Shown: positions 1-64,000 of the stretch, piece after piece
Layout: every line of letters begins with the position of its first letter
How positions within the stretch are numbered: position 1 is the first letter of the stretch
Made by a program: the position numbers and the translations under genes
The notes under the pieces: generated by a model
The model's database searches: none
What the model was told of the DNA's origin: nothing
Seen by the model: only the letters and a program-made list of their open reading frames with translations
Assembly (NCBI GenBank): GCA_963763775.1
Contig: CAVXPZ010000004.1
Span: 32,001 to 96,000, forward strand
Length of the DNA: 64,000 bases
Reading direction: 5' to 3'
Source of the DNA: an uncultured Chloroflexia bacterium
Lineage (GTDB): Bacteria > Chloroflexota > Limnocylindria > Limnocylindrales > CSP1-4

Positions 1-1013
1 GAGCCCCAACCGCTGGAGCAGGATCTCGGCTCGCTCCGTCATCCACTCGAGCGCCGCGGCGCTGTCCTCGGGCTTGCTCGAAGAGGACCATCTCGACCTT
101 GTCGAACTGATGGACGCGCAGGATGCCGCGCGTGTCCTTGCCGGCCGCGCCTGCCTCGCGCCGGAAGCACGGCGTGTACGCGGCATAGCGGATCGGGAGC
201 TCCGCCGCCTCGAGGATCTCGTCGCGGTGGAGGTTCGTGACCGGGACCTCGGCCGTGGGGACCAGGTACAGCTCGTCGCGGGTGACGACGTACATCTGGT
301 CTTCCTTGTCCGGGATCTGGCCGGTGCCCGTCGCGCTCGCGGTATTGACGACCGCGGGCGGCCAGACCTCGGTGAAGCCGTTCTCGCGCGTGTGGACATC
401 GAGGAACCAGTTGATCAGGCCCCGCTGGAGGGCGGACCCGGCGCCCTTGTAGACCGGGAAGCCCGAGCCCGTGATCTTCGCGCCACGGGCGTTGTCGAGG
501 ATGTCGAGCGCCTCGCCGAGCTCCCAGTGGGCCCGGCGGGTCCAGGTCGTCGCCCCGGCGGCGGCGTCCGCGCCGACCTCGCCCTCGAGCGGCTCGTCAT
601 GGGCCAGGATGTCGCCCCACGTGCGGATCGTGACGTTGGCCTCTTCGCCGCCGACGGGGATATCGAGGTCCGGCGGGTTGGGGATCCGAAGCAACTGGTC
701 GTCGAGCGAGGCCTGGATCTCGGCCAGTCGCGCGTCGAGCGCGGCGATCCGCTCGCCGGCGGCGACCGACGCGGCCTTCAGGCCCGCGACCTCTGGTCCG
801 TTCGGTGCCGCACCCGCCTTCATCGCCTCGCCGACCTGCTTCGAGGCGGCGTTGCGCTCGGCCTTCAGCGTCTCACTCTCGCCGAGGAGCCGGCGTCGCT
901 CCGCATCGAGCTCGAGCGCGCGATCGACCAACGCCGGGGTCCTCGCCCTTGCGGATGGCGCCGTCGCGGATCCGGTCGGACTCCTCGCGGAGCCGCTGCA
1001 GCCCGACGCTCAT
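1..1013 (-). CDS. serS: Seryl-tRNA synthetase (runs off the left edge; two apparent single-base frameshifts near 936 and 78)
   Basis: ATG at 1013 overlaps the lysS TGA. Manual translation gives MSVGLQRLREESDRIR..., LLRIPNPPDLDIPVG, HWELGEAL, LYLVPTAEVPVTN, YTPCFRREAGAAGKDTRGILRVHQFDKVEMV (class II motif 2 of SerRS). Confidence 0.95.
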
Positions 1014-2627
1014 GCGACGCCGGCCGTCGGGGTGATGGCCGCCGCCGCACGGAGGCGCCCGATGACGAAGTCGCGGTCGAGGCTGGCGAGCAGCCAGCCG
1101 GCTCGCGGGCCGTTGGTCCGGCCGAGGAACGCCCGATAGAGCGCGTCGAAGGCCGTTCGCGCATCGATGCCCGCGGCCGTGGCCGTGGCGAAGATCGCGT
1201 CCTGCCACGCGTCACCGGTCGTCGGGGCGTTCGCCTCCATGACCGCCTCGCCGAGCGCCGCGAGGTAGCTCCGCTGGACGGCCGAGAGGTCGGCCACCTC
1301 GGACGGCAGGCTCTCGCGGACCCGAACCTGCGACCGCTCCGGGGCGTAAGCCTCCAGCCAGCCTCGGGCGGCGCGCACGCGCTCGTCGAGCATCGCATCC
1401 TCGCGCGCGGTCAGCGGACTCCCCTTCTCCGCGGCCACGCGCGCCGCCACGTCGACGCCCGGGATCTGGAGGAGGAGGGCGAGGTGCGAGAATGCCGGCC
1501 GGAAGGCGGCCGCATCGGCGACCACGTCGGCAGCCGGATCGAGCAGCGAGTAGCGAAAGGTCGCCGCGTGGCCTGGCGGGATCTCGCCCTTCACCTCACG
1601 GCCGGCCGTGGCTGCGGCGAACTTGTCGAACTCGTCGAACAGCCGCGGGATCTGGTCCGTGCCGTCCGGATCGAAGTCGATCGCGTGATTGGGCTTCGGG
1701 CGCAGGAAGAGGAAGCGGAGCTGCTCGGGCGGGACGACGTCGGCGATCTGGTGGGCGGCGGCGCCCCGGCCCTTGGAGGTCGACATCTTCTTGCCGCCGA
1801 TGTTGAGGAACTCGTAGGCCAGGTTCCGTGGCGCCTCGCGCTCGAACACCTCCCGGGCGATGGCGTCGGACCGGTCGCGAGACCCTCCGGCGGTCGAGAG
1901 GTCCTTGCCGCACGGCTCGATGGTCACGCCGAAGAGCGACCACTGGGCGGCCCACTCGACGTTCCACACGAGCTTGCCCGTCCCGCCGAACGGCGAGACC
2001 CAGCCCGACGACCCGCAGCCGGTCGCCCACGTGACGAGGTCTGCTCGGCACTCGTAGTAGACCCGTTCGCCGTCCCACTGCGGTGACGATCGTCGTGCCG
2101 ACCTTCCCGCACGTGGGGCAGATGACGTTGAACGGGTGCCAGGTTTCCGGGTGCTGGACGTTGGCGACCCGCCGGTAGATGTCGCGGACGACGTGCGCCC
2201 GGTCCAGCGCGGTCCGGATGAACGGGTCCATCTCGCCGGTCGGGTAGATGTCGCTCATCCAGTAGTAGCGGTCCGGGTGGATCCCGAGACCGGCGAAGAC
2301 ATCGATGAAGATCCCGGCGTGGTGGCGGGCGTACGACGCGTGACCGTCGGCGACCTGGTCCGGGACGTGCGCGAGCGGACGGCCCATCTCGGTCGCGATC
2401 GCGTCCGGGGTGAGGAGCGCCTGGGCGTCCATCGGGTCGAGGTCGTCGACGCCGTACAGGAACGTCGTCTCGATGTCGTTGGCGCGCAGCGCCCGGACGA
2501 TGGTGTCGAGGATGACCGGGCCGCGCAGGCTGCCGACGTGGACGGTCCCCGACGGCGTCTTCGAGTCGTTGACGACCTGGGGACCCTGATCGCGGACCTG
2601 CGCCGCGAGTTCGTCCGCCCAGTCCAT
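1010..2627 (-). CDS. lysS: Class I lysyl-tRNA synthetase (split by one frameshift near 2080)
   Basis: N-part MDWADE...TPSGTVHVGSLRG (HIGH-like) and CPTCGK; C-part VEWAAQW, EPCGKD, KMSTSKG (KMSKS-like), GPRAGWLL. The two ORFs join in a new frame around 2075-2085. Confidence 0.93.
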
Positions 2628-2643
2628 GGCGGCCTCCCCGGTC

Positions 2644-3108
2644 TTAGGTGATGCCGACGATCTTGTAGGTGAAGTCGCCCGCCGGGACGCGGACGACGAC
2701 CTTGTCGCCCTTGCGCTTGCCGAGGAGCGCCCGGCCGACCGGGCTCTCGTTCGAGATCCGGCCCTCGGCGGGCTTCGCCTCGGCCGAGCCGACGATCGTG
2801 AACTTCTCCTTGCCGTCGCCGCTCTCGACGTCGACCGTGGACCCGATCTGGACGTGGTCGGTGGAGTGGTTCTCGTCGATGATCGTGGCGTTCTTGATGA
2901 TCGCCTCGAGGGTCTGGATCCGGCCCTCGACGAACGCCTGCTCGTTCTTCGCGTCCTCGTACTCGGCGTTCTCCGAGAGGTCGCCGTGTTCCTTGGCGTC
3001 GTGGATGCGGTTGGCGACCTCGGGCCGCTTGACGCTGACCATCTCGTCGAGCTCCGCGCGGAGCTTGTCGAGACCCTCCCGGGAGAGGTAGGTGGGCTTG
3101 TTGTTCAT
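2644..3108 (-). CDS. greA: Transcription elongation factor GreA
   Basis: HGDLSENAEYEDAK and ISNESPVGRALLGK signature motifs; 154 aa. Confidence 0.98.
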   Translation of the reverse strand: MNNKPTYLSREGLDKLRAELDEMVSVKRPEVANRIHDAKEHGDLSENAEYEDAKNEQAFVEGRIQTLEAIIKNATIIDENHSTDHVQIGSTVDVESGDGKEKFTIVGSAEAKPAEGRISNESPVGRALLGKRKGDKVVVRVPAGDFTYKIVGIT

Positions 3109-3171
3109 CGTCGTGGGCCCCCGCGGTGCAGGTGGTCGGTCGGGGCGTCGAGCGCCCTCGTCGGTCAGGTG

Positions 3172-3223
3172 ATAAGGAAAGAACTCCAGGCGATCCGCGG
3201 GGCGATCCGCGCGCCTGAAGTTC
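3172..3223 (-). terminator. Terminator/attenuator-like hairpin in the greA 5' leader
   Basis: Minus strand GAACTTCAGGCG ... CGCCTGGAGTTC forms a 12-bp stem (one G-U) followed by TTTCCTTAT, between the promoter and the greA start. Confidence 0.6.
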
Positions 3224-3236
3224 CGACCGGGCCCGA

Positions 3237-3265
3237 ATGGTAGTCGCGCCCGGAGCGGGTGTCAA
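3237..3265 (-). promoter_or_regulatory. sigma70-type promoter for greA-lysS-serS
   Basis: TTGACA (3265-3260), 17 nt spacer, TACCAT (3242-3237) on the minus strand. Confidence 0.8.
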
Positions 3266-3271
3266 AAGCCC

Positions 3272-3751
3272 TCAGGTCCGGTCCGCACCCTCCGCCAGCC
3301 GCAGGAGCCGGCGCTTCACGCGCTGGAGCGATCCGCGGTCCGGAAGCGCCACGAAGAGCGTGTCGTCGCCGGCGATGGAACCGGCCACCTCGGGCCAGCG
3401 AGCCCGGTCCAGGGCGGCCGCGATGGCGTGCGCCGAGCCCGGCAGCGTGCGCAGGACGAGCAGCAACCCCGCTTCGTGGATCTCGAGCGGCAGGTCGGAC
3501 AGGAGCTTGCGCAACCGGTCCTCGCCGGACGTCTCGGCCTCGATCAGTCGCGGTGGCAGCGCGTAGGCCGCGGTCCCGTCCCGGGTGATCTTGATGAGCC
3601 CGAGCTCGGCGACATCGCGGCTGATGGTCGCCTGGGTCGTCCGGAAGCCACGCTCTCGGAGCGCGGTGGCCAGCTCCTGCTGGGTGCGGATCGGACGCTG
3701 CTCGACGAGGTCGCGGATCGCCCGTTGCCGGAGCTGCTTCATGACCTCCAT
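3272..3751 (-). CDS. argR: Arginine repressor
   Basis: TQQEL, TQATISRD winged helix, RTLPGSA and GSIAGDDT C-terminal arginine-binding motif. Confidence 0.96.
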   Translation of the reverse strand: MEVMKQLRQRAIRDLVEQRPIRTQQELATALRERGFRTTQATISRDVAELGLIKITRDGTAAYALPPRLIEAETSGEDRLRKLLSDLPLEIHEAGLLLVLRTLPGSAHAIAAALDRARWPEVAGSIAGDDTLFVALPDRGSLQRVKRRLLRLAEGADRT

Positions 3752-3763
3752 GCGAAGGCCGGC

Positions 3764-4591
3764 CTACCTCGCCAGCCAGACGACGAGGATGACCGCGGCG
3801 AGGACCAGTCGATAGGCCACGAAGATCATGAGCGAGTGCCCACGCAGGTAGCCGAGCAGCACCCGGATCGCCAGGACGCCCGCGACGAACGAGGCGATCG
3901 TGCCCGCGATCAGTGGGCCGACCGCCACGTCGGCGCCGCCGTCGGCGCCGAAGAGCTTGCGGGACTCGAACAGCACGGCCCCGAGGATGATGGGCGTCGC
4001 CATGAGGAAGCTGAACCGCGCGGCGGACGCCCGGTCAAGGCCGGCGAACCGGCCCGCGGAGATCGAGATCCCCGAGCGGCTGATGCCGGGGATGAGGGCC
4101 AGGGCCTGCGCCGCCCCGAGGCCGACGGCCATCGGGAACGTGACATCGCCCACGCCCTTGGACTGGCCGCCCCAGCGGTCGGCTGCCCACATGATCGCGG
4201 CCCCGACGACGAGCATGACGGCGACGACGCCCACACCCCGCACGGCGGTCTCGAAGAACCCGCTGAACAGGAAGCCCGCGAGGGCGGCCGGGATGCTCGC
4301 GACGAGGAGCAGCCAGGCGAGCTTGCGGTCGGGGTCGCCGCGGAACGAGCGGTCCCGGATCGTGGCCAGACCGGCCGGGACCAGCCGAGCCCAATCACGG
4401 GCGAAGTAGATCAGGAGCGCCGCGAGCGTCCCGATGTTCAGCATCACGCTGAAGTTGAGCGACGTGATGAACGGGTCGTCCCACCCGAAGAGGAACGGGA
4501 CGATGATCAGGTGCCCGGACGAGGAGATCGGCAGGAACTCGGTGAGCCCCTGCACGATCCCCATGATCACGGCCTGGACGTAGATGTCCAT
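3764..4591 (-). CDS. uppP: Undecaprenyl-diphosphatase (BacA)
   Basis: QGLTEFLPISSSGH and PGISRSG motifs, AARFSFLM; polytopic membrane protein. Confidence 0.96.
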   Translation of the reverse strand: MDIYVQAVIMGIVQGLTEFLPISSSGHLIIVPFLFGWDDPFITSLNFSVMLNIGTLAALLIYFARDWARLVPAGLATIRDRSFRGDPDRKLAWLLLVASIPAALAGFLFSGFFETAVRGVGVVAVMLVVGAAIMWAADRWGGQSKGVGDVTFPMAVGLGAAQALALIPGISRSGISISAGRFAGLDRASAARFSFLMATPIILGAVLFESRKLFGADGGADVAVGPLIAGTIASFVAGVLAIRVLLGYLRGHSLMIFVAYRLVLAAVILVVWLAR

Positions 4592-4642
4592 GTGGTCTGC
4601 GCCTTGCTAGCGGGCGTCGGCCCGGTCGTCTGGACGACCGCC

Positions 4643-6862
4643 CTAGCGCACGAAGAGCGGAGCCAGGACGAGGGCGATCGTCGCGATGAGCTTGACGAGG
4701 ACGTGGAGGGACGGACCGGCGGTGTCCTTGAACGGGTCGCCGACCGTGTCGCCGACGACGGCGGCCGCATGGGCATCCGTCTTCTTCCCGAGCACGTTCC
4801 CGGCGGCATCCTTGAGCTGGCCCGACTCGATGTACTTCTTCGCGTTGTCCCACGCACCGCCGCTGTTGTTCAGGACGGTGGCGAGCATGACGCCCGTGAT
4901 CGTGCCGATCATGAGGAACCCGGCCACGGCCTCGTAGCCAAGCAGGACCCCGACGATGATGGGCGTGGCGACCGCGAGGGCGCCCGGCAGGATCATCTCC
5001 CGGAGCGCGGCCCGGGTCGTGATGTCGACGACGCGGGCGTAGTCCGGTCGCTGGGTGTAGTCCATGATCCCGGGCATCTCGCGGAACTGGCGCCGGACCT
5101 CGACGATGATCGCCTGGGCCGTGGTGCCGACCGCACGGATCGCGAGCGAGCTGAACAGGTAGACCAGCATCGCCGCGATGAACGCCGCGATGAAGACGTT
5201 GACGTTCGCGAGGTTGATGGCCTCGAGGATCGGCTTGCCCTGGACCCGGAGGATCAGGTTGACCTTGTCGATGTAGGCCGCGAAGAGCAGGAAGGCCGCG
5301 AGCGACGCGGACGCGATCGCGTAGCCCTTCGTCAGGGCCTTGGTGGTGTTGCCGACCGCGTCGAGGCGGTCCGTGATCTCGCGCGCGCCGGCCTCGGCGC
5401 GGCTGAACTCGGCGATGCCGCCGGCGTTGTCGGTGATCGGGCCGAAGGTGTCCATCGCGAGGATGTACGCGGTCGTCATCAGCATGCCCATCGTCGCGAC
5501 GGCCGTGCCGAAGATGCCGCCGACGTTGACCCCGTCCGCATTGACGATCCCGGCGCGGTCGCCGAGCCAATGGCTGATGAAGAGGGCGATGACGATCGAG
5601 ATGGCCGTGGCGAACGTCGTCTCGAAGCCGACGGCGACGCCGGCGATGATGTTCGTCGCCGGGCCGGTCTTGGACGCCTCGGCGATCTCGCGGACCGGGC
5701 GGAACGAGCCGGCCGTGTAGTACTGGGTGATGTAGACGAAGACGACGCTGGTCAGCAGGCCGACGAGCCCGGCACCGAAGAAGTAGACCCAGGTCGGCAG
5801 CCCGTCGGGGCCGGTCTGCGTGCCGGTCGACATCATGACGTTGGTCGTGATCAGCAGGCCGACGACGGACAGCAGGGTCGTCGCCCAGTAGCCGCGGTTG
5901 AGGATGTTCATCGGGTCCTCGTCCTCTCGGCCGCGGATCGTGAACTGGACCGAGATGATCGTCGCGAAGAGCCCGAAGGCGCGGACGACGAGCGGGAAGA
6001 AGATCCACGCCGCAGGGTTCGGCCACCCGGCCTGGAGGGCGATGGCGTACACGCTGACGCCGAGGATCATCGCGCCGATGTTCTCGGCGGCGGTCGATTC
6101 GAAGAGGTCGGCGCCACGGCCGGCGCAGTCGCCGACGTTGTCGCCGACGAGGTCGGCGATCACGCCCGCGTTGCGGGGGTCGTCCTCGGGGATGCCCGCC
6201 TCGACCTTGCCGACGAGGTCGGAGCCGACGTCGGCGGCCTTCGTGTAGATCCCGCCGCCGAGCTGGGCGAACAGCGCCACGAACGAGGCGCCGAACCCGA
6301 AGCCGACGATGAGGAACGGCGCCACGGCCGGGTGCTCGAGGCCGCCGTACAAGGCGAAGATCCCGTACACGCCGAGGAGGGAGAGCGCCACCACCAGGAA
6401 GCCGGAGACCGCGCCACCACGCATGGCCACCTGGACGGCCTCGACGAGGCTCCGCCGCGAGGCCGAGGCCGTGCGGATGTTGGACCGGACGCTGATGTAC
6501 ATCCCGATGATCCCGGAGGCCATCGAGCACGCGGCGCCGACGATGAAGGCGACCGCGGTCATGATCCCGAGCTGGGTGCCGAACGCCCCGCCCGGCAGCT
6601 TGGAGGTCTCCGCGATGTCCTCGGTGTCGACGATCGAGATGATCACACCGAGGACGACGCAGGCGAACACCGCGAGGATGGCGATCGTCGTGTACTGGCG
6701 CCGGATGAAGGCGACAGCCCCTTCGAAGATCGTCTCGGCGACGGCCTGCATCGCCTCGGGGCCTTCGTCCCGCGCGAGCACCCACCTGGCGAGCCAGAGG
6801 GCGTACAGGACCGCCGCGATGCCGGCGATCGGGATGATGAGCTGGAGCGTGCTCGCATCCAT
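4643..6862 (-). CDS. hppA: Membrane-bound pyrophosphatase, K+-independent H+-translocating type
   Basis: GGIYTKAADVGSDLVGKVEAGIPEDDPRN, DNVGDCAG, GGAWDNAKK, GDTVGDPFKDT. GNTTKA (Lys) marks the K+-independent subfamily. ATG at 6862 follows a GGAGG SD. Confidence 0.96.
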   Translation of the reverse strand: MDASTLQLIIPIAGIAAVLYALWLARWVLARDEGPEAMQAVAETIFEGAVAFIRRQYTTIAILAVFACVVLGVIISIVDTEDIAETSKLPGGAFGTQLGIMTAVAFIVGAACSMASGIIGMYISVRSNIRTASASRRSLVEAVQVAMRGGAVSGFLVVALSLLGVYGIFALYGGLEHPAVAPFLIVGFGFGASFVALFAQLGGGIYTKAADVGSDLVGKVEAGIPEDDPRNAGVIADLVGDNVGDCAGRGADLFESTAAENIGAMILGVSVYAIALQAGWPNPAAWIFFPLVVRAFGLFATIISVQFTIRGREDEDPMNILNRGYWATTLLSVVGLLITTNVMMSTGTQTGPDGLPTWVYFFGAGLVGLLTSVVFVYITQYYTAGSFRPVREIAEASKTGPATNIIAGVAVGFETTFATAISIVIALFISHWLGDRAGIVNADGVNVGGIFGTAVATMGMLMTTAYILAMDTFGPITDNAGGIAEFSRAEAGAREITDRLDAVGNTTKALTKGYAIASASLAAFLLFAAYIDKVNLILRVQGKPILEAINLANVNVFIAAFIAAMLVYLFSSLAIRAVGTTAQAIIVEVRRQFREMPGIMDYTQRPDYARVVDITTRAALREMILPGALAVATPIIVGVLLGYEAVAGFLMIGTITGVMLATVLNNSGGAWDNAKKYIESGQLKDAAGNVLGKKTDAHAAAVVGDTVGDPFKDTAGPSLHVLVKLIATIALVLAPLFVR

Positions 6863-7009
6863 CAGGTCAGAAGGTCCTCCACGACTGGGCTGTGACCGGT
6901 CCCGGGTTTCCGGCGCGTGACAAGCGACGTTCGGGATGGGCGACCGGGGAGTGCTGCCTCGGGTCCCATCGGTATCCACCGATCGCTGGGACCTTGCAGG
7001 CCGGCGGCG

Positions 7010-7039
7010 AGTGTAGCAACGCACGAAAGAGCGGGTCAA
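7010..7039 (-). promoter_or_regulatory. sigma70-type promoter for hppA-uppP-argR
   Basis: TTGACC (7039-7034), 18 nt spacer, TG-extended TACACT (7015-7010). Confidence 0.6.
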
Positions 7040-7139
7040 ACCCGGTCGCCATCCGGGTTATGCACCGGACCATCCGGTCAGCGGCGGCCCCTCCGGACAC
7101 CCCCTATACTGCCCGTCTTGTGAGCCAGAACCCCGCCTC

Positions 7140-7739
7140 GTGACCCGTCGCCCCGCCTTTGGGTGTCTCCTCGAGATCGTCGAGACACTCGCGCTGACGC
7201 TCATCATCTTCTTCGTCATCCAGAACTTCGTCGCCCAGCCGTACAAGGTCCAGCAGCAGTCGATGGAGCGGACGCTGGAGCCCGAGCAGTACGTGCTGGT
7301 GGACAAGCTCACACCCCGCTTCGACACCTACAAGCGAGGGGACATCGTGGTCTTCACCCCGCCGGCGGACTGGGTCCAGGACAACGGGACGCCGTTCATC
7401 AAGCGGGTCATCGGGGTCGGCGGCGACACGATCGAGATCAACGACGGCGACGTCATCGTCAACGGGACCAAGATCGACGAGCCGTACATCTACGTCGACG
7501 AGGCCACCGGGCTGCCCCAGAAGACCCGCGCCGACGAGGGGCAGTCCGACTGGGTCATCCCCGAAGGCGAGCTGTTCCTCATGGGCGACCATCGCGGCAA
7601 CTCCGCGGACTCCCGGGCCTTCGGGCCTGTCCCCATCGACAACGTCATCGGGCGCGCGTGGCTCCGCTACTGGCCGCTCGACACGTTCGGGATCCTCCCG
7701 ACGCCGACCTACCCGGAGCTGGCACCCACCACGCCATGA
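7140..7739 (+). CDS. lepB: Signal peptidase I
   Basis: SMERTL (Ser), RGDIVVF, FIKRVIG (Lys), GDHRGNSADSR. The true start may be GTG 7120 (TATACT at 7105-7110) if one base is missing near 7136. Confidence 0.95.
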   Translation: MTRRPAFGCLLEIVETLALTLIIFFVIQNFVAQPYKVQQQSMERTLEPEQYVLVDKLTPRFDTYKRGDIVVFTPPADWVQDNGTPFIKRVIGVGGDTIEINDGDVIVNGTKIDEPYIYVDEATGLPQKTRADEGQSDWVIPEGELFLMGDHRGNSADSRAFGPVPIDNVIGRAWLRYWPLDTFGILPTPTYPELAPTTP

Positions 7740-8467
7740 ACCCGGCCCTGGCGGGGGTCGCACTCGCCGTCATCGTCGGCGCGATCGTGGCGGTCTCGGC
7801 GCGGGACGCGCGGACCGCGGTCCTGGGCTTGGCCGTCGCCCTCATCGCGGCACCGGCGGTCGCCGACCCGGTCTCCGCGACGTCCGGCATGGCCGCCCGG
7901 GTCGTGGGCGCCGTGCTGGCGGTGTACCTCCTCTGGGTCGCCGTACGCTCCGGCGACGCGCCGACGGGCGGCTCGCGACTCGGCTGGGCGGCCGAGGCGG
8001 CCCTCGCCGTCGCGGCCGCGGTCGTCGGGTACGACCAGCACGGGCTCGGGGCGGCGGGACTCGGGCCGCCGATCGCCCAGGCGGCGGGCTTCGCGCTGGC
8101 CGCGCTCGCGGTCGCGCCGCTCATCACCGGGCGCGATGTGATCCGTGTCGGGATCGGGCTCCTGCTGCTCATGCAGGGAGCGCTGCTGGTCGCGGTCGGG
8201 CTCGACGGCACGCCGTCGGCCCTCGAACAGATCATCACCGCCGGGCTCGTCGTCGGCCTTGGCGGGGCCGTCGGCGTCCTGGCCACCGCCGCCAGGCTCG
8301 ATGGCTCCGACGGGTTCGCCCTGACGCCGGACGCGCGACCGGCCCTCCGCCGCCCGCCCGACGAGCGCGGGCCGTCGCGCCGCCTCCGGCCCCGGCCGGA
8401 TTCGCTCCCGCTCTGGTCCTCGGACGCGTTCGACGCCGAGGGCCCACCTGACGACGACGCCCCATGA
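7736..8467 (+). CDS. Hydrophobic membrane protein, possibly related to small complex I/Hyf/Mrp membrane subunits
   Basis: ATG overlaps the lepB stop (ATGA); MNPALAGVALAVIVGAIV..., about 7 hydrophobic segments; translationally coupled to the next gene. Confidence 0.6.
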   Translation: MNPALAGVALAVIVGAIVAVSARDARTAVLGLAVALIAAPAVADPVSATSGMAARVVGAVLAVYLLWVAVRSGDAPTGGSRLGWAAEAALAVAAAVVGYDQHGLGAAGLGPPIAQAAGFALAALAVAPLITGRDVIRVGIGLLLLMQGALLVAVGLDGTPSALEQIITAGLVVGLGGAVGVLATAARLDGSDGFALTPDARPALRRPPDERGPSRRLRPRPDSLPLWSSDAFDAEGPPDDDAP

Positions 8468-10125
8468 CGCTCGTGCTGTTCCTGGTGGTGACGGTCGGCG
8501 CAGCCGGCATCGCGCTCATCGGGCGCGGCCGGGCCGGCGTGGCCACGACCGCGGGGATCCTGGGCCTGATCGGCGCCATCGTCACGGCCATCGCCATCGA
8601 TCCCACGATCGTCATCGAGGTGGGCGGCTCGGTCCTCGCGACGTCGGCCTACGCGCGCCTGTTCCTGATCCTGGGCTCGACGGTCGGATTGGCCCTCGCG
8701 GTCGTCGGTCTCGCGGCGGGGTCTCGCCGCGACGCGCCCGCGGTGACGCTCGGGACGCTCGGCGCGATGGGTCTGGCGCTGTCCCTGCCCGACCCGCAGA
8801 TCGCCATCCTCGCGTCGACGGCCGGCGGGCTGCTCGGCGTCCTCCTGACCCTCGTGCCGGGCGGCGGTCGCGCCGGGGCGACCGTGGGCATCCGCGAGAT
8901 CCGCGCACTCATCGTGGCCGGCGCGATGGCGACGGCCGCCGCGGCATGGATCGGACGGGACCTCAGCCAGCTCGTCGCGCAGCCCGTGGTGTTCGGGCTC
9001 GCGTACTTCGCCTTCGGCCTCGCCGTCGCGGTTCGGTTCGGGGCCATCCCCTTCCACGTGTGGGCGGCGCGGCTGACCGACTCCGTGCCCGAGTCGGCGC
9101 TGCCGATCGTCACGGCGTGGGGCCCGGCGGCCTTCGCGATCGTCGCGCTCGCGTGGGTCGACGCCTCGGTCGCGCCACTCCTCGTCGACATGGATGCCGA
9201 GCGGGCGCTCATCCTGGCGATCGCGATCGCGACCATCACGCTCGCGGCGTTCGCGGCGCTCATCCAGGACGACGTCGAGCACATCGTCGGCTACTCGATC
9301 ATCGGCGATGCCGGCGTCGTGCTGCTGGCGATCGCCGCGCTCGACCCTGAGGCGTGGGCCCCCGCGCGCACGTGGATCCTCGCCTACGTCGTCGCCAGGA
9401 GCGCCTTCGCCGCCTGGGCTGCGGCGATGCGCGCGACCTTCTTCACGGGCCGCGTCGCCGATATGGGCGGGTGGGCGCTGCGGGCCCCACTCCTCGCCGT
9501 CGGGCTGGGGATCGTGGTGGTGGCCAGCATCGGCTGGCCGGGGCTGGCCGCCTTCGATGCCCGGACCCAGCTCGTGGACATCGCGCTCGACCCGCCGCTC
9601 CAGGGCCTGGTGTTCCTCGCGACCTTCCTGCCGCTGCTCTACTACGGCCGGCTCGCGGCGATCGGCGTCGTCCGGCCGGACCCGGCGATGGGTGGCGACC
9701 GCGGGTTCGTGGGCGTGCCACGACGCACGGCCGTCGACCGGTCGGCGATCCGGACCTCCGCGTCGGCGTTCTGGGCCGCGAACCGCGCGCCGTCGGCCGT
9801 GCTCGTCTCGCTGCTGGTCGCGGTCCTGGCCCTGACGGTCTCCGCCGGTGGGTTCGGTGGCCCGGCGGCCGCGGCCGGCCTGCCTCCGGGTCAGGAGGGT
9901 CCGAGCGAGCCATTCGAGCCGGGTCCGGTGCCGGGTGTGGACGAGTCCTTCCCGGTCGATGCGTCGTTCCCGGCCGACGAGTCCTTTCCGGCCGTGGACG
10001 AGTCGCTCCCCGTGATCGACGAGTCGCCCGCCCCGACCGAGTTCCCGACAGGGTCATCCGAGGCGCCCGCGTCCACAGCGGCACCCGAGACGCCGGTGAC
10101 GCCCGCGGCCTCCCCGAGCCCCTAG
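8464..10125 (+). CDS. Divergent NuoN/MrpD-like proton-conducting transporter subunit with an acidic Pro-rich tail
   Basis: VRFGAIPFHVW (cf. K-x-G-x-x-PFHxW), QDDVEHIVGYSIIGDAG (cf. QxDxKRxLAYSSI), SIGWPGLAAF; about 14 or more TM segments. Confidence 0.75.
   Translation: MTLVLFLVVTVGAAGIALIGRGRAGVATTAGILGLIGAIVTAIAIDPTIVIEVGGSVLATSAYARLFLILGSTVGLALAVVGLAAGSRRDAPAVTLGTLGAMGLALSLPDPQIAILASTAGGLLGVLLTLVPGGGRAGATVGIREIRALIVAGAMATAAAAWIGRDLSQLVAQPVVFGLAYFAFGLAVAVRFGAIPFHVWAARLTDSVPESALPIVTAWGPAAFAIVALAWVDASVAPLLVDMDAERALILAIAIATITLAAFAALIQDDVEHIVGYSIIGDAGVVLLAIAALDPEAWAPARTWILAYVVARSAFAAWAAAMRATFFTGRVADMGGWALRAPLLAVGLGIVVVASIGWPGLAAFDARTQLVDIALDPPLQGLVFLATFLPLLYYGRLAAIGVVRPDPAMGGDRGFVGVPRRTAVDRSAIRTSASAFWAANRAPSAVLVSLLVAVLALTVSAGGFGGPAAAAGLPPGQEGPSEPFEPGPVPGVDESFPVDASFPADESFPAVDESLPVIDESPAPTEFPTGSSEAPASTAAPETPVTPAASPSP
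9937..10032 (+). repeat. Imperfect in-frame tandem repeats coding (V/A)DESFP-like units
   Basis: Protein reads VDESFP VDASFP ADESFP AVDESLP VIDESP; the DNA repeats GACGAGTC(C/G). Confidence 0.75.
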
Positions 10126-10151
10126 GCTCGATCCGGCGCGACGGGGCGGGA

Positions 10152-10619
10152 TCAGTCCTCGGGCGCGAGCACCCAGCGGTCGACGTCGCGCTCGTACGCG
10201 AGCAGCTCCTCCGGCCGGAACCAGAGTCCCAGCTCCGTGGCCGACGCCTCCGGGCCATCGGAGGCGTGGACGATGTTCTGGGCCGTCTCGAGCGCGAAGT
10301 CCCCGCGGATCGTGCCCGGAGCGGCTTCGTGCGGGCGCGTCGCGCCGTTGATCGCGCGAACGACGGCGATCGCGTTGGGGCCCTCGAGTGCCGCGGCGAC
10401 GAGCGGCGCCGACGTGATGAAGTCCACGAGGCCGGCGAAGAACGGCTTCTCGCGATGGGCCGCGTAATGCGCCTCGGCGATGGCCCGATCGACGTGGACC
10501 AGCTTGAGGCCGATGAGCTTGAGGCCTCGCTCCTCATACCGCGCGAGGATGCGCCCGACGAGCTGGCGCTGGACGCCATCGGGCTTGACGAGGACGAGGG
10601 TCCGTTCAGTGGTCGACAT
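10152..10619 (-). CDS. ndk: Nucleoside-diphosphate kinase
   Basis: ERTLVLVKPDGVQR, PGTIRGDF, NIVHASD (phospho-His). Confidence 0.98.
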   Translation of the reverse strand: MSTTERTLVLVKPDGVQRQLVGRILARYEERGLKLIGLKLVHVDRAIAEAHYAAHREKPFFAGLVDFITSAPLVAAALEGPNAIAVVRAINGATRPHEAAPGTIRGDFALETAQNIVHASDGPEASATELGLWFRPEELLAYERDVDRWVLAPED

Positions 10620-10706
10620 GGCTTCCTTGGGTGGGGAGGCTGGTTGGATGCGACGCATCGTATCGGATGCTTGCGTGGGGGCGGGCGCCGGCGATGGCGC
10701 CGGAGG

Positions 10707-11810
10707 TCATGGTTCGCCGGCGAACGGGTCGGAGTCGTCGTCCGGCTCGTCGAGCGGCGGGGCGATGGGTTCGTCGAACCTCGCGTCGTCGACCGGCTGG
10801 ATCGCGACCGTGGTCCCGGCCGCCGTCATCGCCGAGGCGTAGGCGCGGCGGGCGTCCGTCTCGCGTCCGACGGCGCGATAGGCATCGCCCCGGACCATCT
10901 GCAACCCGGCGTCCGGGATGTCGCCGATGACGTCGAGGATGGCCGGCGCGATCGCGGGCGCGACCCGTACGGCGAGACCGAGGTGGAGCGCCGCACTGGC
11001 ATAGTCGCCGACGGCGAGGGCCGCCTCGCCGGCGTCCAGGATCGCCGCAGGGTCGAGGCCGGTGGGCGGACTCGGGTCCACCGGCGTGGCCGCGAGGCCG
11101 GTCGTGACGACCTCGGTCGGCGTCGGGTCCTCCGCCGGGATGTCCCAGAACCCCGGCTCCGCGTCCGGCGTGGCGAACGCCGCGCCGGCCGCCGCACCGA
11201 CGCCGTGTGCCGCCGACGACCGCCCATCGGCCGCTGGACCGGTCGTCTCGCTGGCCCGGGCGTCGTCGGCCGCATCCGCCGCGGCGACCGCGGCCGCGGT
11301 CGTGGTCGCGGCGGCGATCTCGGCCGCGGTCGTGGTCGAGACCCGGTCCGGCGGGAACAACGTCGTCGGCGACGGCACGGGCTCCGCGGGGTCCGCCGGC
11401 CAGACGCCCGAACGGGGCATGCCCGCGAAGATCGGGTCGATCGGTCCGTCGAGGGCTGCCTGGGCCTGCCCGGCGAGACGTCTCGCCTCGCTCGGCCGGC
11501 CGAGCGCGGAGGCCGCCTCGGCGGCCACCACGAGCGCGATGACCGAGGCGTCCCCGCCGGCCAGCGCCTCGCGCGCCGCGTCCCCGGCGCTGATGAGGTC
11601 GCCGGTCCGCCAGCGGACCTCGGCGAGGTCGATGCGGCCCGTGCGGTCGAGGCCGCCGCGCGCGCCGATGGTCTCGAGCTCGGCGCGGGCGAGCGCGAGA
11701 GAGCCGAGACGGAGGTGGAGCCCGGCGAGCACGAGGTCGGCGTCCCGCGTCTCCGTCGGCGGCGCGTCGGACCCGGGCGCCACGACGGGCGCGACCTCGG
11801 GCGTGGTCAT
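10707..11810 (-). CDS. Hypothetical TPR-like helical protein with an Ala/Thr/Pro-rich linker
   Basis: 367-aa ORF directly after the M16 peptidase; helical repeats such as LAEVRWRTGDLISAGDAAREAL and RGDAYRAVGRETDARRAY. Confidence 0.65.
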   Translation of the reverse strand: MTTPEVAPVVAPGSDAPPTETRDADLVLAGLHLRLGSLALARAELETIGARGGLDRTGRIDLAEVRWRTGDLISAGDAAREALAGGDASVIALVVAAEAASALGRPSEARRLAGQAQAALDGPIDPIFAGMPRSGVWPADPAEPVPSPTTLFPPDRVSTTTAAEIAAATTTAAAVAAADAADDARASETTGPAADGRSSAAHGVGAAAGAAFATPDAEPGFWDIPAEDPTPTEVVTTGLAATPVDPSPPTGLDPAAILDAGEAALAVGDYASAALHLGLAVRVAPAIAPAILDVIGDIPDAGLQMVRGDAYRAVGRETDARRAYASAMTAAGTTVAIQPVDDARFDEPIAPPLDEPDDDSDPFAGEP

Positions 11811-11814
11811 CGGG

Positions 11815-13083
11815 TCACGCCGGGATCCGGAGACGCGGCTCGAGGCCGCGAAGGTACCGGGCGGGCGCCACGGCCGCCAGCCGCAGGCCGTCGTCGTGGA
11901 ACAGCCGGGCGGCGAGCTTCTGGACCGCCTCGGCGTCGACCGCCTCCACGGCCTCGAGCGCCTCCTCGAGGGTCAACACGCGATCGTGGAGGGCCTCCTG
12001 GCCACCCACCCATGAGGCGACGTGGCGCGTGTCGTCCATCCGCAGCTCGAGGCCGCCGGCGAGGTAGCGCTTCGCCTTCTCGAGCTCCTCGGCGGGCACG
12101 AGCTCGTCGCGCAGGCGGGCCAGCTCGGCCAGGATCGCCTCGAGGGCCTCATGCAGGCCCGCCGGGTCGACACCCGCGGAGATCTCGAGCGCCCCCGCAT
12201 CCGCGTAGTCGACGAGTCCCGATGAGACGTCGTAGGCGAGGCCGCGCTCCTCGCGCACGGACAGGAAGAGTCGGCTGCTCATGCCATCGCCGAGCACCGC
12301 ATTGAGCACCGACAGCGTCCAGCTGTCCGGATGATCGCGGTGCAGCGCGGGGACGCCGATCGAGAGCTGCGCCTGGGACGTCTGGCGCTTGCCGACCGCG
12401 ACGCGGGGACCCGCAGGGAGCACCGGCGCCGGCGCGAACCCGGGCACGATCCCGTTGCCGGTCCCGAACGCCGTCGCGACCAGGTCGACCGCCTCCGTGT
12501 GGTCGATGTCGCCGGCCACCGCGACGACGATGTTCGCCGGGCGATAGGCCGTCCGCCAGAAGGCCCGGATCGTCTCCGCCGGGAGCGCCCGGATCCCGGC
12601 CTCGTCGCCGCAGATCTCGCGGCCGAGCGGACCGTCGCCGAACATCGCCCCCTGGAACAGGATCTGGCAGTACTCGGCGGGGTCGTCCAGGTAGGAGCGG
12701 ATCTCCTCGACGATGACGGCCCGTTCGCCGTCGATCTCGTGGTCCGCGAGGGTCGGGCGGACGATCAGCTCGCCGAGCACGTCGACGGCGCGCGAGGACT
12801 CGCGCCGGGGCACGCGGACCCAGTACACCGTGGATTCGCGGTCGGTGGCCGCGTTGAACGAGCCCCCGACGCCTTCGATCGCCTCGCTGATGGAGCGGGT
12901 CGACGGATAGGCCGCGGTCCCCTTGAAGGTGATGTGCTCCATGAAGTGCGCGACGCCCGCCTGCGCCTCGGTCTCGAGGCGCGATCCGGCCAGGACATAC
13001 GCTGCGATGGAGATCGATCGCGCCGCAGGCACCCGGGCGCTGATGACGCGCGGCCCCGAGGCCAGCACGGTCCGTTCGAACAT
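11815..13083 (-). CDS. M16 family (pitrilysin/insulinase) zinc peptidase
   Basis: AHFMEH (HxxEH), FNAATDRE, LGDGMSSRLF, VREERGLAY. Confidence 0.95.
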   Translation of the reverse strand: MFERTVLASGPRVISARVPAARSISIAAYVLAGSRLETEAQAGVAHFMEHITFKGTAAYPSTRSISEAIEGVGGSFNAATDRESTVYWVRVPRRESSRAVDVLGELIVRPTLADHEIDGERAVIVEEIRSYLDDPAEYCQILFQGAMFGDGPLGREICGDEAGIRALPAETIRAFWRTAYRPANIVVAVAGDIDHTEAVDLVATAFGTGNGIVPGFAPAPVLPAGPRVAVGKRQTSQAQLSIGVPALHRDHPDSWTLSVLNAVLGDGMSSRLFLSVREERGLAYDVSSGLVDYADAGALEISAGVDPAGLHEALEAILAELARLRDELVPAEELEKAKRYLAGGLELRMDDTRHVASWVGGQEALHDRVLTLEEALEAVEAVDAEAVQKLAARLFHDDGLRLAAVAPARYLRGLEPRLRIPA

Positions 13084-13239
13084 CGCCCCGATGGTACAGG
13101 AACCCGACCGCGACCCAGCCGCAACGCGCCGTGGCGCTTCGGGCGGGAGGGCCGACCGCTATCCTGACGCGGTGCCCGTCGACGCCCACCGCCCGAGCCG
13201 GTGCGGCGCGATCCCGGAGGTGAGGAGGAGACATCGGTG

Positions 13240-14514
13240 ATGCGGCGACGCCTCTCGTGGTCCGCGGTCCTGCTGACCGCGATCGTGCTGGTGGGGGCCT
13301 GTAATTCGGCCGGGGGGAGCAGCGCCCCATCGGGCGCGGCGGCATCCGGCGGCGCGTCGGCGGCGTGCGCCGGCACCGGCACCCAGGGGGGCTCCGCGGA
13401 CCTCCAGATCCCGGACATCGAGCAGGGCAAGCTCAACGTCGCGATGGTCCTCATCGGACCGCATGACGACGGCGGCTGGAGCCAGGCCCACTACGAGGGG
13501 CTCCAGTACCTGTGCGAGCACGTGCCGGACAGCCACGTGGCGTACGTCGAGCTCGTGCCCGAAGGCGCGACGTCCGAGCAGGTCTTCCGCAGCCTTGCGC
13601 GCAAGGGCTTCGACTTCATCATCGGGACCTCGTTCGGCTACATGGACTACATGGCGACCGTCGCCGAGGAGTTCCCGAACCAGACGTTCCTCCACCTGAC
13701 CGGCTACAAGTCCAACGGCAAGAACTTCGGCAACTTCTTCGGGTCGGTCGAGGACATGAAGTACCTCGCCGGCATGCTCGCGGGCTCGCGCGCCAAGGCC
13801 GACGGGAACCCGAAGCTCGGCTACATGGCCACGTTCCCGATCCCCGAGGAACTCCGCCTCGGCAACGCGATCATGCGCGGCGCCAAGGTGACGTGCCCCG
13901 AGTGCACGATGGACGTGCGCTTCATCAACACGTGGCACGACCCGATCAAGGAACGCGACGCCGCCGCCTCGCTCTTCGATGCCGGCGCCCAGGTCGTCTT
14001 CACCGGGGCCGACACGCCCGCGGTCGCCGATGTCGCCAAGGAGAAGGGCAAGTGGGCGGTCACCTACGACCATCCCGGCTCGTGCAAGAACGACGCGTGC
14101 CTGACCGCGCCGTACTGGATCTGGGGACCCGAGTACACGCGGATCGCCGAGCAGGTGAAGGCGAAGTCGTACAAGGCCGGCTACGAATACTTCGACGCGG
14201 ACTCGAAGGCGATGGGCCTCTATGGCTTCATGGATGGCCAGAGCCCGCAGCCCGGCGTCGCGAGCCTGCCGGCCGCAGACGTCCAGAAGGTCAAGGACAC
14301 CCTGGCCAAGATGCTGGCCGGGACGTTCACCCGCTTCGACGTCTTCGCCGGGCCGATCAAGGACAACACCGGCAAGGAGCTCCTGCCGGCAGGCTCCAAG
14401 CTCGAGCAGTCGGACCTCGACCAGTTCCCGCCCGGGGCGCCCGGCTCGGAATGCAAGACGTGCATGTACTGGTGGAACGACGGCATCACGAGCGAGCTGC
14501 CGCCGCTGTCGTAG
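13240..14514 (+). CDS. BMP family ABC transporter substrate-binding lipoprotein (purine/nucleoside type)
   Basis: Lipobox LVGAC, DGGWSQAHYEG, IIGTSFGY, NTWHDP; GAGGAG SD. Confidence 0.92.
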   Translation: MRRRLSWSAVLLTAIVLVGACNSAGGSSAPSGAAASGGASAACAGTGTQGGSADLQIPDIEQGKLNVAMVLIGPHDDGGWSQAHYEGLQYLCEHVPDSHVAYVELVPEGATSEQVFRSLARKGFDFIIGTSFGYMDYMATVAEEFPNQTFLHLTGYKSNGKNFGNFFGSVEDMKYLAGMLAGSRAKADGNPKLGYMATFPIPEELRLGNAIMRGAKVTCPECTMDVRFINTWHDPIKERDAAASLFDAGAQVVFTGADTPAVADVAKEKGKWAVTYDHPGSCKNDACLTAPYWIWGPEYTRIAEQVKAKSYKAGYEYFDADSKAMGLYGFMDGQSPQPGVASLPAADVQKVKDTLAKMLAGTFTRFDVFAGPIKDNTGKELLPAGSKLEQSDLDQFPPGAPGSECKTCMYWWNDGITSELPPLS

Positions 14515-14590
14515 ACCGCGTGCCAGGCGGCGAGCTCCGGCTCGCCGCCTGGCCGCTCCCACGGTCCGGGGTCGTGCGAAGGGACCCGAT

Positions 14591-16110
14591 ATGACCGCCT
14601 CCCCCACCCCGGCTGCCATCGAGGCGGTCGGGATCGTCAAGTCGTTCCCCGGCGTGCTCGCCAACGACCACGTCGACTTCGACGTCCGCCGCGGCGAGGT
14701 CCACGCGCTCCTCGGCGAGAACGGCGCGGGCAAGAGCACGCTGATGAACATCCTCGCCGGCCTCTACCGGCCGGACGAGGGCCAGCTCCGCCTCGACGGC
14801 GAGGCCGTCACGTTCCGCTCGCCGCGCGACGCCATCGCCCACGGCGTCGGGATGGTCCACCAGCACTTCGCGCTCGTGCCGTCGCAGACGGTCGCCGAGA
14901 ACGTGCTCCTCGGCCTCGACACCCCGCGCTTCCGGCTCGACCTGCGCAAGACGGAGGCGGCCGTCGAGGCGATCGCGGCCGAGGTCGGCCTGCATGTCGA
15001 CCCGCGCGCCCATGTGTGGCAGCTCTCCGTCGGGGAACAGCAGCGGGTCGAGATCCTCAAGATGCTGTATCGCGGCGCCCGGATCCTGATCATGGACGAG
15101 CCCACGGCCGTGCTCGCGCCGCAGGAGGCGGAGGAGCTCTTCGTCACCCTCCGGGCGATGACCGCAGCGGGACGGAGCGTCGTCTTCATCAGCCACAAGC
15201 TCGGCGAGGTCCTGGCGATCTCCGATCGGATCACGGTCATGCGAGCGGGCAAGGTGACCGCCTCGAGCGTCGACCCGACGGGCGCCACTCGCGCCGACCT
15301 CGCGCGGCTCATGGTCGGTCGATCGGTGCTCGAGGTGCTCGACCGAGCGCCAGTGGACCGCGGCCGGGTCGTGCTGTCGGTGCGCGGGGTGTCTGCGGAG
15401 AACGACCGTGGGCTTCCGGCCCTGCGCGACGTCTCGCTCGACGTGCATGCCGGGGAGATCGTCGGCATCGCGGCGGTCGCGGGCAACGGCCAGGCCGAGC
15501 TGGCCGAGGCGATCACCGGCCTGCGGGCGTGCACGGGTCGCATCGAGATCGACGGGAAGGACGTCGCGAACCGACCTGCGCGCGAGGCGATCGGCGCAGG
15601 CGTCGGCCACGTGCCCGAGGACCGGGCCGGGGTCGGAAGCGCCCCGAGCCTGTCCATCGTCGACAACCTGATCATGAAGCGCTACAAGGACGAGCCGGTC
15701 TCGAGCGGCTGGTTCATGGACGACACCGCGGCCCGCTCGATGGCCACGCGGCTGACGGCCGCGTATGCCGTGTCGGCGCCGTCGATCGACACGCCGGTGC
15801 GGATCCTGTCCGGGGGGAATCTCCAGCGCGTGATCCTCGCCAGGGAGATCGATGCGGCCCCAGCCCTCCTGGTCGCGGTCCAGCCCACCCGCGGTCTCGA
15901 TGTCGGCGCGATCGAGGGCATCCACCAGACCTTGCTCGAGCTCCGCGCCGGCGGGACGGCGATCCTCCTGATCTCCGAGGAGCTCGAGGAGCTGCTGACC
16001 CTCGCGGACCGGATCGCCGTGATGTACGAAGGCCGGATCACCGCGTCGTCGAGCCGTCCACGGCCGACATCCATGAGATCGGCCTGTTCATGACGGGCGG
16101 CGTCGCGTGA
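14591..16110 (+). CDS. CUT2/nucleoside ABC transporter ATP-binding protein with two ABC domains (frameshift near 16043)
   Basis: GENGAGKST, LSVGEQQRVEI, MDEPT, LSGGNLQR, QPTRGLD. The natural C-terminus VVEPSTADIHEIGLFMTGGVA lies in another frame ending at 16110. Confidence 0.93.
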
Positions 16111-17204
16111 TGCTCCGCCTGGAGCCACGCGCCGAGATCCCGCGCTGGATGACGCCCGTCCTGACCATCCTCGCGGTCGTGGTCGCCCTGGCCATCGGCG
16201 CCGTGATCCTGTGGTTCGTCGGCGGGGACCCGGTCCGAGCCTACCTGCACATCCTGGATGCCGCGTTCGGGAGCGTCGGGGTCATCAGCGACACGCTGGT
16301 CGCCGCCACGCCCCTGATCTTCACCGGGTTGGCCTGCTCGATCGCGTTCCGGATGCGTCTCTGGAACATCGGGGCCGAGGGACAATTCCTCCTCGGGGCG
16401 TGGGGCGCCAGCGCGGTCCTGCTGGTCCCGATCCTGCCGGCGGGCACGCCGGCGATCGTGGTGGTCCCGGTGATGATGGTCGCGGGTGCCACGGCCGGAG
16501 CCTTGTGGGGTCTGATCCCGGGCGTGCTCAAGGCCAAGCTCGCGGTCAACGAGATCATCACGACCCTGATGCTCGACTACATCGCCCTCGCGTGGGTCCA
16601 GTTCTGGGTCTTCGGGCCGTGGAGCGAGGGCGGATTCCAGCAGACCGCCCAGTTCCCACGCGAAGCGTGGTTGCCTCGTCTCACCGACTTCGCCAAGGAC
16701 ATCCCCGGCCTTGGCGGCCTCACGGTCCACCTTGGCTTCATCTTCGCGCTCGTCGCGACGGCGGTCGTGTGGCTCGTCGTCTCGCGGACGCGCTGGGGAT
16801 ACGAGCTTCGTCTCATCGGCGACAACCCGCGAGCAGCTCGCTACGCGGGCATCGACATCGGTCGCAAGGTCATCGTGGTCTTCGCCATCTCTGGAGCGCT
16901 CGCGGGCCTGGGCGGGATGAGCGAGGTCGGCGGCGTGCTCCATCGGCTCCAGGACCAGATCTCGCCGGGATACGGGTTCACCGCGATCATCATCGCGTAC
17001 CTCGCCCGCTTCGGGCCTTGGCGGGTCGTCGTCGCCTCGATCCTGTTCGGCGCGCTGATCCTGGCGGGCCGGGAGATCCAGCCGAGCGGCGTCCCGGCGA
17101 TGATCCAGGGGATCATCCTGTTCTGCCTGATCGGCAGCGACGTCCTCGTCCGCTACCGGATCAGGATCGGTGGAACGACGCCCACGACGACGGCGACGGC
17201 CTGA
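16107..17204 (+). CDS. Nucleoside/sugar ABC transporter permease
   Basis: WNIGAEGQ, VNEIITTLML, GDNPRAARYAGI, GYGFTAIIIA. Confidence 0.93.
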   Translation: MMLRLEPRAEIPRWMTPVLTILAVVVALAIGAVILWFVGGDPVRAYLHILDAAFGSVGVISDTLVAATPLIFTGLACSIAFRMRLWNIGAEGQFLLGAWGASAVLLVPILPAGTPAIVVVPVMMVAGATAGALWGLIPGVLKAKLAVNEIITTLMLDYIALAWVQFWVFGPWSEGGFQQTAQFPREAWLPRLTDFAKDIPGLGGLTVHLGFIFALVATAVVWLVVSRTRWGYELRLIGDNPRAARYAGIDIGRKVIVVFAISGALAGLGGMSEVGGVLHRLQDQISPGYGFTAIIIAYLARFGPWRVVVASILFGALILAGREIQPSGVPAMIQGIILFCLIGSDVLVRYRIRIGGTTPTTTATA

Positions 17205-18172
17205 TGGACCTGACCCTCGTCCTCGCCGCCGGGGTGGCCAATGGGACCATCCTCCTGTTCGCCTCGATCGGCGAGATCTTCGCCGAGCGCTCCGGCATCC
17301 TCAACCTGGGCGTCACCGGGATGATGCTCATGGGGGCCGTCGCGGGCTTCTCGACCACGGTCGCGACCGGCAACCCGTGGATCGGCCTCGTTGTCGCGAT
17401 GCTCGCCGGCGGGGTCCTCAGCCTGCTTCATGGCGTGGTGACGATCCACCTGCGCGCCGATCAGGTCGTGTCCGGCCTCGCGCTGACATTCCTGGGCACG
17501 GGCCTGGCGCGCGTCCTTGGCGATGGCCTCTCGAATGCCGGGGAGATCGTGGCGCTCCCGAGTTTCAGCGTTCCGGTCCTGTCACAGGTCCCGGTGATCG
17601 GACCGATCTTCTTCCGGGACCAGAGCGTACTGACGTACGTCGGGTTCCTGCTCGTGCCGCTGGCTTGGTACTGGATCAACCGCACGCGGCCGGGACTGCA
17701 CCTGCGAGCCGTCGGCGAGCGCCCGTCGGCGGCCGATGCCCAGGGGATCGACGTCTATCGAACGCGATACCTGTACGTCTTCGTCGGCGGACTGCTCGCG
17801 GGCCTGGCAGGCGGCACGATCACGCTCGCGGTGGCCAAGGGCTGGTTCGGCGATCAGACCGTGGGCGCCCTTGGATGGATCGCCGTGGGCCTCGTGATCT
17901 TCGCCCAGTGGAGCCCGCTGCGGGCCGCGTTGGGGGCCTATCTGTTCGGGGCGATCTTCCGGTTCATCCTCGACCTCCAGGGCGTCGAGACGATCTTCGG
18001 GTTCACGAACCCGTTCCAGGCCGGTCGATCGGCGACGTTCTTCCTCGAGATGCTGCCGTACGCGTTCGTGATCATCGTCGTGATCATCGGGTCGCGCGAG
18101 GCGCTGCGCCGGCGCGTGGGCGCTCCAGCGGCGCTCGGGATCCCCTACGTGCGCGGAGAACGCGGCGGCTGA
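17204..18172 (+). CDS. Nucleoside/sugar ABC transporter permease
   Basis: ERSGILNLG, LRAVGERPSAADAQG, GWIAVGLVIF, PAALGIPY; TGATG coupling with the previous gene. Confidence 0.93.
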   Translation: MDLTLVLAAGVANGTILLFASIGEIFAERSGILNLGVTGMMLMGAVAGFSTTVATGNPWIGLVVAMLAGGVLSLLHGVVTIHLRADQVVSGLALTFLGTGLARVLGDGLSNAGEIVALPSFSVPVLSQVPVIGPIFFRDQSVLTYVGFLLVPLAWYWINRTRPGLHLRAVGERPSAADAQGIDVYRTRYLYVFVGGLLAGLAGGTITLAVAKGWFGDQTVGALGWIAVGLVIFAQWSPLRAALGAYLFGAIFRFILDLQGVETIFGFTNPFQAGRSATFFLEMLPYAFVIIVVIIGSREALRRRVGAPAALGIPYVRGERGG

Positions 18173-18193
18173 GCGGTCGGTCGGCCGGCTCGC

Positions 18194-18628
18194 CTACTCC
18201 TCGTCCTTCGCCTCGAGCCCGGTCAGCTCCATCTGCACGTAGTCGCGCATCTCGAACGCCAGCTGGGTCGGCGCGAACGGCGACAGGTCCTCGGCGCCCG
18301 GCCCGACCGGGGCGAACTCCACGACGACCCGCTCATCGCCCTGGACGAGGGTGTACACGAGCAACTGGTCCGGCCGCGTCTCGAACTCGAGGTGCTCGAA
18401 CGAATCGATGTTCAGGCTGATCGCGAGCGGGGTGAAGTAGGTCGAGCTCTCCTCGGCGTCGACGACGATCCGTTCGACCCAGCCGGTCCCGTGGCTGACG
18501 ACCTCGCGGCCGCGCAGGTAGCGGTACGTGACGGTCTGCTTGAGCAGCGGTCGGAGCAGGTGGAGCATGTCCGTCCGGCTCGACACGACGCCGTCGTTCA
18601 CGAAGAACTTGGCGGGCGGGTTCGTCAC
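18194..18628 (-). CDS. Hypothetical protein (144 aa)
   Basis: GTG start after a GGGAG SD; composition and codon pattern look protein-like (NPPAKFFVNDGVV...); no family recognised. Confidence 0.7.
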   Translation of the reverse strand: MTNPPAKFFVNDGVVSSRTDMLHLLRPLLKQTVTYRYLRGREVVSHGTGWVERIVVDAEESSTYFTPLAISLNIDSFEHLEFETRPDQLLVYTLVQGDERVVVEFAPVGPGAEDLSPFAPTQLAFEMRDYVQMELTGLEAKDEE

Positions 18629-18713
18629 GGGTCGTCTCCCGGGCACAGCGGATGGACGAGTCGAGCGGATGGTACCGCAGGGAGCCAGCCCTGCGACGCG
18701 TATCATCGCGGGC

Positions 18714-19526
18714 ATGCTGCTCGCCCTCGACATCGGGAATACGAACGTCACGCTGGGCCTGTTCCGGGCCGGAACGCTGGTGGCGACGCGCCGCGCGGCC
18801 ACGGATCCGCGAGCCAGCGCCGACGAGTTCGAGGCGACGCTGGACGCCCTCCTGCGACTCGACGACCTGTCGCTGGCCGACGTCACGGCGATCGTCGCCG
18901 CATCCGTCGTCCCGGCCGTCACGACCGCCGCCGAGACCACCGCGGCGCGCCGCGAACGGCCGATCCTCCTCGCGACCGCGGGCACGGTCCCGATCCCGAT
19001 CCGCGTCGACCGACCGCAGGACGTCGGCGCGGACCGACTCGTGAACGCCCTCGCCGCGCAGCGGCTGTATGGCGCCCCGGCGGTCGTCGTGGACTTCGGC
19101 ACGGCCACGACCTTCGACTGCGTCGCGCCGGACGGCGCCTATGTCGGCGGGGCCATCGCGCCGGGCCTGGAGCTCGGCCTCGACGCGCTCGCCGCGCGGA
19201 CCGCGAAACTGCCGCGCGTCGAGCTGCGCGCGCCGGACCGAGCCATCGGCCGGGACACCGTGTCCGCGATCCAGTCGGGCGCGGTCTTCGGCTACCAGGC
19301 GCTGGCGTCGGGCCTGCTCGCGCGGATCCGTGGCGAGCTCGCCGAAACGAGTGGCGTCACCCCGGCCGACGTCCGCGCCATCCTGACCGGCGGGCTCTCG
19401 GCGGCGCCATGGGCCGCGGAGCTCCCCGGCATCGATGCCATCGACCCGGACCTGACGCTCAAGGGCCTCGCGATGCTCCACGCGGAGGTCGTCGGCGGCC
19501 AGCGCCTCGAGCTCGGGCTGTCGTGA
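18714..19526 (+). CDS. coaX: Type III pantothenate kinase
   Basis: MLLALDIGNT, VGADRL, VDFGTATTFD, GGAIAPG, LTGG. Confidence 0.97.
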   Translation: MLLALDIGNTNVTLGLFRAGTLVATRRAATDPRASADEFEATLDALLRLDDLSLADVTAIVAASVVPAVTTAAETTAARRERPILLATAGTVPIPIRVDRPQDVGADRLVNALAAQRLYGAPAVVVDFGTATTFDCVAPDGAYVGGAIAPGLELGLDALAARTAKLPRVELRAPDRAIGRDTVSAIQSGAVFGYQALASGLLARIRGELAETSGVTPADVRAILTGGLSAAPWAAELPGIDAIDPDLTLKGLAMLHAEVVGGQRLELGLS

Positions 19527-20857
19527 GCGGTCGCCTCGAGGGCCGGCTCATCGCGCTCGGCGTGACCGGCTCGATCGCGGCCTACAAGGCCCTCGAGCTC
19601 CTGCGCCTTCTGCGCGCCGAGGGCGCGGACGTGGCCGTGATGCTGACGCCGTCGGCGGCGCGGTTCGTCGGGCCGCTCTCGTTCCGGGCCCTGTCCCGCC
19701 ACCCCGTCGAGACGGACCTCCTCGACCTGCTGCCGGACGGCCGGATCGGGCACATCGTCCTCGGCGACACCGCGGATGCGATCGTGGTGGCCCCGGCCAC
19801 CGCGCACTTCCTCGGCGCGATGGCCAACGGCCTGGCGGGGGACGTCGTCACCGCCACGTGCCTCGCGAGCGCCGCGCCGGTCGTGGTCGCGCCGGCGATG
19901 GACGGCGACATGTGGACGCACCCCGCCACCCAGGCGAACGTGCTCCGGCTCCGCGACGGCTTCCGCTACTCGATCGTCGCCCCGGACAGCGGCCCGCTCG
20001 CGTCGGGGCAGTCCGGCGTGGGGCGGCTCGCCGAGCTCCCCGCCATCGTGGATGCCGTGGTCGCGGCCGTGACCGGTCGCTCGGTCCGGGCCCCCGACGC
20101 GGCGGCCCGGCCGCCGCTGGTCGAGGCGGTGCATGAAGAGGACCTGTCGGGCCGGCACATCGTCGTGACGGCCGGGGGCACGCGCGAGGCCATCGACCCG
20201 GTGCGGTTCATCGGCAACCGCTCCACCGGCAGGATGGGCGTGGCCGTCGTTCTCGCCGCGCTCGACCGGGGCGCCCGCGTGACGCTCGTCGCGGCGCATC
20301 TCGAGGTGCCGCTCCCCGAGGACGAGGCGTTGACCGTCGTGCCGGTCAGCTCGACCGCCGATCTGGAGGCGGCGCTGGCACAGGCGACCGGCGGCGCCTT
20401 CGACGCCCTGGTGATGGCGGCCGCGGTCGCGGACTTCCGGCCGGCCGCGGCGACGGACCACAAGCTCGAGCGCGGCGGATCGCTGACGCTCCAGCTCGAA
20501 CCCACGCCCGACCTGCTCGCCGGCATCGCCCGGGCAGTCGCGGACCGCGAGCCGCACCCGGTGCTCGTCGGATTCGCGGCCGAGGCCGGCTCGCTCGATC
20601 GCGCCCCGGACAAGCTGCGGCGCAAGGGCGTCGACCTGCTCGTGGCGAACGACGTGGCGGAGCCGGGCTCCGGGTTCGGGACGGACACGAACCGTGTCGT
20701 CATCCTCGATGCCGACGGGTCGCGCGACGAGCTCCCGATGCTCTCCAAACGCGACGTCGCCGACGCCATCCTGGACCGCGTCGCGCGACGGCTGGACGCC
20801 CGGGACGCGGCCGCGCAGACTTCGACCAGGACCGAACCAGCCCGGGAGCCAGCATGA
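19523..20857 (+). CDS. coaBC: Bifunctional phosphopantothenoylcysteine decarboxylase/synthetase
   Basis: GVTGSIAAYK, APAM, TAGGTREAIDPVRFIGNRSTGRMG, AAVADF, VGFAAE, VANDV. Confidence 0.97.
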   Translation: MSGRLEGRLIALGVTGSIAAYKALELLRLLRAEGADVAVMLTPSAARFVGPLSFRALSRHPVETDLLDLLPDGRIGHIVLGDTADAIVVAPATAHFLGAMANGLAGDVVTATCLASAAPVVVAPAMDGDMWTHPATQANVLRLRDGFRYSIVAPDSGPLASGQSGVGRLAELPAIVDAVVAAVTGRSVRAPDAAARPPLVEAVHEEDLSGRHIVVTAGGTREAIDPVRFIGNRSTGRMGVAVVLAALDRGARVTLVAAHLEVPLPEDEALTVVPVSSTADLEAALAQATGGAFDALVMAAAVADFRPAAATDHKLERGGSLTLQLEPTPDLLAGIARAVADREPHPVLVGFAAEAGSLDRAPDKLRRKGVDLLVANDVAEPGSGFGTDTNRVVILDADGSRDELPMLSKRDVADAILDRVARRLDARDAAAQTSTRTEPAREPA

Positions 20858-21768
20858 GCGCCACGACCGAGACCCCTCGCCGCCTGACCGTCGTCGACAT
20901 CGCGAAGCTGTACGCCGACGGCGTGCGCCTCCCGATGCTGACCGCGTACGACTTCCCCACCGCGCAGATCCTCGACGACGCCGGGATCCCGATGCTGCTC
21001 GTCGGCGACTCGCTGGGCCAGGTCCTGCTCGGCTACGAGACGACCGTCCGCGTGACGATGACCGAGATGATCCACCACACGAAGGCCGTGGTGCGCGGAT
21101 CGAAGCGGGCCATGGTCATCGGCGACATGCCGTTCCTCTCGTATTCGACGCCCGAGGACGCGCTGGAGAACGCGGGCATCTTCCTGCGTGACGCGGGCGC
21201 GCAGGCGGTCAAGGTGGAAGGCGGCGTCCGCAGCGCCCGCGTCATCGAAACGCTCGTTCGCGCCGGGATCCCGGTGATGGGCCATATCGGCCTGACACCG
21301 CAGACCATCAATGCGATCGGCCGCGTCCGGGTCCAGGGCAAGAGCCGTGACCAGGCGCGGGCGCTCATCGCGGACGCCCAGGCGGTCCAGGAGGCCGGCG
21401 CCTTCGGCATGGTCCTGGAGCTCGTCCCGGAGCAGCTCGCGGCGGCGATCACCGAGCGGCTCCGGATCCCGACGATCGGCATCGGCGCCGGGGCGGGGTG
21501 CAGCGGACAGGTCCAGGTCATCACCGACCTCATCGGCCTCGGCGACTTCGTCCCCAAGCACGCCCGGCCGTACGCGAACGTCCGCAAGACCATCCTCGAA
21601 TCGGCTCGCGCGTACGCAGCCGAGGTCGCCGCCGGCACGTTCCCGGGCGAGGCCGAGACGGTCCGGATGGACGAGGGCGTCCTCGACGAGGTCCTCGGCC
21701 GCGGCGCCCCCGACCGGGACGCGAGTTTCATCCCCGTCGGCGGGATCCCGCTCGACCGCGATCTGTGA
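20854..21768 (+). CDS. panB: 3-methyl-2-oxobutanoate hydroxymethyltransferase
   Basis: MLTAYD, LLVGDSLG, GDMPFLSY, VKVEGG, GHIGLTPQ, IGIGAG. Confidence 0.98.
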   Translation: MSATTETPRRLTVVDIAKLYADGVRLPMLTAYDFPTAQILDDAGIPMLLVGDSLGQVLLGYETTVRVTMTEMIHHTKAVVRGSKRAMVIGDMPFLSYSTPEDALENAGIFLRDAGAQAVKVEGGVRSARVIETLVRAGIPVMGHIGLTPQTINAIGRVRVQGKSRDQARALIADAQAVQEAGAFGMVLELVPEQLAAAITERLRIPTIGIGAGAGCSGQVQVITDLIGLGDFVPKHARPYANVRKTILESARAYAAEVAAGTFPGEAETVRMDEGVLDEVLGRGAPDRDASFIPVGGIPLDRDL

Positions 21769-21810
21769 TCCCGCCGCCCGGCCCTCGTCGCACTCCCTGA
21801 CCGCACGTCA

Positions 21811-22647
21811 TTGACCCGAGTCCTGCGCACCCGCGCCGAGCTGCGCGAGGCGCTCGCCGACGTTCCGCGGCCGGTCGGCCTCGTGCCGACCATGGGCTGG
21901 CTCCACGACGGCCATCGCGCCCTGATGCGGCGGGCACGAGCCGCGGACGCGACGACCGTCGCGACCATCTTCGTCAACCCGCGTCAATTCAACGTCGCGG
22001 CCGACTTCTCGAGGTACCCCCGGAACGAGGCGCGCGACCTGGAGATCTGTGAGACCGAGGGCGTCGACCTCGTCTGGGCGCCGCCGGTCGACGAGGTCTA
22101 CGTTCCGGGATTCGACACCGCGGTCCACGTCGGCGCGATCGCCGAGCCGCTCGAAGGCGCGGCGCGCCCCGGCCACTTCGACGGCGTGGCGACGGTCGTG
22201 GCGATCCTGTTCGGGCTCGTCGGGGCGGAGCACGCGTACTTCGGCCAGAAGGACGCCCAGCAGGTGATGGTGATCCGCCGCATGGCGCTCGACCTCGCCC
22301 TCCCCACCGAGGTCATCACCTGCCCGACCGAGCGTGAACCCGACGGTCTGGCGCTATCGTCGCGGAACGTGCACCTGACACCGGCCGAGCGGGCCGCCGC
22401 CCCGGTCCTACACCGGGCCCTGCTGGCGGCGAAGGCGATGCGCGACGCCGGCGAGCGCTCCGCCGAGGCCATGCGGATGCGGATGCTCGAGACCATCGCC
22501 ACGGAACCCTTGGCCGAGGTGGACTACGTCTCGGTCGCCGACGGGGTGACGCTGGCCGAGCTGGAGACGGTGGCCGGCGCGGCGCTGTTGTCCCTCGCGG
22601 TCCGCTTCGGCGCGACCCGCCTCATCGACAACGAGCCGCTGCCCTAG
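21811..22647 (+). CDS. panC: Pantoate--beta-alanine ligase
   Basis: VPTMGWLHDGH, FVNP, RPGHFDGV, FGQKDAQQ, GLALSSRN, RLIDN. Confidence 0.98.
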   Translation: MTRVLRTRAELREALADVPRPVGLVPTMGWLHDGHRALMRRARAADATTVATIFVNPRQFNVAADFSRYPRNEARDLEICETEGVDLVWAPPVDEVYVPGFDTAVHVGAIAEPLEGAARPGHFDGVATVVAILFGLVGAEHAYFGQKDAQQVMVIRRMALDLALPTEVITCPTEREPDGLALSSRNVHLTPAERAAAPVLHRALLAAKAMRDAGERSAEAMRMRMLETIATEPLAEVDYVSVADGVTLAELETVAGAALLSLAVRFGATRLIDNEPLP

Positions 22648-23744
22648 ACGGCCGCCTCCGTGGCGACGCCGAGGATGCGGTCGATGAAGAGGTACTCCCA
22701 GACGAGCGCCTTGATCTCCTCGATCTTGCCGCGGTCGGCGGGGTGCGTCTTGACCAGCAGGTCGTGGACTTCGGACGCGACCGCGTACGTGTCCTCGGGC
22801 ACCAGCGTGGCGAACACGTCGGCTCGCCGGATCGATTCGATGACCGCGTCGCTCGGCCGGTAGCCGCCCGAGAGGACCAGGCCGAGCGCGTCGGACGTGC
22901 CCTGGCCGTCCCGGCGCGCGCCGACGATCGCCTCGATGACGTCCTCACGGTCGCCCGGCACGATCACGAGGCTGCGCGGCCCGATCCGCTCCAGCATGTG
23001 GTTCGGCTCCATGGCCCCGATCGCGACGCCCCCGATGACCTGGTCCAGGTCCGGGCCGGCGTGCAGGGTCTCGCCGTGCACGCCCTCCAGCACCATCGCG
23101 AGGGTCGGGTTCGAGAGGATCGGCCGGTACGGCAGCACGCCGAGCAACGGGATCCCGTGCCGGGCCAGGCCCAGCTCGAGGGTCCGCGCCAGCCCCGGCT
23201 TCGCGTCCAGGTCGACCTTGTTCACGATGGCGCCGGCGACGTGGACGCCGTGACGCTCGAACAGGGCGGCGTTGAGCACGATCTCGTCGATGGGGCGGCC
23301 GACCCCACCCTCCGAGACGATCACCGCCGGGGCGTCGATCATCGCGGCGACCGCGGCGTTCGAGAGCCCGATCACGGCGCCCACGCCGGCGTGCCCGGTC
23401 CCCTCGATCAGCAGGATGTCGCGGTCGGCCGCGAAGGCGGCGTGGGCGGCCCGGATCCTCGCCCCGAGGTCCTCGACGACCCGGCCCTCGATGTACGCCT
23501 GCGTGAACCCGCGCGGGATGTGCACGGGGCTCATCCGGTCGAGCGGGTCCGCGAGGTCGAACACGCTCTTCATGAGGACCGCGTCCTCGTCGGCCGGGAC
23601 GCCGTCCTCGATGACCGTCCGCTGCCCGACCGGCTTGATGAACCCGGTCGAGAGGCTCCGCCGCTGGAAGCCGTCGAGCATGCCGAGGCTGACCGTGGTC
23701 TTGCCGCGGTTCTGCCCGGTGGCGGCGAGGTAGACGTGGCGCAT
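22644..23744 (-). CDS. Stand-alone BioD-like P-loop plus DRTGG domain protein (phosphotransacetylase N-terminal-like)
   Basis: GQNRGKTT P-loop, FIKPVG, LIEGTG, IVNKV, VPGDREDV and LVLSGG (DRTGG); no Pta catalytic domain. Confidence 0.85.
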   Translation of the reverse strand: MRHVYLAATGQNRGKTTVSLGMLDGFQRRSLSTGFIKPVGQRTVIEDGVPADEDAVLMKSVFDLADPLDRMSPVHIPRGFTQAYIEGRVVEDLGARIRAAHAAFAADRDILLIEGTGHAGVGAVIGLSNAAVAAMIDAPAVIVSEGGVGRPIDEIVLNAALFERHGVHVAGAIVNKVDLDAKPGLARTLELGLARHGIPLLGVLPYRPILSNPTLAMVLEGVHGETLHAGPDLDQVIGGVAIGAMEPNHMLERIGPRSLVIVPGDREDVIEAIVGARRDGQGTSDALGLVLSGGYRPSDAVIESIRRADVFATLVPEDTYAVASEVHDLLVKTHPADRGKIEEIKALVWEYLFIDRILGVATEAAV

Positions 23745-23810
23745 CAGCCGGTCCGATGCACGGAGCGAACGTGTCCGGTCATCGGTCCGCGGCGCCCCGC
23801 GTGCGCGACC

Positions 23811-24416
23811 TCAGCCGTGCGAGGCGGTCTTGCGCTCGATGAGCGCGATGGCGTCGCGGAGGCGCGAGAGGGTCTCGGCGTCGACGGCGTCGGGCTCGAG
23901 ATACGGTCCGAGGCGCTCCATGATGTCCGCGACCAGCCCGAGGAAGACGCTCGCGTCGGCCACGAAGAACTGCGGCTCGTTGTTGTAGCGCACGAGCGTC
24001 AGCCGGCCCTGGAGGACGCGCCGCTCCTCGACATGGGCGATCTGCGTCGCGAAGTTGTGGCCCTGGATGCCGTCCGGGTTGTTCAGGAAGTTCAGGGCGT
24101 TGTCGATCGCGAGCCCGAACCGCGCGCGCCAGGCGACGAGTCGCTCGTGGACCTCGGAGGGGATCCGGACTTCGGCGACCTCGTCGAACACCTCGGGCGC
24201 CACCGTCAGCAGGCCGACGAGCGTGGTGCCGGCGCGCGGCCCGAGCATCACCTGGAGGCTGCGCTCGAGGGTGAACACCTCGGAGTCGAAGCGCGGGCTC
24301 GTGATGACGTCGGTCAGCAGGTCCTCGACGTTGTCGAGGATGCCGGGCTCCGCGACGGCATTCGAGAGGTGGAGGATCTCCTCCTTGAACAGGAACTTCT
24401 CTTCATGATCGAGCAT
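23811..24416 (-). CDS. Hypothetical protein (201 aa)
   Basis: ATG 7 nt after a TACCAT -10 box (MLDHEEKFLF...); coding-like composition; no family recognised. Confidence 0.75.
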   Translation of the reverse strand: MLDHEEKFLFKEEILHLSNAVAEPGILDNVEDLLTDVITSPRFDSEVFTLERSLQVMLGPRAGTTLVGLLTVAPEVFDEVAEVRIPSEVHERLVAWRARFGLAIDNALNFLNNPDGIQGHNFATQIAHVEERRVLQGRLTLVRYNNEPQFFVADASVFLGLVADIMERLGPYLEPDAVDAETLSRLRDAIALIERKTASHG

Positions 24417-24517
24417 GGCGGCGATGGTAGCACCGTGCCGCTGCGGCTCCGCGGGTGCGACCTCGGGCGTTGCGTCGGCCGCGATCCGTCCGGGGGAGGA
24501 GGCCGTATCATCGCGGC

Positions 24518-25558
24518 ATGCATAGCCCACGCGCTGCGACCATCCGGCGACGATCGCGCAAGGTGCTCAAGGGCGGCATCGACGCGGGCCGCCGGCTGAC
24601 CCGGCGGCTGCCGATCGGCGGACGGTCCGAGCCGGCGCCCGAGCAGAAGAAGTGGCTCGGCTCAGCCGACGTCCTCGATCGATACCTCGTGGCGGGCTAC
24701 CAGAACCCGCGGCTCAACGTCCAGAGCATCCTCGTCCGCCACGTCCTCCTCGCCGACATCCTCGGCGATCGAGATCGGACGCTCATGGAGGACGAGATCC
24801 GGTTCGCGATCGACCTCAACGAGACGCTCCGACTTCGGGCGGCGGAGCTCGGCGTCACGATGGGCGTGTTCCGGGATCCGGAGAAGCTCGCGGCCGTGGA
24901 GCGGGTGAGCGCCGCGGTCGCCGACCAGGACCGCGTCTTCGTCGACCGCTGGCGCGACGAGGTCCGTGACGTGCAGGCCGGTCGGATCCCGGTGCTCGAA
25001 TTCGCCTGCGGCTCCGCCGACGACTACCGGACGTTCGCGGAGTGCGGTCTCGGGCGGTGCCTGTGCTACGTCGGCATCGACCTCAGCCCGCTGAACATCG
25101 ACAACGCCCGGCGCCGCCACCCGGAGGCTCGCTTCGAGGTCGACGACATCCTCGCGCTGCCGTTCGAGGACCGGAGCTACGACCACGTCATCGCCGCGGA
25201 CATCTTCGAGCACCTCCCGCCCGACGCGTTCCGGCGAGCCATCGACGAGGCCGGCCGGATGGCCCGCCGTGCCCTGGTGTTCACCTTCTTCAACATGGCC
25301 GACATCCCCGAGCACGAGATCCGCCCGATGCGGTCGTATCACCGGAACCTGCTCAGCCGCGCTCGGATCGAGGAGCAGGTCCGCGCGCTCGGGTTCGAGA
25401 ACGTCCTGTCCATCCCGATCGCCCCATGGCTGGAGACGAGCTACGGGTATCCCCACTCGTACAACCCGAACGCGTGGACGATCATCGCCGAGCGCCAGGC
25501 CGAGCTGATCCCACGCCTCCCGCACCGGTGGGACGAGGGGGCGGGCACCCCGACATGA
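24518..25558 (+). CDS. Class I SAM-dependent methyltransferase
   Basis: VLEFACGS (motif I), YVGIDLS, LPFEDRSYDHVIAADIFEHL. Confidence 0.85.
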   Translation: MHSPRAATIRRRSRKVLKGGIDAGRRLTRRLPIGGRSEPAPEQKKWLGSADVLDRYLVAGYQNPRLNVQSILVRHVLLADILGDRDRTLMEDEIRFAIDLNETLRLRAAELGVTMGVFRDPEKLAAVERVSAAVADQDRVFVDRWRDEVRDVQAGRIPVLEFACGSADDYRTFAECGLGRCLCYVGIDLSPLNIDNARRRHPEARFEVDDILALPFEDRSYDHVIAADIFEHLPPDAFRRAIDEAGRMARRALVFTFFNMADIPEHEIRPMRSYHRNLLSRARIEEQVRALGFENVLSIPIAPWLETSYGYPHSYNPNAWTIIAERQAELIPRLPHRWDEGAGTPT

Positions 25559-25563
25559 CATGA

Positions 25564-25593
25564 CGAGACCCCGGCCGGTCGGCCGGGGTCTCG
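25564..25593. terminator. 13-bp perfect hairpin between convergent genes (probable bidirectional terminator)
   Basis: CGAGACCCCGGCC-GGTC-GGCCGGGGTCTCG between the methyltransferase and gdhA stops. Confidence 0.7.
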
Positions 25594-25615
25594 GTCGGTG
25601 CAGCGGAAGCTTCGA

Positions 25616-26881
25616 TTACGGGTACAGGCCGCGCATGTCCATCGCGTCGGCCACGCGCTTGACCGCCAGCAGGTATGCGGCGGTCCGCATGTTCACCTGC
25701 TCGCGCTTGGCCATGGTGAGGGTCTCCCCGAACGCCTTGACCATGATCTCGCGCAACTTCTCGTTGACGACGGTCTCGCTCCAGTGGTCCCGGTTGAGGT
25801 CCTGGACCCACTCGAAGTAGCTGACCGTGACGCCGCCGGCGTTGCACAGGATGTCCGGGATCATGAAGACCCCGTTCTGGTAGAGGATCTCGTCGGCCTC
25901 GGGGGTCGTCGGGCCGTTCGCCGCTTCGGCGACGAGCCTGGCCTTGACGTTGCCCGCGTTGCGCGACGTGATCTGGTTCTCGAGGGCCGCCGGGATGAGG
26001 ATGTCGCAGTCGACCTCCAGCACCGCGGCGTTCGAGATGTCGGTCGCGCCCGGGAAGCCCTGGACGGTGCCGTGCTCGCCCTTCCACGCGATGACCTTGC
26101 CGATGTCGAGACCGCCCGGGGCGTGGATGCCGCCGGTCGAGTCGGACACGGCCACGACGGTCGCCCCCTCATCCGAGATGAGGCGTGCGGCGATCGAGCC
26201 GGCGTTGCCGAAGCCCTGGATCGCGACACGGGACTTCCCGAGGTCGATCCCGAGATGGCGCGCCGCCTCGATGACGCAGAAGACCGTCCCACGGGCCGTG
26301 GCCTCATTGCGGCCTTCCGACCCGCCGAGGCTGATCGGCTTGCCGGTGACCACGCCCGGGACGGTGTAGCCGGCATGCATGGAGTACGTGTCCATCATCC
26401 AGGCCATGATCTGGGCATTGGTGTTGACGTCCGGTGCCGGGATGTCCTTCTCGGGGCCGACGAGGACCTCGATCTCGGTGAAGAACCGGCGCGTCAGGCC
26501 CTCGAGCTCCTTCTGGCTGAGCTTCTTGGGGTCGACGATGACGCCGCCCTTGCCGCCGCCGTACGGGATGCCGACGACCGCGCACTTCCACGTCATCCAC
26601 ATCGCGAGGGCCTTGACCTCGTCGAGGGAGACGTTCTGGTGGTAGCGGATGCCGCCCTTGGCCGGACCCCGGCCGAGGTTGTGCTGGACGCGGTAGCCGG
26701 TGAAGACCTGGACCGACCCGTCGTCCATGTGGACGGGGAAATGGACGGTGAACTCGCGGCGCGGCTCGCGCAGGACCAGGCGCATGCCCGGGTCCAGGCC
26801 AAGTCGTTCGGCGGCGAGGTCGAACTGTCGCTGGGCGACTTCCCACGCGTTGATCGCGGCAGCGACGTGCTCGGTGGTCAT
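25616..26881 (-). CDS. gdhA: Glu/Leu/Phe/Val dehydrogenase, most likely glutamate dehydrogenase
   Basis: GPAKGGIRY, MTWKC, GGGKGG, DIPAPDVNT, QGFGNAG, EAANGPTT, NAGGVTVSYFEW. Confidence 0.95.
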   Translation of the reverse strand: MTTEHVAAAINAWEVAQRQFDLAAERLGLDPGMRLVLREPRREFTVHFPVHMDDGSVQVFTGYRVQHNLGRGPAKGGIRYHQNVSLDEVKALAMWMTWKCAVVGIPYGGGKGGVIVDPKKLSQKELEGLTRRFFTEIEVLVGPEKDIPAPDVNTNAQIMAWMMDTYSMHAGYTVPGVVTGKPISLGGSEGRNEATARGTVFCVIEAARHLGIDLGKSRVAIQGFGNAGSIAARLISDEGATVVAVSDSTGGIHAPGGLDIGKVIAWKGEHGTVQGFPGATDISNAAVLEVDCDILIPAALENQITSRNAGNVKARLVAEAANGPTTPEADEILYQNGVFMIPDILCNAGGVTVSYFEWVQDLNRDHWSETVVNEKLREIMVKAFGETLTMAKREQVNMRTAAYLLAVKRVADAMDMRGLYP

Positions 26882-27138
26882 GGAGCGGAGAACCTCCGTC
26901 TCGGGCGGCACTCCAAGGCCGCCTCGTCGGTGTGGGTCGTCTCCCGGACGACCCCACGGGGCGCATCGGTCGGGTCATGACGGAGTGGCCGATCCGACGG
27001 TGCGCGACTCATTTCCACGGCCGAGTATAGCCCGGCTCGGTCATCTGTCGCCCGCTCGATGGTACCGGTCGGCAAACTTGCCGCAACCATCTCGCAATGT
27101 TCGGGTCGAGGACGGTCCGCTCGCCGGGCCAGGGCCGG

Positions 27139-27990
27139 CTACGACCGATAGAGGATCGCCGCCCCGAGGCAGCCGGGCCCGATATGCGGGCCGACCGAGG
27201 CGCCCACCAGGTGGATCGAGACGTCCGCCGGATCGAGGCCGCCCGGCGCCCGGGCAAGGACCTCGTCGCGGAACCCCTCGACGTCCGGGGTCACCGTGTG
27301 GAGGATGGCGAGGCGCTCGATCGGCGCCTGGCAGATGAGGTCGATGACCCGCTCGCGCGCCTTCGCGCGAGTGCGGACGCGGTCGGCGGTCTCCACGACC
27401 CCATGCTTCACGGCGATGATCGGTTTGACCGACAGGAGGGTCCCGATCGCGGCCTGGGCGCCGGAGATCCGTCCGCCCTTCTTGAGGTACTCGAGCGTCT
27501 CGAGTGCCACGTACATCCGCTCGTCGAGCGCCCGCCGCTCGAGGATCTCGGCGATCTCGGCCGCCGCCCGGCCCTCGGCGGCGTACTCGATCCCCATCCG
27601 GGCCAGGATCCCCTGCGCCATGGAGGCACCGAGCGAGTCGACGACGTGGATCTCGCGGTCCGGGAGCATGTCGCGAGCGATCTGGGCGCTCTTGATCGTC
27701 CCCGAGAGGGTGCCGGCGACATGGACCGAGACGATGGCCTCGGCGCCATCGGAGAAGGCCGCTTCGTAGGCCTCCTTGAACTCGCCCGGCGAGGATGCCG
27801 CGGTCGTCGGGAATGGCGCGTCGGGCGCGACCATCCGCTCCCAGAACGCCTCGGCTGAGAGGTCGACACCGGCCTTGAAGGTCTCGGCGCCGAAGTTGAC
27901 GAGCAGCGGGACGATGTGGATCCCCTGGGCCGCCGCCTCCGCCGGGTCGAGGTCGGATGCGGAATCGGTGAAGATCGCGACGCGGCTCAA
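27139..27990 (-). CDS. DegV family fatty-acid-binding protein
   Basis: IFTDSASDL, LSGT, VVDS, LKKGGRIS, VKPI, VGPHIGPG; TTG start after GGAGG. Confidence 0.93.
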   Translation of the reverse strand: MSRVAIFTDSASDLDPAEAAAQGIHIVPLLVNFGAETFKAGVDLSAEAFWERMVAPDAPFPTTAASSPGEFKEAYEAAFSDGAEAIVSVHVAGTLSGTIKSAQIARDMLPDREIHVVDSLGASMAQGILARMGIEYAAEGRAAAEIAEILERRALDERMYVALETLEYLKKGGRISGAQAAIGTLLSVKPIIAVKHGVVETADRVRTRAKARERVIDLICQAPIERLAILHTVTPDVEGFRDEVLARAPGGLDPADVSIHLVGASVGPHIGPGCLGAAILYRS

Positions 27991-28118
27991 GGCTTCCTCC
28001 CAGACGGTCGACCCGGACGTTGCGGGCATGATACGGGCCGGGTCCAGCCCGCTCGAGCCTGCGGCGACGGTCGAGGCCGCAGTGCCCGCCGCCCGGACAA
28101 GCCGTTACCCTGTCCGCC

Positions 28119-29399
28119 ATGGATCGATCCCTGCGGGCGGTGCTGCTCGGCACGTTCACCCTCCGGTTCAGCACCGGCCTCACCGGGTCCATGCTCGCGT
28201 TCTACCTCGCCCATCTCCAGGACCACGGCGGACCCGCCGTCGACGGCACGATCGTCGGCCTGTACGCGGCCCTGTTCTACCTCACCGAGCTGGTCCTCTC
28301 GCCGCTCTTCGGCATCCTCTCGGACCGCTTCGGTCACCACCGGGTCATGACGTTCGGGCCGGTGTTCGGCGGGGTCGCGGTCGTCCTGACCGGCCTCACG
28401 ACGAACCTCTTCCTGCTCGGCGGCACGCGCATCCTCGAAGGGGCGTCGAGCGCGGCGAGCGTCCCGTCCATCCTCGGCTTCATCGCCCTCGCGACGGCCG
28501 GCAACGAGGTCATGCGAGGCAAGATGGCGGCCCGGTTCGAGGCCGCGACGCTCGCCGGGCTCGGCGCCGGCGCCATCGTCGGCGTGAAGCTCTTCGAGAT
28601 CGTCGGCCCCGTCGCCTTCTTCCTGAACGCGGCGCTGTATGGCGTGTCGTGGGCGATCTACCGATTCGGGGTCAAGGACCCCGCCGGCGAGACCGAGTCG
28701 ATGGCCGGCGAACACGTCCACGTCGGCCGCTATCTGGAGCTGATCCGCACCTCGCATGTGTGGCTGCTGGCGCCGACGTGGATCGCGGTGAATGCCGCCA
28801 TCGGCGTGTGGCTGAGCCAGTCCGTCTTCCAGCTGGCGAAGGGCGACCCGCGCTTCCCCGACCAGGCGCTGATGGTCGGCTTCACGGCGAACCAGATCAC
28901 GATCGGGGCGATCGTCATCGCCGGCGTCTTCGGGGCCGGCCTGATCTACTGGGGCAACCGGTTCAAGTCGCTCCGCCGCACGACGATCATCGGGTATGGC
29001 GTCGCGGGCGGCGTCGCCCTCGTCGTGGCCGGGCTCGTCGTGAACCACGTCGCCACGGTCGCGCCGCTGATCGCCGTGGTGGCCGCCGTCGTCGCGGCGA
29101 TCGGCCTCTTCGTGCTCGCCGGCGCGACACCGGCGGCGCTCGGCCTGCTCGCCGACATGTCCGAGCGGTTCCCCTCGGATCGCGGCGCGATCATGGGCCT
29201 CTACTCGGTGTTCCTGGCGCTCGGCCAGATCACGGGCAGCCTGATCGGGGGTGTCGCGGCCGACTGGCGCGGCATCGACGGGATGTTCATCGCGACGCTC
29301 ATCCTGCTCGGCATCGCCGTCGTGCCGCTGGCCCAGCTCCGCACGCAGGAGCATCAGCTCGACGGGTCGGCGCCGAGGGCGGCCGAACCCTCCACGTGA
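28119..29399 (+). CDS. MFS transporter
   Basis: 12 hydrophobic segments, GILSDRFGHH (motif A), GTRILEG. Confidence 0.9.
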   Translation: MDRSLRAVLLGTFTLRFSTGLTGSMLAFYLAHLQDHGGPAVDGTIVGLYAALFYLTELVLSPLFGILSDRFGHHRVMTFGPVFGGVAVVLTGLTTNLFLLGGTRILEGASSAASVPSILGFIALATAGNEVMRGKMAARFEAATLAGLGAGAIVGVKLFEIVGPVAFFLNAALYGVSWAIYRFGVKDPAGETESMAGEHVHVGRYLELIRTSHVWLLAPTWIAVNAAIGVWLSQSVFQLAKGDPRFPDQALMVGFTANQITIGAIVIAGVFGAGLIYWGNRFKSLRRTTIIGYGVAGGVALVVAGLVVNHVATVAPLIAVVAAVVAAIGLFVLAGATPAALGLLADMSERFPSDRGAIMGLYSVFLALGQITGSLIGGVAADWRGIDGMFIATLILLGIAVVPLAQLRTQEHQLDGSAPRAAEPST

Positions 29400-31081
29400 C
29401 TACTGAGCGGCCCTGGGCGCCGGTCCCGCTGGTCCGCGGCGCGCATGGGGCCGTGGTGGCGCCACACCATCTCGCGACGGCCGCTGGGCTGGAGATCCTG
29501 CGGGCGGGGGGCACCGCCATCGATGCGGCGATCGCCACCAACGCCGCGCTGGCCGTGGTGATGCCCAACGGCTGCGGGGTCGGCGGCGACGCGTTCTGGC
29601 TGACCTGGGACGCGGCGACCGGGCGACAGGCCGCGCTCAACGGGTCCGGTCGCGCCGGAGGCCGCGCCGACGCCGCGTTCCTGCGGGCGAGCGGGCTCCG
29701 GACGCTCCCCCTTCGCGGACCGCTGTCGATCACGGTGCCTGGCGCGGTCCGGTCGTGGGGCGACGCGCACCGCGCCGGGGGACGGTTGAGTCGCGACCGG
29801 ATCCTCGCACCGGCCATCGAGCTCGCTCGTGCCGGGTTCCCTGCCTGGGACGGGTTCATCGACGCGGTGGAGCGCACCGCACCGCTCGTGGCGGACGCCC
29901 TCGGGCCGTCGGCGGGCTTCTTCGCGGTGTACCGGCCGCACGGACGGGCCTGGCGACCGGGCGAGCGGGTGCGACTGCCGGCACTCGCGGCCACGCTCGG
30001 GACGCTGGCCCGCGACGGCTTCGATGCCTTCTACGACGGCGATCTGGGCGATCGGCAGGCTCGAGCGCTCGAGGACGTCGGGGCGATGGTCACGCTCGGG
30101 GACCTGCGGGCACACACGTCGACCCCTGGCGAGCCCATCTCGATCGACTACCGCGGCGTCCGCGTCACGACGCACCCGCCCAACAGCTCGGGCGTGGTCG
30201 CGCTCGAGCTCCTCTCGATCCTCTCGGCGCTCGAGCCGCCTGCCGCGTCGGCGTTCGGCCCGGCGGGCGTGACCGACCCGCGCTGGATCCACCTGGGGAT
30301 CGAGGCCGCGAAGCTCGCGATGGCGGACCGCGACGCGTTCGTCACCGACCCGGCGTTCGAGGACGTGCCCGTGGAGCGACTGCTGTCCGCGTCGCACGGG
30401 GCCGAGCTCGCCGGCCGCATCGACCCGCGCCGCGCGGCCGTCCCGCCAGCCTCGGCGCATCCGATCGGCGGCGGCACGATCTACCTCGCCACCGTCGACG
30501 CGGACGGGAACGCGGTCAGCCTGATCGAGTCCAACTACCTGGGGTTCGGCTCGGGAGTCGTGGACCCGGACACGGGCATCCATTACCAGAACCGTGGCTC
30601 GTACTTCAGCCTGGATCCGGGCCATCCGAACCGGCTGGAGCCCGGCAAGCGGACGCTCCACACGCTGCTCCCCGGGATGCTGTTCCGGGACCGAGCGGAT
30701 GGCTCGCGCAGCGGCGCCCCGTGGGTCGTCGCAGGATCGATGGGCGGCGACGCCCAGCCGCAGATCCACGCCCAGCTCGTGTCGGCGCTCGTCGACGGCG
30801 GCGTCGACATCGCCACCGCCGTCGCGGCGCCGCGCTGGTTCGTGGAACCTGCGGAGCACTTCGCGCCGCCCGTCGAGGTCCGGCTCGAGCCACGGCTGGC
30901 GGCCGGGGTCGCCGAGGCGCTGACGGAGCTGGGCCACCCGGTGACGCTCGTGGAGGCATTCGACTCGAACCTCGGGCACGAGCACGCGATCGAGCTGGTG
31001 GCGGGCGGTCCGGCCGCGTCGGACGGCTCGCTCGCGGCCGCGACGGACCCTCGCAGCGCCGGCCTTCCAGCCGTCTGGTAA
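29396..31081 (+). CDS. Gamma-glutamyltransferase family (Ntn hydrolase)
   Basis: GGTAIDAAIA, GVGGDAF, TVPG, PPNSSG, GGTIYLATVD (autocleavage Thr), QNRG, PGKRTLHTL, MGGDAQPQ, DPRS. Confidence 0.93.
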   Translation: MTTERPWAPVPLVRGAHGAVVAPHHLATAAGLEILRAGGTAIDAAIATNAALAVVMPNGCGVGGDAFWLTWDAATGRQAALNGSGRAGGRADAAFLRASGLRTLPLRGPLSITVPGAVRSWGDAHRAGGRLSRDRILAPAIELARAGFPAWDGFIDAVERTAPLVADALGPSAGFFAVYRPHGRAWRPGERVRLPALAATLGTLARDGFDAFYDGDLGDRQARALEDVGAMVTLGDLRAHTSTPGEPISIDYRGVRVTTHPPNSSGVVALELLSILSALEPPAASAFGPAGVTDPRWIHLGIEAAKLAMADRDAFVTDPAFEDVPVERLLSASHGAELAGRIDPRRAAVPPASAHPIGGGTIYLATVDADGNAVSLIESNYLGFGSGVVDPDTGIHYQNRGSYFSLDPGHPNRLEPGKRTLHTLLPGMLFRDRADGSRSGAPWVVAGSMGGDAQPQIHAQLVSALVDGGVDIATAVAAPRWFVEPAEHFAPPVEVRLEPRLAAGVAEALTELGHPVTLVEAFDSNLGHEHAIELVAGGPAASDGSLAAATDPRSAGLPAVW

Positions 31082-31151
31082 CGCACCGGAGGGACCTTGG
31101 GGGCGGTCCGGCCGGTCCGTTCGGACGAGGGCTCGCGGCAGGTTCGCCGGG

Positions 31152-31203
31152 TATACTCGCCCCGCCGGTGGCAGGCTGCGCTCACACGACGCCGCCACCG
31201 GCG
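31152..31203 (+). promoter_or_regulatory. -10 box and 5' leader hairpin upstream of the Zn-ribbon-azlCD genes
   Basis: TATACT at 31152-31157; CGCCGGTGGC (31163-31172) pairs with GCCACCGGCG (31194-31203). Confidence 0.5.
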
Positions 31204-31236
31204 TTGCCGTCCGACGGGCGATCAGCGGAGGGGTTC

Positions 31237-31509
31237 GTGACCTCGAACGTCAGCCAGAGCTACCCGTACACCAGTGAGTCCGAGCCGGATCGCGCGGCCG
31301 GCCTCGCCGCACTCCTGGCCGAGCGTGCCGGCCTCGCCGACACGCTGGCGGCCGAGACGACGCCGCTCGGTGACGGCGACCGGTGGTGGGTCTGGAAGTG
31401 CCCGACCAAGGGCTGTCCCGGGTTGCTGCACGCGGCCGGGTACGCGCTCGAGAAGCATGCCGTCTTCGTGGTCTGCGACGGGACCTGCGCGAAGACCTTC
31501 CTGCGCTGA
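31237..31509 (+). CDS. Small Cys-rich (putative zinc-ribbon) protein, 90 aa
   Basis: GGAGG SD then GTG; WKCPTKGCPG ... VCDGTCAKTFLR gives two Cys pairs. Confidence 0.7.
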   Translation: MTSNVSQSYPYTSESEPDRAAGLAALLAERAGLADTLAAETTPLGDGDRWWVWKCPTKGCPGLLHAAGYALEKHAVFVVCDGTCAKTFLR

Positions 31510-31511
31510 GC

Positions 31512-32372
31512 ATGGCCGCCTCGGCGGGCACATCCGGCCCCGCCGGCCTCGACCCGATCGACCCCGCGGCGCTCGCCGCCAGCCGTCGGCGGCTGCTTGT
31601 CGAGTCGCTCGGGATCGCGGTCTCGGCGATCGGGTTCGGGTTCGTCTACGGCCTGTCAGCCCACGATGCCGGCTTCTCGCCGATCGACGCGATGGCGATG
31701 AGCGTGATCGTGTTCGCCGGTGCGGCGCAGTTCGCGGCCGTGGGCTACGTGGCCGGCGGCCTGCCGTGGATCGGCGTGGTGCTCCTCACGGGGCTGCTCA
31801 ACGCGCGGCATCTCCTGTACTCCGCGTCCCTCGCCCCGTGGCTCCAGGACGTCCCGCGCCCGCGCCGCGCCGTGATGGCCCACGTCCTGACCGATGAGGC
31901 GTTCGCGCTCTCGATGGCCCACTTCCGGCGTCTCGGTCGGACCGATGAGCGCGGGTACTGGATCGGGGCCATCCTGGCGACGTTCATCCCGTGGAACCTC
32001 GCGACGCTGGCGGGCGTCGTCGTCGGCGGCTCGATCCCGGACCCGAACCAGTTCGGCGTCGACGTGATCTTTCCGGCGGCCATGATCGGACTCGCCGTGG
32101 GGCTGGTGACGGGCCGGCGCGAGCTGGTCGCGGCGATCGTGGGCGGCGGGATCGCCGTGGTCGTGGCGCTCCTTGTCAGTCCGTCCGTGGGGATCGTCGC
32201 CGGGGGCGTCCTCGGGCCGGCGGTCGGCCTGATGGTCCCGGCGGCGGCGGCCCACGAGACGGCGCCGCTCGGGACGACGGAGAGTGCCGAACGGTACGCG
32301 ATGCCGGGCACGCACCTCGAGGAGGACGAGGCGGGGCCGGGCGCGTCGCCCGGGGCCGAGGCGCCCCGATGA
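31512..32372 (+). CDS. azlC: AzlC family branched-chain amino acid exporter, large subunit
   Basis: FAGAAQF, LNARHLLY, LTDEAFA motifs. Confidence 0.9.
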   Translation: MAASAGTSGPAGLDPIDPAALAASRRRLLVESLGIAVSAIGFGFVYGLSAHDAGFSPIDAMAMSVIVFAGAAQFAAVGYVAGGLPWIGVVLLTGLLNARHLLYSASLAPWLQDVPRPRRAVMAHVLTDEAFALSMAHFRRLGRTDERGYWIGAILATFIPWNLATLAGVVVGGSIPDPNQFGVDVIFPAAMIGLAVGLVTGRRELVAAIVGGGIAVVVALLVSPSVGIVAGGVLGPAVGLMVPAAAAHETAPLGTTESAERYAMPGTHLEEDEAGPGASPGAEAPR

Positions 32373-32710
32373 GCACGAGCCTGATCCTGCTCGCGGTCCT
32401 GATGTTCGCGGTCACCTACCCGTCACGCGCGCTCGGCCTGCTGGCACCGGCCTTCGACCGGCTGCCGCGCGGGGCCATCGACTACCTCCAGCTCGTCGGG
32501 CCGGCCGTCCTCACGGCCCTGGCCGCGGTGAGCGTGATGGTGGTGACCGATGACTCGGGCGTCCCTCACTTCTACGTCGGCGTCGAGTGGATCGCGGTCC
32601 TGGCGTGCCTCGCGATCACCGCGTGGCGGCGGAACCTGCTCCTCGGGTTGCTGGGCGCCATCGCGATCGTGGTGGTCGCTCGCGCGACGGGGCTTGCCGC
32701 GCTGCCCTGA
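32369..32710 (+). CDS. azlD: AzlD family exporter, small subunit
   Basis: VTYPSRA, GPAVLTAL, four hydrophobic segments; coupled to azlC (ATGA). Confidence 0.85.
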   Translation: MSTSLILLAVLMFAVTYPSRALGLLAPAFDRLPRGAIDYLQLVGPAVLTALAAVSVMVVTDDSGVPHFYVGVEWIAVLACLAITAWRRNLLLGLLGAIAIVVVARATGLAALP

Positions 32711-32761
32711 GTGCGCATATCTGTCGGGCGTGGTGAGGCCGAGGTTGTTCGGCCCTCCCCG

Positions 32762-32921
32762 CCTGGCGGATCGTCACCAGATGGGTGCTGTGCGCCCGAT
32801 CCACGCGCCCCGACCTGGATCCGGCTCCGATCGATGCGGCACGATGCATCGAAACCGTCGGAAGGGGGCCGACGAGAACGTCCGAGCCCGCACAAGGGTC
32901 ACCTGGTGAATATCTGCCAAG
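32762..32921. repeat. Imperfect 22-bp inverted repeat pair in a ~300-bp non-coding gap
   Basis: The reverse complement of CCTGGCGGATCGTCACCAGATG (32762-32783) matches CACCTGGTGAATATCTGCCAAG (32900-32921) at 17/22 positions; a partial third copy ATATCTG lies near 32717. Confidence 0.5.
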
Positions 32922-33009
32922 GATCGCGGGTCGAGCGGCCTCGCGACGGTGTCGCGTGCCGTCCCGGCCCGCCACGGCGGCGACGCCGGCCGGCCGCGGC
33001 CACCTCGGC

Positions 33010-33399
33010 TCAGCCCCGGCGGGCCTCGGCTTCGATCTCGATGAGCAGGGTCGGGTCGATCAGGGCGCTGACCTCGACGAGCGTGGCCGCCGGGCGGATG
33101 TCCCCGAAGACCTCGCCATGGACCGCGAGGACCTCCGCGGAGCGGCCGATGTCGGTCACGAACATCCGCGTGCGCACGACGTCGGTCAGCGCGAACCCGG
33201 CCTCGGCGAGCGCGGTGTCGATGATCGCGAGCGTCGCCCGGGCCTGGCTGGCCACGTCTCCGGGATGCTGCGTGCGACCGTCCGGGCCCGCATCCGTCGT
33301 GCCCGAGACCCAGCACGCGTCGCCGACGACGATCGCGCGGCTGTAGCCGGCGGCGGCCTCCCACGGGCCGCCCGAGGTGATCCGGCGCCGTTCGGTCAC
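33010..33399 (-). CDS. RidA/YjgF/UK114 family protein
   Basis: WEAAAGYSRA, VSGTT, DVVRTRMFV, IRPAATLVEVSALIDP, IEIEAEA. Confidence 0.92.
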   Translation of the reverse strand: MTERRRITSGGPWEAAAGYSRAIVVGDACWVSGTTDAGPDGRTQHPGDVASQARATLAIIDTALAEAGFALTDVVRTRMFVTDIGRSAEVLAVHGEVFGDIRPAATLVEVSALIDPTLLIEIEAEARRG

Positions 33400-33403
33400 G
33401 CCG

Positions 33404-34648
33404 TCACGCGGTCGCGTCCCGCCAGGCGAGCACCTCGGGGTCGCGCGCGATCGAGAGCAGGAGGCCCGCCAGCAGCGCCGTCCGCGGCACGATGGAGGTG
33501 ACCTCCAGGTACTCCGAGGGCGAGTGGTCGTTGCCGCCGATCGGCCCGAGCCCATCGAGGCTTGGCACGCCCATGCCCGACGTCGTGTTCGCGTCGGAGG
33601 CGCCACCCGTCGCCGCATCGCCGATCGTGAACCCGAGCGAGCCGGCGACCGCGCTGGCGTGCTGGACGAGTCGCCCACTCCGTGCGAGCTTCTCCATCGG
33701 CCACCAGCGGGCCATCGGCTCGAACTCGACCGTGATGTCCGGCACCACCGTCGCCTCGGCGATCCGACGGACCTCCGCCTCGGCCTCCTCGAGCTCGGCC
33801 CGGGCGACGCCGCGGACATCGACCTCGAGCGAGCACCGCTCCGGGACCACGTTCGGCCGCGTCCCCCCGGCGATGACCCCGACGTTCACGGTGACCCCCG
33901 GCCAGCGTCCGTTCAGATCGTGGAGGTCCCGGACGATCCGAGCGGCCTCGAGGATCGCGTTGCGGCCCTTCTCCGGTTCGACGCCGGCGTGCGCCGCGCG
34001 ACCGTGGACGGTCATCCGCAGGTCGAGGATCCCCTTCCGCGACGACACGATGTCGCCGTTGGCGCGGGCGCACTCGAGGACGAGGCATGCGTCGACGGAG
34101 GGCGCGATCTCCCGGATGTGCGGTGTCGAGGTCGGCGAGCCGATCTCCTCGTCGGGGTTCGCGATGAAGACCAGCTGCTCGAACGGCACGCCGCCGAGCT
34201 CGCCGATGAGCGCCTTCAGCGCGTACAGCCCGGCGAGCAGCCCCGACTTCATGTCGGTGACGCCCGGCCCGCGGGCGACGCCCTCGGCGATGTGGAAGGG
34301 CCGTTCCTCGGCCGTGCCCGGGTCGAAGACCGTGTCCATGTGCCCGATCAGGAGCACGCGCGGAGCGCCCGCGCGGCCCGCGAACGTGGCGATCACGGTG
34401 TCCCCGAGGCGACCCTCGGGGTCGGGCCGGACCTCGATCGTGGCGCCGAGCTCCGCGAGGAAGCCGGCCGTCCAGCGGCCGACCTCGTTCACGCCGTCGG
34501 GCGTGTAGCTCCCGCAGTCGATGTTGACCAGCCGCTCGAGATCGCGCAGGTAGTTCGGGAGGTCCGCTTCGATGGCGGCCCGGAGCGCATCGAGCTCGGG
34601 GGTCGGGGGCGCCGGCGTCTCGCCGGCCGGGGCGGTGAGGGCGTCCAT
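33404..34648 (-). CDS. M20 family metallopeptidase (carboxypeptidase G2-like)
   Basis: GHMDTVF, GPGVTDMKSG, DEEIGS, AHAG, GGASDAN, GPIGGNDHSPSEY; ATG 7 nt after TAGACT. Confidence 0.93.
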   Translation of the reverse strand: MDALTAPAGETPAPPTPELDALRAAIEADLPNYLRDLERLVNIDCGSYTPDGVNEVGRWTAGFLAELGATIEVRPDPEGRLGDTVIATFAGRAGAPRVLLIGHMDTVFDPGTAEERPFHIAEGVARGPGVTDMKSGLLAGLYALKALIGELGGVPFEQLVFIANPDEEIGSPTSTPHIREIAPSVDACLVLECARANGDIVSSRKGILDLRMTVHGRAAHAGVEPEKGRNAILEAARIVRDLHDLNGRWPGVTVNVGVIAGGTRPNVVPERCSLEVDVRGVARAELEEAEAEVRRIAEATVVPDITVEFEPMARWWPMEKLARSGRLVQHASAVAGSLGFTIGDAATGGASDANTTSGMGVPSLDGLGPIGGNDHSPSEYLEVTSIVPRTALLAGLLLSIARDPEVLAWRDATA

Positions 34649-34693
34649 GGCGGGGAGTCTAGCCCGGTGCCGGCTTGCTATCCTGCCCGGACC

Positions 34694-36454
34694 GTGCGAC
34701 TGGTCGAGACCCGCCTGTTCGAGGGCCCCAACGTGTACCGGCTCGAGCCGGTGGTCAAGGTCGAGCTGGCCGTCGGGAAGCGGCGGACCTTCTACGGCCA
34801 GCGCGACCCGGGCCGGCATGCGCTGGTCCGCCTCGGCGCCCTGGTCCCGGCCCGCGAGTGGCCCGATGGGATCGCCGGCGTCGTGGCCTGGGTCCGCCGA
34901 CTGCGGGCGGACCACGGCGAAGGGACCGGCGGGGTCGGCGTCCACCGTTCGTCCGACCCGGGCCACTGGCTCGTGACGTTCCCGTGGCGCGGCGAGGAGC
35001 GCGCTCGGACGATCACCGACGCGGCGCTGGCCCTCGCCGAGCGCGACGTCTCGCCGTCGCGGACCGCGCGCCTGACCGGCGCGCAGGAACGCCTGCTCGA
35101 CCGGTGGACCGAGCGGATCGCGGCCGCGGGGACGGCACCGCCCACGTGGGTGCGCGACGCCGATCGACACATCCCGGTCATCTCGATCTCGGGCACGAAC
35201 GGCAAGTCCACCGTCACCCGGCTCATCAGCCACATCCTCATCGGCGCCGGACGACATGTCGGGACCACCACGTCGGACGGTGTCCTGGTCGACGAGCGGA
35301 TGGTCGACCCGGGCGACTGGACGGGTCCCGGCGGCGCGCACCAGATCCTCGGCCGCCGCGACCTCGACGTCGCCGTGCTCGAGACGGCCCGGGGTGGGAT
35401 CGTCCTGCGCGGCGTCGGCTATGAGTCGAACGAGGCCAGCGTCCTGACGAACGTCTCGTCGGACCACCTCGACCTCCAGGGGATCCACACCCTCCCCGAG
35501 CTCGCGGAGGTCAAGTCCACGATCTGCCGCATCACCAAGCGGGGCGGCTGGGTCGTGCTCAACGCGGACGACCCGCTCGTGGCGGCGGTGGCGCGACGGA
35601 CGCACGCCCACGTGGCGTTCTTCTCGATCGCCGACGAGTCCGCGGTGATCCGGCGGCATCGGGCGGCTGGCGGCCGCGCCTACGTCGTGCGGCGTGGTGT
35701 CATCGTCGAGGCAGATGGCGACCGCGAGACCGAGATCGTCGACGTCGCGCGGGTGCCGATCACCATCGGCGGCCTCGCGCGGCATAACGTCGCCAACGCC
35801 CTCGCCGCGGCCGGCGGGGCGCGCGGCCTGGGGGCGACCATCGAGCAGGTCCACGACGGGCTCGTCGACTTCGGACCGACATCGGAGCGGTCGCCGGGCC
35901 GGCTGAACCTGTACCGCCTCGGGGCCCGGGTCGTGATCGTCGACTTCGCCCACAACGAGGCCGGGATCGCCGCGGTCCTCGATGTCGCCGAGGGGATCGC
36001 CGGCGGCGCGGCCGGACGTGCCGCGCCCATCACGGCGATCATCGGCACGGCCGGCGACCGGCCGGACGACACGTTGCGCGGGATCGGGCGGATCGCCGCC
36101 CAGCGCGCGCAACGCGTCGCGATCAAGCAGACGCTGCGATACCTGCGAGGGCGGACGGCCGACTCGGTCGTCGGCGAGCTGCTGGCGGGCGTGGAGGAGG
36201 GCGGCGGCGACCCTTCGACCGTGCCGGTCTACGAGACCGAGCCCGAAGCCCTGCGAGCCGAGCTGAACGGCGCGGCCGGGCATGGGTCGGACGGCGGCCG
36301 TGTCGATGGCCCGCGGGTCGTGGTGCTGATGTGCCATGAGGACCGTGACGGCGTGTTCCGCGTGCTCGAGGAGCTCGGGGCGCGGCCCGTGGACGTCGCC
36401 TCCGAGCTGACCGAGCTGGTGCCGCGGCTGCAGACGCGGCCGCGACGCGCCTGA
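34694..36454 (+). CDS. Cyanophycin-synthetase-like Mur ligase lacking the ATP-grasp domain (586 aa)
   Basis: N-terminus VRLVETRLFEGPNVYRLEPVVKVEL aligns by eye with the neighbouring CphA LRILETRVLRGPNYWAREPVIRMLV. After about 160 aa come SGTNGKST, TTSDG, ETARGG, TNVSSDHL, LNADD, HNVANALAA, PGRLN, DFAHN, GDR. Confidence 0.88.
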   Translation: MRLVETRLFEGPNVYRLEPVVKVELAVGKRRTFYGQRDPGRHALVRLGALVPAREWPDGIAGVVAWVRRLRADHGEGTGGVGVHRSSDPGHWLVTFPWRGEERARTITDAALALAERDVSPSRTARLTGAQERLLDRWTERIAAAGTAPPTWVRDADRHIPVISISGTNGKSTVTRLISHILIGAGRHVGTTTSDGVLVDERMVDPGDWTGPGGAHQILGRRDLDVAVLETARGGIVLRGVGYESNEASVLTNVSSDHLDLQGIHTLPELAEVKSTICRITKRGGWVVLNADDPLVAAVARRTHAHVAFFSIADESAVIRRHRAAGGRAYVVRRGVIVEADGDRETEIVDVARVPITIGGLARHNVANALAAAGGARGLGATIEQVHDGLVDFGPTSERSPGRLNLYRLGARVVIVDFAHNEAGIAAVLDVAEGIAGGAAGRAAPITAIIGTAGDRPDDTLRGIGRIAAQRAQRVAIKQTLRYLRGRTADSVVGELLAGVEEGGGDPSTVPVYETEPEALRAELNGAAGHGSDGGRVDGPRVVVLMCHEDRDGVFRVLEELGARPVDVASELTELVPRLQTRPRRA

Positions 36455-36668
36455 CACGCGGGCCTTGCGCGGGCGTGCGCGGGCGTGCGCGGGCCGGGTA
36501 CTCCCAGTGGCAGTTCCCCGACAGGTTCCTCGTGGACTCGCGCGGAATCGACCGGTCGCCGTCGTTCCTGCCGGGCGACCACGCTCGGGCGTGCCCGAAG
36601 CGGTACTGACAGTTGCGTCGGCTGGTGGACGCGCCGCCGCGCCTGACGCGCAGGCCTTGCGCGGGCGT
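36446..36668 (+). repeat. 31-bp direct repeat (29/31 identical) with a 192-bp period
   Basis: CGCGCCTGACACGCGGGCCTTGCGCGGGCGT (36446-36476) and CGCGCCTGACGCGCAGGCCTTGCGCGGGCGT (36638-36668). Confidence 0.8.
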
Positions 36669-36740
36669 CGTCCCACGGCGCATCATCGTCGCGATGCCGG
36701 CCGGCCCCATCGGTCGACACTGGTCGGAGGGTACGAACCC

Positions 36741-36833
36741 GTGGAGATGGCCGCTGGCGTCCTGCTGATCCTGATCTCCCTGGTGGAGATCTTCTTCGTC
36801 GTGCGGGTGGTCCAGGCGAACATGCCCCGCTGA
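36741..36833 (+). CDS. Small single-TM peptide (30 aa)
   Basis: GGAGG at 36726-36730, GTG 36741 (or ATG 36747); MEMAAGVLLILISLVEIFFVVRVVQANMPR with strong GC3 codon bias. Confidence 0.55.
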   Translation: MEMAAGVLLILISLVEIFFVVRVVQANMPR

Positions 36834-36859
36834 CCTCGGCCACGCCGTGGTCGACGCGC

Positions 36860-37579
36860 TCAGGCGGGGCGCGGCCACCAGGCGACGACGTCGACCCGGG
36901 ACGCGAAGCGCAGATGCGGCGGTTCGTCGGGGAGCGTGAGGCCGTGCGCTTCGGCCATCGTCTCGATCTCGAACCGGGCCGCCGCTGGTTGGAGCGGCCA
37001 CGGGGCGTGCCGGATCTCGGTGCGCAGGACCTGACCGTCGCCGTCCATCGCGAACAGGCGCCAACGCTCGGTCAGCCACGCCTCGAGTGACCCGGGCGCG
37101 GCCCGCTCGACCGGTCCTGTCGGCCGGTATCTCGTTTCGAGCCGCGCCGGCGGCCCGCGGTGGTCGATCCGCACGGACCGGTAGTCGATGACCTCACGCA
37201 CGCGTCCCGTGGACATGCGCGCCTCGTAGTACGGCAGGTGGAACGCCGTTCGGGCACCCTCGACCGCCGGGCGACTGCCCGCATCGAGGCTCAGGAACCA
37301 GACGCCCGACCGGCCTCGATATCGGACGTACGTCCGCACGTTGAGCTCAGGAAACGCGCCGGCGACCGGCGGCGCCGGCAGACCCCGGATCCCGACGTCC
37401 TCCATCCGGAACGGGACGATGCCCAGGTAGGCACGGCCCTCGAACAGGTCGAGCTCGAGCGGTTCGGGCACCACCGCCCGGATGGCCGCCGGATCGATGG
37501 GCCAGTGCGCGAAGAGCAGGTCGCGCCACCGCATCCGCATCACCCACGGCCGTCGGCCGAGGTCGGGCAGCCGTGTCAT
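36860..37579 (-). CDS. YqjF/DUF2071 family protein
   Basis: MRWRDLLFAHW, GIVPFRM, FPELNVRTYV, VWFLSLDA, WLTERW, HAPWPLQ. Confidence 0.88.
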   Translation of the reverse strand: MTRLPDLGRRPWVMRMRWRDLLFAHWPIDPAAIRAVVPEPLELDLFEGRAYLGIVPFRMEDVGIRGLPAPPVAGAFPELNVRTYVRYRGRSGVWFLSLDAGSRPAVEGARTAFHLPYYEARMSTGRVREVIDYRSVRIDHRGPPARLETRYRPTGPVERAAPGSLEAWLTERWRLFAMDGDGQVLRTEIRHAPWPLQPAAARFEIETMAEAHGLTLPDEPPHLRFASRVDVVAWWPRPA

Positions 37580-37594
37580 GGGACGACGGCGGAC

Positions 37595-40450
37595 CTAGCC
37601 TTCGGGGGCCGTGAGCTCGCCCGGGTCCGCGAACGCCGTGCCCCCGCGCGACGTGCCGGACGCCGACATGGCCTCGCGGTAGACGCCGATCGCGTCGTCG
37701 ACGCAGCAGACCACGAGGTCGCCCGGGATCGCCCGTCGGAGCGCCGCCCGGACGGCGGTCATCTCCTCGAGGACCTTGTCGGCTCGGGCGGCTCGGGCAT
37801 GTCCGGCGGCCCGGGCCTTGCGAACCCCCTCGATGACGTTCGACGCGGTCTCGCCGGGTGCCCGTCCGCGAAGGTTCTTGTCCTCGCGCACGATGATCTC
37901 GTCGAACGCGGTCGCCGCGACGGCCCCGTACTCGCGCTGGTCGTCGTCGCGCCGGTCGCCGGGGATGCCGAGGACGCCGATCGCGCGGCCGGTCCGGAGC
38001 GCCGCCCCGCTCGGGCCGATCCGCCCGGCCTTCGTGACGGGCTCCTCCATCATCCGGTTGACGAAGTCGGCGAGCTGCCGCATGCCGTCGACGTTGTGGC
38101 AGTAGTCGATGACGACGCGGACACCGCCGACGTCGAGCAGGTTCAGCCGCCCGGGCGCCTGGAAGAACGACGTCGTGAACGTCCGCAGCCCTTGGCGGAT
38201 GTCATGCAGGTGCGCGCCCGCCGACCAGGCCGCCGCGGCCGCGGCCAACGCGTTGGCGACGTTCATCCGGGCACGGCCACCGAACGTGGCCGGGATGAGG
38301 TGCGTGTACAGCACCGGCATCGTGCGCGGGCCGAGCTTGAGCACGATGAGCTCGCCCTCCGAGGACGCCTCGAGGCAGAAAGCGGCACCGCCGCGACCCG
38401 TGTGGCCATCCACGCGGTCGTAGCCGTCCTCGCCCTTCGTCATCGACATGCTGAACAGCACGACTCGTCCCGAGCAGTGCCGGCCCATGCGGTAGACATG
38501 CGAGTCGTCGGCGTTGAGGACGGCGGTGCCGGATCGCGGCACGGCCTCCACGACCACGCCCTTGACGTTCGCGAGCTGGCCGATCGAGTCGATGCCGCCG
38601 AGCCCGAGGTGGTCGCCGGTCACGTTGGTCACCACGGCGACGTCGTTGCGGTCGTAGCCGAGGCCCTCGCGCAGGATCCCGCCGCGGGCCACCTCGAAGA
38701 CCGCCGTGTCCACGGTCGGGTTCTGGAGCACGGTCTGCGCCGACTTCGGGCCGGACATGTCGCCTTTTCTGATCAGCCGGCCGTCGACGACGATGCCGTC
38801 CGTCGAGGTCATGCCGACCCGCCGGCCCATCAGCTTGAGGATGTGGGCGATCATCCGGACCGTCGTCGTCTTGCCGTTGGTGCCGGTCACCGCGACGATC
38901 GGGATCCTCGCCGACGACCCTGGCGGGAACAGGGAATCGATGACGGGGCGGGCCACGTATTGCGGCTCCCCCTCGGTCGGGTGGGTGTGCATCCGGAACC
39001 CGGGCGCCGCGTTGACCTCGACGATCGCCCCGCCGGTCTCCCGGACGGGGGTCGCGATGTCCGGACAGATGAAGTCGATGCCGGCGACGTCGAGGCCGAC
39101 GATCTGCGCCGCCGTCTCGGCGATCTCGACGTTGTCCGGGTGCGCCTCGATGGTCCGGTCGATGGACGTGCCGCCCGTCGACATGTTGCCGGTCAGCGCG
39201 AGCTTCACGCGCGTGCCCGCCGGCGGGACCGCGTCCAGGCTCAGTCCCTGGGCCGAGACGAGGGCCTCGGCCGCCTCGTCCATCTTGATCCGCGTCAGGA
39301 CCTTCTCGTGCCCGATCCCGCGACGCGGGTCCTGGTTGGCGAGGTCGACGAGCTCGCGGACGGTATGCGACCCGTCGCCGGTCACCGACGCCGGCACCCG
39401 CTCGGCGATGGCCGCCACCTTGCCACCGATCACGAGGCAGCGGTAGTCGTTGCCGGCGACGTACGTCTCGACGACCAGGTCGCCGGACCGGCTCTCGGAT
39501 CGCGCACCGTGGAAGGCGGCACGGACCGCCTCCTCGGACTGCAGGTCGAGATGGACGCCGCGGCCGTGGTTCCCGTCGAGCGGCTTCACCACGCACGGGT
39601 ACCCGAGGCGCTTGGCGGCCGCGACGGTCTCGTCCTCGGTCTCGACCACCTCGGACCGCGGCACGGGCAGGCCGGCCGAGTCGAGCAGCCGATTCGTCAG
39701 GCTCTTGTCCGACGCGATGTCGACGCCGATCGCGGAGGTCTGCGACGTCATCGTCGCGCGGATCCGCTGCTGGTGGACCCCGTGGCCGAACTGGACGAGC
39801 GAGTGCCGGTCGAGCCGGATGAACGGGATGTCGCGGCTCACCGCCTCGTCGATGAGGGCCTGCGTCGACGGCCCGAAGGCCTGTCGCTCGGCCTGGCGGA
39901 TCAGCCGTTCGAGCTCGACGGCGAAATCGAAGAAGACCTCGGGATCGTCGGGCGCGACCAGGTGGTTGACGAGGCGGACGGCCATCCGACCGGCCTCGAG
40001 GCCGACCTGCTCCTCGCGGTACTCGTAGATGCAGTTGTACTGGCCGGGCTTCCCGGCCGAGCGCGTCTTGCCGTGGCGGACATCCGTGCCCGCGAGGTTC
40101 TGGAATTCGAGCGCGACGTGCTCGGCGATGTGCCCCGCCCACGTCCCGTCGCGCAGGCGCGTGATGAAACCGCCGCGCCGGCCGAGCGAGCAGGCGTGGT
40201 CCTCGAGCGTCGGCATCAGCGCGACGAGCGCGTCGGTGAAGTTCGGGAGCTTGTTCGACGGGTAGTCCTCGAGGACGCCGAGGTCGACGAGCATCCGGAT
40301 GACGGGCTCGCGCGCCCAGTAGTTGGGACCGCGCAGGACGCGAGTCTCCAGGATCCGCAGGGTCGGGGCCGGACCCGATGTGGGCGTCCCGGCCTTCGCC
40401 ACGCGGGAACCGCCGCGCTTGGAGCGGGACGCGGGTGCGGTCTGGGCCAC
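37595..40450 (-). CDS. cphA: Cyanophycin synthetase (CphA1 type, N + ATP-grasp + Mur ligase)
   Basis: HACS...GHIAEH N domain, GPST, VKPLDGNHGRGV, DYR, NMSTGG, EVNAAPGFRMH (ATP-grasp), TGTNGKTT, EVARGG, DHLG, PGRLN, DYCHN, PGDRRD; 951 aa. Confidence 0.97.
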   Translation of the reverse strand: MAQTAPASRSKRGGSRVAKAGTPTSGPAPTLRILETRVLRGPNYWAREPVIRMLVDLGVLEDYPSNKLPNFTDALVALMPTLEDHACSLGRRGGFITRLRDGTWAGHIAEHVALEFQNLAGTDVRHGKTRSAGKPGQYNCIYEYREEQVGLEAGRMAVRLVNHLVAPDDPEVFFDFAVELERLIRQAERQAFGPSTQALIDEAVSRDIPFIRLDRHSLVQFGHGVHQQRIRATMTSQTSAIGVDIASDKSLTNRLLDSAGLPVPRSEVVETEDETVAAAKRLGYPCVVKPLDGNHGRGVHLDLQSEEAVRAAFHGARSESRSGDLVVETYVAGNDYRCLVIGGKVAAIAERVPASVTGDGSHTVRELVDLANQDPRRGIGHEKVLTRIKMDEAAEALVSAQGLSLDAVPPAGTRVKLALTGNMSTGGTSIDRTIEAHPDNVEIAETAAQIVGLDVAGIDFICPDIATPVRETGGAIVEVNAAPGFRMHTHPTEGEPQYVARPVIDSLFPPGSSARIPIVAVTGTNGKTTTVRMIAHILKLMGRRVGMTSTDGIVVDGRLIRKGDMSGPKSAQTVLQNPTVDTAVFEVARGGILREGLGYDRNDVAVVTNVTGDHLGLGGIDSIGQLANVKGVVVEAVPRSGTAVLNADDSHVYRMGRHCSGRVVLFSMSMTKGEDGYDRVDGHTGRGGAAFCLEASSEGELIVLKLGPRTMPVLYTHLIPATFGGRARMNVANALAAAAAAWSAGAHLHDIRQGLRTFTTSFFQAPGRLNLLDVGGVRVVIDYCHNVDGMRQLADFVNRMMEEPVTKAGRIGPSGAALRTGRAIGVLGIPGDRRDDDQREYGAVAATAFDEIIVREDKNLRGRAPGETASNVIEGVRKARAAGHARAARADKVLEEMTAVRAALRRAIPGDLVVCCVDDAIGVYREAMSASGTSRGGTAFADPGELTAPEG

Positions 40451-40493
40451 GGGAGTCCTCCTCGGTCGGCGGCGGCGGCCGCCCGGATCGGTC

Positions 40494-41330
40494 CTAGCTG
40501 GAGGCGGCCTCGCCGCCGGGAAGGGCGTGGAGCGTGGGCGTCGAGATCCGGGCGCGGTGCCGGAGGTCGAATCGGTACCCGGCCGGCAGGGAGTGCAGCA
40601 CGACGCCGCTGATCATGAGCGGCCGGTGGCCGCGGACCTCCCACGCGTCGGTCTCGGATTGGGCGCCGTCGACGACGGTGATCGAGCCGCGGCCGATGAC
40701 TTCGAGGATGCCGTCCGGGCCGACCACGCCGGCCGTGTCCTCGTCCACGCCGAGGCCGAGCAGCGACGGGTTCTGGGCGATCAGGCTCAGCAGGCGGCCC
40801 AGCCGGTTCCGCTGCTGGAAGTGCTGGTCGACGATGACGCCGGGCAGCACCCCGAGCCCGGCGGAGATCTGCGCCATCCGGTGCTTTGGCGTCGCGCCCG
40901 ACGCGCCGAACGCGATCATGTGGCTCGACATCGCGGAGGCGCCGGCGGACGTCCCCGCCACCACGGCGCCGTGGCGGAACCGTTCCAGGATCGCATCGGC
41001 CAGCCGCGTGCCGCCGATCGTGGACGACAGTCGGAGCTGGTTCCCGCCGGTGAGGAAGATGCCGGTCGCATCGCGCACGGCCAGGGCGGCGTCCGGGTCG
41101 TTCGCCTGCGGGCGGGTCACGGCGTGGAGGAGCTTGACCCGCGTCACGCCGAGTTCCGCGAACACAGCCTTGTACCGCTCGCCTGCCTCGAGCCCCAGCG
41201 ACGAGGCGGTCGAGATGACGGCGATCGTGGCATCGACGCCGCCCGCGAGCGCGACGAACCGGCTGAGGATGACCCGATCCCGGACCTTGTCCTCTGCGCC
41301 GCCGATGATGATGACGGTCCCTTCGGCCAC
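40494..41330 (-). CDS. cphB: Cyanophycinase (peptidase S51)
   Basis: IGGAEDK, TGGNQ, GTSAGA (Ser nucleophile), DQHF (His), GVDEDT; directly upstream of cphA. Start may be GTG 41330 or 41339. Confidence 0.96.
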   Translation of the reverse strand: MAEGTVIIIGGAEDKVRDRVILSRFVALAGGVDATIAVISTASSLGLEAGERYKAVFAELGVTRVKLLHAVTRPQANDPDAALAVRDATGIFLTGGNQLRLSSTIGGTRLADAILERFRHGAVVAGTSAGASAMSSHMIAFGASGATPKHRMAQISAGLGVLPGVIVDQHFQQRNRLGRLLSLIAQNPSLLGLGVDEDTAGVVGPDGILEVIGRGSITVVDGAQSETDAWEVRGHRPLMISGVVLHSLPAGYRFDLRHRARISTPTLHALPGGEAASS

Positions 41331-41427
41331 GAGCTCCACGTGCTTCGGCGTTCGTTGGCGGTGAGGATACCGCCTCGAAGCCGACCGCCGCCGAACGGCT
41401 GACCGTCCGTGCGAGAATCCGCGTGCC

Positions 41428-42397
41428 ATGGCCGACGACGACGAGCCAGCCGGACTCCGCCCGATCCCGGGGTCGGCGCGCGGCCGCGGCCGGATCGTCG
41501 TGGACCTGGCCGACATGATCGACCGGCCGACGCGGCGTCGGGCCGGGGTCTTTCGTCGAGCGCTCCGACGCGAGGTGTCGCGACTCCACGACCCGCGGCG
41601 GATCGCGGCGATCGTGCTGCTGAGCCTCACGTTCGCGATGCTCGTCTCGGGGATGATCGCCCGCGGTGACGCGGGCGGCGCGGACGCCCGGGCGTATTGG
41701 GCCGGGGTCCGGATCTGGCTCAACGGCGGCGACCCGTACCACCCGACGGGGCCGTTCCTCCCGTACGTCTACGCCCCGTGGATGCTGCCGCTGTTCGCGC
41801 CCTGGGCGGTCCTGCCGTGGGATGTGGCCTGGTTCGTCTGGCGAGGCGGCACGATCCTGCTCCTGCTCTGGACGATCCACTGGGCGTACCGTCGCCGACC
41901 GTTGACCACGGCCGTGATCTTCGCGGTCCTCGCGTTCCCCTTCGGCGCGAACCTCGACACCGGGAACATCAACCTCCAGCTCACCCTGATGCTCTGGGCC
42001 GCCAACTTCACCGGCCCGCGGCTGGGCGGGCTCCTGTGGGCGCTCGCGACGTGGATGAAGTGGATCCCCGGTGATCTTCTGGCCGGTCCTGTCGCGCCCG
42101 GCGAAGGTCTGGGGGCTGGGCTGGCTGGCGGTCTCCATCGCCTTGAGCGTGGCCACGCTCCCGCTGACGATCATCCAGCTCCAGGTCCTGTTCGGGTTCG
42201 GGGCGCGACCGGTCCGCCTCGACTACCTCGTCTATCTCTGGGCCTTCGTCCCGTGGCTCTACCGACGGCCCGACCCGTTCGACTTCCTTCGTCCTGCCAC
42301 CTGGCGTCGCTGGGCGACGGCCCGGAGGCGACGCGGAGCGGCGGACCCGGCGGCGTCCCCCGACCCGGCGGAACCGAGTCAGGGCGCGGTCGTCTAG
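41428..42397 (+). CDS. GT87/DUF2029-like GT-C membrane glycosyltransferase (frameshift near 42068)
   Basis: DARAYW, GDPY, PYVYAPW, GNIN, MKWIP; the hydrophobic C-terminus continues in ORF 42071-42397. Confidence 0.75.
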
Positions 42398-43746
42398 GTC
42401 GCCGGTGCGGCGGTCGCCGGGGCCGCCACGAGGTCCTCGATATCCTCGCGCCGGCGCTGGTCGACGGGCCGGAGCAGGGCCGCCGCGACGATGAACAGGA
42501 CGATGCCGATCATCAGGGCGGCCCTTGGCCCCGCGCCCGACTCGTCGACCCCGCCGACGATGTCGATGACCGGTCCGCCGATGATCAACGCGAAGGCGCC
42601 GGCCGAGGCCGTCGCGACGTTGCTCATCCCCATGTACCGGCCCGACGCGGCCTTGGGGATGATGTCGGTCATCAGCGCCCAGTCGACCGCGAGGAACGCG
42701 CCCGCGCCGATCCCGACGCAGAGGATGCCGGCTTCCGCGACCGGCAGGCTCGGTGCGACCGTGAGGATCGTCATGCCCACCGCCCCGAGCACGCACGCGG
42801 CGTAGATGACGGCCTTGCGGCCGACGCGATCGGAGAGCTTCGCGGCCGGAAGGGACGTGATCACGATGGCGATCGCGATGATCACGGCGGTGATCTTCAC
42901 CCACAATCCCTTCTCGTCGTCGGAGAGGCCCATGGACCGGCCGAGGTACAGCACGCTCAGCCCGGAGATCATCGAGACGCCGGTCAGGAAGAACAGCCGG
43001 GAGGCCACGAGCCAGACATAGCTGCGCTCCTTGAGGATGTCCGTGCCCCATGCCTCGGCGGCCACGGAGCCCCAGCCACGGCCCTCGCGGTCGCGAGCCT
43101 GCCGGCCTTCCCGGACCCACAGCACCGTGCCGACCATCGTCAGGAACTCGACGACACCCACGGCGATGAGGGGCACGGTGAAGTCCGGCGGCGTCGACGA
43201 GTAGCCGACCGAGGCGATCGCGATGCCGCCGACGTTGCCGAGGATCGACATGATCCCGACGAGGGCGCTGGCGAGCGCCACCTGCTGGGCGCCGACGAGG
43301 TCGGGGATGTAGCCCTGGAACGGACCCTGGGCGAAGTTCGAGCTGAACTGGAGCAGGACCACGAACGCCATCACGGCGAAGAACGTCTGCGACGTGGCGA
43401 TGCCGACCAGGAAGACCACGTCGAGCGTCGCCCCGATCGCGATGTACGGCTTGCGCCGTCCCCAGCGGCTCATCGTGTAGTCGCTGATGTTGCCGACCGT
43501 GGGCTGGACGACGATCGCGATCATGACGGCGGCGACCTTGATGACCGCGATGGCCGTGCCGCCGGTCCCTTGCGCCACGAGGTCCGGGACGCGCTCCTGG
43601 AGGATCACCCCATCCAGGGCGCCCCAGATCGCGTTGATCCCGAACCAGTAGATGGAGATCTGGAAGAGCTGGCGCAGCGGGAGCAGGGCCGTCGGGCGGC
43701 CGTCCGCGCCGAACGCGCTGGTCGCGGTGGCACTCGGGCTGTGCAT
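42394..43746 (-). CDS. MFS transporter
   Basis: GNISD...WGRRKPY, QGPFQGYIPD, LSDRVGRK, AVDWAL; 12 TM segments. Confidence 0.92.
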   Translation of the reverse strand: MHSPSATATSAFGADGRPTALLPLRQLFQISIYWFGINAIWGALDGVILQERVPDLVAQGTGGTAIAVIKVAAVMIAIVVQPTVGNISDYTMSRWGRRKPYIAIGATLDVVFLVGIATSQTFFAVMAFVVLLQFSSNFAQGPFQGYIPDLVGAQQVALASALVGIMSILGNVGGIAIASVGYSSTPPDFTVPLIAVGVVEFLTMVGTVLWVREGRQARDREGRGWGSVAAEAWGTDILKERSYVWLVASRLFFLTGVSMISGLSVLYLGRSMGLSDDEKGLWVKITAVIIAIAIVITSLPAAKLSDRVGRKAVIYAACVLGAVGMTILTVAPSLPVAEAGILCVGIGAGAFLAVDWALMTDIIPKAASGRYMGMSNVATASAGAFALIIGGPVIDIVGGVDESGAGPRAALMIGIVLFIVAAALLRPVDQRRREDIEDLVAAPATAAPAT

Positions 43747-43781
43747 CCGACCTCTCCGTCTAGCGGTCGCTGCGGGACATC

Positions 43782-44499
43782 CTACGCTTCGGGTATGGGC
43801 GTCCCGTCACGACCGAGGGCGACCGTCCGATGCAGGCCCACCAGACGACGGGCGGTCGCACCGGGAGCGACGAACCGGAAGAGCGATCGATCGAGGGAGT
43901 AGATCCCGGTCGAGACGACGCCGATCCGGCCCAGGGCGAAGGAGAACACCGGGTTCTCGCCGTTGCCCGCGTAGTGATACGGGGTCCCGTCGCCGGCGAG
44001 GACGGCAAGGTTCGCCTGGCCGCCGAACCGGTCGTGCAGCGCCCCCAGCAGGTGCGGGACGGGCTCGCCCCCGTGCCACGCATCCTCGAGCCAGCGCGCG
44101 CCGACCTCGGTGTCGGCCCGGCCGTGGATCCGGCCCTGCCCCCGGTACATCGGGCGGAGCGACTGGTAGTCCCGCAGGTCGCCGTTGTGGCTGAACGAGA
44201 ACCGGCCAGCCGGATCGTCGAACGGCTGCGTGTCGGGCAGGGTGAGCGTCGAGAGCCGCGACGGGCGGCGCAGGTGGACCAGCGCGGAGGTCGTCTCGAC
44301 GGCTCCGACGGTCGTTCCGGCCCGGATCTTCGCGGAACGCGCGCACGTCGCGGTACGACCGGATCTCGCCACGCTCGTCCAGCCATGCCGCGCCCCACCC
44401 GAACCCGGCGATCCCGAACCGCTCCAGCTTCTCGGCGAAGGGCCACAGGTCGTCGAGCCGGAACGGTTCCGCGGCGCGGACGATGAAGTGCTCGCACAT
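43782..44499 (-). CDS. Class II glutamine amidotransferase-like Ntn hydrolase (EgtC/YafJ-like; frameshift near 44320)
   Basis: N-terminal MC (Cys1 nucleophile), GWGAAW, then in a second frame LVHLRR, TQPF, FSHNGDL, DTE. Confidence 0.8.
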
Positions 44500-44545
44500 G
44501 GCTCGCGATGATACCCGCGACGTCGGCCGCTGCGACGACGACCCG

Positions 44546-44824
44546 CTAGCCGTGGATCGCCGACTCGTACTCGGGGAAGTAGCGGCCGATGACCGGCAGG
44601 TCGAAGGTCGTGAGGATCGAGGTCTTCGGCTCGCGCGCGAGCAGGAACCGGAACGAGCGGAGCACGAGCTCGTGCGGGTCGCGGTCGCCGGGCGACAGGC
44701 GGGCCAGGTCGGCGTCGGTCAGGCCCACCACATGACGCGACGAGGAGCCGTCGTCGTCGGCCACGACGACATCGCACGTCCACTGCCCGTCGGCGCGGGT
44801 GCAGGTCACATCGAGCTCGGTCAT
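44546..44824 (-). CDS. Small hypothetical protein (92 aa)
   Basis: ATG overlaps the nei stop; MTELDVTC...SFRFLLAREPKTSILTTFDLPVIGRYFPEYE. Confidence 0.75.
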   Translation of the reverse strand: MTELDVTCTRADGQWTCDVVVADDDGSSSRHVVGLTDADLARLSPGDRDPHELVLRSFRFLLAREPKTSILTTFDLPVIGRYFPEYESAIHG

Positions 44825-45646
44825 CGGTCGGCGGCTCCCTGGCAGGTCGGGCACCAGTAGGTGGTTCGCGGCAGGTCCGTGCCCTGCCGGGCGGAGCGGA
44901 TCGGCGTCTGGCAGCGGCGGCATCGGCGCCCGGTGCGGCCGTAGACGTAGAGCGGACCCGGGCGCGGCGCGATCGCCCGCGGTCGTGACGCGCTCCGGCC
45001 CGCGCGTCGGACCGACGTTGGCGAGCAGCAGGCGTCGTGCGGTGGCGATCAGCCGCTCGAGCGCGTCGTCGTCGAGGTCACGGACCAGCGCGAACGGCGA
45101 CACCCGCTCGAGCCAGAGGACCTCGCTCTTGTACACGTTGCCGATGCCCGCGAGCGCCCGCTGGTCCACCAGGGCGACCGCGACCGCTGTCGCGGCCCGC
45201 GACGGGTCTCGAAGGCGGCGAAGGGCTTCGGCCGCGTCGAACTCGGACGCGAGAAGATCCGGCCCGAGCTGCCCCAGCGACGGGTGGATCGATGCGGCGC
45301 GGGTCTCGAACAACTCGACGACCGGCGCATCGAAGCAGACCGCCACCGCACCTGGGACTTCGAGGACGAGTCGTGCCCGGGACGGCGGGCGGCGCCATCG
45401 CTCGCCCGGGCGATAGCGATGCCACGAACCGTTCATCCGCAGGTGCGTCCGGATCTCCAGCCCGCCGTCGAACCGGATGAGGAGGTTCTTGCCGTGCGCT
45501 TCCACGGCGTCGATACGGCGGCCGACCACCCGCTGGACCTGCGGGACCGGTCCCGGGCCGTTGGCGCGCGCCGCGGTCACCGCCCGCCCGACCAGGAACG
45601 GCCGGAGTCCGGCCGCGGTCCGGAAGAGCGTGTCGCCCTCAGGCAC
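44821..45646 (-). CDS. nei: Fpg/Nei family DNA glycosylase (endonuclease VIII-like; frameshift near 44957)
   Basis: N-terminal PEGD, GKNLL, HLRMNG, LGPD, DQRALAGIGNVYKSE (H2TH). The zinc finger YVYGR...CRRC...YWCPTCQ appears after a frame change. Confidence 0.9.
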
Positions 45647-48600
45647 GGCCGCGCAGGACCAGACCGCGGTAGCCCGGCACGAACCCGGCCTCGACGAGGC
45701 GGTCGCGGAACGGCGAATCCGCCACGGGCAGACCATCGACCTTCTTGAGCACGAGCTCCCGGATCCGCCCGTCGACGACGAGCTGACCGAGCGCCCGGCT
45801 GGCCGCCGTCGCCATCCCGGGGTCGTCGGCCGGCGCAAGGGTCTGGAGCGTGGCCCCGCCTCGCTCCAGGTACAGCACGGCGAGCCCGTCGACCAGGACC
45901 GCGTAGGCGCCGGCGGCCCGCTGGATCGGGCGACGGTCGCGGTCGTCGCGCCGGGGCCAGGCGAGCGCGGCGCCGTAGGGCTGGGCCGGGTCCGCGGCCG
46001 CGAGGACGTACGTGCCCCGGGCCTCTCCCTCGCCCGCCGGCTCGCGGACGGCCCGCAGCCGGTCCAATGCCCCGGCGAGCGCGAACTGCGCGGCCCCGAG
46101 CCCGTCGACGAAGTAGCCGCGTCGGATCCGTCCGGCGTCCTCGAGGGCCCGGAGGACCGGGTAGACGGCGCTGAACCCGCCCTCGAGACCTTCGGCCGCG
46201 ACGGATTCGCGGGTGAGCACGCCATACCGCTCGAGCAGCGCGAGGGACTGGGCGTGGAGCCGCTCCGTCGGGGTCGCCGTCGGCGGCTCCACCACGGACC
46301 AGCGGCCCGCTGCCTCGGGCGGACCCAGCGACGTCAGACGGCCGGGCCGCGGTCGTCGTGGACCACTTCCGCTCCCCGATCGCTTCCAACGAAGGGCCCG
46401 AAGCGGCGCGAACGTGTCGTTGGTGACCTCGCCGGCCCACACGAGATCCCACAGGGCATCGAGGACCTCGCGATCGGGCCCGCCACCGGCCGCCGCGTGG
46501 ACCTCCCGGTAGAACGAGGCGCCGCGCCGGGCCAGATGCTCGCGGATCGCGTCATGGCGGACGCCGTCAGGGCGCTCGACGTCGGGCGGCGGACCGGCCG
46601 GTCGCAGCGCATCGCGGCCGGGTCGCACGAGCGCCACGCGACCGTCATCGCGTCCGAGGCTTCCCCGCCCCACCCACGTGACCTCGCCCAGCGAGCCCAG
46701 CTCGTCGAGCAGTCGCGGCTGGTACCCGGGCACGCGGGCCGGGAGCACGTCACGCTCCAGCACCGAGGCCGGGATCGCCATCCCGGCAAGCTGGTCCACG
46801 ACCTCCGCGAGGCGCTCGAGGGCCGCGGTGCCACGGACCGGCGTTTCGGCACGGCCCAGTGGGACGATGCCGTGCCATTCGGGGAGGAAGCGCGCCAGCG
46901 CGGCCGGGTCGACCGGCTCCACCTCGCGGCGGAGGCGCGCCAGGGAGCGGCGACGGAGCAGCCGCAGGACGTCCGGATCGCACCACTCACGCTCCGCGCC
47001 ACCCGGCCGGAACTCGCCGCGAAGGACCGTCCCGGCCGCGAGCAGCCGTTCGAGGGCATCCTCGACGATCCCCATCGGCAGGCCCCAGCGAGCCGCCGGC
47101 TCGGGCGTGAGGAACGGGCCGTGGCCGCGCGCCCAGCGCGCCAGCAACCCGTCGAGCGCGCCGCTGACGGGCGCGAGGAAGGCCTCCGGCACACCGACCG
47201 GCGGCGAGATCCCGACGCCGTCCCGATACCGGGCGGCGTCCTCGATCGCGATCCAGCGTTCCTCGCCGGCGATGCGTGTCCGGACCACGCGGCGCGCGCC
47301 CGCCAGGTCGTCCAGCCAGCCGTCGGCCGCCGCACGGCCGCCCTCGACGCGCGCCGGCACCTCGTCCGCCGACAGGTCGCCCAGGCGTCGGAGCAGGTCG
47401 TGGAGTTGGTCCGCGGTCGTGGCACGCCGGTCGTCGGTGAGCCCCTGGAGTGAGAGCTCGAGGTCCGCGAGGGCGTCGGGATCGAGCAGCTCGCGCAGCT
47501 CCTCCTGGCCGAGCAGCTCGCGCAGGAGGTCGCGGTCGAGGGTCAGGGCACCGGCTCGGCGCTCGGCCAGGGGGGTGTCGCCGTCGTACATGTAGGCCGC
47601 GACGTAGTCGAAGAGCAGGCTTCCGGCGAACGGGCTCGCGCGGAGCGTCTCCACGGAGTGGACCGCGATCTCCCGGCTCGCGACGCCACTCAGCACCTCG
47701 CGCAGGGCCGGGAGGTCGAAGACGTCCGACAGGCACTCGCGGTAGGTCTCGACGAGGATCGGGAAGCTGCCATAGCGGGACGCGACCGCGAGCAGGTCCG
47801 CGGCTCGCTGGCGCTGCTGCCAGAGCGGTGTCCTCGTTCCTGGCCGACGTCGCGGGAGCAGGAGCGCCCGGCCGGCGTTCTCGCGGAACCGGCTGGCGAA
47901 GAGCGACGAGGACGCGACCTGCTCGACGACGAGGTCCTCGATCTCGTCGGCCTCGGGGAAGAGCAGGGCCTCGATCCCATCCAGCGGGGCGTCGCCTTCC
48001 GGCAGCCGGATCGCGATCCCGTCGTCGGACCAGATGGTCTGGACCTCGAGCCCGAGCCGCTCGGCGAGTCGTGCCTCGATCGCCATCGACCAGGGGGCGT
48101 GGACCCGACCGCCGAACGGCGTGAGCAGGCAGATCCGCCAGTCGCCGAGCTCGTCGCGGAAGCGCTCGATGACCACGCGCTTGTCGGTCGGGAGCACGCC
48201 GGTGACCTCGCGTTCGTCGTCGAGGTAGGCGAGGAGGTTGTCGGCGGCTCGTTCGTCGAGGTCGTGCGTCTCGCGGAGCCGGGCCGTGGCCGCTCGGCGG
48301 CCCTTGTCGCCCTTCGCCAGGTCCGCCTCGACCTCGCGGACGAAGGCCCCCATGGCCCGGCCCAGCTCGATGGGCCGCCCGACCGCGTCGCCCTTCCAGA
48401 ACGGCAGCTTGCCCGGTACGCCGGGCGCGGGCGTGACCGTGACGCGGTCGTGGCCGATCTCGTCGACGCGCCAGCTGCTCGCGCCCAGGACGATCACGTC
48501 GCCGTGCATGCCCGCGCGGAGTTCGTACACCATCTCCTCGTCGAGCTCACCGACACGGCGCCCGGGTGTGCCCGCCTCGCCGGCCATGAACACGCCGTAC

Positions 48601-50195
48601 AGGCCTCGGTCGGGGATCGTCCCGCCACTCGTGACCGCCACCACACGCGCGTCTCGCCGGCCTTCGACGACATCGGTCACGCGATCCCAGACGACCCGCG
48701 GCTTCAGCTCCGCGAACTCGTCCGACGGATACGCGCCGGCGAGCATCCCGAGCACGCCCTCGAGCAGGTCGCGCGTCAGCGTCTCGTACGGGGCGGCGCG
48801 CGTGACGGTCGCCAGCAGGTCGGCGACCGACCAGCGGTCCATGACCGTCATCGCGACGAGCTGCTGGGCGAGGACGTCGAGCGGGTTGCGCGGGATGACG
48901 GTCGCCTCGATCGCGCCCTCGTGCATCCGTCGCGTCACGACCGCGCACTCGAGGAGGTCGCCGCGGTACTTCGGGAAGATCACGCCCTTGGACGGGGCGC
49001 CGACCTGGTGCCCGGCCCGGCCGACCCGTTGGAGCCCGCGCGCGACCGAGGTGGGCGATTCGACCTGGATGACGAGGTCGACCGCCCCCATGTCGATGCC
49101 GAGCTCGAGGCTCGACGTGGCGACGAGGGCCGGCAGGCGTCCGGCCTTCAGGTCCTCCTCGATCATCAGGCGCTGCTCGCGCGCGATGCTGCCGTGATGC
49201 GCCTTGACCAGGTCCTCGCCGGCGAGCTCGTTCAGCCGATGCGCCAGCCGTTCGGCGAGGCGGCGACTGTTCGTGAAGACGATCGTGCTCTTGTGCTCGC
49301 GGATGAGCTCCAGGATCCGCGGGTGGATCGCCGGCCAGATGCTGTTGCGCCGATCACCGCCGGTGGCCGGGCCGCCGGGCTGCTCCTCGAGCGGCAGGAT
49401 CTCGCCGATGGCCGACATGTCATCGACGGGGACGATGACCTGCAGCTCGAGCGGCTTGCGCGCCCCGGCGTCGACGATCTGGACATCCCGGCCGGGACCC
49501 ACGCCGCCGAGGAAGCGGGCGATCGCCTCGAGCGGTCGTTGCGTGGCCGACAGCCCGATGCGCTGCATTGGCGGCGCGTCGGCCGTTCGGAGCGCCTCGA
49601 GCCGTTCCAGGCTCAGCGCGAGGTGGGCGCCGCGCTTGGTGCCGGCGATCGCGTGGACCTCGTCGATGATCACGTGCTCGACGCCGCGGAGGATCTCGCG
49701 GGCCGCACTGGTGAGCATCAGGTAGAGCGATTCGGGGGTCGTGATCAGGATGTCCGGCGGGTGCTTGACGAGGTCGCGGCGCTCGTCGGCAGGCGTGTCC
49801 CCCGTTCGGCTCGCGACCGTGATGTGCGGCACCGGCTCGCCGAGACGCTGCGACGCGTGGCCGATCCCCGTCAGCGGCGCTCGCAGGTTCCGCTCGACGT
49901 CGTAGGTCAGGGCCTTGAGCGGCGAGACGTAGAGGACCCGGACGGTGCCGGGGTCCGCGCGGGTGCGCTCGGGCGTCGGGTCGGTCGCCAGTCGATCCAG
50001 CGCCCACAGGAACGCCGCGAGGGTCTTGCCGCTCCCCGTCGGAGCGTGGATCAGCGTGTGGTGGCCCGCCGCGATCGCCGCCCAGCCACGGGCCTGGGCG
50101 TCCGTGGGAGCCTCGAAGCTCGACGCGAACCACTCGCGAACGGGTCGCGAGAACGGAGCCAGCGGGTCGGTGCCGACGGGCATGGTCGCGGTCAC
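45639..50195 (-). CDS. lhr: Long Lhr-type SF2 helicase with C-terminal extension
   Basis: APTGSGKT, TTPESL, DEVH, LSAT, HHGS, SSLELGID, QRVGRAGH, GGTIPDRG, PFWKGD, RRGYFV, DPAQPYG; about 1518 aa from GTG 50195. Confidence 0.95.
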   Translation of the reverse strand: MTATMPVGTDPLAPFSRPVREWFASSFEAPTDAQARGWAAIAAGHHTLIHAPTGSGKTLAAFLWALDRLATDPTPERTRADPGTVRVLYVSPLKALTYDVERNLRAPLTGIGHASQRLGEPVPHITVASRTGDTPADERRDLVKHPPDILITTPESLYLMLTSAAREILRGVEHVIIDEVHAIAGTKRGAHLALSLERLEALRTADAPPMQRIGLSATQRPLEAIARFLGGVGPGRDVQIVDAGARKPLELQVIVPVDDMSAIGEILPLEEQPGGPATGGDRRNSIWPAIHPRILELIREHKSTIVFTNSRRLAERLAHRLNELAGEDLVKAHHGSIAREQRLMIEEDLKAGRLPALVATSSLELGIDMGAVDLVIQVESPTSVARGLQRVGRAGHQVGAPSKGVIFPKYRGDLLECAVVTRRMHEGAIEATVIPRNPLDVLAQQLVAMTVMDRWSVADLLATVTRAAPYETLTRDLLEGVLGMLAGAYPSDEFAELKPRVVWDRVTDVVEGRRDARVVAVTSGGTIPDRGLYGVFMAGEAGTPGRRVGELDEEMVYELRAGMHGDVIVLGASSWRVDEIGHDRVTVTPAPGVPGKLPFWKGDAVGRPIELGRAMGAFVREVEADLAKGDKGRRAATARLRETHDLDERAADNLLAYLDDEREVTGVLPTDKRVVIERFRDELGDWRICLLTPFGGRVHAPWSMAIEARLAERLGLEVQTIWSDDGIAIRLPEGDAPLDGIEALLFPEADEIEDLVVEQVASSSLFASRFRENAGRALLLPRRRPGTRTPLWQQRQRAADLLAVASRYGSFPILVETYRECLSDVFDLPALREVLSGVASREIAVHSVETLRASPFAGSLLFDYVAAYMYDGDTPLAERRAGALTLDRDLLRELLGQEELRELLDPDALADLELSLQGLTDDRRATTADQLHDLLRRLGDLSADEVPARVEGGRAAADGWLDDLAGARRVVRTRIAGEERWIAIEDAARYRDGVGISPPVGVPEAFLAPVSGALDGLLARWARGHGPFLTPEPAARWGLPMGIVEDALERLLAAGTVLRGEFRPGGAEREWCDPDVLRLLRRRSLARLRREVEPVDPAALARFLPEWHGIVPLGRAETPVRGTAALERLAEVVDQLAGMAIPASVLERDVLPARVPGYQPRLLDELGSLGEVTWVGRGSLGRDDGRVALVRPGRDALRPAGPPPDVERPDGVRHDAIREHLARRGASFYREVHAAAGGGPDREVLDALWDLVWAGEVTNDTFAPLRALRWKRSGSGSGPRRPRPGRLTSLGPPEAAGRWSVVEPPTATPTERLHAQSLALLERYGVLTRESVAAEGLEGGFSAVYPVLRALEDAGRIRRGYFVDGLGAAQFALAGALDRLRAVREPAGEGEARGTYVLAAADPAQPYGAALAWPRRDDRDRRPIQRAAGAYAVLVDGLAVLYLERGGATLQTLAPADDPGMATAASRALGQLVVDGRIRELVLKKVDGLPVADSPFRDRLVEAGFVPGYRGLVLRGRA

Positions 50196-50204
50196 GGGAC
50201 CGGC

Positions 50205-50242
50205 AGTATAGGCCGGGCCGACCATTTCGACCAGATGTTCTA
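50205..50242 (-). promoter_or_regulatory. lhr promoter with an overlapping LexA/SOS-like box
   Basis: TATACT (50210-50205). Minus strand TAGAACATCTGGTCGA (50242-50227) is GAAC-N4-GTTC with one mismatch and overlaps the -35 position. Confidence 0.6.
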
Positions 50243-50836
50243 TTCCGGTCGCTCGCCGGCGGGGCACGCCGGGCTCAGGCCGCAGGCGTACCGCAGGTAG
50301 ACGACGCCCGAGTCGAACGTCCGAGCCTCGACCAGCGTGAGGGCGATGCGCTCGTCGAGCGGCGGGAAGAAGCGCGTCCCGGCGCCGAGGATGACGGGGT
50401 TGACGTAGACGCGGAACTCGTCGACGAGACCGGCCTCGATGAGGGTGGAGGCCAGGGTCGGCCCGCCGACGCCCATGTCGAACCCCGGCTGCGCCTTCAG
50501 GCGCGCGACCTCGGCGACCGCGTCGCCGCGGACCAGCCGGCTGTTCCATTCCACGCGCTCGAGCGTCGTCGAGAACACCACCTTCGGCGTCATCCGCCAG
50601 ATCTCAGCGAACTCGAGCATGGCCGGCGTGGCGGCCGGGTCGGACGCGGCCGTCGGCCAGTAGCCGGTCATCAGCTCGTACAGCCGCCGGCCGTAGAGGA
50701 ACGTTCGCATCTCGCGGGCTTCCGCGTTGAAGACTCGATGGAGCTCCTCGTCGACGTGCACCCAATCGAGCGACCGGCTCGGCGTCTCGACGTACCCGTC
50801 GAGCGACACCGACATCGAGAAAACGAGCTTGCCCAT
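50240..50836 (-). CDS. Dihydrofolate reductase family (RibD C-terminal domain) protein
   Basis: MSVSLDGY, LYGRRLYE, KVVFSTTL, GGPTLA, LVDEF, NPVILGAG. Confidence 0.9.
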   Translation of the reverse strand: MGKLVFSMSVSLDGYVETPSRSLDWVHVDEELHRVFNAEAREMRTFLYGRRLYELMTGYWPTAASDPAATPAMLEFAEIWRMTPKVVFSTTLERVEWNSRLVRGDAVAEVARLKAQPGFDMGVGGPTLASTLIEAGLVDEFRVYVNPVILGAGTRFFPPLDERIALTLVEARTFDSGVVYLRYACGLSPACPAGERPE

Positions 50837-50932
50837 GCCGACGATCGTACCCGGCGGCCGGCAGCCGGGTGGGTCCGACAGGATCCGGGCCGGTTTGGCG
50901 ATGGTTGAGTGCGACGTGATCAACTGATTGCC

Positions 50933-51679
50933 GTGGGAGCGCGGGAGGACGAACGACGCCGTCGTGATCGCACGCGCCAGGTGCGCCGCGCGATCGGTGC
51001 GGACCTGCGTCAGCTTCGGATCGATACAGGCCTGACCGCCCGAGCCGTTGCCGTCGCTGCCGGTGTGAGTCCGAGCCATCTCAGCCGGATCGAGGACGGC
51101 TCGCGAGAGGCGAGCACGGGGATCCTCGTGGCCATCGCCGACGTTCTCGGCGCGGACCTCGCCGTGAAGGCCTACCCGGGCACCGGACCGCGCATCCACG
51201 ACCGTATCCAGGCACGTATCGTCGAGGAGCTCATCCGCGTGACGAAGCCGCGTTGGCGGTCCTATGTCGAGGTCCCGGTGTATCGACCGGCCCGCGGATT
51301 CATCGATGTCGTCCTGGCAGACGCGGGTCTTCTGGTCCCGTCCGAGGTGCAGTCAGACCTACGACGACTCGAGCAGCAGCTCCGCTGGTCCCAGGACAAG
51401 GTGCGATCCCTCGAATCGGCGGACCTGTGGCGGCGGTACCCGAGGGCCCCCGACGTGAGCCCCATGCTCGTTCTTCGGTCGACGGCACGGACGCGCGAGC
51501 TCATCGAGCGCTTTCCCGAGACGCTCGCGGGCTTCTACCCGGCCCGCACAGCCGACGTCTTCGCGGCGATCACGGGTGACGCGCCATGGCCTGGGTCCGG
51601 CTTGCTCTGGGCGACTGTCGATGGCGATCGGGTGGCCTTCCTTCCCGGGCCGCCTCGTGGCGTGACGTTCGGGCGCTGA
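50933..51679 (+). CDS. XRE-type HTH fused to a PD-(D/E)xK-like (restriction endonuclease-like) domain
   Basis: LRQLRIDTGLTARAVAVAAGVSPSHLSRIEDG (HTH_XRE); VEVPV...GFIDVVL...SEVQS catalytic-like motif. Codon usage looks less GC3-biased than its neighbours. Confidence 0.75.
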   Translation: MGAREDERRRRDRTRQVRRAIGADLRQLRIDTGLTARAVAVAAGVSPSHLSRIEDGSREASTGILVAIADVLGADLAVKAYPGTGPRIHDRIQARIVEELIRVTKPRWRSYVEVPVYRPARGFIDVVLADAGLLVPSEVQSDLRRLEQQLRWSQDKVRSLESADLWRRYPRAPDVSPMLVLRSTARTRELIERFPETLAGFYPARTADVFAAITGDAPWPGSGLLWATVDGDRVAFLPGPPRGVTFGR

Positions 51680-51710
51680 CCCGCCGGGTGACCTACCGGG
51701 GAACTCCGAG

Positions 51711-51979
51711 GCGTCCGTTGCCTGTCAGGCAACGGACGCACGTTCAAGCCGCGTCGCCGACGGAGATCAGCCCTTGCCGAGGCCGTTCTGTTGGCAGTAG
51801 GACAACGGATGCACGGAATCGGTGCGGGATCGGTGGCACGAGGGCCGGATCTGCACGGAAACTGTCCCCGGGCGGGATCTGTCCTGGATTCGTTGTCTGT
51901 TTGGCAATCAGCGACTCGCAGCCCGTCGCCGGCACCCCGTCGGCCAACTCCGGTCGGCATACGTTGCCTGTCGAGCAAC
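51711..51979. repeat. Symmetric palindrome array (A-B-B'-A') downstream of the HTH-nuclease gene
   Basis: Perfect 14-bp-arm palindrome GCGTCCGTTGCCTG-T-CAGGCAACGGACGC (51711-51739) and a degenerate copy CGTTGCCTGTCGAGCAAC (51962-51979). Inner inverted pair GTTGGCAGTAGGACAACGGAT (~51790-51810) and ATTCGTTGTCTGTTTGGCAAT (~51888-51908). Confidence 0.7.
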
Positions 51980-52066
51980 CGGCGGGGTAGAAAGGGCGCC
52001 GGCCCGCGGAGGGCTGTACCGACCCAGGCCGACGGGTCTAGGCTGGTCGTCCACGAAGGAGGCGTC

Positions 52067-52430
52067 ATGAACATCAACGGCATCCTCATCGGCTCCGAGC
52101 ACCCGGGGCCGATGGTCGAGTACTACACGAAGCTGTTCGGTACGCCGCAATGGGACGAGAGTGGCTACACCGGCTGGCAGATCGGCAGCGGGGCCATCAC
52201 GATCTCGGCGCACGACCAGGTCAAGGGCAAGAACGCGCAGCCGGGCCGGTTCATCTGGAACATCGAGTCGGACGACGTCCGCGGCGAATTCGAGCGGTTC
52301 AAGGCGGCCGGGCGCGATCGTCGTCACCGAACCGTACGAGCTCGGCATGGACACTGCGACGGCCACGATCGCGACCTTCGCCGACCCCGACGGCAACTAC
52401 TTCCAGCTGGTCACGCCGATCCAGATGTAG
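52067..52430 (+). CDS. VOC/glyoxalase family protein (frameshift near 52310)
   Basis: GGAGG SD, MNINGILIGS...YYTKLFG, then in a second frame GAIVVTEPYE...IATFADPDGNYFQL. Confidence 0.85.
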
Positions 52431-52485
52431 GCGGCGCCGCGGCCGGTCGCGCGGGCGGCACGGCGGTCCGGACCCGGCGCCGCGG

Positions 52486-52893
52486 TCAGTCGAGCCAGAC
52501 CCGGTCCTGGTCGTCGGGGTCGTCGATCGGCGACGAGATGAACAGGACCTGCGGGGCGTCCTCGAACTGGCCGCCGTGCGGCGTATTGGCCGGGATCACC
52601 CAGACGTCGCCCTTCTTGACCGGGCGCGTCTCGCCGCCGACGGTCACGGAGCCCGTGCCCTCGAGCACGTAGCCGATCTCGTCGTGCGTGACGTGGACGT
52701 GCGTGCGGAACGGCCCCGGATGGCCCTGGAAGACGAAGACGCTCGACTGACTCGCGTGCCCGAGGTACGTGCGCTTGAACACGTCGGTGTCGGTCAGCTT
52801 GTCCGCCTCGACGGCGGCCGCGACGTCGATGACGTCGATCTTCGTCAGGTGGCTCAGGTCCTTGGCCGCGTGATCGTCCTCGTGATGGCTCAT
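52486..52893 (-). CDS. Cupin domain protein
   Basis: HVHVTHDEIGYVLEGTG and GDVWVIPANTPH (cupin motifs 1 and 2). Confidence 0.9.
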   Translation of the reverse strand: MSHHEDDHAAKDLSHLTKIDVIDVAAAVEADKLTDTDVFKRTYLGHASQSSVFVFQGHPGPFRTHVHVTHDEIGYVLEGTGSVTVGGETRPVKKGDVWVIPANTPHGGQFEDAPQVLFISSPIDDPDDQDRVWLD

Positions 52894-53531
52894 GCGGGGT
52901 CCTCCTTGTGGCGGTCGCGTCGGGCGACCACGGCTTCGAACAGGAAGTGGTAGACCTCGGTGTGGCGCTTCGCCTCCCAGACGTCGTCACCCCAGATGTA
53001 CGCGCCGTGGTCGGCGACGACGACCGCGAAGGCCGAGGCGAACCGCGGATCGCCCAGCACGCGCGTCAGCTGGTCGACCAGCTCGCTCTCGCGCGGCGTG
53101 TTCCGGATGACCGGCAGCAGGTGGACGTCGCGGTTCGCGACGCCGCGGATGCCCTTGAGCATCTCGAGGTCGCGGATCGCGACGTGATCGGCCGACCCGG
53201 CGAGGTCGCCGGCGAGGACGGCCGATAGCGCGTGCGAGTGGACGATGCTCCGGGCGCCGCGCTCGCGGGCGGCGAGACAGAAGATCGAGTTGCACTCGCT
53301 CGGGCGCAGGCTCGCGTCGGTGGGCGACGTCCGGACGGATCCGTCGGCCGGGTCCACGGTGAAGAACTCGTCGGGGCGGATGCGCTCCTTGTGGACGCCC
53401 GTCGGGGCGAGCAGCAGTCCTCCCCCATCCGCCGGCCCGGAGATCCCGCCGCCCGTGCCGGACACCCAGCCTCGGCGATGGAAGTCGCCCAGCAGCTCGA
53501 CAAGGAGTTCGCGGGTCGCCTGTTCGGTCAT
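52890..53531 (-). CDS. mtnB: Methylthioribulose-1-phosphate dehydratase-like class II aldolase
   Basis: GWVSGTGGGIS, APTGVHKERI, PSEC, VHSH, EMLKGI, HGAYIWG, EVYHFLFE. Confidence 0.8.
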   Translation of the reverse strand: MTEQATRELLVELLGDFHRRGWVSGTGGGISGPADGGGLLLAPTGVHKERIRPDEFFTVDPADGSVRTSPTDASLRPSECNSIFCLAARERGARSIVHSHALSAVLAGDLAGSADHVAIRDLEMLKGIRGVANRDVHLLPVIRNTPRESELVDQLTRVLGDPRFASAFAVVVADHGAYIWGDDVWEAKRHTEVYHFLFEAVVARRDRHKEDPA

Positions 53532-53567
53532 CTGCCTATGTTCGCCGAAGCGCGGCCGGGCCGGTGG

Positions 53568-54275
53568 CTAGGTCCGCCGCCGGCGGTCATCGGCCGGCGG
53601 AGCCGTCCCGCCCAGCACGAGCGCGGCCGCATCGGCGGCGTGGCGTTCCGGATCGGTGAGCCGGTCGCGGCGGTCGTGCGCCGAGTGGTCGACGAACCCT
53701 TCGAGCTGCGCGTGGAGCGCCTCGAGTCGCGCGAGCTGGCGCTGCGCGACCGGCACGAACGCCGGGGCGTCACCGGCCTCCTGCCACAACGCGACGAGAT
53801 CGTCGAGGCAGAACGGGGCCTCGGCGGTCGCGTCGGCCCAGGCCGGGTCGTCGGCCCGCTGCGCGAGTCGCCCCAGCGCCGTCGTCACACCGACCTCGCC
53901 CTGTGCGCAGGCGATGCATGGCGGCCGCTTCCGTGCGGCGGTGAGCATCGAGCGCTGCTTGCGTCCCCGCGCACCGACCGCCTCACGCAGGCCCTGGAGC
54001 CGCCGCTCGAGCATCGCCCCGTACAGGATCGACGACCCGAGGATCCCGCCGCTGCCCCGCCGGTCGGCGAGGACGAGTTCGCGCAGGTGACGGCGGCAGA
54101 ACGACTTGGTGCGCTCGAGCTCGCCACGGAACGGGATGTCGAGCACGTGCTCGGCGATGATCGAGTCGAGCATCGCGGCCTCGGACCGGGCGCGGACCAC
54201 GCAGATCGGGCAGCCACCGTCATCGATGGCGGCACTGAGCCGGACGTCGACGATGTCGCGCGCCGGCAGGCTCAC
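53568..54275 (-). CDS. DUF6062-like protein with duplicated Cys motifs
   Basis: CPIC...FCRRH and CIAC...FCLDD repeats; GTG overlaps the upstream stop. Confidence 0.7.
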   Translation of the reverse strand: MSLPARDIVDVRLSAAIDDGGCPICVVRARSEAAMLDSIIAEHVLDIPFRGELERTKSFCRRHLRELVLADRRGSGGILGSSILYGAMLERRLQGLREAVGARGRKQRSMLTAARKRPPCIACAQGEVGVTTALGRLAQRADDPAWADATAEAPFCLDDLVALWQEAGDAPAFVPVAQRQLARLEALHAQLEGFVDHSAHDRRDRLTDPERHAADAAALVLGGTAPPADDRRRRT

Positions 54276-55945
54276 CGCTCGGCTCGGATGGCGTACGCGT
54301 CGGCCGCACCGAGCGGATCGGGCGCTCGCTCGACACGGAACCCGGCTCGCTCGAGGAGGCGCCGCGAGACCGCGGCGCGGGTCGCGCGGTCGATCGGGTC
54401 GTACGGGTCGCGCTCGGCCACGGTGATCTGCGCCCGCTGGGCCGGGCTCGCGGCGAGGAGGCGGCCCGCGAGTCCGCCGCGGCGGTGGGCCGGCGCGACG
54501 CCGAGGGCGAGGAGGTCGCCCGCCGCATCCGTGACAGCCGCGCCGACGACCGTCGTGCCGCTGACGGCAGCGACCACGTGCGCTCCCTCGCGCAGCGCGG
54601 CGCCGATGATGGCGTGACCGTCGGCCGCGTCCGCGGGCGCGACGACGCGCGGCGCCAGCTGCAGTGCCGCCCACTGCGTGACGTCGACGGCGTCGAGGAT
54701 CGTGGGCGTGGCACCTTGATCAAGCGCAGGCGCGGCCTCGGCGCCGGACCGCGCGGCGGGAGCCTGGGCATCACCCCGCCACCATCCCAGGTCGCGGGCT
54801 TCCCGAAGCAGCCGAGGCACGACCAGCTGCCGCGCGACCAGGGCCACGGCCCGCGTCCGGTCCTCGGCGGTCTCCTGCGACCAGTCGAGCGGGAGGCCCG
54901 CGTTCGGGTCGTCGTCGAAGGTGGCCGGCGGCGGCGTCTGGCCGTACTCCGCGGACTCGGCCGCCCAGCGGTCGCGCCACGCCGGCTCGATCGCCGCCGG
55001 GACCGGCCGGTGCGCGCCGGCCAGCCAGACGAGGCTCCACATCCTCGGCACCACGCGGTAGGCGTCGTAGCCACCGCCACCGGTCGCGAGCCACCGGCCG
55101 CCGGCGTGCCGGTGCGCCAGGCCGTCGACCAGCCGGGCCGCGGCCCCCATCGCCGTCGTCGTCATCCGCAGGTGCGCGAGCGGGTCCCACGCATGCGAGT
55201 CCGCGCCGTGCTGGCTCACGATGAGGTCCGGCCCGAACGCAGCGGCGACCTCGGGGACCAGCAGCGCGACCGCGTCGAGCCAGGCGCCCTCCCCGGTCTC
55301 GGGCTCCATCGGCACGTTGACCGACGTCCCGGCGGCGACCCCCTCCCCCAGCTCGTCGAGGAAGCCGCTCCCCGGGAACAGGTAGTGCCCGGATTCGTGG
55401 AACGAGACGGTCATCACGCTCGGGTCGTCGTAGTGGATCGCCTGGACGCCGTCGCCGTGGTGGACGTCGAAGTCGAGGTAGAGCACACGCAGGCCGTCGC
55501 GCCGCGCCCGGGCGATCGCGAGGGCCGGGTCGTCGTAGATGCAGAACCCCGACGCGTGGTCGGGCATCGCATGGTGGAGGCCGCCACCGGGATGGAAGGC
55601 ATGCTCGACGTCCCCGCGCAGGATCGCCTCGAGGGCGCGGAGCGACCCGCCGGCGACCATCGCGGCCGCGTCGTGCATCCCGGCGAAGGCCGGATCGTCG
55701 CCACCCCGACCGATGCCGGCCGCGGGTGGGCCACCGGGCGCGGCCGACAGCCGCTTCACGGCCTCGAGGTAGCGCGCCTCATGGCACCACAGGAGCTCCT
55801 CGTCGGGCGCCGGCTCCGGCGCCAGGCCCGGCTCCGCGCCCACGGTCCGCAGGAGGTCGATCCCCGGTCCGAACCGGCGCGGCGTCAACGGGTGGGCCGG
55901 CCCGAAGTCGTACGTGGTCGAGCGCGGGCCGTAGACGAGCAGCAT
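54272..55945 (-). CDS. AcuC/HDAC-family deacetylase fused to a C-terminal GNAT-like domain
   Basis: HPLTPRR, GGLHHA, SGFC, DFDVHHGDG, SFHE, YLFPG, HGADSH, GGGGY. The last ~150 aa contain LLALGVAPAHRRGGLAGRLL and RRLLERAGF. Confidence 0.88.
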   Translation of the reverse strand: MLLVYGPRSTTYDFGPAHPLTPRRFGPGIDLLRTVGAEPGLAPEPAPDEELLWCHEARYLEAVKRLSAAPGGPPAAGIGRGGDDPAFAGMHDAAAMVAGGSLRALEAILRGDVEHAFHPGGGLHHAMPDHASGFCIYDDPALAIARARRDGLRVLYLDFDVHHGDGVQAIHYDDPSVMTVSFHESGHYLFPGSGFLDELGEGVAAGTSVNVPMEPETGEGAWLDAVALLVPEVAAAFGPDLIVSQHGADSHAWDPLAHLRMTTTAMGAAARLVDGLAHRHAGGRWLATGGGGYDAYRVVPRMWSLVWLAGAHRPVPAAIEPAWRDRWAAESAEYGQTPPPATFDDDPNAGLPLDWSQETAEDRTRAVALVARQLVVPRLLREARDLGWWRGDAQAPAARSGAEAAPALDQGATPTILDAVDVTQWAALQLAPRVVAPADAADGHAIIGAALREGAHVVAAVSGTTVVGAAVTDAAGDLLALGVAPAHRRGGLAGRLLAASPAQRAQITVAERDPYDPIDRATRAAVSRRLLERAGFRVERAPDPLGAADAYAIRAER

Positions 55946-55964
55946 GCGTGGCACGATACCCGTC

Positions 55965-56363
55965 GTGGAACGCGTCTACACCACGCCCCTCCTCGACAAG
56001 CTCGGGATCCGTCCGGGGATGCGCGTCGCGCTCATCGACATCGACGACGAGGCCATCCGCCCGCTGATCGCGGATCGGACCTCGGATGTCACCGAGGGCT
56101 GGCCCGAGCCGGACACCGACGTCGTGCTGCTCGGCGCCGAGTCCACGGAACAGTTGGAGCCGCTGCGCGCCCTGGCGACACGCATCCGGCCGAACGGCGC
56201 GATCTGGGTCGTGTCCCGGAAGGGCAAGGCCGCGACGCTGCGCGACGTCGAGGTGATCGACGCGGCCAGGACGGCCGGCCTCGTCGACAACAAGGTCGCG
56301 TCGTTCTCGGCGACGCACACGTCGCAGCGGCTGGTGATCCCGGTGGCCCTTCGGCCGCGATGA
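55965..56363 (+). CDS. DUF3052-like protein
   Basis: YTTPLLDKLGIRPG, GAIWVVSRKG, GLVDNKVASFS. Confidence 0.75.
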   Translation: MERVYTTPLLDKLGIRPGMRVALIDIDDEAIRPLIADRTSDVTEGWPEPDTDVVLLGAESTEQLEPLRALATRIRPNGAIWVVSRKGKAATLRDVEVIDAARTAGLVDNKVASFSATHTSQRLVIPVALRPR

Positions 56364-56417
56364 CGTGGCGCGACGCGGTCTCGTCGGGCTCGCTCGCCGC
56401 GGGAGTACCATCGCGGC

Positions 56418-56615
56418 ATGCCCGTCGACCTGATCGTCGTCCTGCTCATCATCCTCGTGATCGTGCTCATGGTGCGCGGGCCCAAGACGCTCCCGAAGTG
56501 GGGCGAGGTCCTGGGTCGCGGCGTCAAGGAAGCCAAGTCCGAGGCGGCGAAGGCGCAGGCCGAGATCCAGGCCCGGACCACGGACGGCTCGTCCGACTCG
56601 GACCGACCGGCCTGA
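56418..56615 (+). CDS. tatA: Twin-arginine translocase TatA/E subunit
   Basis: Single TM followed by GPKTLPKWGEVLGRGVKEAK amphipathic helix; 65 aa. Confidence 0.85.
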   Translation: MPVDLIVVLLIILVIVLMVRGPKTLPKWGEVLGRGVKEAKSEAAKAQAEIQARTTDGSSDSDRPA

Positions 56616-56674
56616 CGCCGGTCTCGATCCCGCGCGCGACGATCGATCCCCGTGGCGCCCGATCGACCCCACCG

Positions 56675-57147
56675 ATGACCGCGCCGCCCGACGACGTCAG
56701 CCCCACGCCCGATGTCGGTCCGCCGGACGCCTCGGTCGTCCCGGAGCCCGCGCGTCCGCGCGACCGCCGCGACCGCCGATGGTCGAGGCCGCGGCCGCGA
56801 TCCTCATCGTCGTCGGCGTCGCGGGCATCGCCGCCCAGCTCCTCGCCCTGATCGACGGGACCGAGGTACCGGCCGCGGGCGCGGAGCCCATCCTCGTCGT
56901 CCAGTACCTCCTCATCGCCTCCACCATCGTGATCGGCCTGCTCGTCCGGGCCGGGCGAGCGTGGCCCATCTGCGTGAGCGTCGCGACGATCCTGCTGCTG
57001 CTCGACCTCATCGCGGTCCCGTCGGGCAATCTGTTCGCGATCCTGTTCTCGGTCCTCGACGCGGTCGTGGTCGTCACGCTGCTCCGGCACAAGGCCTGGT
57101 TCGACTCCCGCCGGTCCGCCGGGGCCGCGGTGGAGGTCGAGGCATGA
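56675..57147 (+). CDS. Small four-TM membrane protein (probable frameshift near 56760; in-frame part 56779-57147)
   Basis: Hydrophobic ORF MVEAAAAILIVVG...; a Pro-rich N-terminus from ATG 56675 is one base out of frame. Confidence 0.6.
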
Positions 57148-57746
57148 CACCGGACGACCTGGCCGCGCTCACGCAACGACCCGAACCGGGGCCGCACCGG
57201 ACGACCATCACGGTCGGCGACCGCGCCGTCGAGACCCTCGCCGACCTGCCTCCGCGCCGTGACGGCCTCCTGTTCATCGGGCTCAACCCGTCCCCGGTCA
57301 GCGTCGAGGCCGGCCACTACCACCAGGGCCAGCTCGGTCGGACGTTCTGGAAGCGGATCGCCACGGCCGGGATCATCCCGCCCGGCACGCCGGTCGAGAC
57401 GGCCGACGACGCCCTGGTCGCCGCGGGCCACGGCATCACGGACCTCATCAAGCGGCCGTCGCCTCGCGACGAGGCCACGGACGCGGAGCTGACCGGCGGC
57501 GTGGGCGCGCTCTGGCAGAAGATCGCCATCTGGCGCCCGGCCGCCGTCGTGTTCATCTACAAACGCGCTGCCTCGATCGCCGCCGGAAGGACGCTCGACG
57601 AGCCGTGGGGCGTGCTGACGGGCGTCGCCCTCGCCGGCCGACCGTGCTTCCTGATGCCCGGGCCGTACGCGCCGACCGAATCGGTCGACGAAGGCATCAA
57701 CTTCCTGCGCAACCTGGCGGCGTCGCTCCCGGTGGATCGCGCCTAG
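57144..57746 (+). CDS. mug: Mismatch-specific uracil-DNA glycosylase (MUG/TDG family)
   Basis: TLADL, LLFIGLNPS, GHY, FW, GITDL motifs. Confidence 0.8.
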   Translation: MTPDDLAALTQRPEPGPHRTTITVGDRAVETLADLPPRRDGLLFIGLNPSPVSVEAGHYHQGQLGRTFWKRIATAGIIPPGTPVETADDALVAAGHGITDLIKRPSPRDEATDAELTGGVGALWQKIAIWRPAAVVFIYKRAASIAAGRTLDEPWGVLTGVALAGRPCFLMPGPYAPTESVDEGINFLRNLAASLPVDRA

Positions 57747-58033
57747 GGCGCACCCGGCCCACCGCCCGTCCGGCGCCGCGCGGCGATCGCCCGAGCCAAG
57801 GCTCCGGCGAGCACGCCGACCAGCCAGACCAGCGGGATCACGAACACGGCGATGGCCAGCGTGGTGAAGTTCGCGTCCCCGAGCTGCGGGCACGGGCCGG
57901 TGCCGACGAAGCACTCGTCGTCAGCGCGGAGGAACCCTGCCAGGGCGGAAACGGCCAAGAGGATCGCGACGGCCAGGAGGGCGGCGGTCCAGATCAGGAA
58001 CGCCCGGACCCACGGACTCCTCAGGCGCCGCAT
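57743..58033 (-). CDS. Small two-TM hypothetical protein with a Cys pair in the loop
   Basis: MRRLRSPWVRAFLIWTAALL...ECFVGTGPC...IAVFVIPLVWLVG; start uncertain. Confidence 0.5.
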   Translation of the reverse strand: MRRLRSPWVRAFLIWTAALLAVAILLAVSALAGFLRADDECFVGTGPCPQLGDANFTTLAIAVFVIPLVWLVGVLAGALARAIAARRRTGGGPGAP

Positions 58034-58080
58034 GGCACGGATCACCGCCTGAGCTGCCGCCTGGTCCCGGCCCGTATGCA

Positions 58081-59310
58081 TCAGGTGACTCTTCCGGCGG
58101 GCTCGAGGCGTTGGCGTGACCGCTGCGAGCCTTCGATCGCCCGTCTGATCCCGATCCGTGCTGGGCCAGGCATCACGGTCCCGTCGGATCGGCGTCCGCG
58201 GCCTCGACTCCTTGGATACCAGGCATGCCATGACTCGGCGCCGGGATCCGCCGTGCCGGCGGCCTCGCCGGCGGCCTCGGCCTCGTCGGTCTCGGTCTCG
58301 TCCGGCCCGACCTCGTCCACGTCCGGCCCGACCTCGTCCACGCCCGGCAACCCGCGCCAGAACCCGAGCAGCACGAGCAGGTACCCGGCCGCGGACACGA
58401 TGGCGGTCAGGCGGACCACCCAGAACAGCGTCTCGGCGTCGGCCTGGCCGATGTTGACCAGATAGCCCACGAGGTAGGCGCTGGACGTGGCGAGCCCGGC
58501 GAGCAGGATCATCCACAGACCGGTCGCCGCGGCACGCCACGCACCGGGCGGTCGCTCGCCGGACGCACGCCCCGTGGAGGCGACCAGCGTCAGATAGGCC
58601 GTGCTACCGATGGTCGCCGCCGCCAGGACCAGGAGACCCAGATAGTCCACGACGGCCCAGCCGCCCGTGAAGTCAAGTTGGCCGCGTGACCACGGGACGA
58701 AGAACGTCCCGTACGCCACGAGGATCGAGGCCATCGCGACCGCGGCGATCAGCCAGCCCCGTCGCCGCGCCCCGCCGTCCTCGTCCTGCTCGCGCGCGTC
58801 GACCAGCCCGCGGGCGAGGTACAGCAGTCCGAAGACGGCGATCGTCCGCCACAACAGCGAGTACAGGACGACCCCGGGGGCGAAGAACGGGTTCGTTTCG
58901 ACCTCCGGCGGGACGATGCCCTGGAGGAACTCGCTGAACTGCGAGCCCGCGACCTGCATCACCTCGACGGCCACCAGCAGGACGATCCCGAACACGATTC
59001 GAGGGTCGGTGCGCCGGGCGCTCGGATGTCGCAGGAAGAGTGCCGCCCCGAAGAGGCACGTCGCCACGGGCTGGACGGCCGAGGTGAACAGGCTGAGGAG
59101 GCTGGTCGGGATGATCTGCGTCAGCAGACCGCCGACGTCGCGGAACGACCAGAGCGCCAGCAGCACCGCGAGGACGACGAACGCCCAGGCGGCCACGGGC
59201 ACCCGCCGCGCCACACCGACCACCGGGTCGGGCAGATGCGGCGGTCGCGGGTCGTCCCACGGCGTCCCGTCGATGGTGTAGCCGGTGGGTTCGTCCATGG
59301 GCGTGGTCAA
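58081..59310 (-). CDS. Polytopic membrane protein, paralogue of the next gene (true 3' end uncertain)
   Basis: About 8 TM segments; shares AALFLRH, ARGL, GERP, GY..L...GLP with 59353-60291; acidic tail. Confidence 0.75.
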   Translation of the reverse strand: MTTPMDEPTGYTIDGTPWDDPRPPHLPDPVVGVARRVPVAAWAFVVLAVLLALWSFRDVGGLLTQIIPTSLLSLFTSAVQPVATCLFGAALFLRHPSARRTDPRIVFGIVLLVAVEVMQVAGSQFSEFLQGIVPPEVETNPFFAPGVVLYSLLWRTIAVFGLLYLARGLVDAREQDEDGGARRRGWLIAAVAMASILVAYGTFFVPWSRGQLDFTGGWAVVDYLGLLVLAAATIGSTAYLTLVASTGRASGERPPGAWRAAATGLWMILLAGLATSSAYLVGYLVNIGQADAETLFWVVRLTAIVSAAGYLLVLLGFWRGLPGVDEVGPDVDEVGPDETETDEAEAAGEAAGTADPGAESWHAWYPRSRGRGRRSDGTVMPGPARIGIRRAIEGSQRSRQRLEPAGRVT

Positions 59311-59352
59311 CCTCGGGTCCGGGCGGCCGAAGTCCGCCCGTTCGCGTCCAGC

Positions 59353-60291
59353 CTACTCGCCGTCCGTCGAGGCCTCGTCATCCATCGGCAATCCGGTGAG
59401 GAGGGCCGCGAGCAGGAGCACGTACCCGAGCGCGAACGCCGCGAGGATCCCGATCGACAGCTCGTCCGGCAGCGGCGTCGTGAACACCCCGACCGTCGCG
59501 ATGACCCCGCTCACCGCGAACCCGAGCAGGACCAGCCCGGCCCCGAGCGCCGCGAGCCCCCAGCCCTTGAGCGGCCGCTCGCCGGTCCGCCAACCCACCA
59601 GTGCCACGCCCGCCAGGTACGCCCAGCCGAAGACGCTCAGCAGGCTGATGGCCACCGAGAGCACGGTCAGCCAGAAGTAGGCGACGATCGCGTCCGGCGG
59701 GATGTCGAGCGAGAGGTTGACGAGGTTGAGGACGTTCGTGACCGCCGCGACCACCGTCAGGACGCCGACCAGCAGCCACCAGCGTCGCGAGCCCGGCTCG
59801 TCCTCGTAGGCTCGGGCCGCCAGCAGGCCGCGCGCCGTGTAGATCGGGGCCATCGCCGCGAGGATGCCGACCACCACCTGGAACGCCACGTCCAGTGGGA
59901 CCAGGAACGGCAGTCCGGTCGGGGCCGGGATGATCGCGTCGAACCCGGCGGTCATCCCGGGTGACACGTACTGCAGGAATTCGACGATCCCGAACAGCAC
60001 GACACCGACGACGAGCAGGCGGTCGGTCGACCAGATGCGTCGATGGCGCAGGAAGAGCGCCGCCGGCAGCAGGAACGCGATCGCCGTCGGGATGGCCCCG
60101 GAGATCGCGAACGCGAACCCGGTGATGTTGTCGATGCCGGCCTGCGCGATCCCGCGGACCGCGAGGACCGTCATGGTCACCGACAGGAGGACGAACACCC
60201 AGGTCGGGGCCGGCACGGCCGCCAGCCGCCCGACGACGCCGGACGGGGGCTCCGGCTCCGGCGCGGCGCGCGTCCAGCCCGGCTTGGTCAT
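59353..60291 (-). CDS. Polytopic membrane protein
   Basis: About 8 TM segments; start overlaps the stop of the NUDIX-MBL gene. Confidence 0.8.
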   Translation of the reverse strand: MTKPGWTRAAPEPEPPSGVVGRLAAVPAPTWVFVLLSVTMTVLAVRGIAQAGIDNITGFAFAISGAIPTAIAFLLPAALFLRHRRIWSTDRLLVVGVVLFGIVEFLQYVSPGMTAGFDAIIPAPTGLPFLVPLDVAFQVVVGILAAMAPIYTARGLLAARAYEDEPGSRRWWLLVGVLTVVAAVTNVLNLVNLSLDIPPDAIVAYFWLTVLSVAISLLSVFGWAYLAGVALVGWRTGERPLKGWGLAALGAGLVLLGFAVSGVIATVGVFTTPLPDELSIGILAAFALGYVLLLAALLTGLPMDDEASTDGE

Positions 60292-61574
60292 GCGGCGCCA
60301 TCGACGGGGTGGCCGGCGAGCCGCCGGGCGCCGGGCGCCGCCGCATCGATCCGGGCCAGCGAGTCATCCCACGCCACGCGGTCAACCGGCCCCGGTAGGC
60401 ACCGAGCGCCGCGCCGGCCGTCGAGATCCCCGGCCAGCACCGAACGCACGCCGCCCGCCGCCTCGACGACGAACGCCAAATGGTCCGCCCGCGGACCCGG
60501 CGTCGTCACGACCCGCAGCGGCAGGTCTCCCGCATCGATCACGTCGCCGTCGGCGAGTTCGCGGACCGGGTATGGGAGCGGCCGGCCGCCGCCCGGCCCC
60601 ACGAGCACCGAGACGCCCAGCTGCTCAGCCAGGGCCTCGGCGCCGGCCGCATGGTCGGGGTCGACATGGGTCAGCGCGATCGCCGCGATCGTGCCGCCGC
60701 GCGCCGCCGTCTCGGCCACGGCACGCTCCAGACCCGGACCCGTCGGGTCGCCCGGATCCACGAGCACGAACGAGCGATGCCCGACGAGATACGCGTTGAC
60801 CGGTTGACCCGCGACGCCGCCGCCGGCCGGCATCTCGATGCGGACGACGCCGTCGCCGAGATCCTCGACCTCGAGCCGGCCGAGCGTCGATGGCGCCAGT
60901 CGCGACGCGACGTCCTCGAACCTCTCGAGATGCTCGAGCTGCTGGAGCGTCGACGAGGTCGGCAGCCAGAAGCCGAGTCGGCCGTCCGCCATGGCCTCGA
61001 GCGCGTCCGCCGGGCGCATCCAGGCCTGCGCGGCCACCTCGTCGCCTTCGATGGACGCCACCGAGCCCTCCGGCAGCGCGGCCGCGAAGAACCGCGCGTC
61101 GAACCGGCGCGGATACCCGGCAGGCGTGACCCAGCGCGAGAGCGGCGTCAGCCAATCGGTCCGCAGGGTGAGGTCGAGCTGCGCGGCCAGCGCGGTGAAT
61201 CCGATCTCGCCGCCGACCAGCGCCGAGCGCGCGGCTCCCAGCATCCCGGGCGACGACGGGGGCGCGTCCGCGAACAGGACGCCGGCTTCCTCGAAGGCTT
61301 CCCGGATCGCGGCGATGAACGCGGCGATCGCCTCGTTCGGCTCCAGGTCGCCGCCCATGACGGCCGCCGCTTCGTCAGGCGTGCGGACGGACCGCGCGAC
61401 GAGGCTCGGGTGCGCATCCGACGGATCGACGCGACCGCCCGGGAACACGTGCACGTCGGGCGCGAACGCCATCGATGCCGGCCGGCGGCCGAGCAGCACC
61501 TCCGGCCCGGACGAGGTCGGGCGCATGAGCACGACCGTCGCGGCCGGCCGCGGCTCGACCGACGGCTCAGCCAC
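60288..61574 (-). CDS. NUDIX hydrolase-metallo-beta-lactamase fusion
   Basis: [14 protein letters not shown]...[14 protein letters not shown]...RRFDARFF (Nudt19-like); [20 protein letters not shown] (MBL fold). Confidence 0.85.
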
Positions 61575-63606
61575 CGGACGCGACCAGCTCCGCTCGGAGC
61601 GCCTCGGGATCGGTGACCGGGAGCCGGCAGACGAAGCCTCGGCAGACGTACGCCGTCGGCCGCCCACCCACAGCGATGCGATCGGCGAGCAACGGGACCG
61701 CCGAGGCGTCCGGCGTGGCGCTCAGCGCCACGACCTGGTGCGGCCGGTAGCCGCGCGTCGTCTCGGCGACGAGCGCGCGCGTCGCGGGATCGGCCGGGTC
61801 ACCCACGATCGCGACCTCGACCGCGGGCGAGAAGGCGAGGTCCAGCCCGACGAGCCACTGGGCGAATCCCGTCGGGTAGCGGGGCAGGTAGGCCGTGACC
61901 GTTCGGAAGGCCGCCTCGGCGGCATCCCGGTAGCGGCCCTCGCCCGTCCAGGCCGCCAGGCGGAGCAACACCAGGACGGCCATCGCATTCCCGGACGGCG
62001 TGGCGTTGTCCTGCGGGTCCTTGGGCCGGGTGACGAGCCGCTCGTGGTCGTCGGCGGTGTCGTAGAAGCCGCCGGCCGGGTCGGCGAACCGGGCGAGCAC
62101 CCGGTCCATCAGCGCCCGGGCGGTCGAGAACCACCGCTCGTCGAACGTGGCCTCGTAGAGGGCAAGCAGGCCATCCGCGAGATTCGCGTAGTCCTCGAGC
62201 ACGCCTTGGCCGGTGGCGCGACCGTCCTTCCAGGACCGCGAGAGCGAGCCGTCGGCGGCGAGCAGCCCACCCGTGATCGCGGTCGCGGCCGCCACCGCGG
62301 CTTCCACGTAGCGTGGCTCGTCGAGCAATCGGCCGGCCTCCGCAAAGGCGGCGATCGCCAGCCCGTTCCAGGCGGCCAACGCCTTGTCGTCGCGAGCCGG
62401 CTGCGAGCGGGTCGCGCGTCGGGCCAGCAGCCGCGCCCGCGCGTCGGCGAGCCGTGCCTCGAACGCGGCGTCCTCCCGCGACGGCGGCGGGGTCTGGATG
62501 TCCGGCCATACCCGCGAGAGGATCGTCCGGTCCTCCCAGTTGCCCTCGTCGGTCACCCCGTAGGCGGCCATGAACGGCTCGGCGTCGTCGCCCAGGACGT
62601 CGCGGATCTCCGCGGCCGTCCACACGAAGGTGAGGCCCTCCACGCCGTCCGTGTCGGCATCCTGGCTCGAGGCGAAGGCGCCGTCCGGCAGCCGGAGCTC
62701 GCGGAGCAGGTAGTCGAGCACCCCGACGGCAACGTCGCGGAATTGCGCGTCATCGGTCGCCGCCCAGGCATGGAGGTACACCCGCGCGAGCTGCGCGTTG
62801 TCGTACAGCATCTGTTCGAAGTGCGGCACCAGCCACGCCGGGTCCGTGGCGTATCGATGGAAACCGCCGCCGAGCTGGTCGTGGATCCCGCCGTCGGCCA
62901 TCTTCTCGAGCGTGAACCTCGCGACGGTGCTGAGCCGCGGCGCTCCGCCTGCCAGCCGCCGCAGCGCGTAGTCGAGCGTCATCGGCTGCGGGAACTTGGG
63001 CGCGCCGCCCCACGACCCGTTGCGCGCGTCGAACGTCGAGAGCAGCGCCTCGTCCACGACCTCCAGAAGCTCCGGCGTGGGCGTCTCCGGGTCCACCTCG
63101 GTCCGCTGCCGCTCGACGAGCGCGCTGACCAGCCGCAGCCCGGCCGACTCCACCTCGCCGCGCTGCTCGCGCCACGTGCGGTCGACGCCCTCGAGGACTT
63201 GCCGGAACGACGGCATCCCGTGCCGCGGTTCATCCGGGTAGTACGTCCCGCCGTAGAACGGGTTGCCGGACGGCGTGAGGAAGACCGACATCGGCCAGCC
63301 GCCGCCCCCGGTCATCGCCTGGACCGCGCTCATGTAGACCTGGTCGAGGTCGGGCCGTTCCTCGCGGTCGACCTTGATCGAGATGAAATGGTCGTTGAGG
63401 TATCGGGCGGTGGCGTCGTTCTCGAAGGACTCGCGCTCCATCACGTGGCACCAATGGCACGCGGCGTAGCCGATCGAGAGGAAGATCGGGCGGTCGAGGA
63501 TCTTTGCGCGAGCCAGGGCGTCTGGGCCCCACGGGAACCAGTCGACGGGGTTGTTCGCGTGCTGCAACAGGTAGGGACTGGTCTCGCCGGCCAGGCGGTT
63601 CGGCAT
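61567..63606 (-). CDS. Thioredoxin-domain/six-hairpin glycosidase-like protein (YyaL/SPATA20/DUF255 family)
   Basis: [70 protein letters not shown]. Confidence 0.95.
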
Positions 63607-63785
63607 CGGGTCAGTTTGAACGAACCGGGCCCCCGGCGGCATCTATACAGGTAGGAGGCGGAACATCGGTGACCGACGGCACCAGATAGCGTGGATGACG
63701 GGCAGATATGGGCCCGGTGGTATGGTCTGCCGGACCGGACTGGCGTTACCCTGAAACCCGCCTCGGAATGGAGTGCCCTCCTGTC

Positions 63786-64000
63786 GTGAGACGGCTAGGT
63801 TCGATCGTCGCGGCGCTGCTCCTGGCTGGTCTGCTGGCACCGGCCCTACTCGTGGCGCCTGTCGCCGCCGCGTCGCCCGCCGTTCCCAAGGTGGTGATCG
63901 TCGTGGGTCCCGCTGGCGTGGCCACGGACCGCTATCGCGCGGAGGCGCGCGCCGCCGCCGACGTCGCCCGCAAGTACACCCCGGACGTGGCGGAGATCTA
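63786..64000 (+). CDS. Secreted protein, 5' part only
   Basis: GTG-RRLGSIVAALLLAGLLAPALLVAPVAAA signal peptide, then PKVVIVVGPAG; open to the window end; TATGGT -10 at 63721. Confidence 0.7.
   Translation, partial: MRRLGSIVAALLLAGLLAPALLVAPVAAASPAVPKVVIVVGPAGVATDRYRAEARAAADVARKYTPDVAEI

Follow-up and report, generated by a model that had tools for sequence, protein, structure and literature searches.

The DNA analysed here, referred to below as the window, is a 64,000-nt stretch of contig CAVXPZ010000004.1 (assembly GCA_963763775.1, positions 32,001-96,000, forward strand). Among its genes is one for a CphA paralogue without the ATP-grasp (G) domain, which we call the G-less gene and whose product is P0001. 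The relevant features are as follows, in window coordinates.

33404-34648, minus strand: M20 peptidase gene (Pfam M20 and M20_dimer)
34694-36454, plus strand: G-less CphA paralogue gene (P0001, 586 aa, GTG start; open reading frame and translation)
34694-35158, plus strand: N-terminal domain of P0001 (aa 1-155), resembling the CphA N domain but with no Cx19HxxEH metal site
35186-35815, plus strand: Mur ligase middle domain (Mcore, aa 165-374; Pfam PF08245 and invariant columns)
35897-36280, plus strand: Mur ligase C-terminal domain (Mlid, aa 402-529; Pfam PF02875 and invariant columns)
36125-36154, plus strand: loop K478-R487 (KQTLRYLRGR), a family signature (alignment and column counts)
36860-37579, minus strand: DUF2071 gene, between cphA1 and the G-less gene (Pfam PF09844, 249.3 bits)
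37595-40450, minus strand: cphA1, full cyanophycin synthetase 1 (951 aa; TIGR02068, 1137.2 bits against a cut-off of 850)
40494-41381, minus strand: cphB, cyanophycinase (TIGR02069, 262.7 bits against a cut-off of 126.6; Pfam Peptidase_S51)

The assigned start of the G-less gene is backed by its homologues (more than 100 relatives of 579-715 aa, most of 586-587 aa), which are 78-90% identical to P0001 over 99-100% of the query. The gene is convergent with cphA1 at a distance of 1.1 kb. The intervening DUF2071 gene lies 15 bases from the end of cphA1, and tblastn revealed no counterpart of it in the 18 related loci tabulated. On the other side, the M20 peptidase gene is divergent from the G-less gene across a 45-bp spacer, and its product scored 294 bits with the NCBIfam model for the glutamate carboxypeptidase subfamily, below the cut-off of 349; the synteny of these 2 genes is retained in locus L004. 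The neighbouring CphA1 has the Pfam N, ATP-grasp and Mur domains, with matches to PF18921 and to eight ATP-grasp-type families, and displays the motifs LETRVLRGPNYW, KPLDGNHGRG, EVNAAPG and Cx19HxxEH.

Our analysis confirmed that P0001 consists of a CphA-like N domain fused directly to a CphA-type Mur-ligase (M) domain, without an ATP-grasp domain, as a preliminary description of this DNA had proposed. The translation contains, in order, VETRLFEGPNVY at the N-terminus, GTNGKST (167-173), ETARGG, DH (257-258), NADD, DFAHN and GDR, so that every Mur motif named in that description can be read; the Cx19HxxEH site is absent, as it had also stated, with no cysteine and no HxxEH in residues 1-155. 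The P-loop (G167-T173), E230 and D257-H258 lie in Mcore, and R403, H420-N421 and D455-R456 lie in Mlid. The only Pfam matches, Mur_ligase_M (PF08245, residues 165-374, 76.8 bits, cut-off 24) and Mur_ligase_C (PF02875, residues 402-529, 29.9 bits, cut-off 28.4), place the protein in the Mur ligase superfamily. At E≤0.01, P0001 matched no ATP-grasp family and not PF18921, and none of the 24 members of family alignment A1 matched an ATP-grasp family. As a reference for CphA1 we used TIGR02068 together with structures 7lg5, 7lgj, 7lgq, 7txv and 7wae; this model scored 376.1 bits on P0001 against its cut-off of 850 and covered only model positions 474-838 of 862, so that P0001 does not qualify as a full-length CphA1. 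The next-best NCBIfam model was that for MurE (NF001126, 106.5 bits against a cut-off of 373), other Mur and FolC models scoring lower, and P0001 is thus not a MurE, MurC, MurD, MurF or FolC equivalog.

By BLASTP, residues 160-500 of P0001 aligned with residues 516-876 of the neighbouring CphA1 (36% identity, E 1e-56), which places the P-loop about 356 residues earlier than in CphA, much as first estimated. Residues 1-56 aligned with residues 31-83 of the same protein (34% identity, E 1e-4), in keeping with the earlier remark that VETRLFEGPNVY of P0001 mirrors LETRVLRGPNYW of CphA. Among 24 family members, R7, L9, G11, P12, N13 and P19 are ≥90% conserved. Past the first 19 residues the N domain is poorly conserved in this alignment, and for that reason we refer to polymer binding by the N domain as putative.

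A search of the ESM Atlas with residues 1-160 returned no usable match. Comparisons with an AF2 model of P0001 (pLDDT 88.7, pTM 0.90) were more informative, and the predicted structure superposes on CphA1 across both N and M. VIA-align placed 504 residues of the model (residues 1-564) on chain 7txv_A (residues 1-872) with Z 42.6, as against Z of about 23 to at most 25.9 for Mur ligases (MurE ≤25.9). Since 504-511 model residues from the segment 1-564 were placed on residues 1-872 of CphA1 chains, the alignment necessarily takes in at least 94 of residues 1-154. Packing of the N domain on Mcore is therefore predicted by the structural comparison, and is not detected with the sequence profile (PF18921, E≤0.01). 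In addition, Foldseek aligned the model to CphA1 with TMq 0.75, and a family profile scored 436 bits on 7lg5 versus 145 bits on the best non-CphA chain.

In phylogenetic trees the M domain grouped with CphA and not with MurC-F or FolC, as the preliminary description required of a true CphA relative. The supports given here are SH-aLRT values from quick searches, in which CphA2 sequences were left out and the outgroup branches were long: the CphA1 M domains formed a clade (98) with the G-less proteins outside it, MurE and other Mur ligases fell outside the CphA/G-less group (96-98), and the CphA1s that have a G-less partner formed one clade (98, 13 rows). The G-less and CphA1 trees were congruent at a coarse level. 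P0001 belongs to an unnamed family, type A, which we define by a length of ~530-600 aa, an N-terminal E-x-R-x-L-x-G-P-N motif, a CphA-type M domain, a Y-L-R-G-R loop and a partner cphA1, all of which are found for P0001 (Y483 is present and cphA1 is 1.1 kb away). Type A was a 40-row clade in one tree (93); in the other tree, support was 88 for a core of 23 rows and just 27 for the whole group of 24. A second G-less family, type B, formed a separate clade (93-97). The tree allows the N+M protein to be ancestral and CphA1 to be derived by ATP-grasp insertion; the AU test does not decide the question, as a later origin of the G-less protein inside the partnered CphA1 lineage was not rejected (p 0.25). 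With this AU value and the long outgroup branches, we rejected as unproven the proposition that the G-less paralogue is demonstrably older than all CphA1.

Type B proteins resemble P0001 in architecture, length (~540-600 aa), catalytic columns, possession of a Tyr insert and linkage to cphA1, and differ from type A in clade and in gene order relative to cphA1. Their genes lie directly downstream of cphA1 on the same strand in loci L043, L046, L061, L074 and L075, 1 kb downstream of it in L078, and convergent with it in L082. Besides Mur_ligase_M/C, part of type B matches Pfam DUF4938 (PF16292, cut-off 32 bits), a model that scored 102 bits on P0227 and 30.9 bits on P0265; it hit 3 of the 20 proteins in alignment A2 and a single one of the 24 in A1, and P0001 gave no hit at E≤0.01. 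The single paper that names DUF4938 assigns it no function in the portion of its text available (PMC13592688).

With respect to characterized systems, P0001 shares with CphA1 the M domain, the mapped ATP, Mg and catalytic residues, the N-terminal E-x-R-x-L-x-G-P-N motif and, according to the model, the N-domain fold and N-M packing. Unlike CphA1, it has no G domain and hence would not extend the backbone; it also has an altered loop 478-487, an M domain outside the CphA1 clade, and no Cx19HxxEH site, although this site is reported for 83% of CphA1 (PMC9262961) and so is not strictly defining. CphA2, in which G is described as active and M as truncated and inactive, and which is reported to polymerize beta-Asp-Arg (PMC10273328), is likewise a reduced CphA1 relative with an N domain and a single catalytic domain, but the reduction is the opposite one: in P0001 it is G that is absent, whereas M is whole and retains every motif. 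P0001 is thus not a CphA2, and in architecture it is the mirror image of one, as had been suggested from the sequence. MurE, MurC, MurD, MurF, FolC and pseudomurein ligases have in common with P0001 the Mur_ligase_M and Mur_ligase_C fold and acyl-phosphate chemistry, but they have other N-terminal domains, and the scores of P0001 with the NCBIfam Mur and FolC models are far below the cut-offs.

A survey of homologues bore out the expectation of strong linkage to cphA1 and cphB. Convergent neighbours are the usual arrangement of the G-less gene and cphA1: in 11 of 14 type A loci, cphA1 was found on the opposite strand 0.1-8 kb downstream, followed by cphB in 10 of these 11, and at locus L015 no cphA1 was present within 10 kb of downstream sequence. 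Across a sample of 401 Chloroflexota genomes, cphA1 was present in 42 of the 43 carriers of a G-less gene and, reciprocally, a G-less partner accompanied CphA1 in 42 of 49. Within the window's own family, both genes were present in 11 genomes, a fragment only in 1, and neither in 11-12. Forty-one genomes of a second sample, comprising 401 Actinomycetota, had a CphA-type M domain, and both genes were found in all 41 (39/39 without the unpublished G491 and G746), on one contig in 40. The co-occurrence is therefore near-obligate, with cphA1 in 83 of 84 carrier genomes for the 2 phylum samples combined.

There were exceptions to this pattern. CphA1 occurred alone in seven genomes of the Chloroflexota sample and in five further genomes, including two Actinomycetota outside the sample and two with a CphA1 of the partnered clade. 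In seven Chloroflexota genomes of one family, a type B-like G-less gene (542-aa frames) was unlinked to cphA1. In Actinomycetota, fabG and a gene for an enoyl-ACP reductase immediately precede the G-less gene on its strand, as judged from conserved-neighbour clusters limited to those confirmed by Pfam, because the high G+C content gives spurious overlapping open reading frames; 0.2-12 kb of unrelated genes can separate the G-less gene from cphA1 in this phylum. The position after fabG and the enoyl-ACP reductase gene hints at co-transcription with unrelated housekeeping genes. The CphA1-alone genomes, the unlinked type B-like genes, locus L015 and the fabG context were counted against a ligase acting in trans on cyanophycin, the reading described below.

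Possibly, then, P0001 is a Mur-type ligase of some unrelated pathway that shares the cph neighbourhood by chance of location, as the upstream fabG and enoyl-ACP reductase genes and the gaps to cphA1 in Actinomycetota, together with the unlinked genes of one Chloroflexota family, would suggest. Yet the presence of cphA1 in nearly every carrier of the 2 phylum samples, the coincident presence or absence of both genes in the window's own family, and the specifically CphA-like nature of both the M and N domains make such an accident of location very unlikely.

The G-less gene belongs to an old, conserved family under purifying selection. Comparison of the P0001 gene with three orthologues gave dN/dS values of 0.23, 0.28 and 0.22, and these values and the more than 100 relatives exclude a recent or strain-specific deletion, a possibility that the preliminary description had raised against itself. 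We observed that 38 columns are ≥90% conserved and identical across type A (40 rows), type B (21 rows) and the CphA1 M domains (86 rows), and that these columns cover every ATP, Mg and catalytic residue that could be mapped from published work. Residues N169, K171, E230, R403 and H420 of P0001 correspond to TeCphA1 N497, K499, E558, R731 and H748, which are reported to touch ATP or Mg, R731 and H748 being assigned to ATP phosphate binding (PMC9427784). By family-profile alignment, D257 and H258 map to SuCphA1 D585 and H586, and in published work M was inactivated by the double mutation D585A/H586A (PMC9262961). The residues by which an M domain is recognized, namely the D-H pair, the P-loop Lys and the Mg-binding Glu, are all conserved (D257, H258, K171 and E230), and from these residues the M domain of P0001 appears to be active.

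This conservation bears on whether P0001 might be incorporated into CphA1 oligomers in a structural or regulatory capacity, its ligase activity being irrelevant. The strict co-occurrence and co-diversification of the 2 genes would fit such a role, and in the CphA1 tetramer Mcore is reported to contact three Gcore modules (PMC9427784), so that Gcore modules could conceivably serve as docking sites for a free Mcore. However, conservation of all mapped catalytic and ATP residues in both G-less families would be unexpected for a purely structural protein. Also, the Trp of the SuCphA1 tetramer, W672, mutation of which is reported to break the tetramer (PMC9262961), is not retained in P0001 but aligns with a variable loop (positions counted by hand in the profile alignment). 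We consider a purely structural role very unlikely.

On balance, we lean towards the view that P0001 is enzymatically active as a CphA M-type amide ligase that uses ATP, and that it acts in trans on cyanophycin or short fragments of it. The N domain and Mcore would together form the groove that in CphA1 holds the C-terminal end of the polymer, and both groove parts are present in P0001. A carboxylate in this groove, with the beta-carboxylate of a side-chain-free backbone Asp as the likeliest candidate, would be phosphorylated and an amino acid then joined to it; the backbone would not be extended, the ATP-grasp domain being absent. In one large lineage of CphA1, the cphA1-cphB system would then include the G-less enzyme as an accessory third member. 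What the acceptor is, which residue is added and what role this plays in the cell are points that we infer only. CphA1's own M domain is intact, both in the window and in all partnered CphA1s, and a second side-chain ligase is thus left without an obvious job.

One such job might be de novo synthesis of beta-Asp-Arg or (beta-Asp-Arg)-Asp-like starters for CphA1, as CphA1 is reported to need a primer, of which the minimal form is (beta-Asp-Arg)-Asp (PMC9262961), and an M module on its own could attach Arg to Asp, whether free or within a peptide. The minimal primer, however, needs a backbone bond, which would be beyond P0001. Furthermore, the Cys and HxxEH of the primer-generating site were kept in all 19 partnered CphA1s examined, with Cx19 spacing in 9/9 type A partners and, among the type B partners, Cx19 in 1/10 and Cx21 in 9/10, so that there is no evident primer defect to complement. 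Primer complementation is accordingly disfavoured, and starter synthesis of this kind seems to us improbable.

A different job is suggested by the loop at residues 478-487 of P0001, which aligns with the DEDPR loop of the same genome's MurE. The corresponding DNPR loop of E. coli MurE has a role in substrate choice. At the T480 column, CphA1 has Asp or Glu in 79 of 86 rows (D 72, E 7), versus Lys (15/40) or Thr (14/40) in type A and Leu, Met or Gln in type B (21 rows). Y483 is an extra aromatic residue, present in 38/40 type A and 15/21 type B proteins and replaced by a gap in 83/86 CphA1s, and GDRRD-x-D of CphA1 is GDR-x-D in the G-less proteins. With Lys or Thr and an inserted Tyr in this loop, the incoming substrate may not be arginine. 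The G-less enzyme might instead add another amino acid or an amine, giving a modified or end-capped cyanophycin with altered solubility, chain length or access for CphB. Against this, the role of the loop in CphA1 substrate choice is one that we infer by analogy with MurE, and the pocket otherwise differs very little, with just three columns conserved differently between CphA1 and type A at the thresholds used. A non-arginine ligase is a possibility to which we give a low probability, and it is with similar reserve that we suggest that the G-less enzyme attaches a different residue rather than duplicating the arginine step of CphA1, in which case an undescribed, distinct or end-capped polymer would exist in Actinomycetota and many Chloroflexota. 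The original proposal of a dedicated side-chain ligase is supported in part: the architecture is the one it described, with N and an active-looking M domain and no G, and its default choice of Arg or Lys is placed in some doubt by the loop.

Cyanophycin is a nitrogen-storage polymer of industrial interest, and current accounts of its metabolism feature CphA1 or CphA2, a cyanophycinase and a dipeptidase. Our full-text literature search turned up neither an account of a CphA paralogue that lacks the G domain, although subscription papers outside the search may mention such genes, nor a biochemical or genetic study of any G-less family member. In the available portion of its text, a bioinformatics survey of cyanophycin genes makes no mention of truncated or Mur-only forms (PMC10206079). 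Two cphA homologues are reported for R. eutropha (PMC11362209). The coupling of the G-less gene to cphA1 suggests that, for many bacteria, current schemes of the cyanophycin pathway lack a component. If side chains are indeed added or changed in trans, the G-less enzymes would be a natural tool for tailoring polymer composition, and could help to explain why some heterologously expressed CphA1s behave differently from those in their native hosts.

The gene at 34694-36454 (+ strand) is an intact, GTG-initiated open reading frame of 586 codons, carried by a high-G+C member of the Chloroflexota whose nearest relatives are named Candidatus Limnocylindrales. The preliminary description had read its product as a CphA paralogue with a CphA-like N-terminus and a Mur module but no ATP-grasp (G) domain, and all of the motifs named there are legible in the translation. 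Pfam, TIGR02068 and comparison with the neighbouring CphA1 confirmed this observation. In Pfam, the G-less protein matched only Mur_ligase_M (residues 165-374) and Mur_ligase_C (402-529), and the neighbour encoded at 37595-40450 (-) matched the CphA N domain, eight ATP-grasp-type families and Mur domains. TIGR02068 aligned with the G-less protein over model positions 474-838 only (376 bits; cut-off 850) and with the neighbour from end to end (1137 bits). The Mur-ligase (M) domains of the two proteins are 36% identical, and the first 56 residues of the G-less protein weakly match CphA1 residues 31-83 (E 1e-4).

An AlphaFold2 model of the G-less protein (pLDDT 88.7, pTM 0.90) gave CphA1 structures as its best Foldseek matches (TMq 0.75), with alignments across the whole CphA1 chain. 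With VIA-align, we obtained Z scores of 42.6 to 37.1 against SuCphA1 and TeCphA1, with 504-511 residues aligned between model 1-564 and chain 1-872; no other Mur ligase exceeded Z 25.9 (346 residues aligned). Residues 155-564 can account for at most 410 of the aligned positions, which leaves at least 94 N-terminal residues superposed in the same rigid-body arrangement. By structure, the protein has thus retained the N domain packed against Mcore, despite the lack of a PF18921 match to this protein in Pfam.

A word-index search gave, among the matches listed, 120 relatives of 579-715 aa (most 586-587 aa) with 78-90% identity over 99-100% of the query. An exhaustive search of 50%-identity representatives returned 1202 proteins at E<=1e-30, including many 530-600 aa proteins with alignments that begin at residue 1-4 (34-45% identity), and full-length CphA1s (870-890 aa) whose alignment was confined to the M domain. 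A 24-member G-less alignment has 45 invariant columns, among them the P-loop, E230, D257-H258, N290/D293, H420-N421, D455-R456, R485 and an N-terminal G11/N13/P19 motif. Against three orthologues (69-77% amino acid identity; dS 0.69-1.10), dN/dS was 0.22-0.28. The G-less gene therefore represents a real, old family, and is neither a strain-specific deletion nor a pseudogene. Occasional decay is seen in a minority of copies, which are interrupted by a stop codon, broken across reading frames or shortened (G349, G261 and G301 in the Chloroflexota sample, G724, G696, G631 and G779 in the Actinomycetota sample, and locus L045); assembly errors may account for some of them.

The gene order around the G-less gene is as follows.

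Genes around the G-less gene in the window
28119-29399 (+), MFS transporter
29402-31081 (+), gamma-glutamyltransferase (GGT)
31383-32372 (+), AzlC
33010-33420 (-), RidA
33404-34648 (-), M20 peptidase, divergent from the G-less gene and 45 bp from it
34694-36454 (+), G-less gene
36860-37579 (-), DUF2071 gene (249 bits), convergent with the G-less gene
37595-40450 (-), cphA1
then cphB (-)

Only 15 bases separate the DUF2071 gene from the end of cphA1, which makes this gene a probable part of the cphB-cphA1 transcript. In tblastn, none of the 18 related loci tabulated showed a counterpart of it. The M20 peptidase is glutamate-carboxypeptidase-like, with scores below curated cut-offs, and the order MFS, AzlC, RidA, M20 is retained in locus L004. 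The window's genome (87% complete) gave no match to isoaspartyl dipeptidase IadA (TIGR01975) or to IaaA-type Asparaginase_2 (PF01112), so either the M20 peptidase or the GGT could fill the vacant role of beta-Asp-Arg dipeptidase.

Genes of the same family (type A) were present in 14 of the 80 loci analysed, with hosts that include Limnocylindrales and Chloroflexia MAGs, Thermomicrobiales, Kribbella, Terrabacter, Nocardioides and other Actinomycetota. In 11 of the 14 (L004-L008, L011, L012, L016, L017, L019 and L045), cphA1 is encoded on the other strand 0.1-8 kb downstream, followed in 10 of these by cphB; in L009 and L010 the downstream sequence extends no further than 1.1 kb, and in L015 it runs for 10 kb without cphA1. 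Among 401 Chloroflexota genomes, 57 gave a match at E<=1e-20, six of them weak and MurE-like only. A G-less gene was carried by 43 genomes (12, 16, 8 and 7 in four families), and 42 of these also had cphA1, the exception being G301 with gene fragments only; the two genes are adjacent and convergent in 32-33 of the 42. Seven genomes had cphA1 only and one was ambiguous. In the window's own family, both genes occurred in 11 genomes, a fragment only in one and neither in 11-12. Among 401 Actinomycetota genomes, all 41 with a match at E<=1e-30 had both genes (39 of 39 without two unpublished genomes), on one contig and 0.2-12 kb apart in 40. As counter-examples to partnership, five genomes picked from the 80 loci had CphA1 alone: an Acidobacteria member (L050), a gammaproteobacterium (L079), Actinoplanes (L071), an Actinomycetes MAG (L070) and a Chloroflexia MAG (L063). 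In architecture, family and cph linkage, the preliminary reading was supported.

Linkage varies in its details. In seven Chloroflexota genomes of roughly 6 Mb, all of one family (G048, G060, G099, G126, G144, G189 and G223), a G-less gene with a 542-aa frame is unlinked to the cphA1 that is also present, the two being on different contigs or 3.8 Mb apart (G223). In Actinomycetota, fabG-like and enoyl-ACP-reductase-like (adh_short_C2) genes directly precede the G-less gene on the same strand, as in L005 (8481-9185 and 9207-9983, +; about 20 bp from the G-less gene), L009, L011, L012, L016, L017, L019 and L045, with a MoaA gene further upstream; this pair resembles the mabA-inhA arrangement. G403, the Thermomicrobiales genome of L008, has one G-less gene and four CphA1-type M-domain matches on three contigs, an unusual multiplicity of cyanophycin synthetases.

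An ORF scan of the other loci revealed a further G-less set, here named type B, part of which corresponds to Pfam DUF4938. Its hosts are Proteobacteria, Myxococcota, Planctomycetota and Acidobacteriota.

Type B genes and their position relative to cphA1
L043, 11324-13054, directly downstream, same strand
L046, 9446-11161, directly downstream, same strand
L061, 11323-13185, directly downstream, same strand
L074, 11312-13288, directly downstream, same strand
L075, within 8518-13107, directly downstream, same strand
L078, 10502-13246, 1 kb downstream
L082, 7628-11158, convergent

In a tree of 156 M domains (LG+G4, quick search; outgroup, three Mur ligases of the window's genome), all 86 CphA1 rows and five odd G-less rows formed one clade (98 SH-aLRT). 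Outside it, in an unresolved base, lay the 40 rows of type A (93) and the 21 rows of type B (97). The five odd rows, P0214, P0244, P0247, P0255 and P0271, have no detectable G domain, and are nested in ordinary CphA1 clades, and in some of them the CphA N domain can be recognised; recent, independent losses of G or truncated metagenomic gene calls may account for them. A second tree (90 rows, LG+C20+F+G4, quick search) again placed CphA1 (49 rows) on one side of a branch (98 SH-aLRT) and supported type B (93) and a 23-row type A core (88), with only 27 for all 24 type A rows. The 13 CphA1s of the partnered lineage formed a clade (98) that splits into those with type A neighbours and those with type B neighbours, so the pairs have long been inherited together; L050 and L079 fall inside this clade, yet have no partner. 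Forcing the G-less proteins together with the partnered CphA1s cost 10.7 log-likelihood units (AU p = 0.25). Given this value, the choice of the group after the tree was seen and the length of the outgroup branches, it is not secure that the G-less proteins are as ancient as they appear.

In 38 columns, one and the same residue accounts for 90% or more of the rows in each of the three sets compared, type A (n = 40), type B (n = 21) and the M domains of CphA1 (n = 86). With residues mapped from TeCphA1 and SuCphA1 at a constant offset of 328 (T522 corresponds to S194), these include the counterparts of TeCphA1 N497, K499, E558, R731 and H748, which touch ATP or Mg, K499A being a change that reduces activity (PMC9427784). 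Also included, by alignment, are the counterparts of SuCphA1 D585 and H586, which were mutated together to inactivate the M domain (PMC9262961). The SuCphA1 tetramer depends on W672 (PMC9262961); by our own count on the alignment, this residue corresponds to a variable loop of the G-less protein.

The M-domain motifs of the partnered CphA1s are intact, which argues against simple complementation of a broken M domain by the G-less protein. Complementation of a primer-dependent CphA1 is likewise argued against by the Cys and HxxEH primer-generating site, kept in 19 of the 19 partnered CphA1s examined. No defect is visible in the partner enzymes.

The clearest family-specific difference is in loop 478-487, ahead of the invariant R-G-R, which aligns with the DEDPR loop of MurE from the same genome. 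In E. coli MurE, the corresponding DNPR loop helps determine which amino acid is added. Of the 86 CphA1s, 72 have Asp and 7 have Glu in the T480 column, where 15 of the 40 type A rows have Lys and 14 have Thr. The G-less proteins mostly carry an additional aromatic residue, Y483 (38 of 40 rows in type A, 15 of 21 in type B), at a position where 83 of the 86 CphA1s have a gap. These differences provide a lead that the incoming substrate may be other than arginine.

The family has no curated name, and we found no functional study of it in the openly accessible papers searched. New here are the phylum-wide co-occurrence counts, the partnered-CphA1 clade, the AU test (p = 0.25) and the loop signature. 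The most likely mechanism, to which we give slightly better than an even chance, is that the G-less protein would act in trans as an ATP-dependent side-chain ligase, with the end of the cyanophycin chain predicted to dock between N and Mcore.
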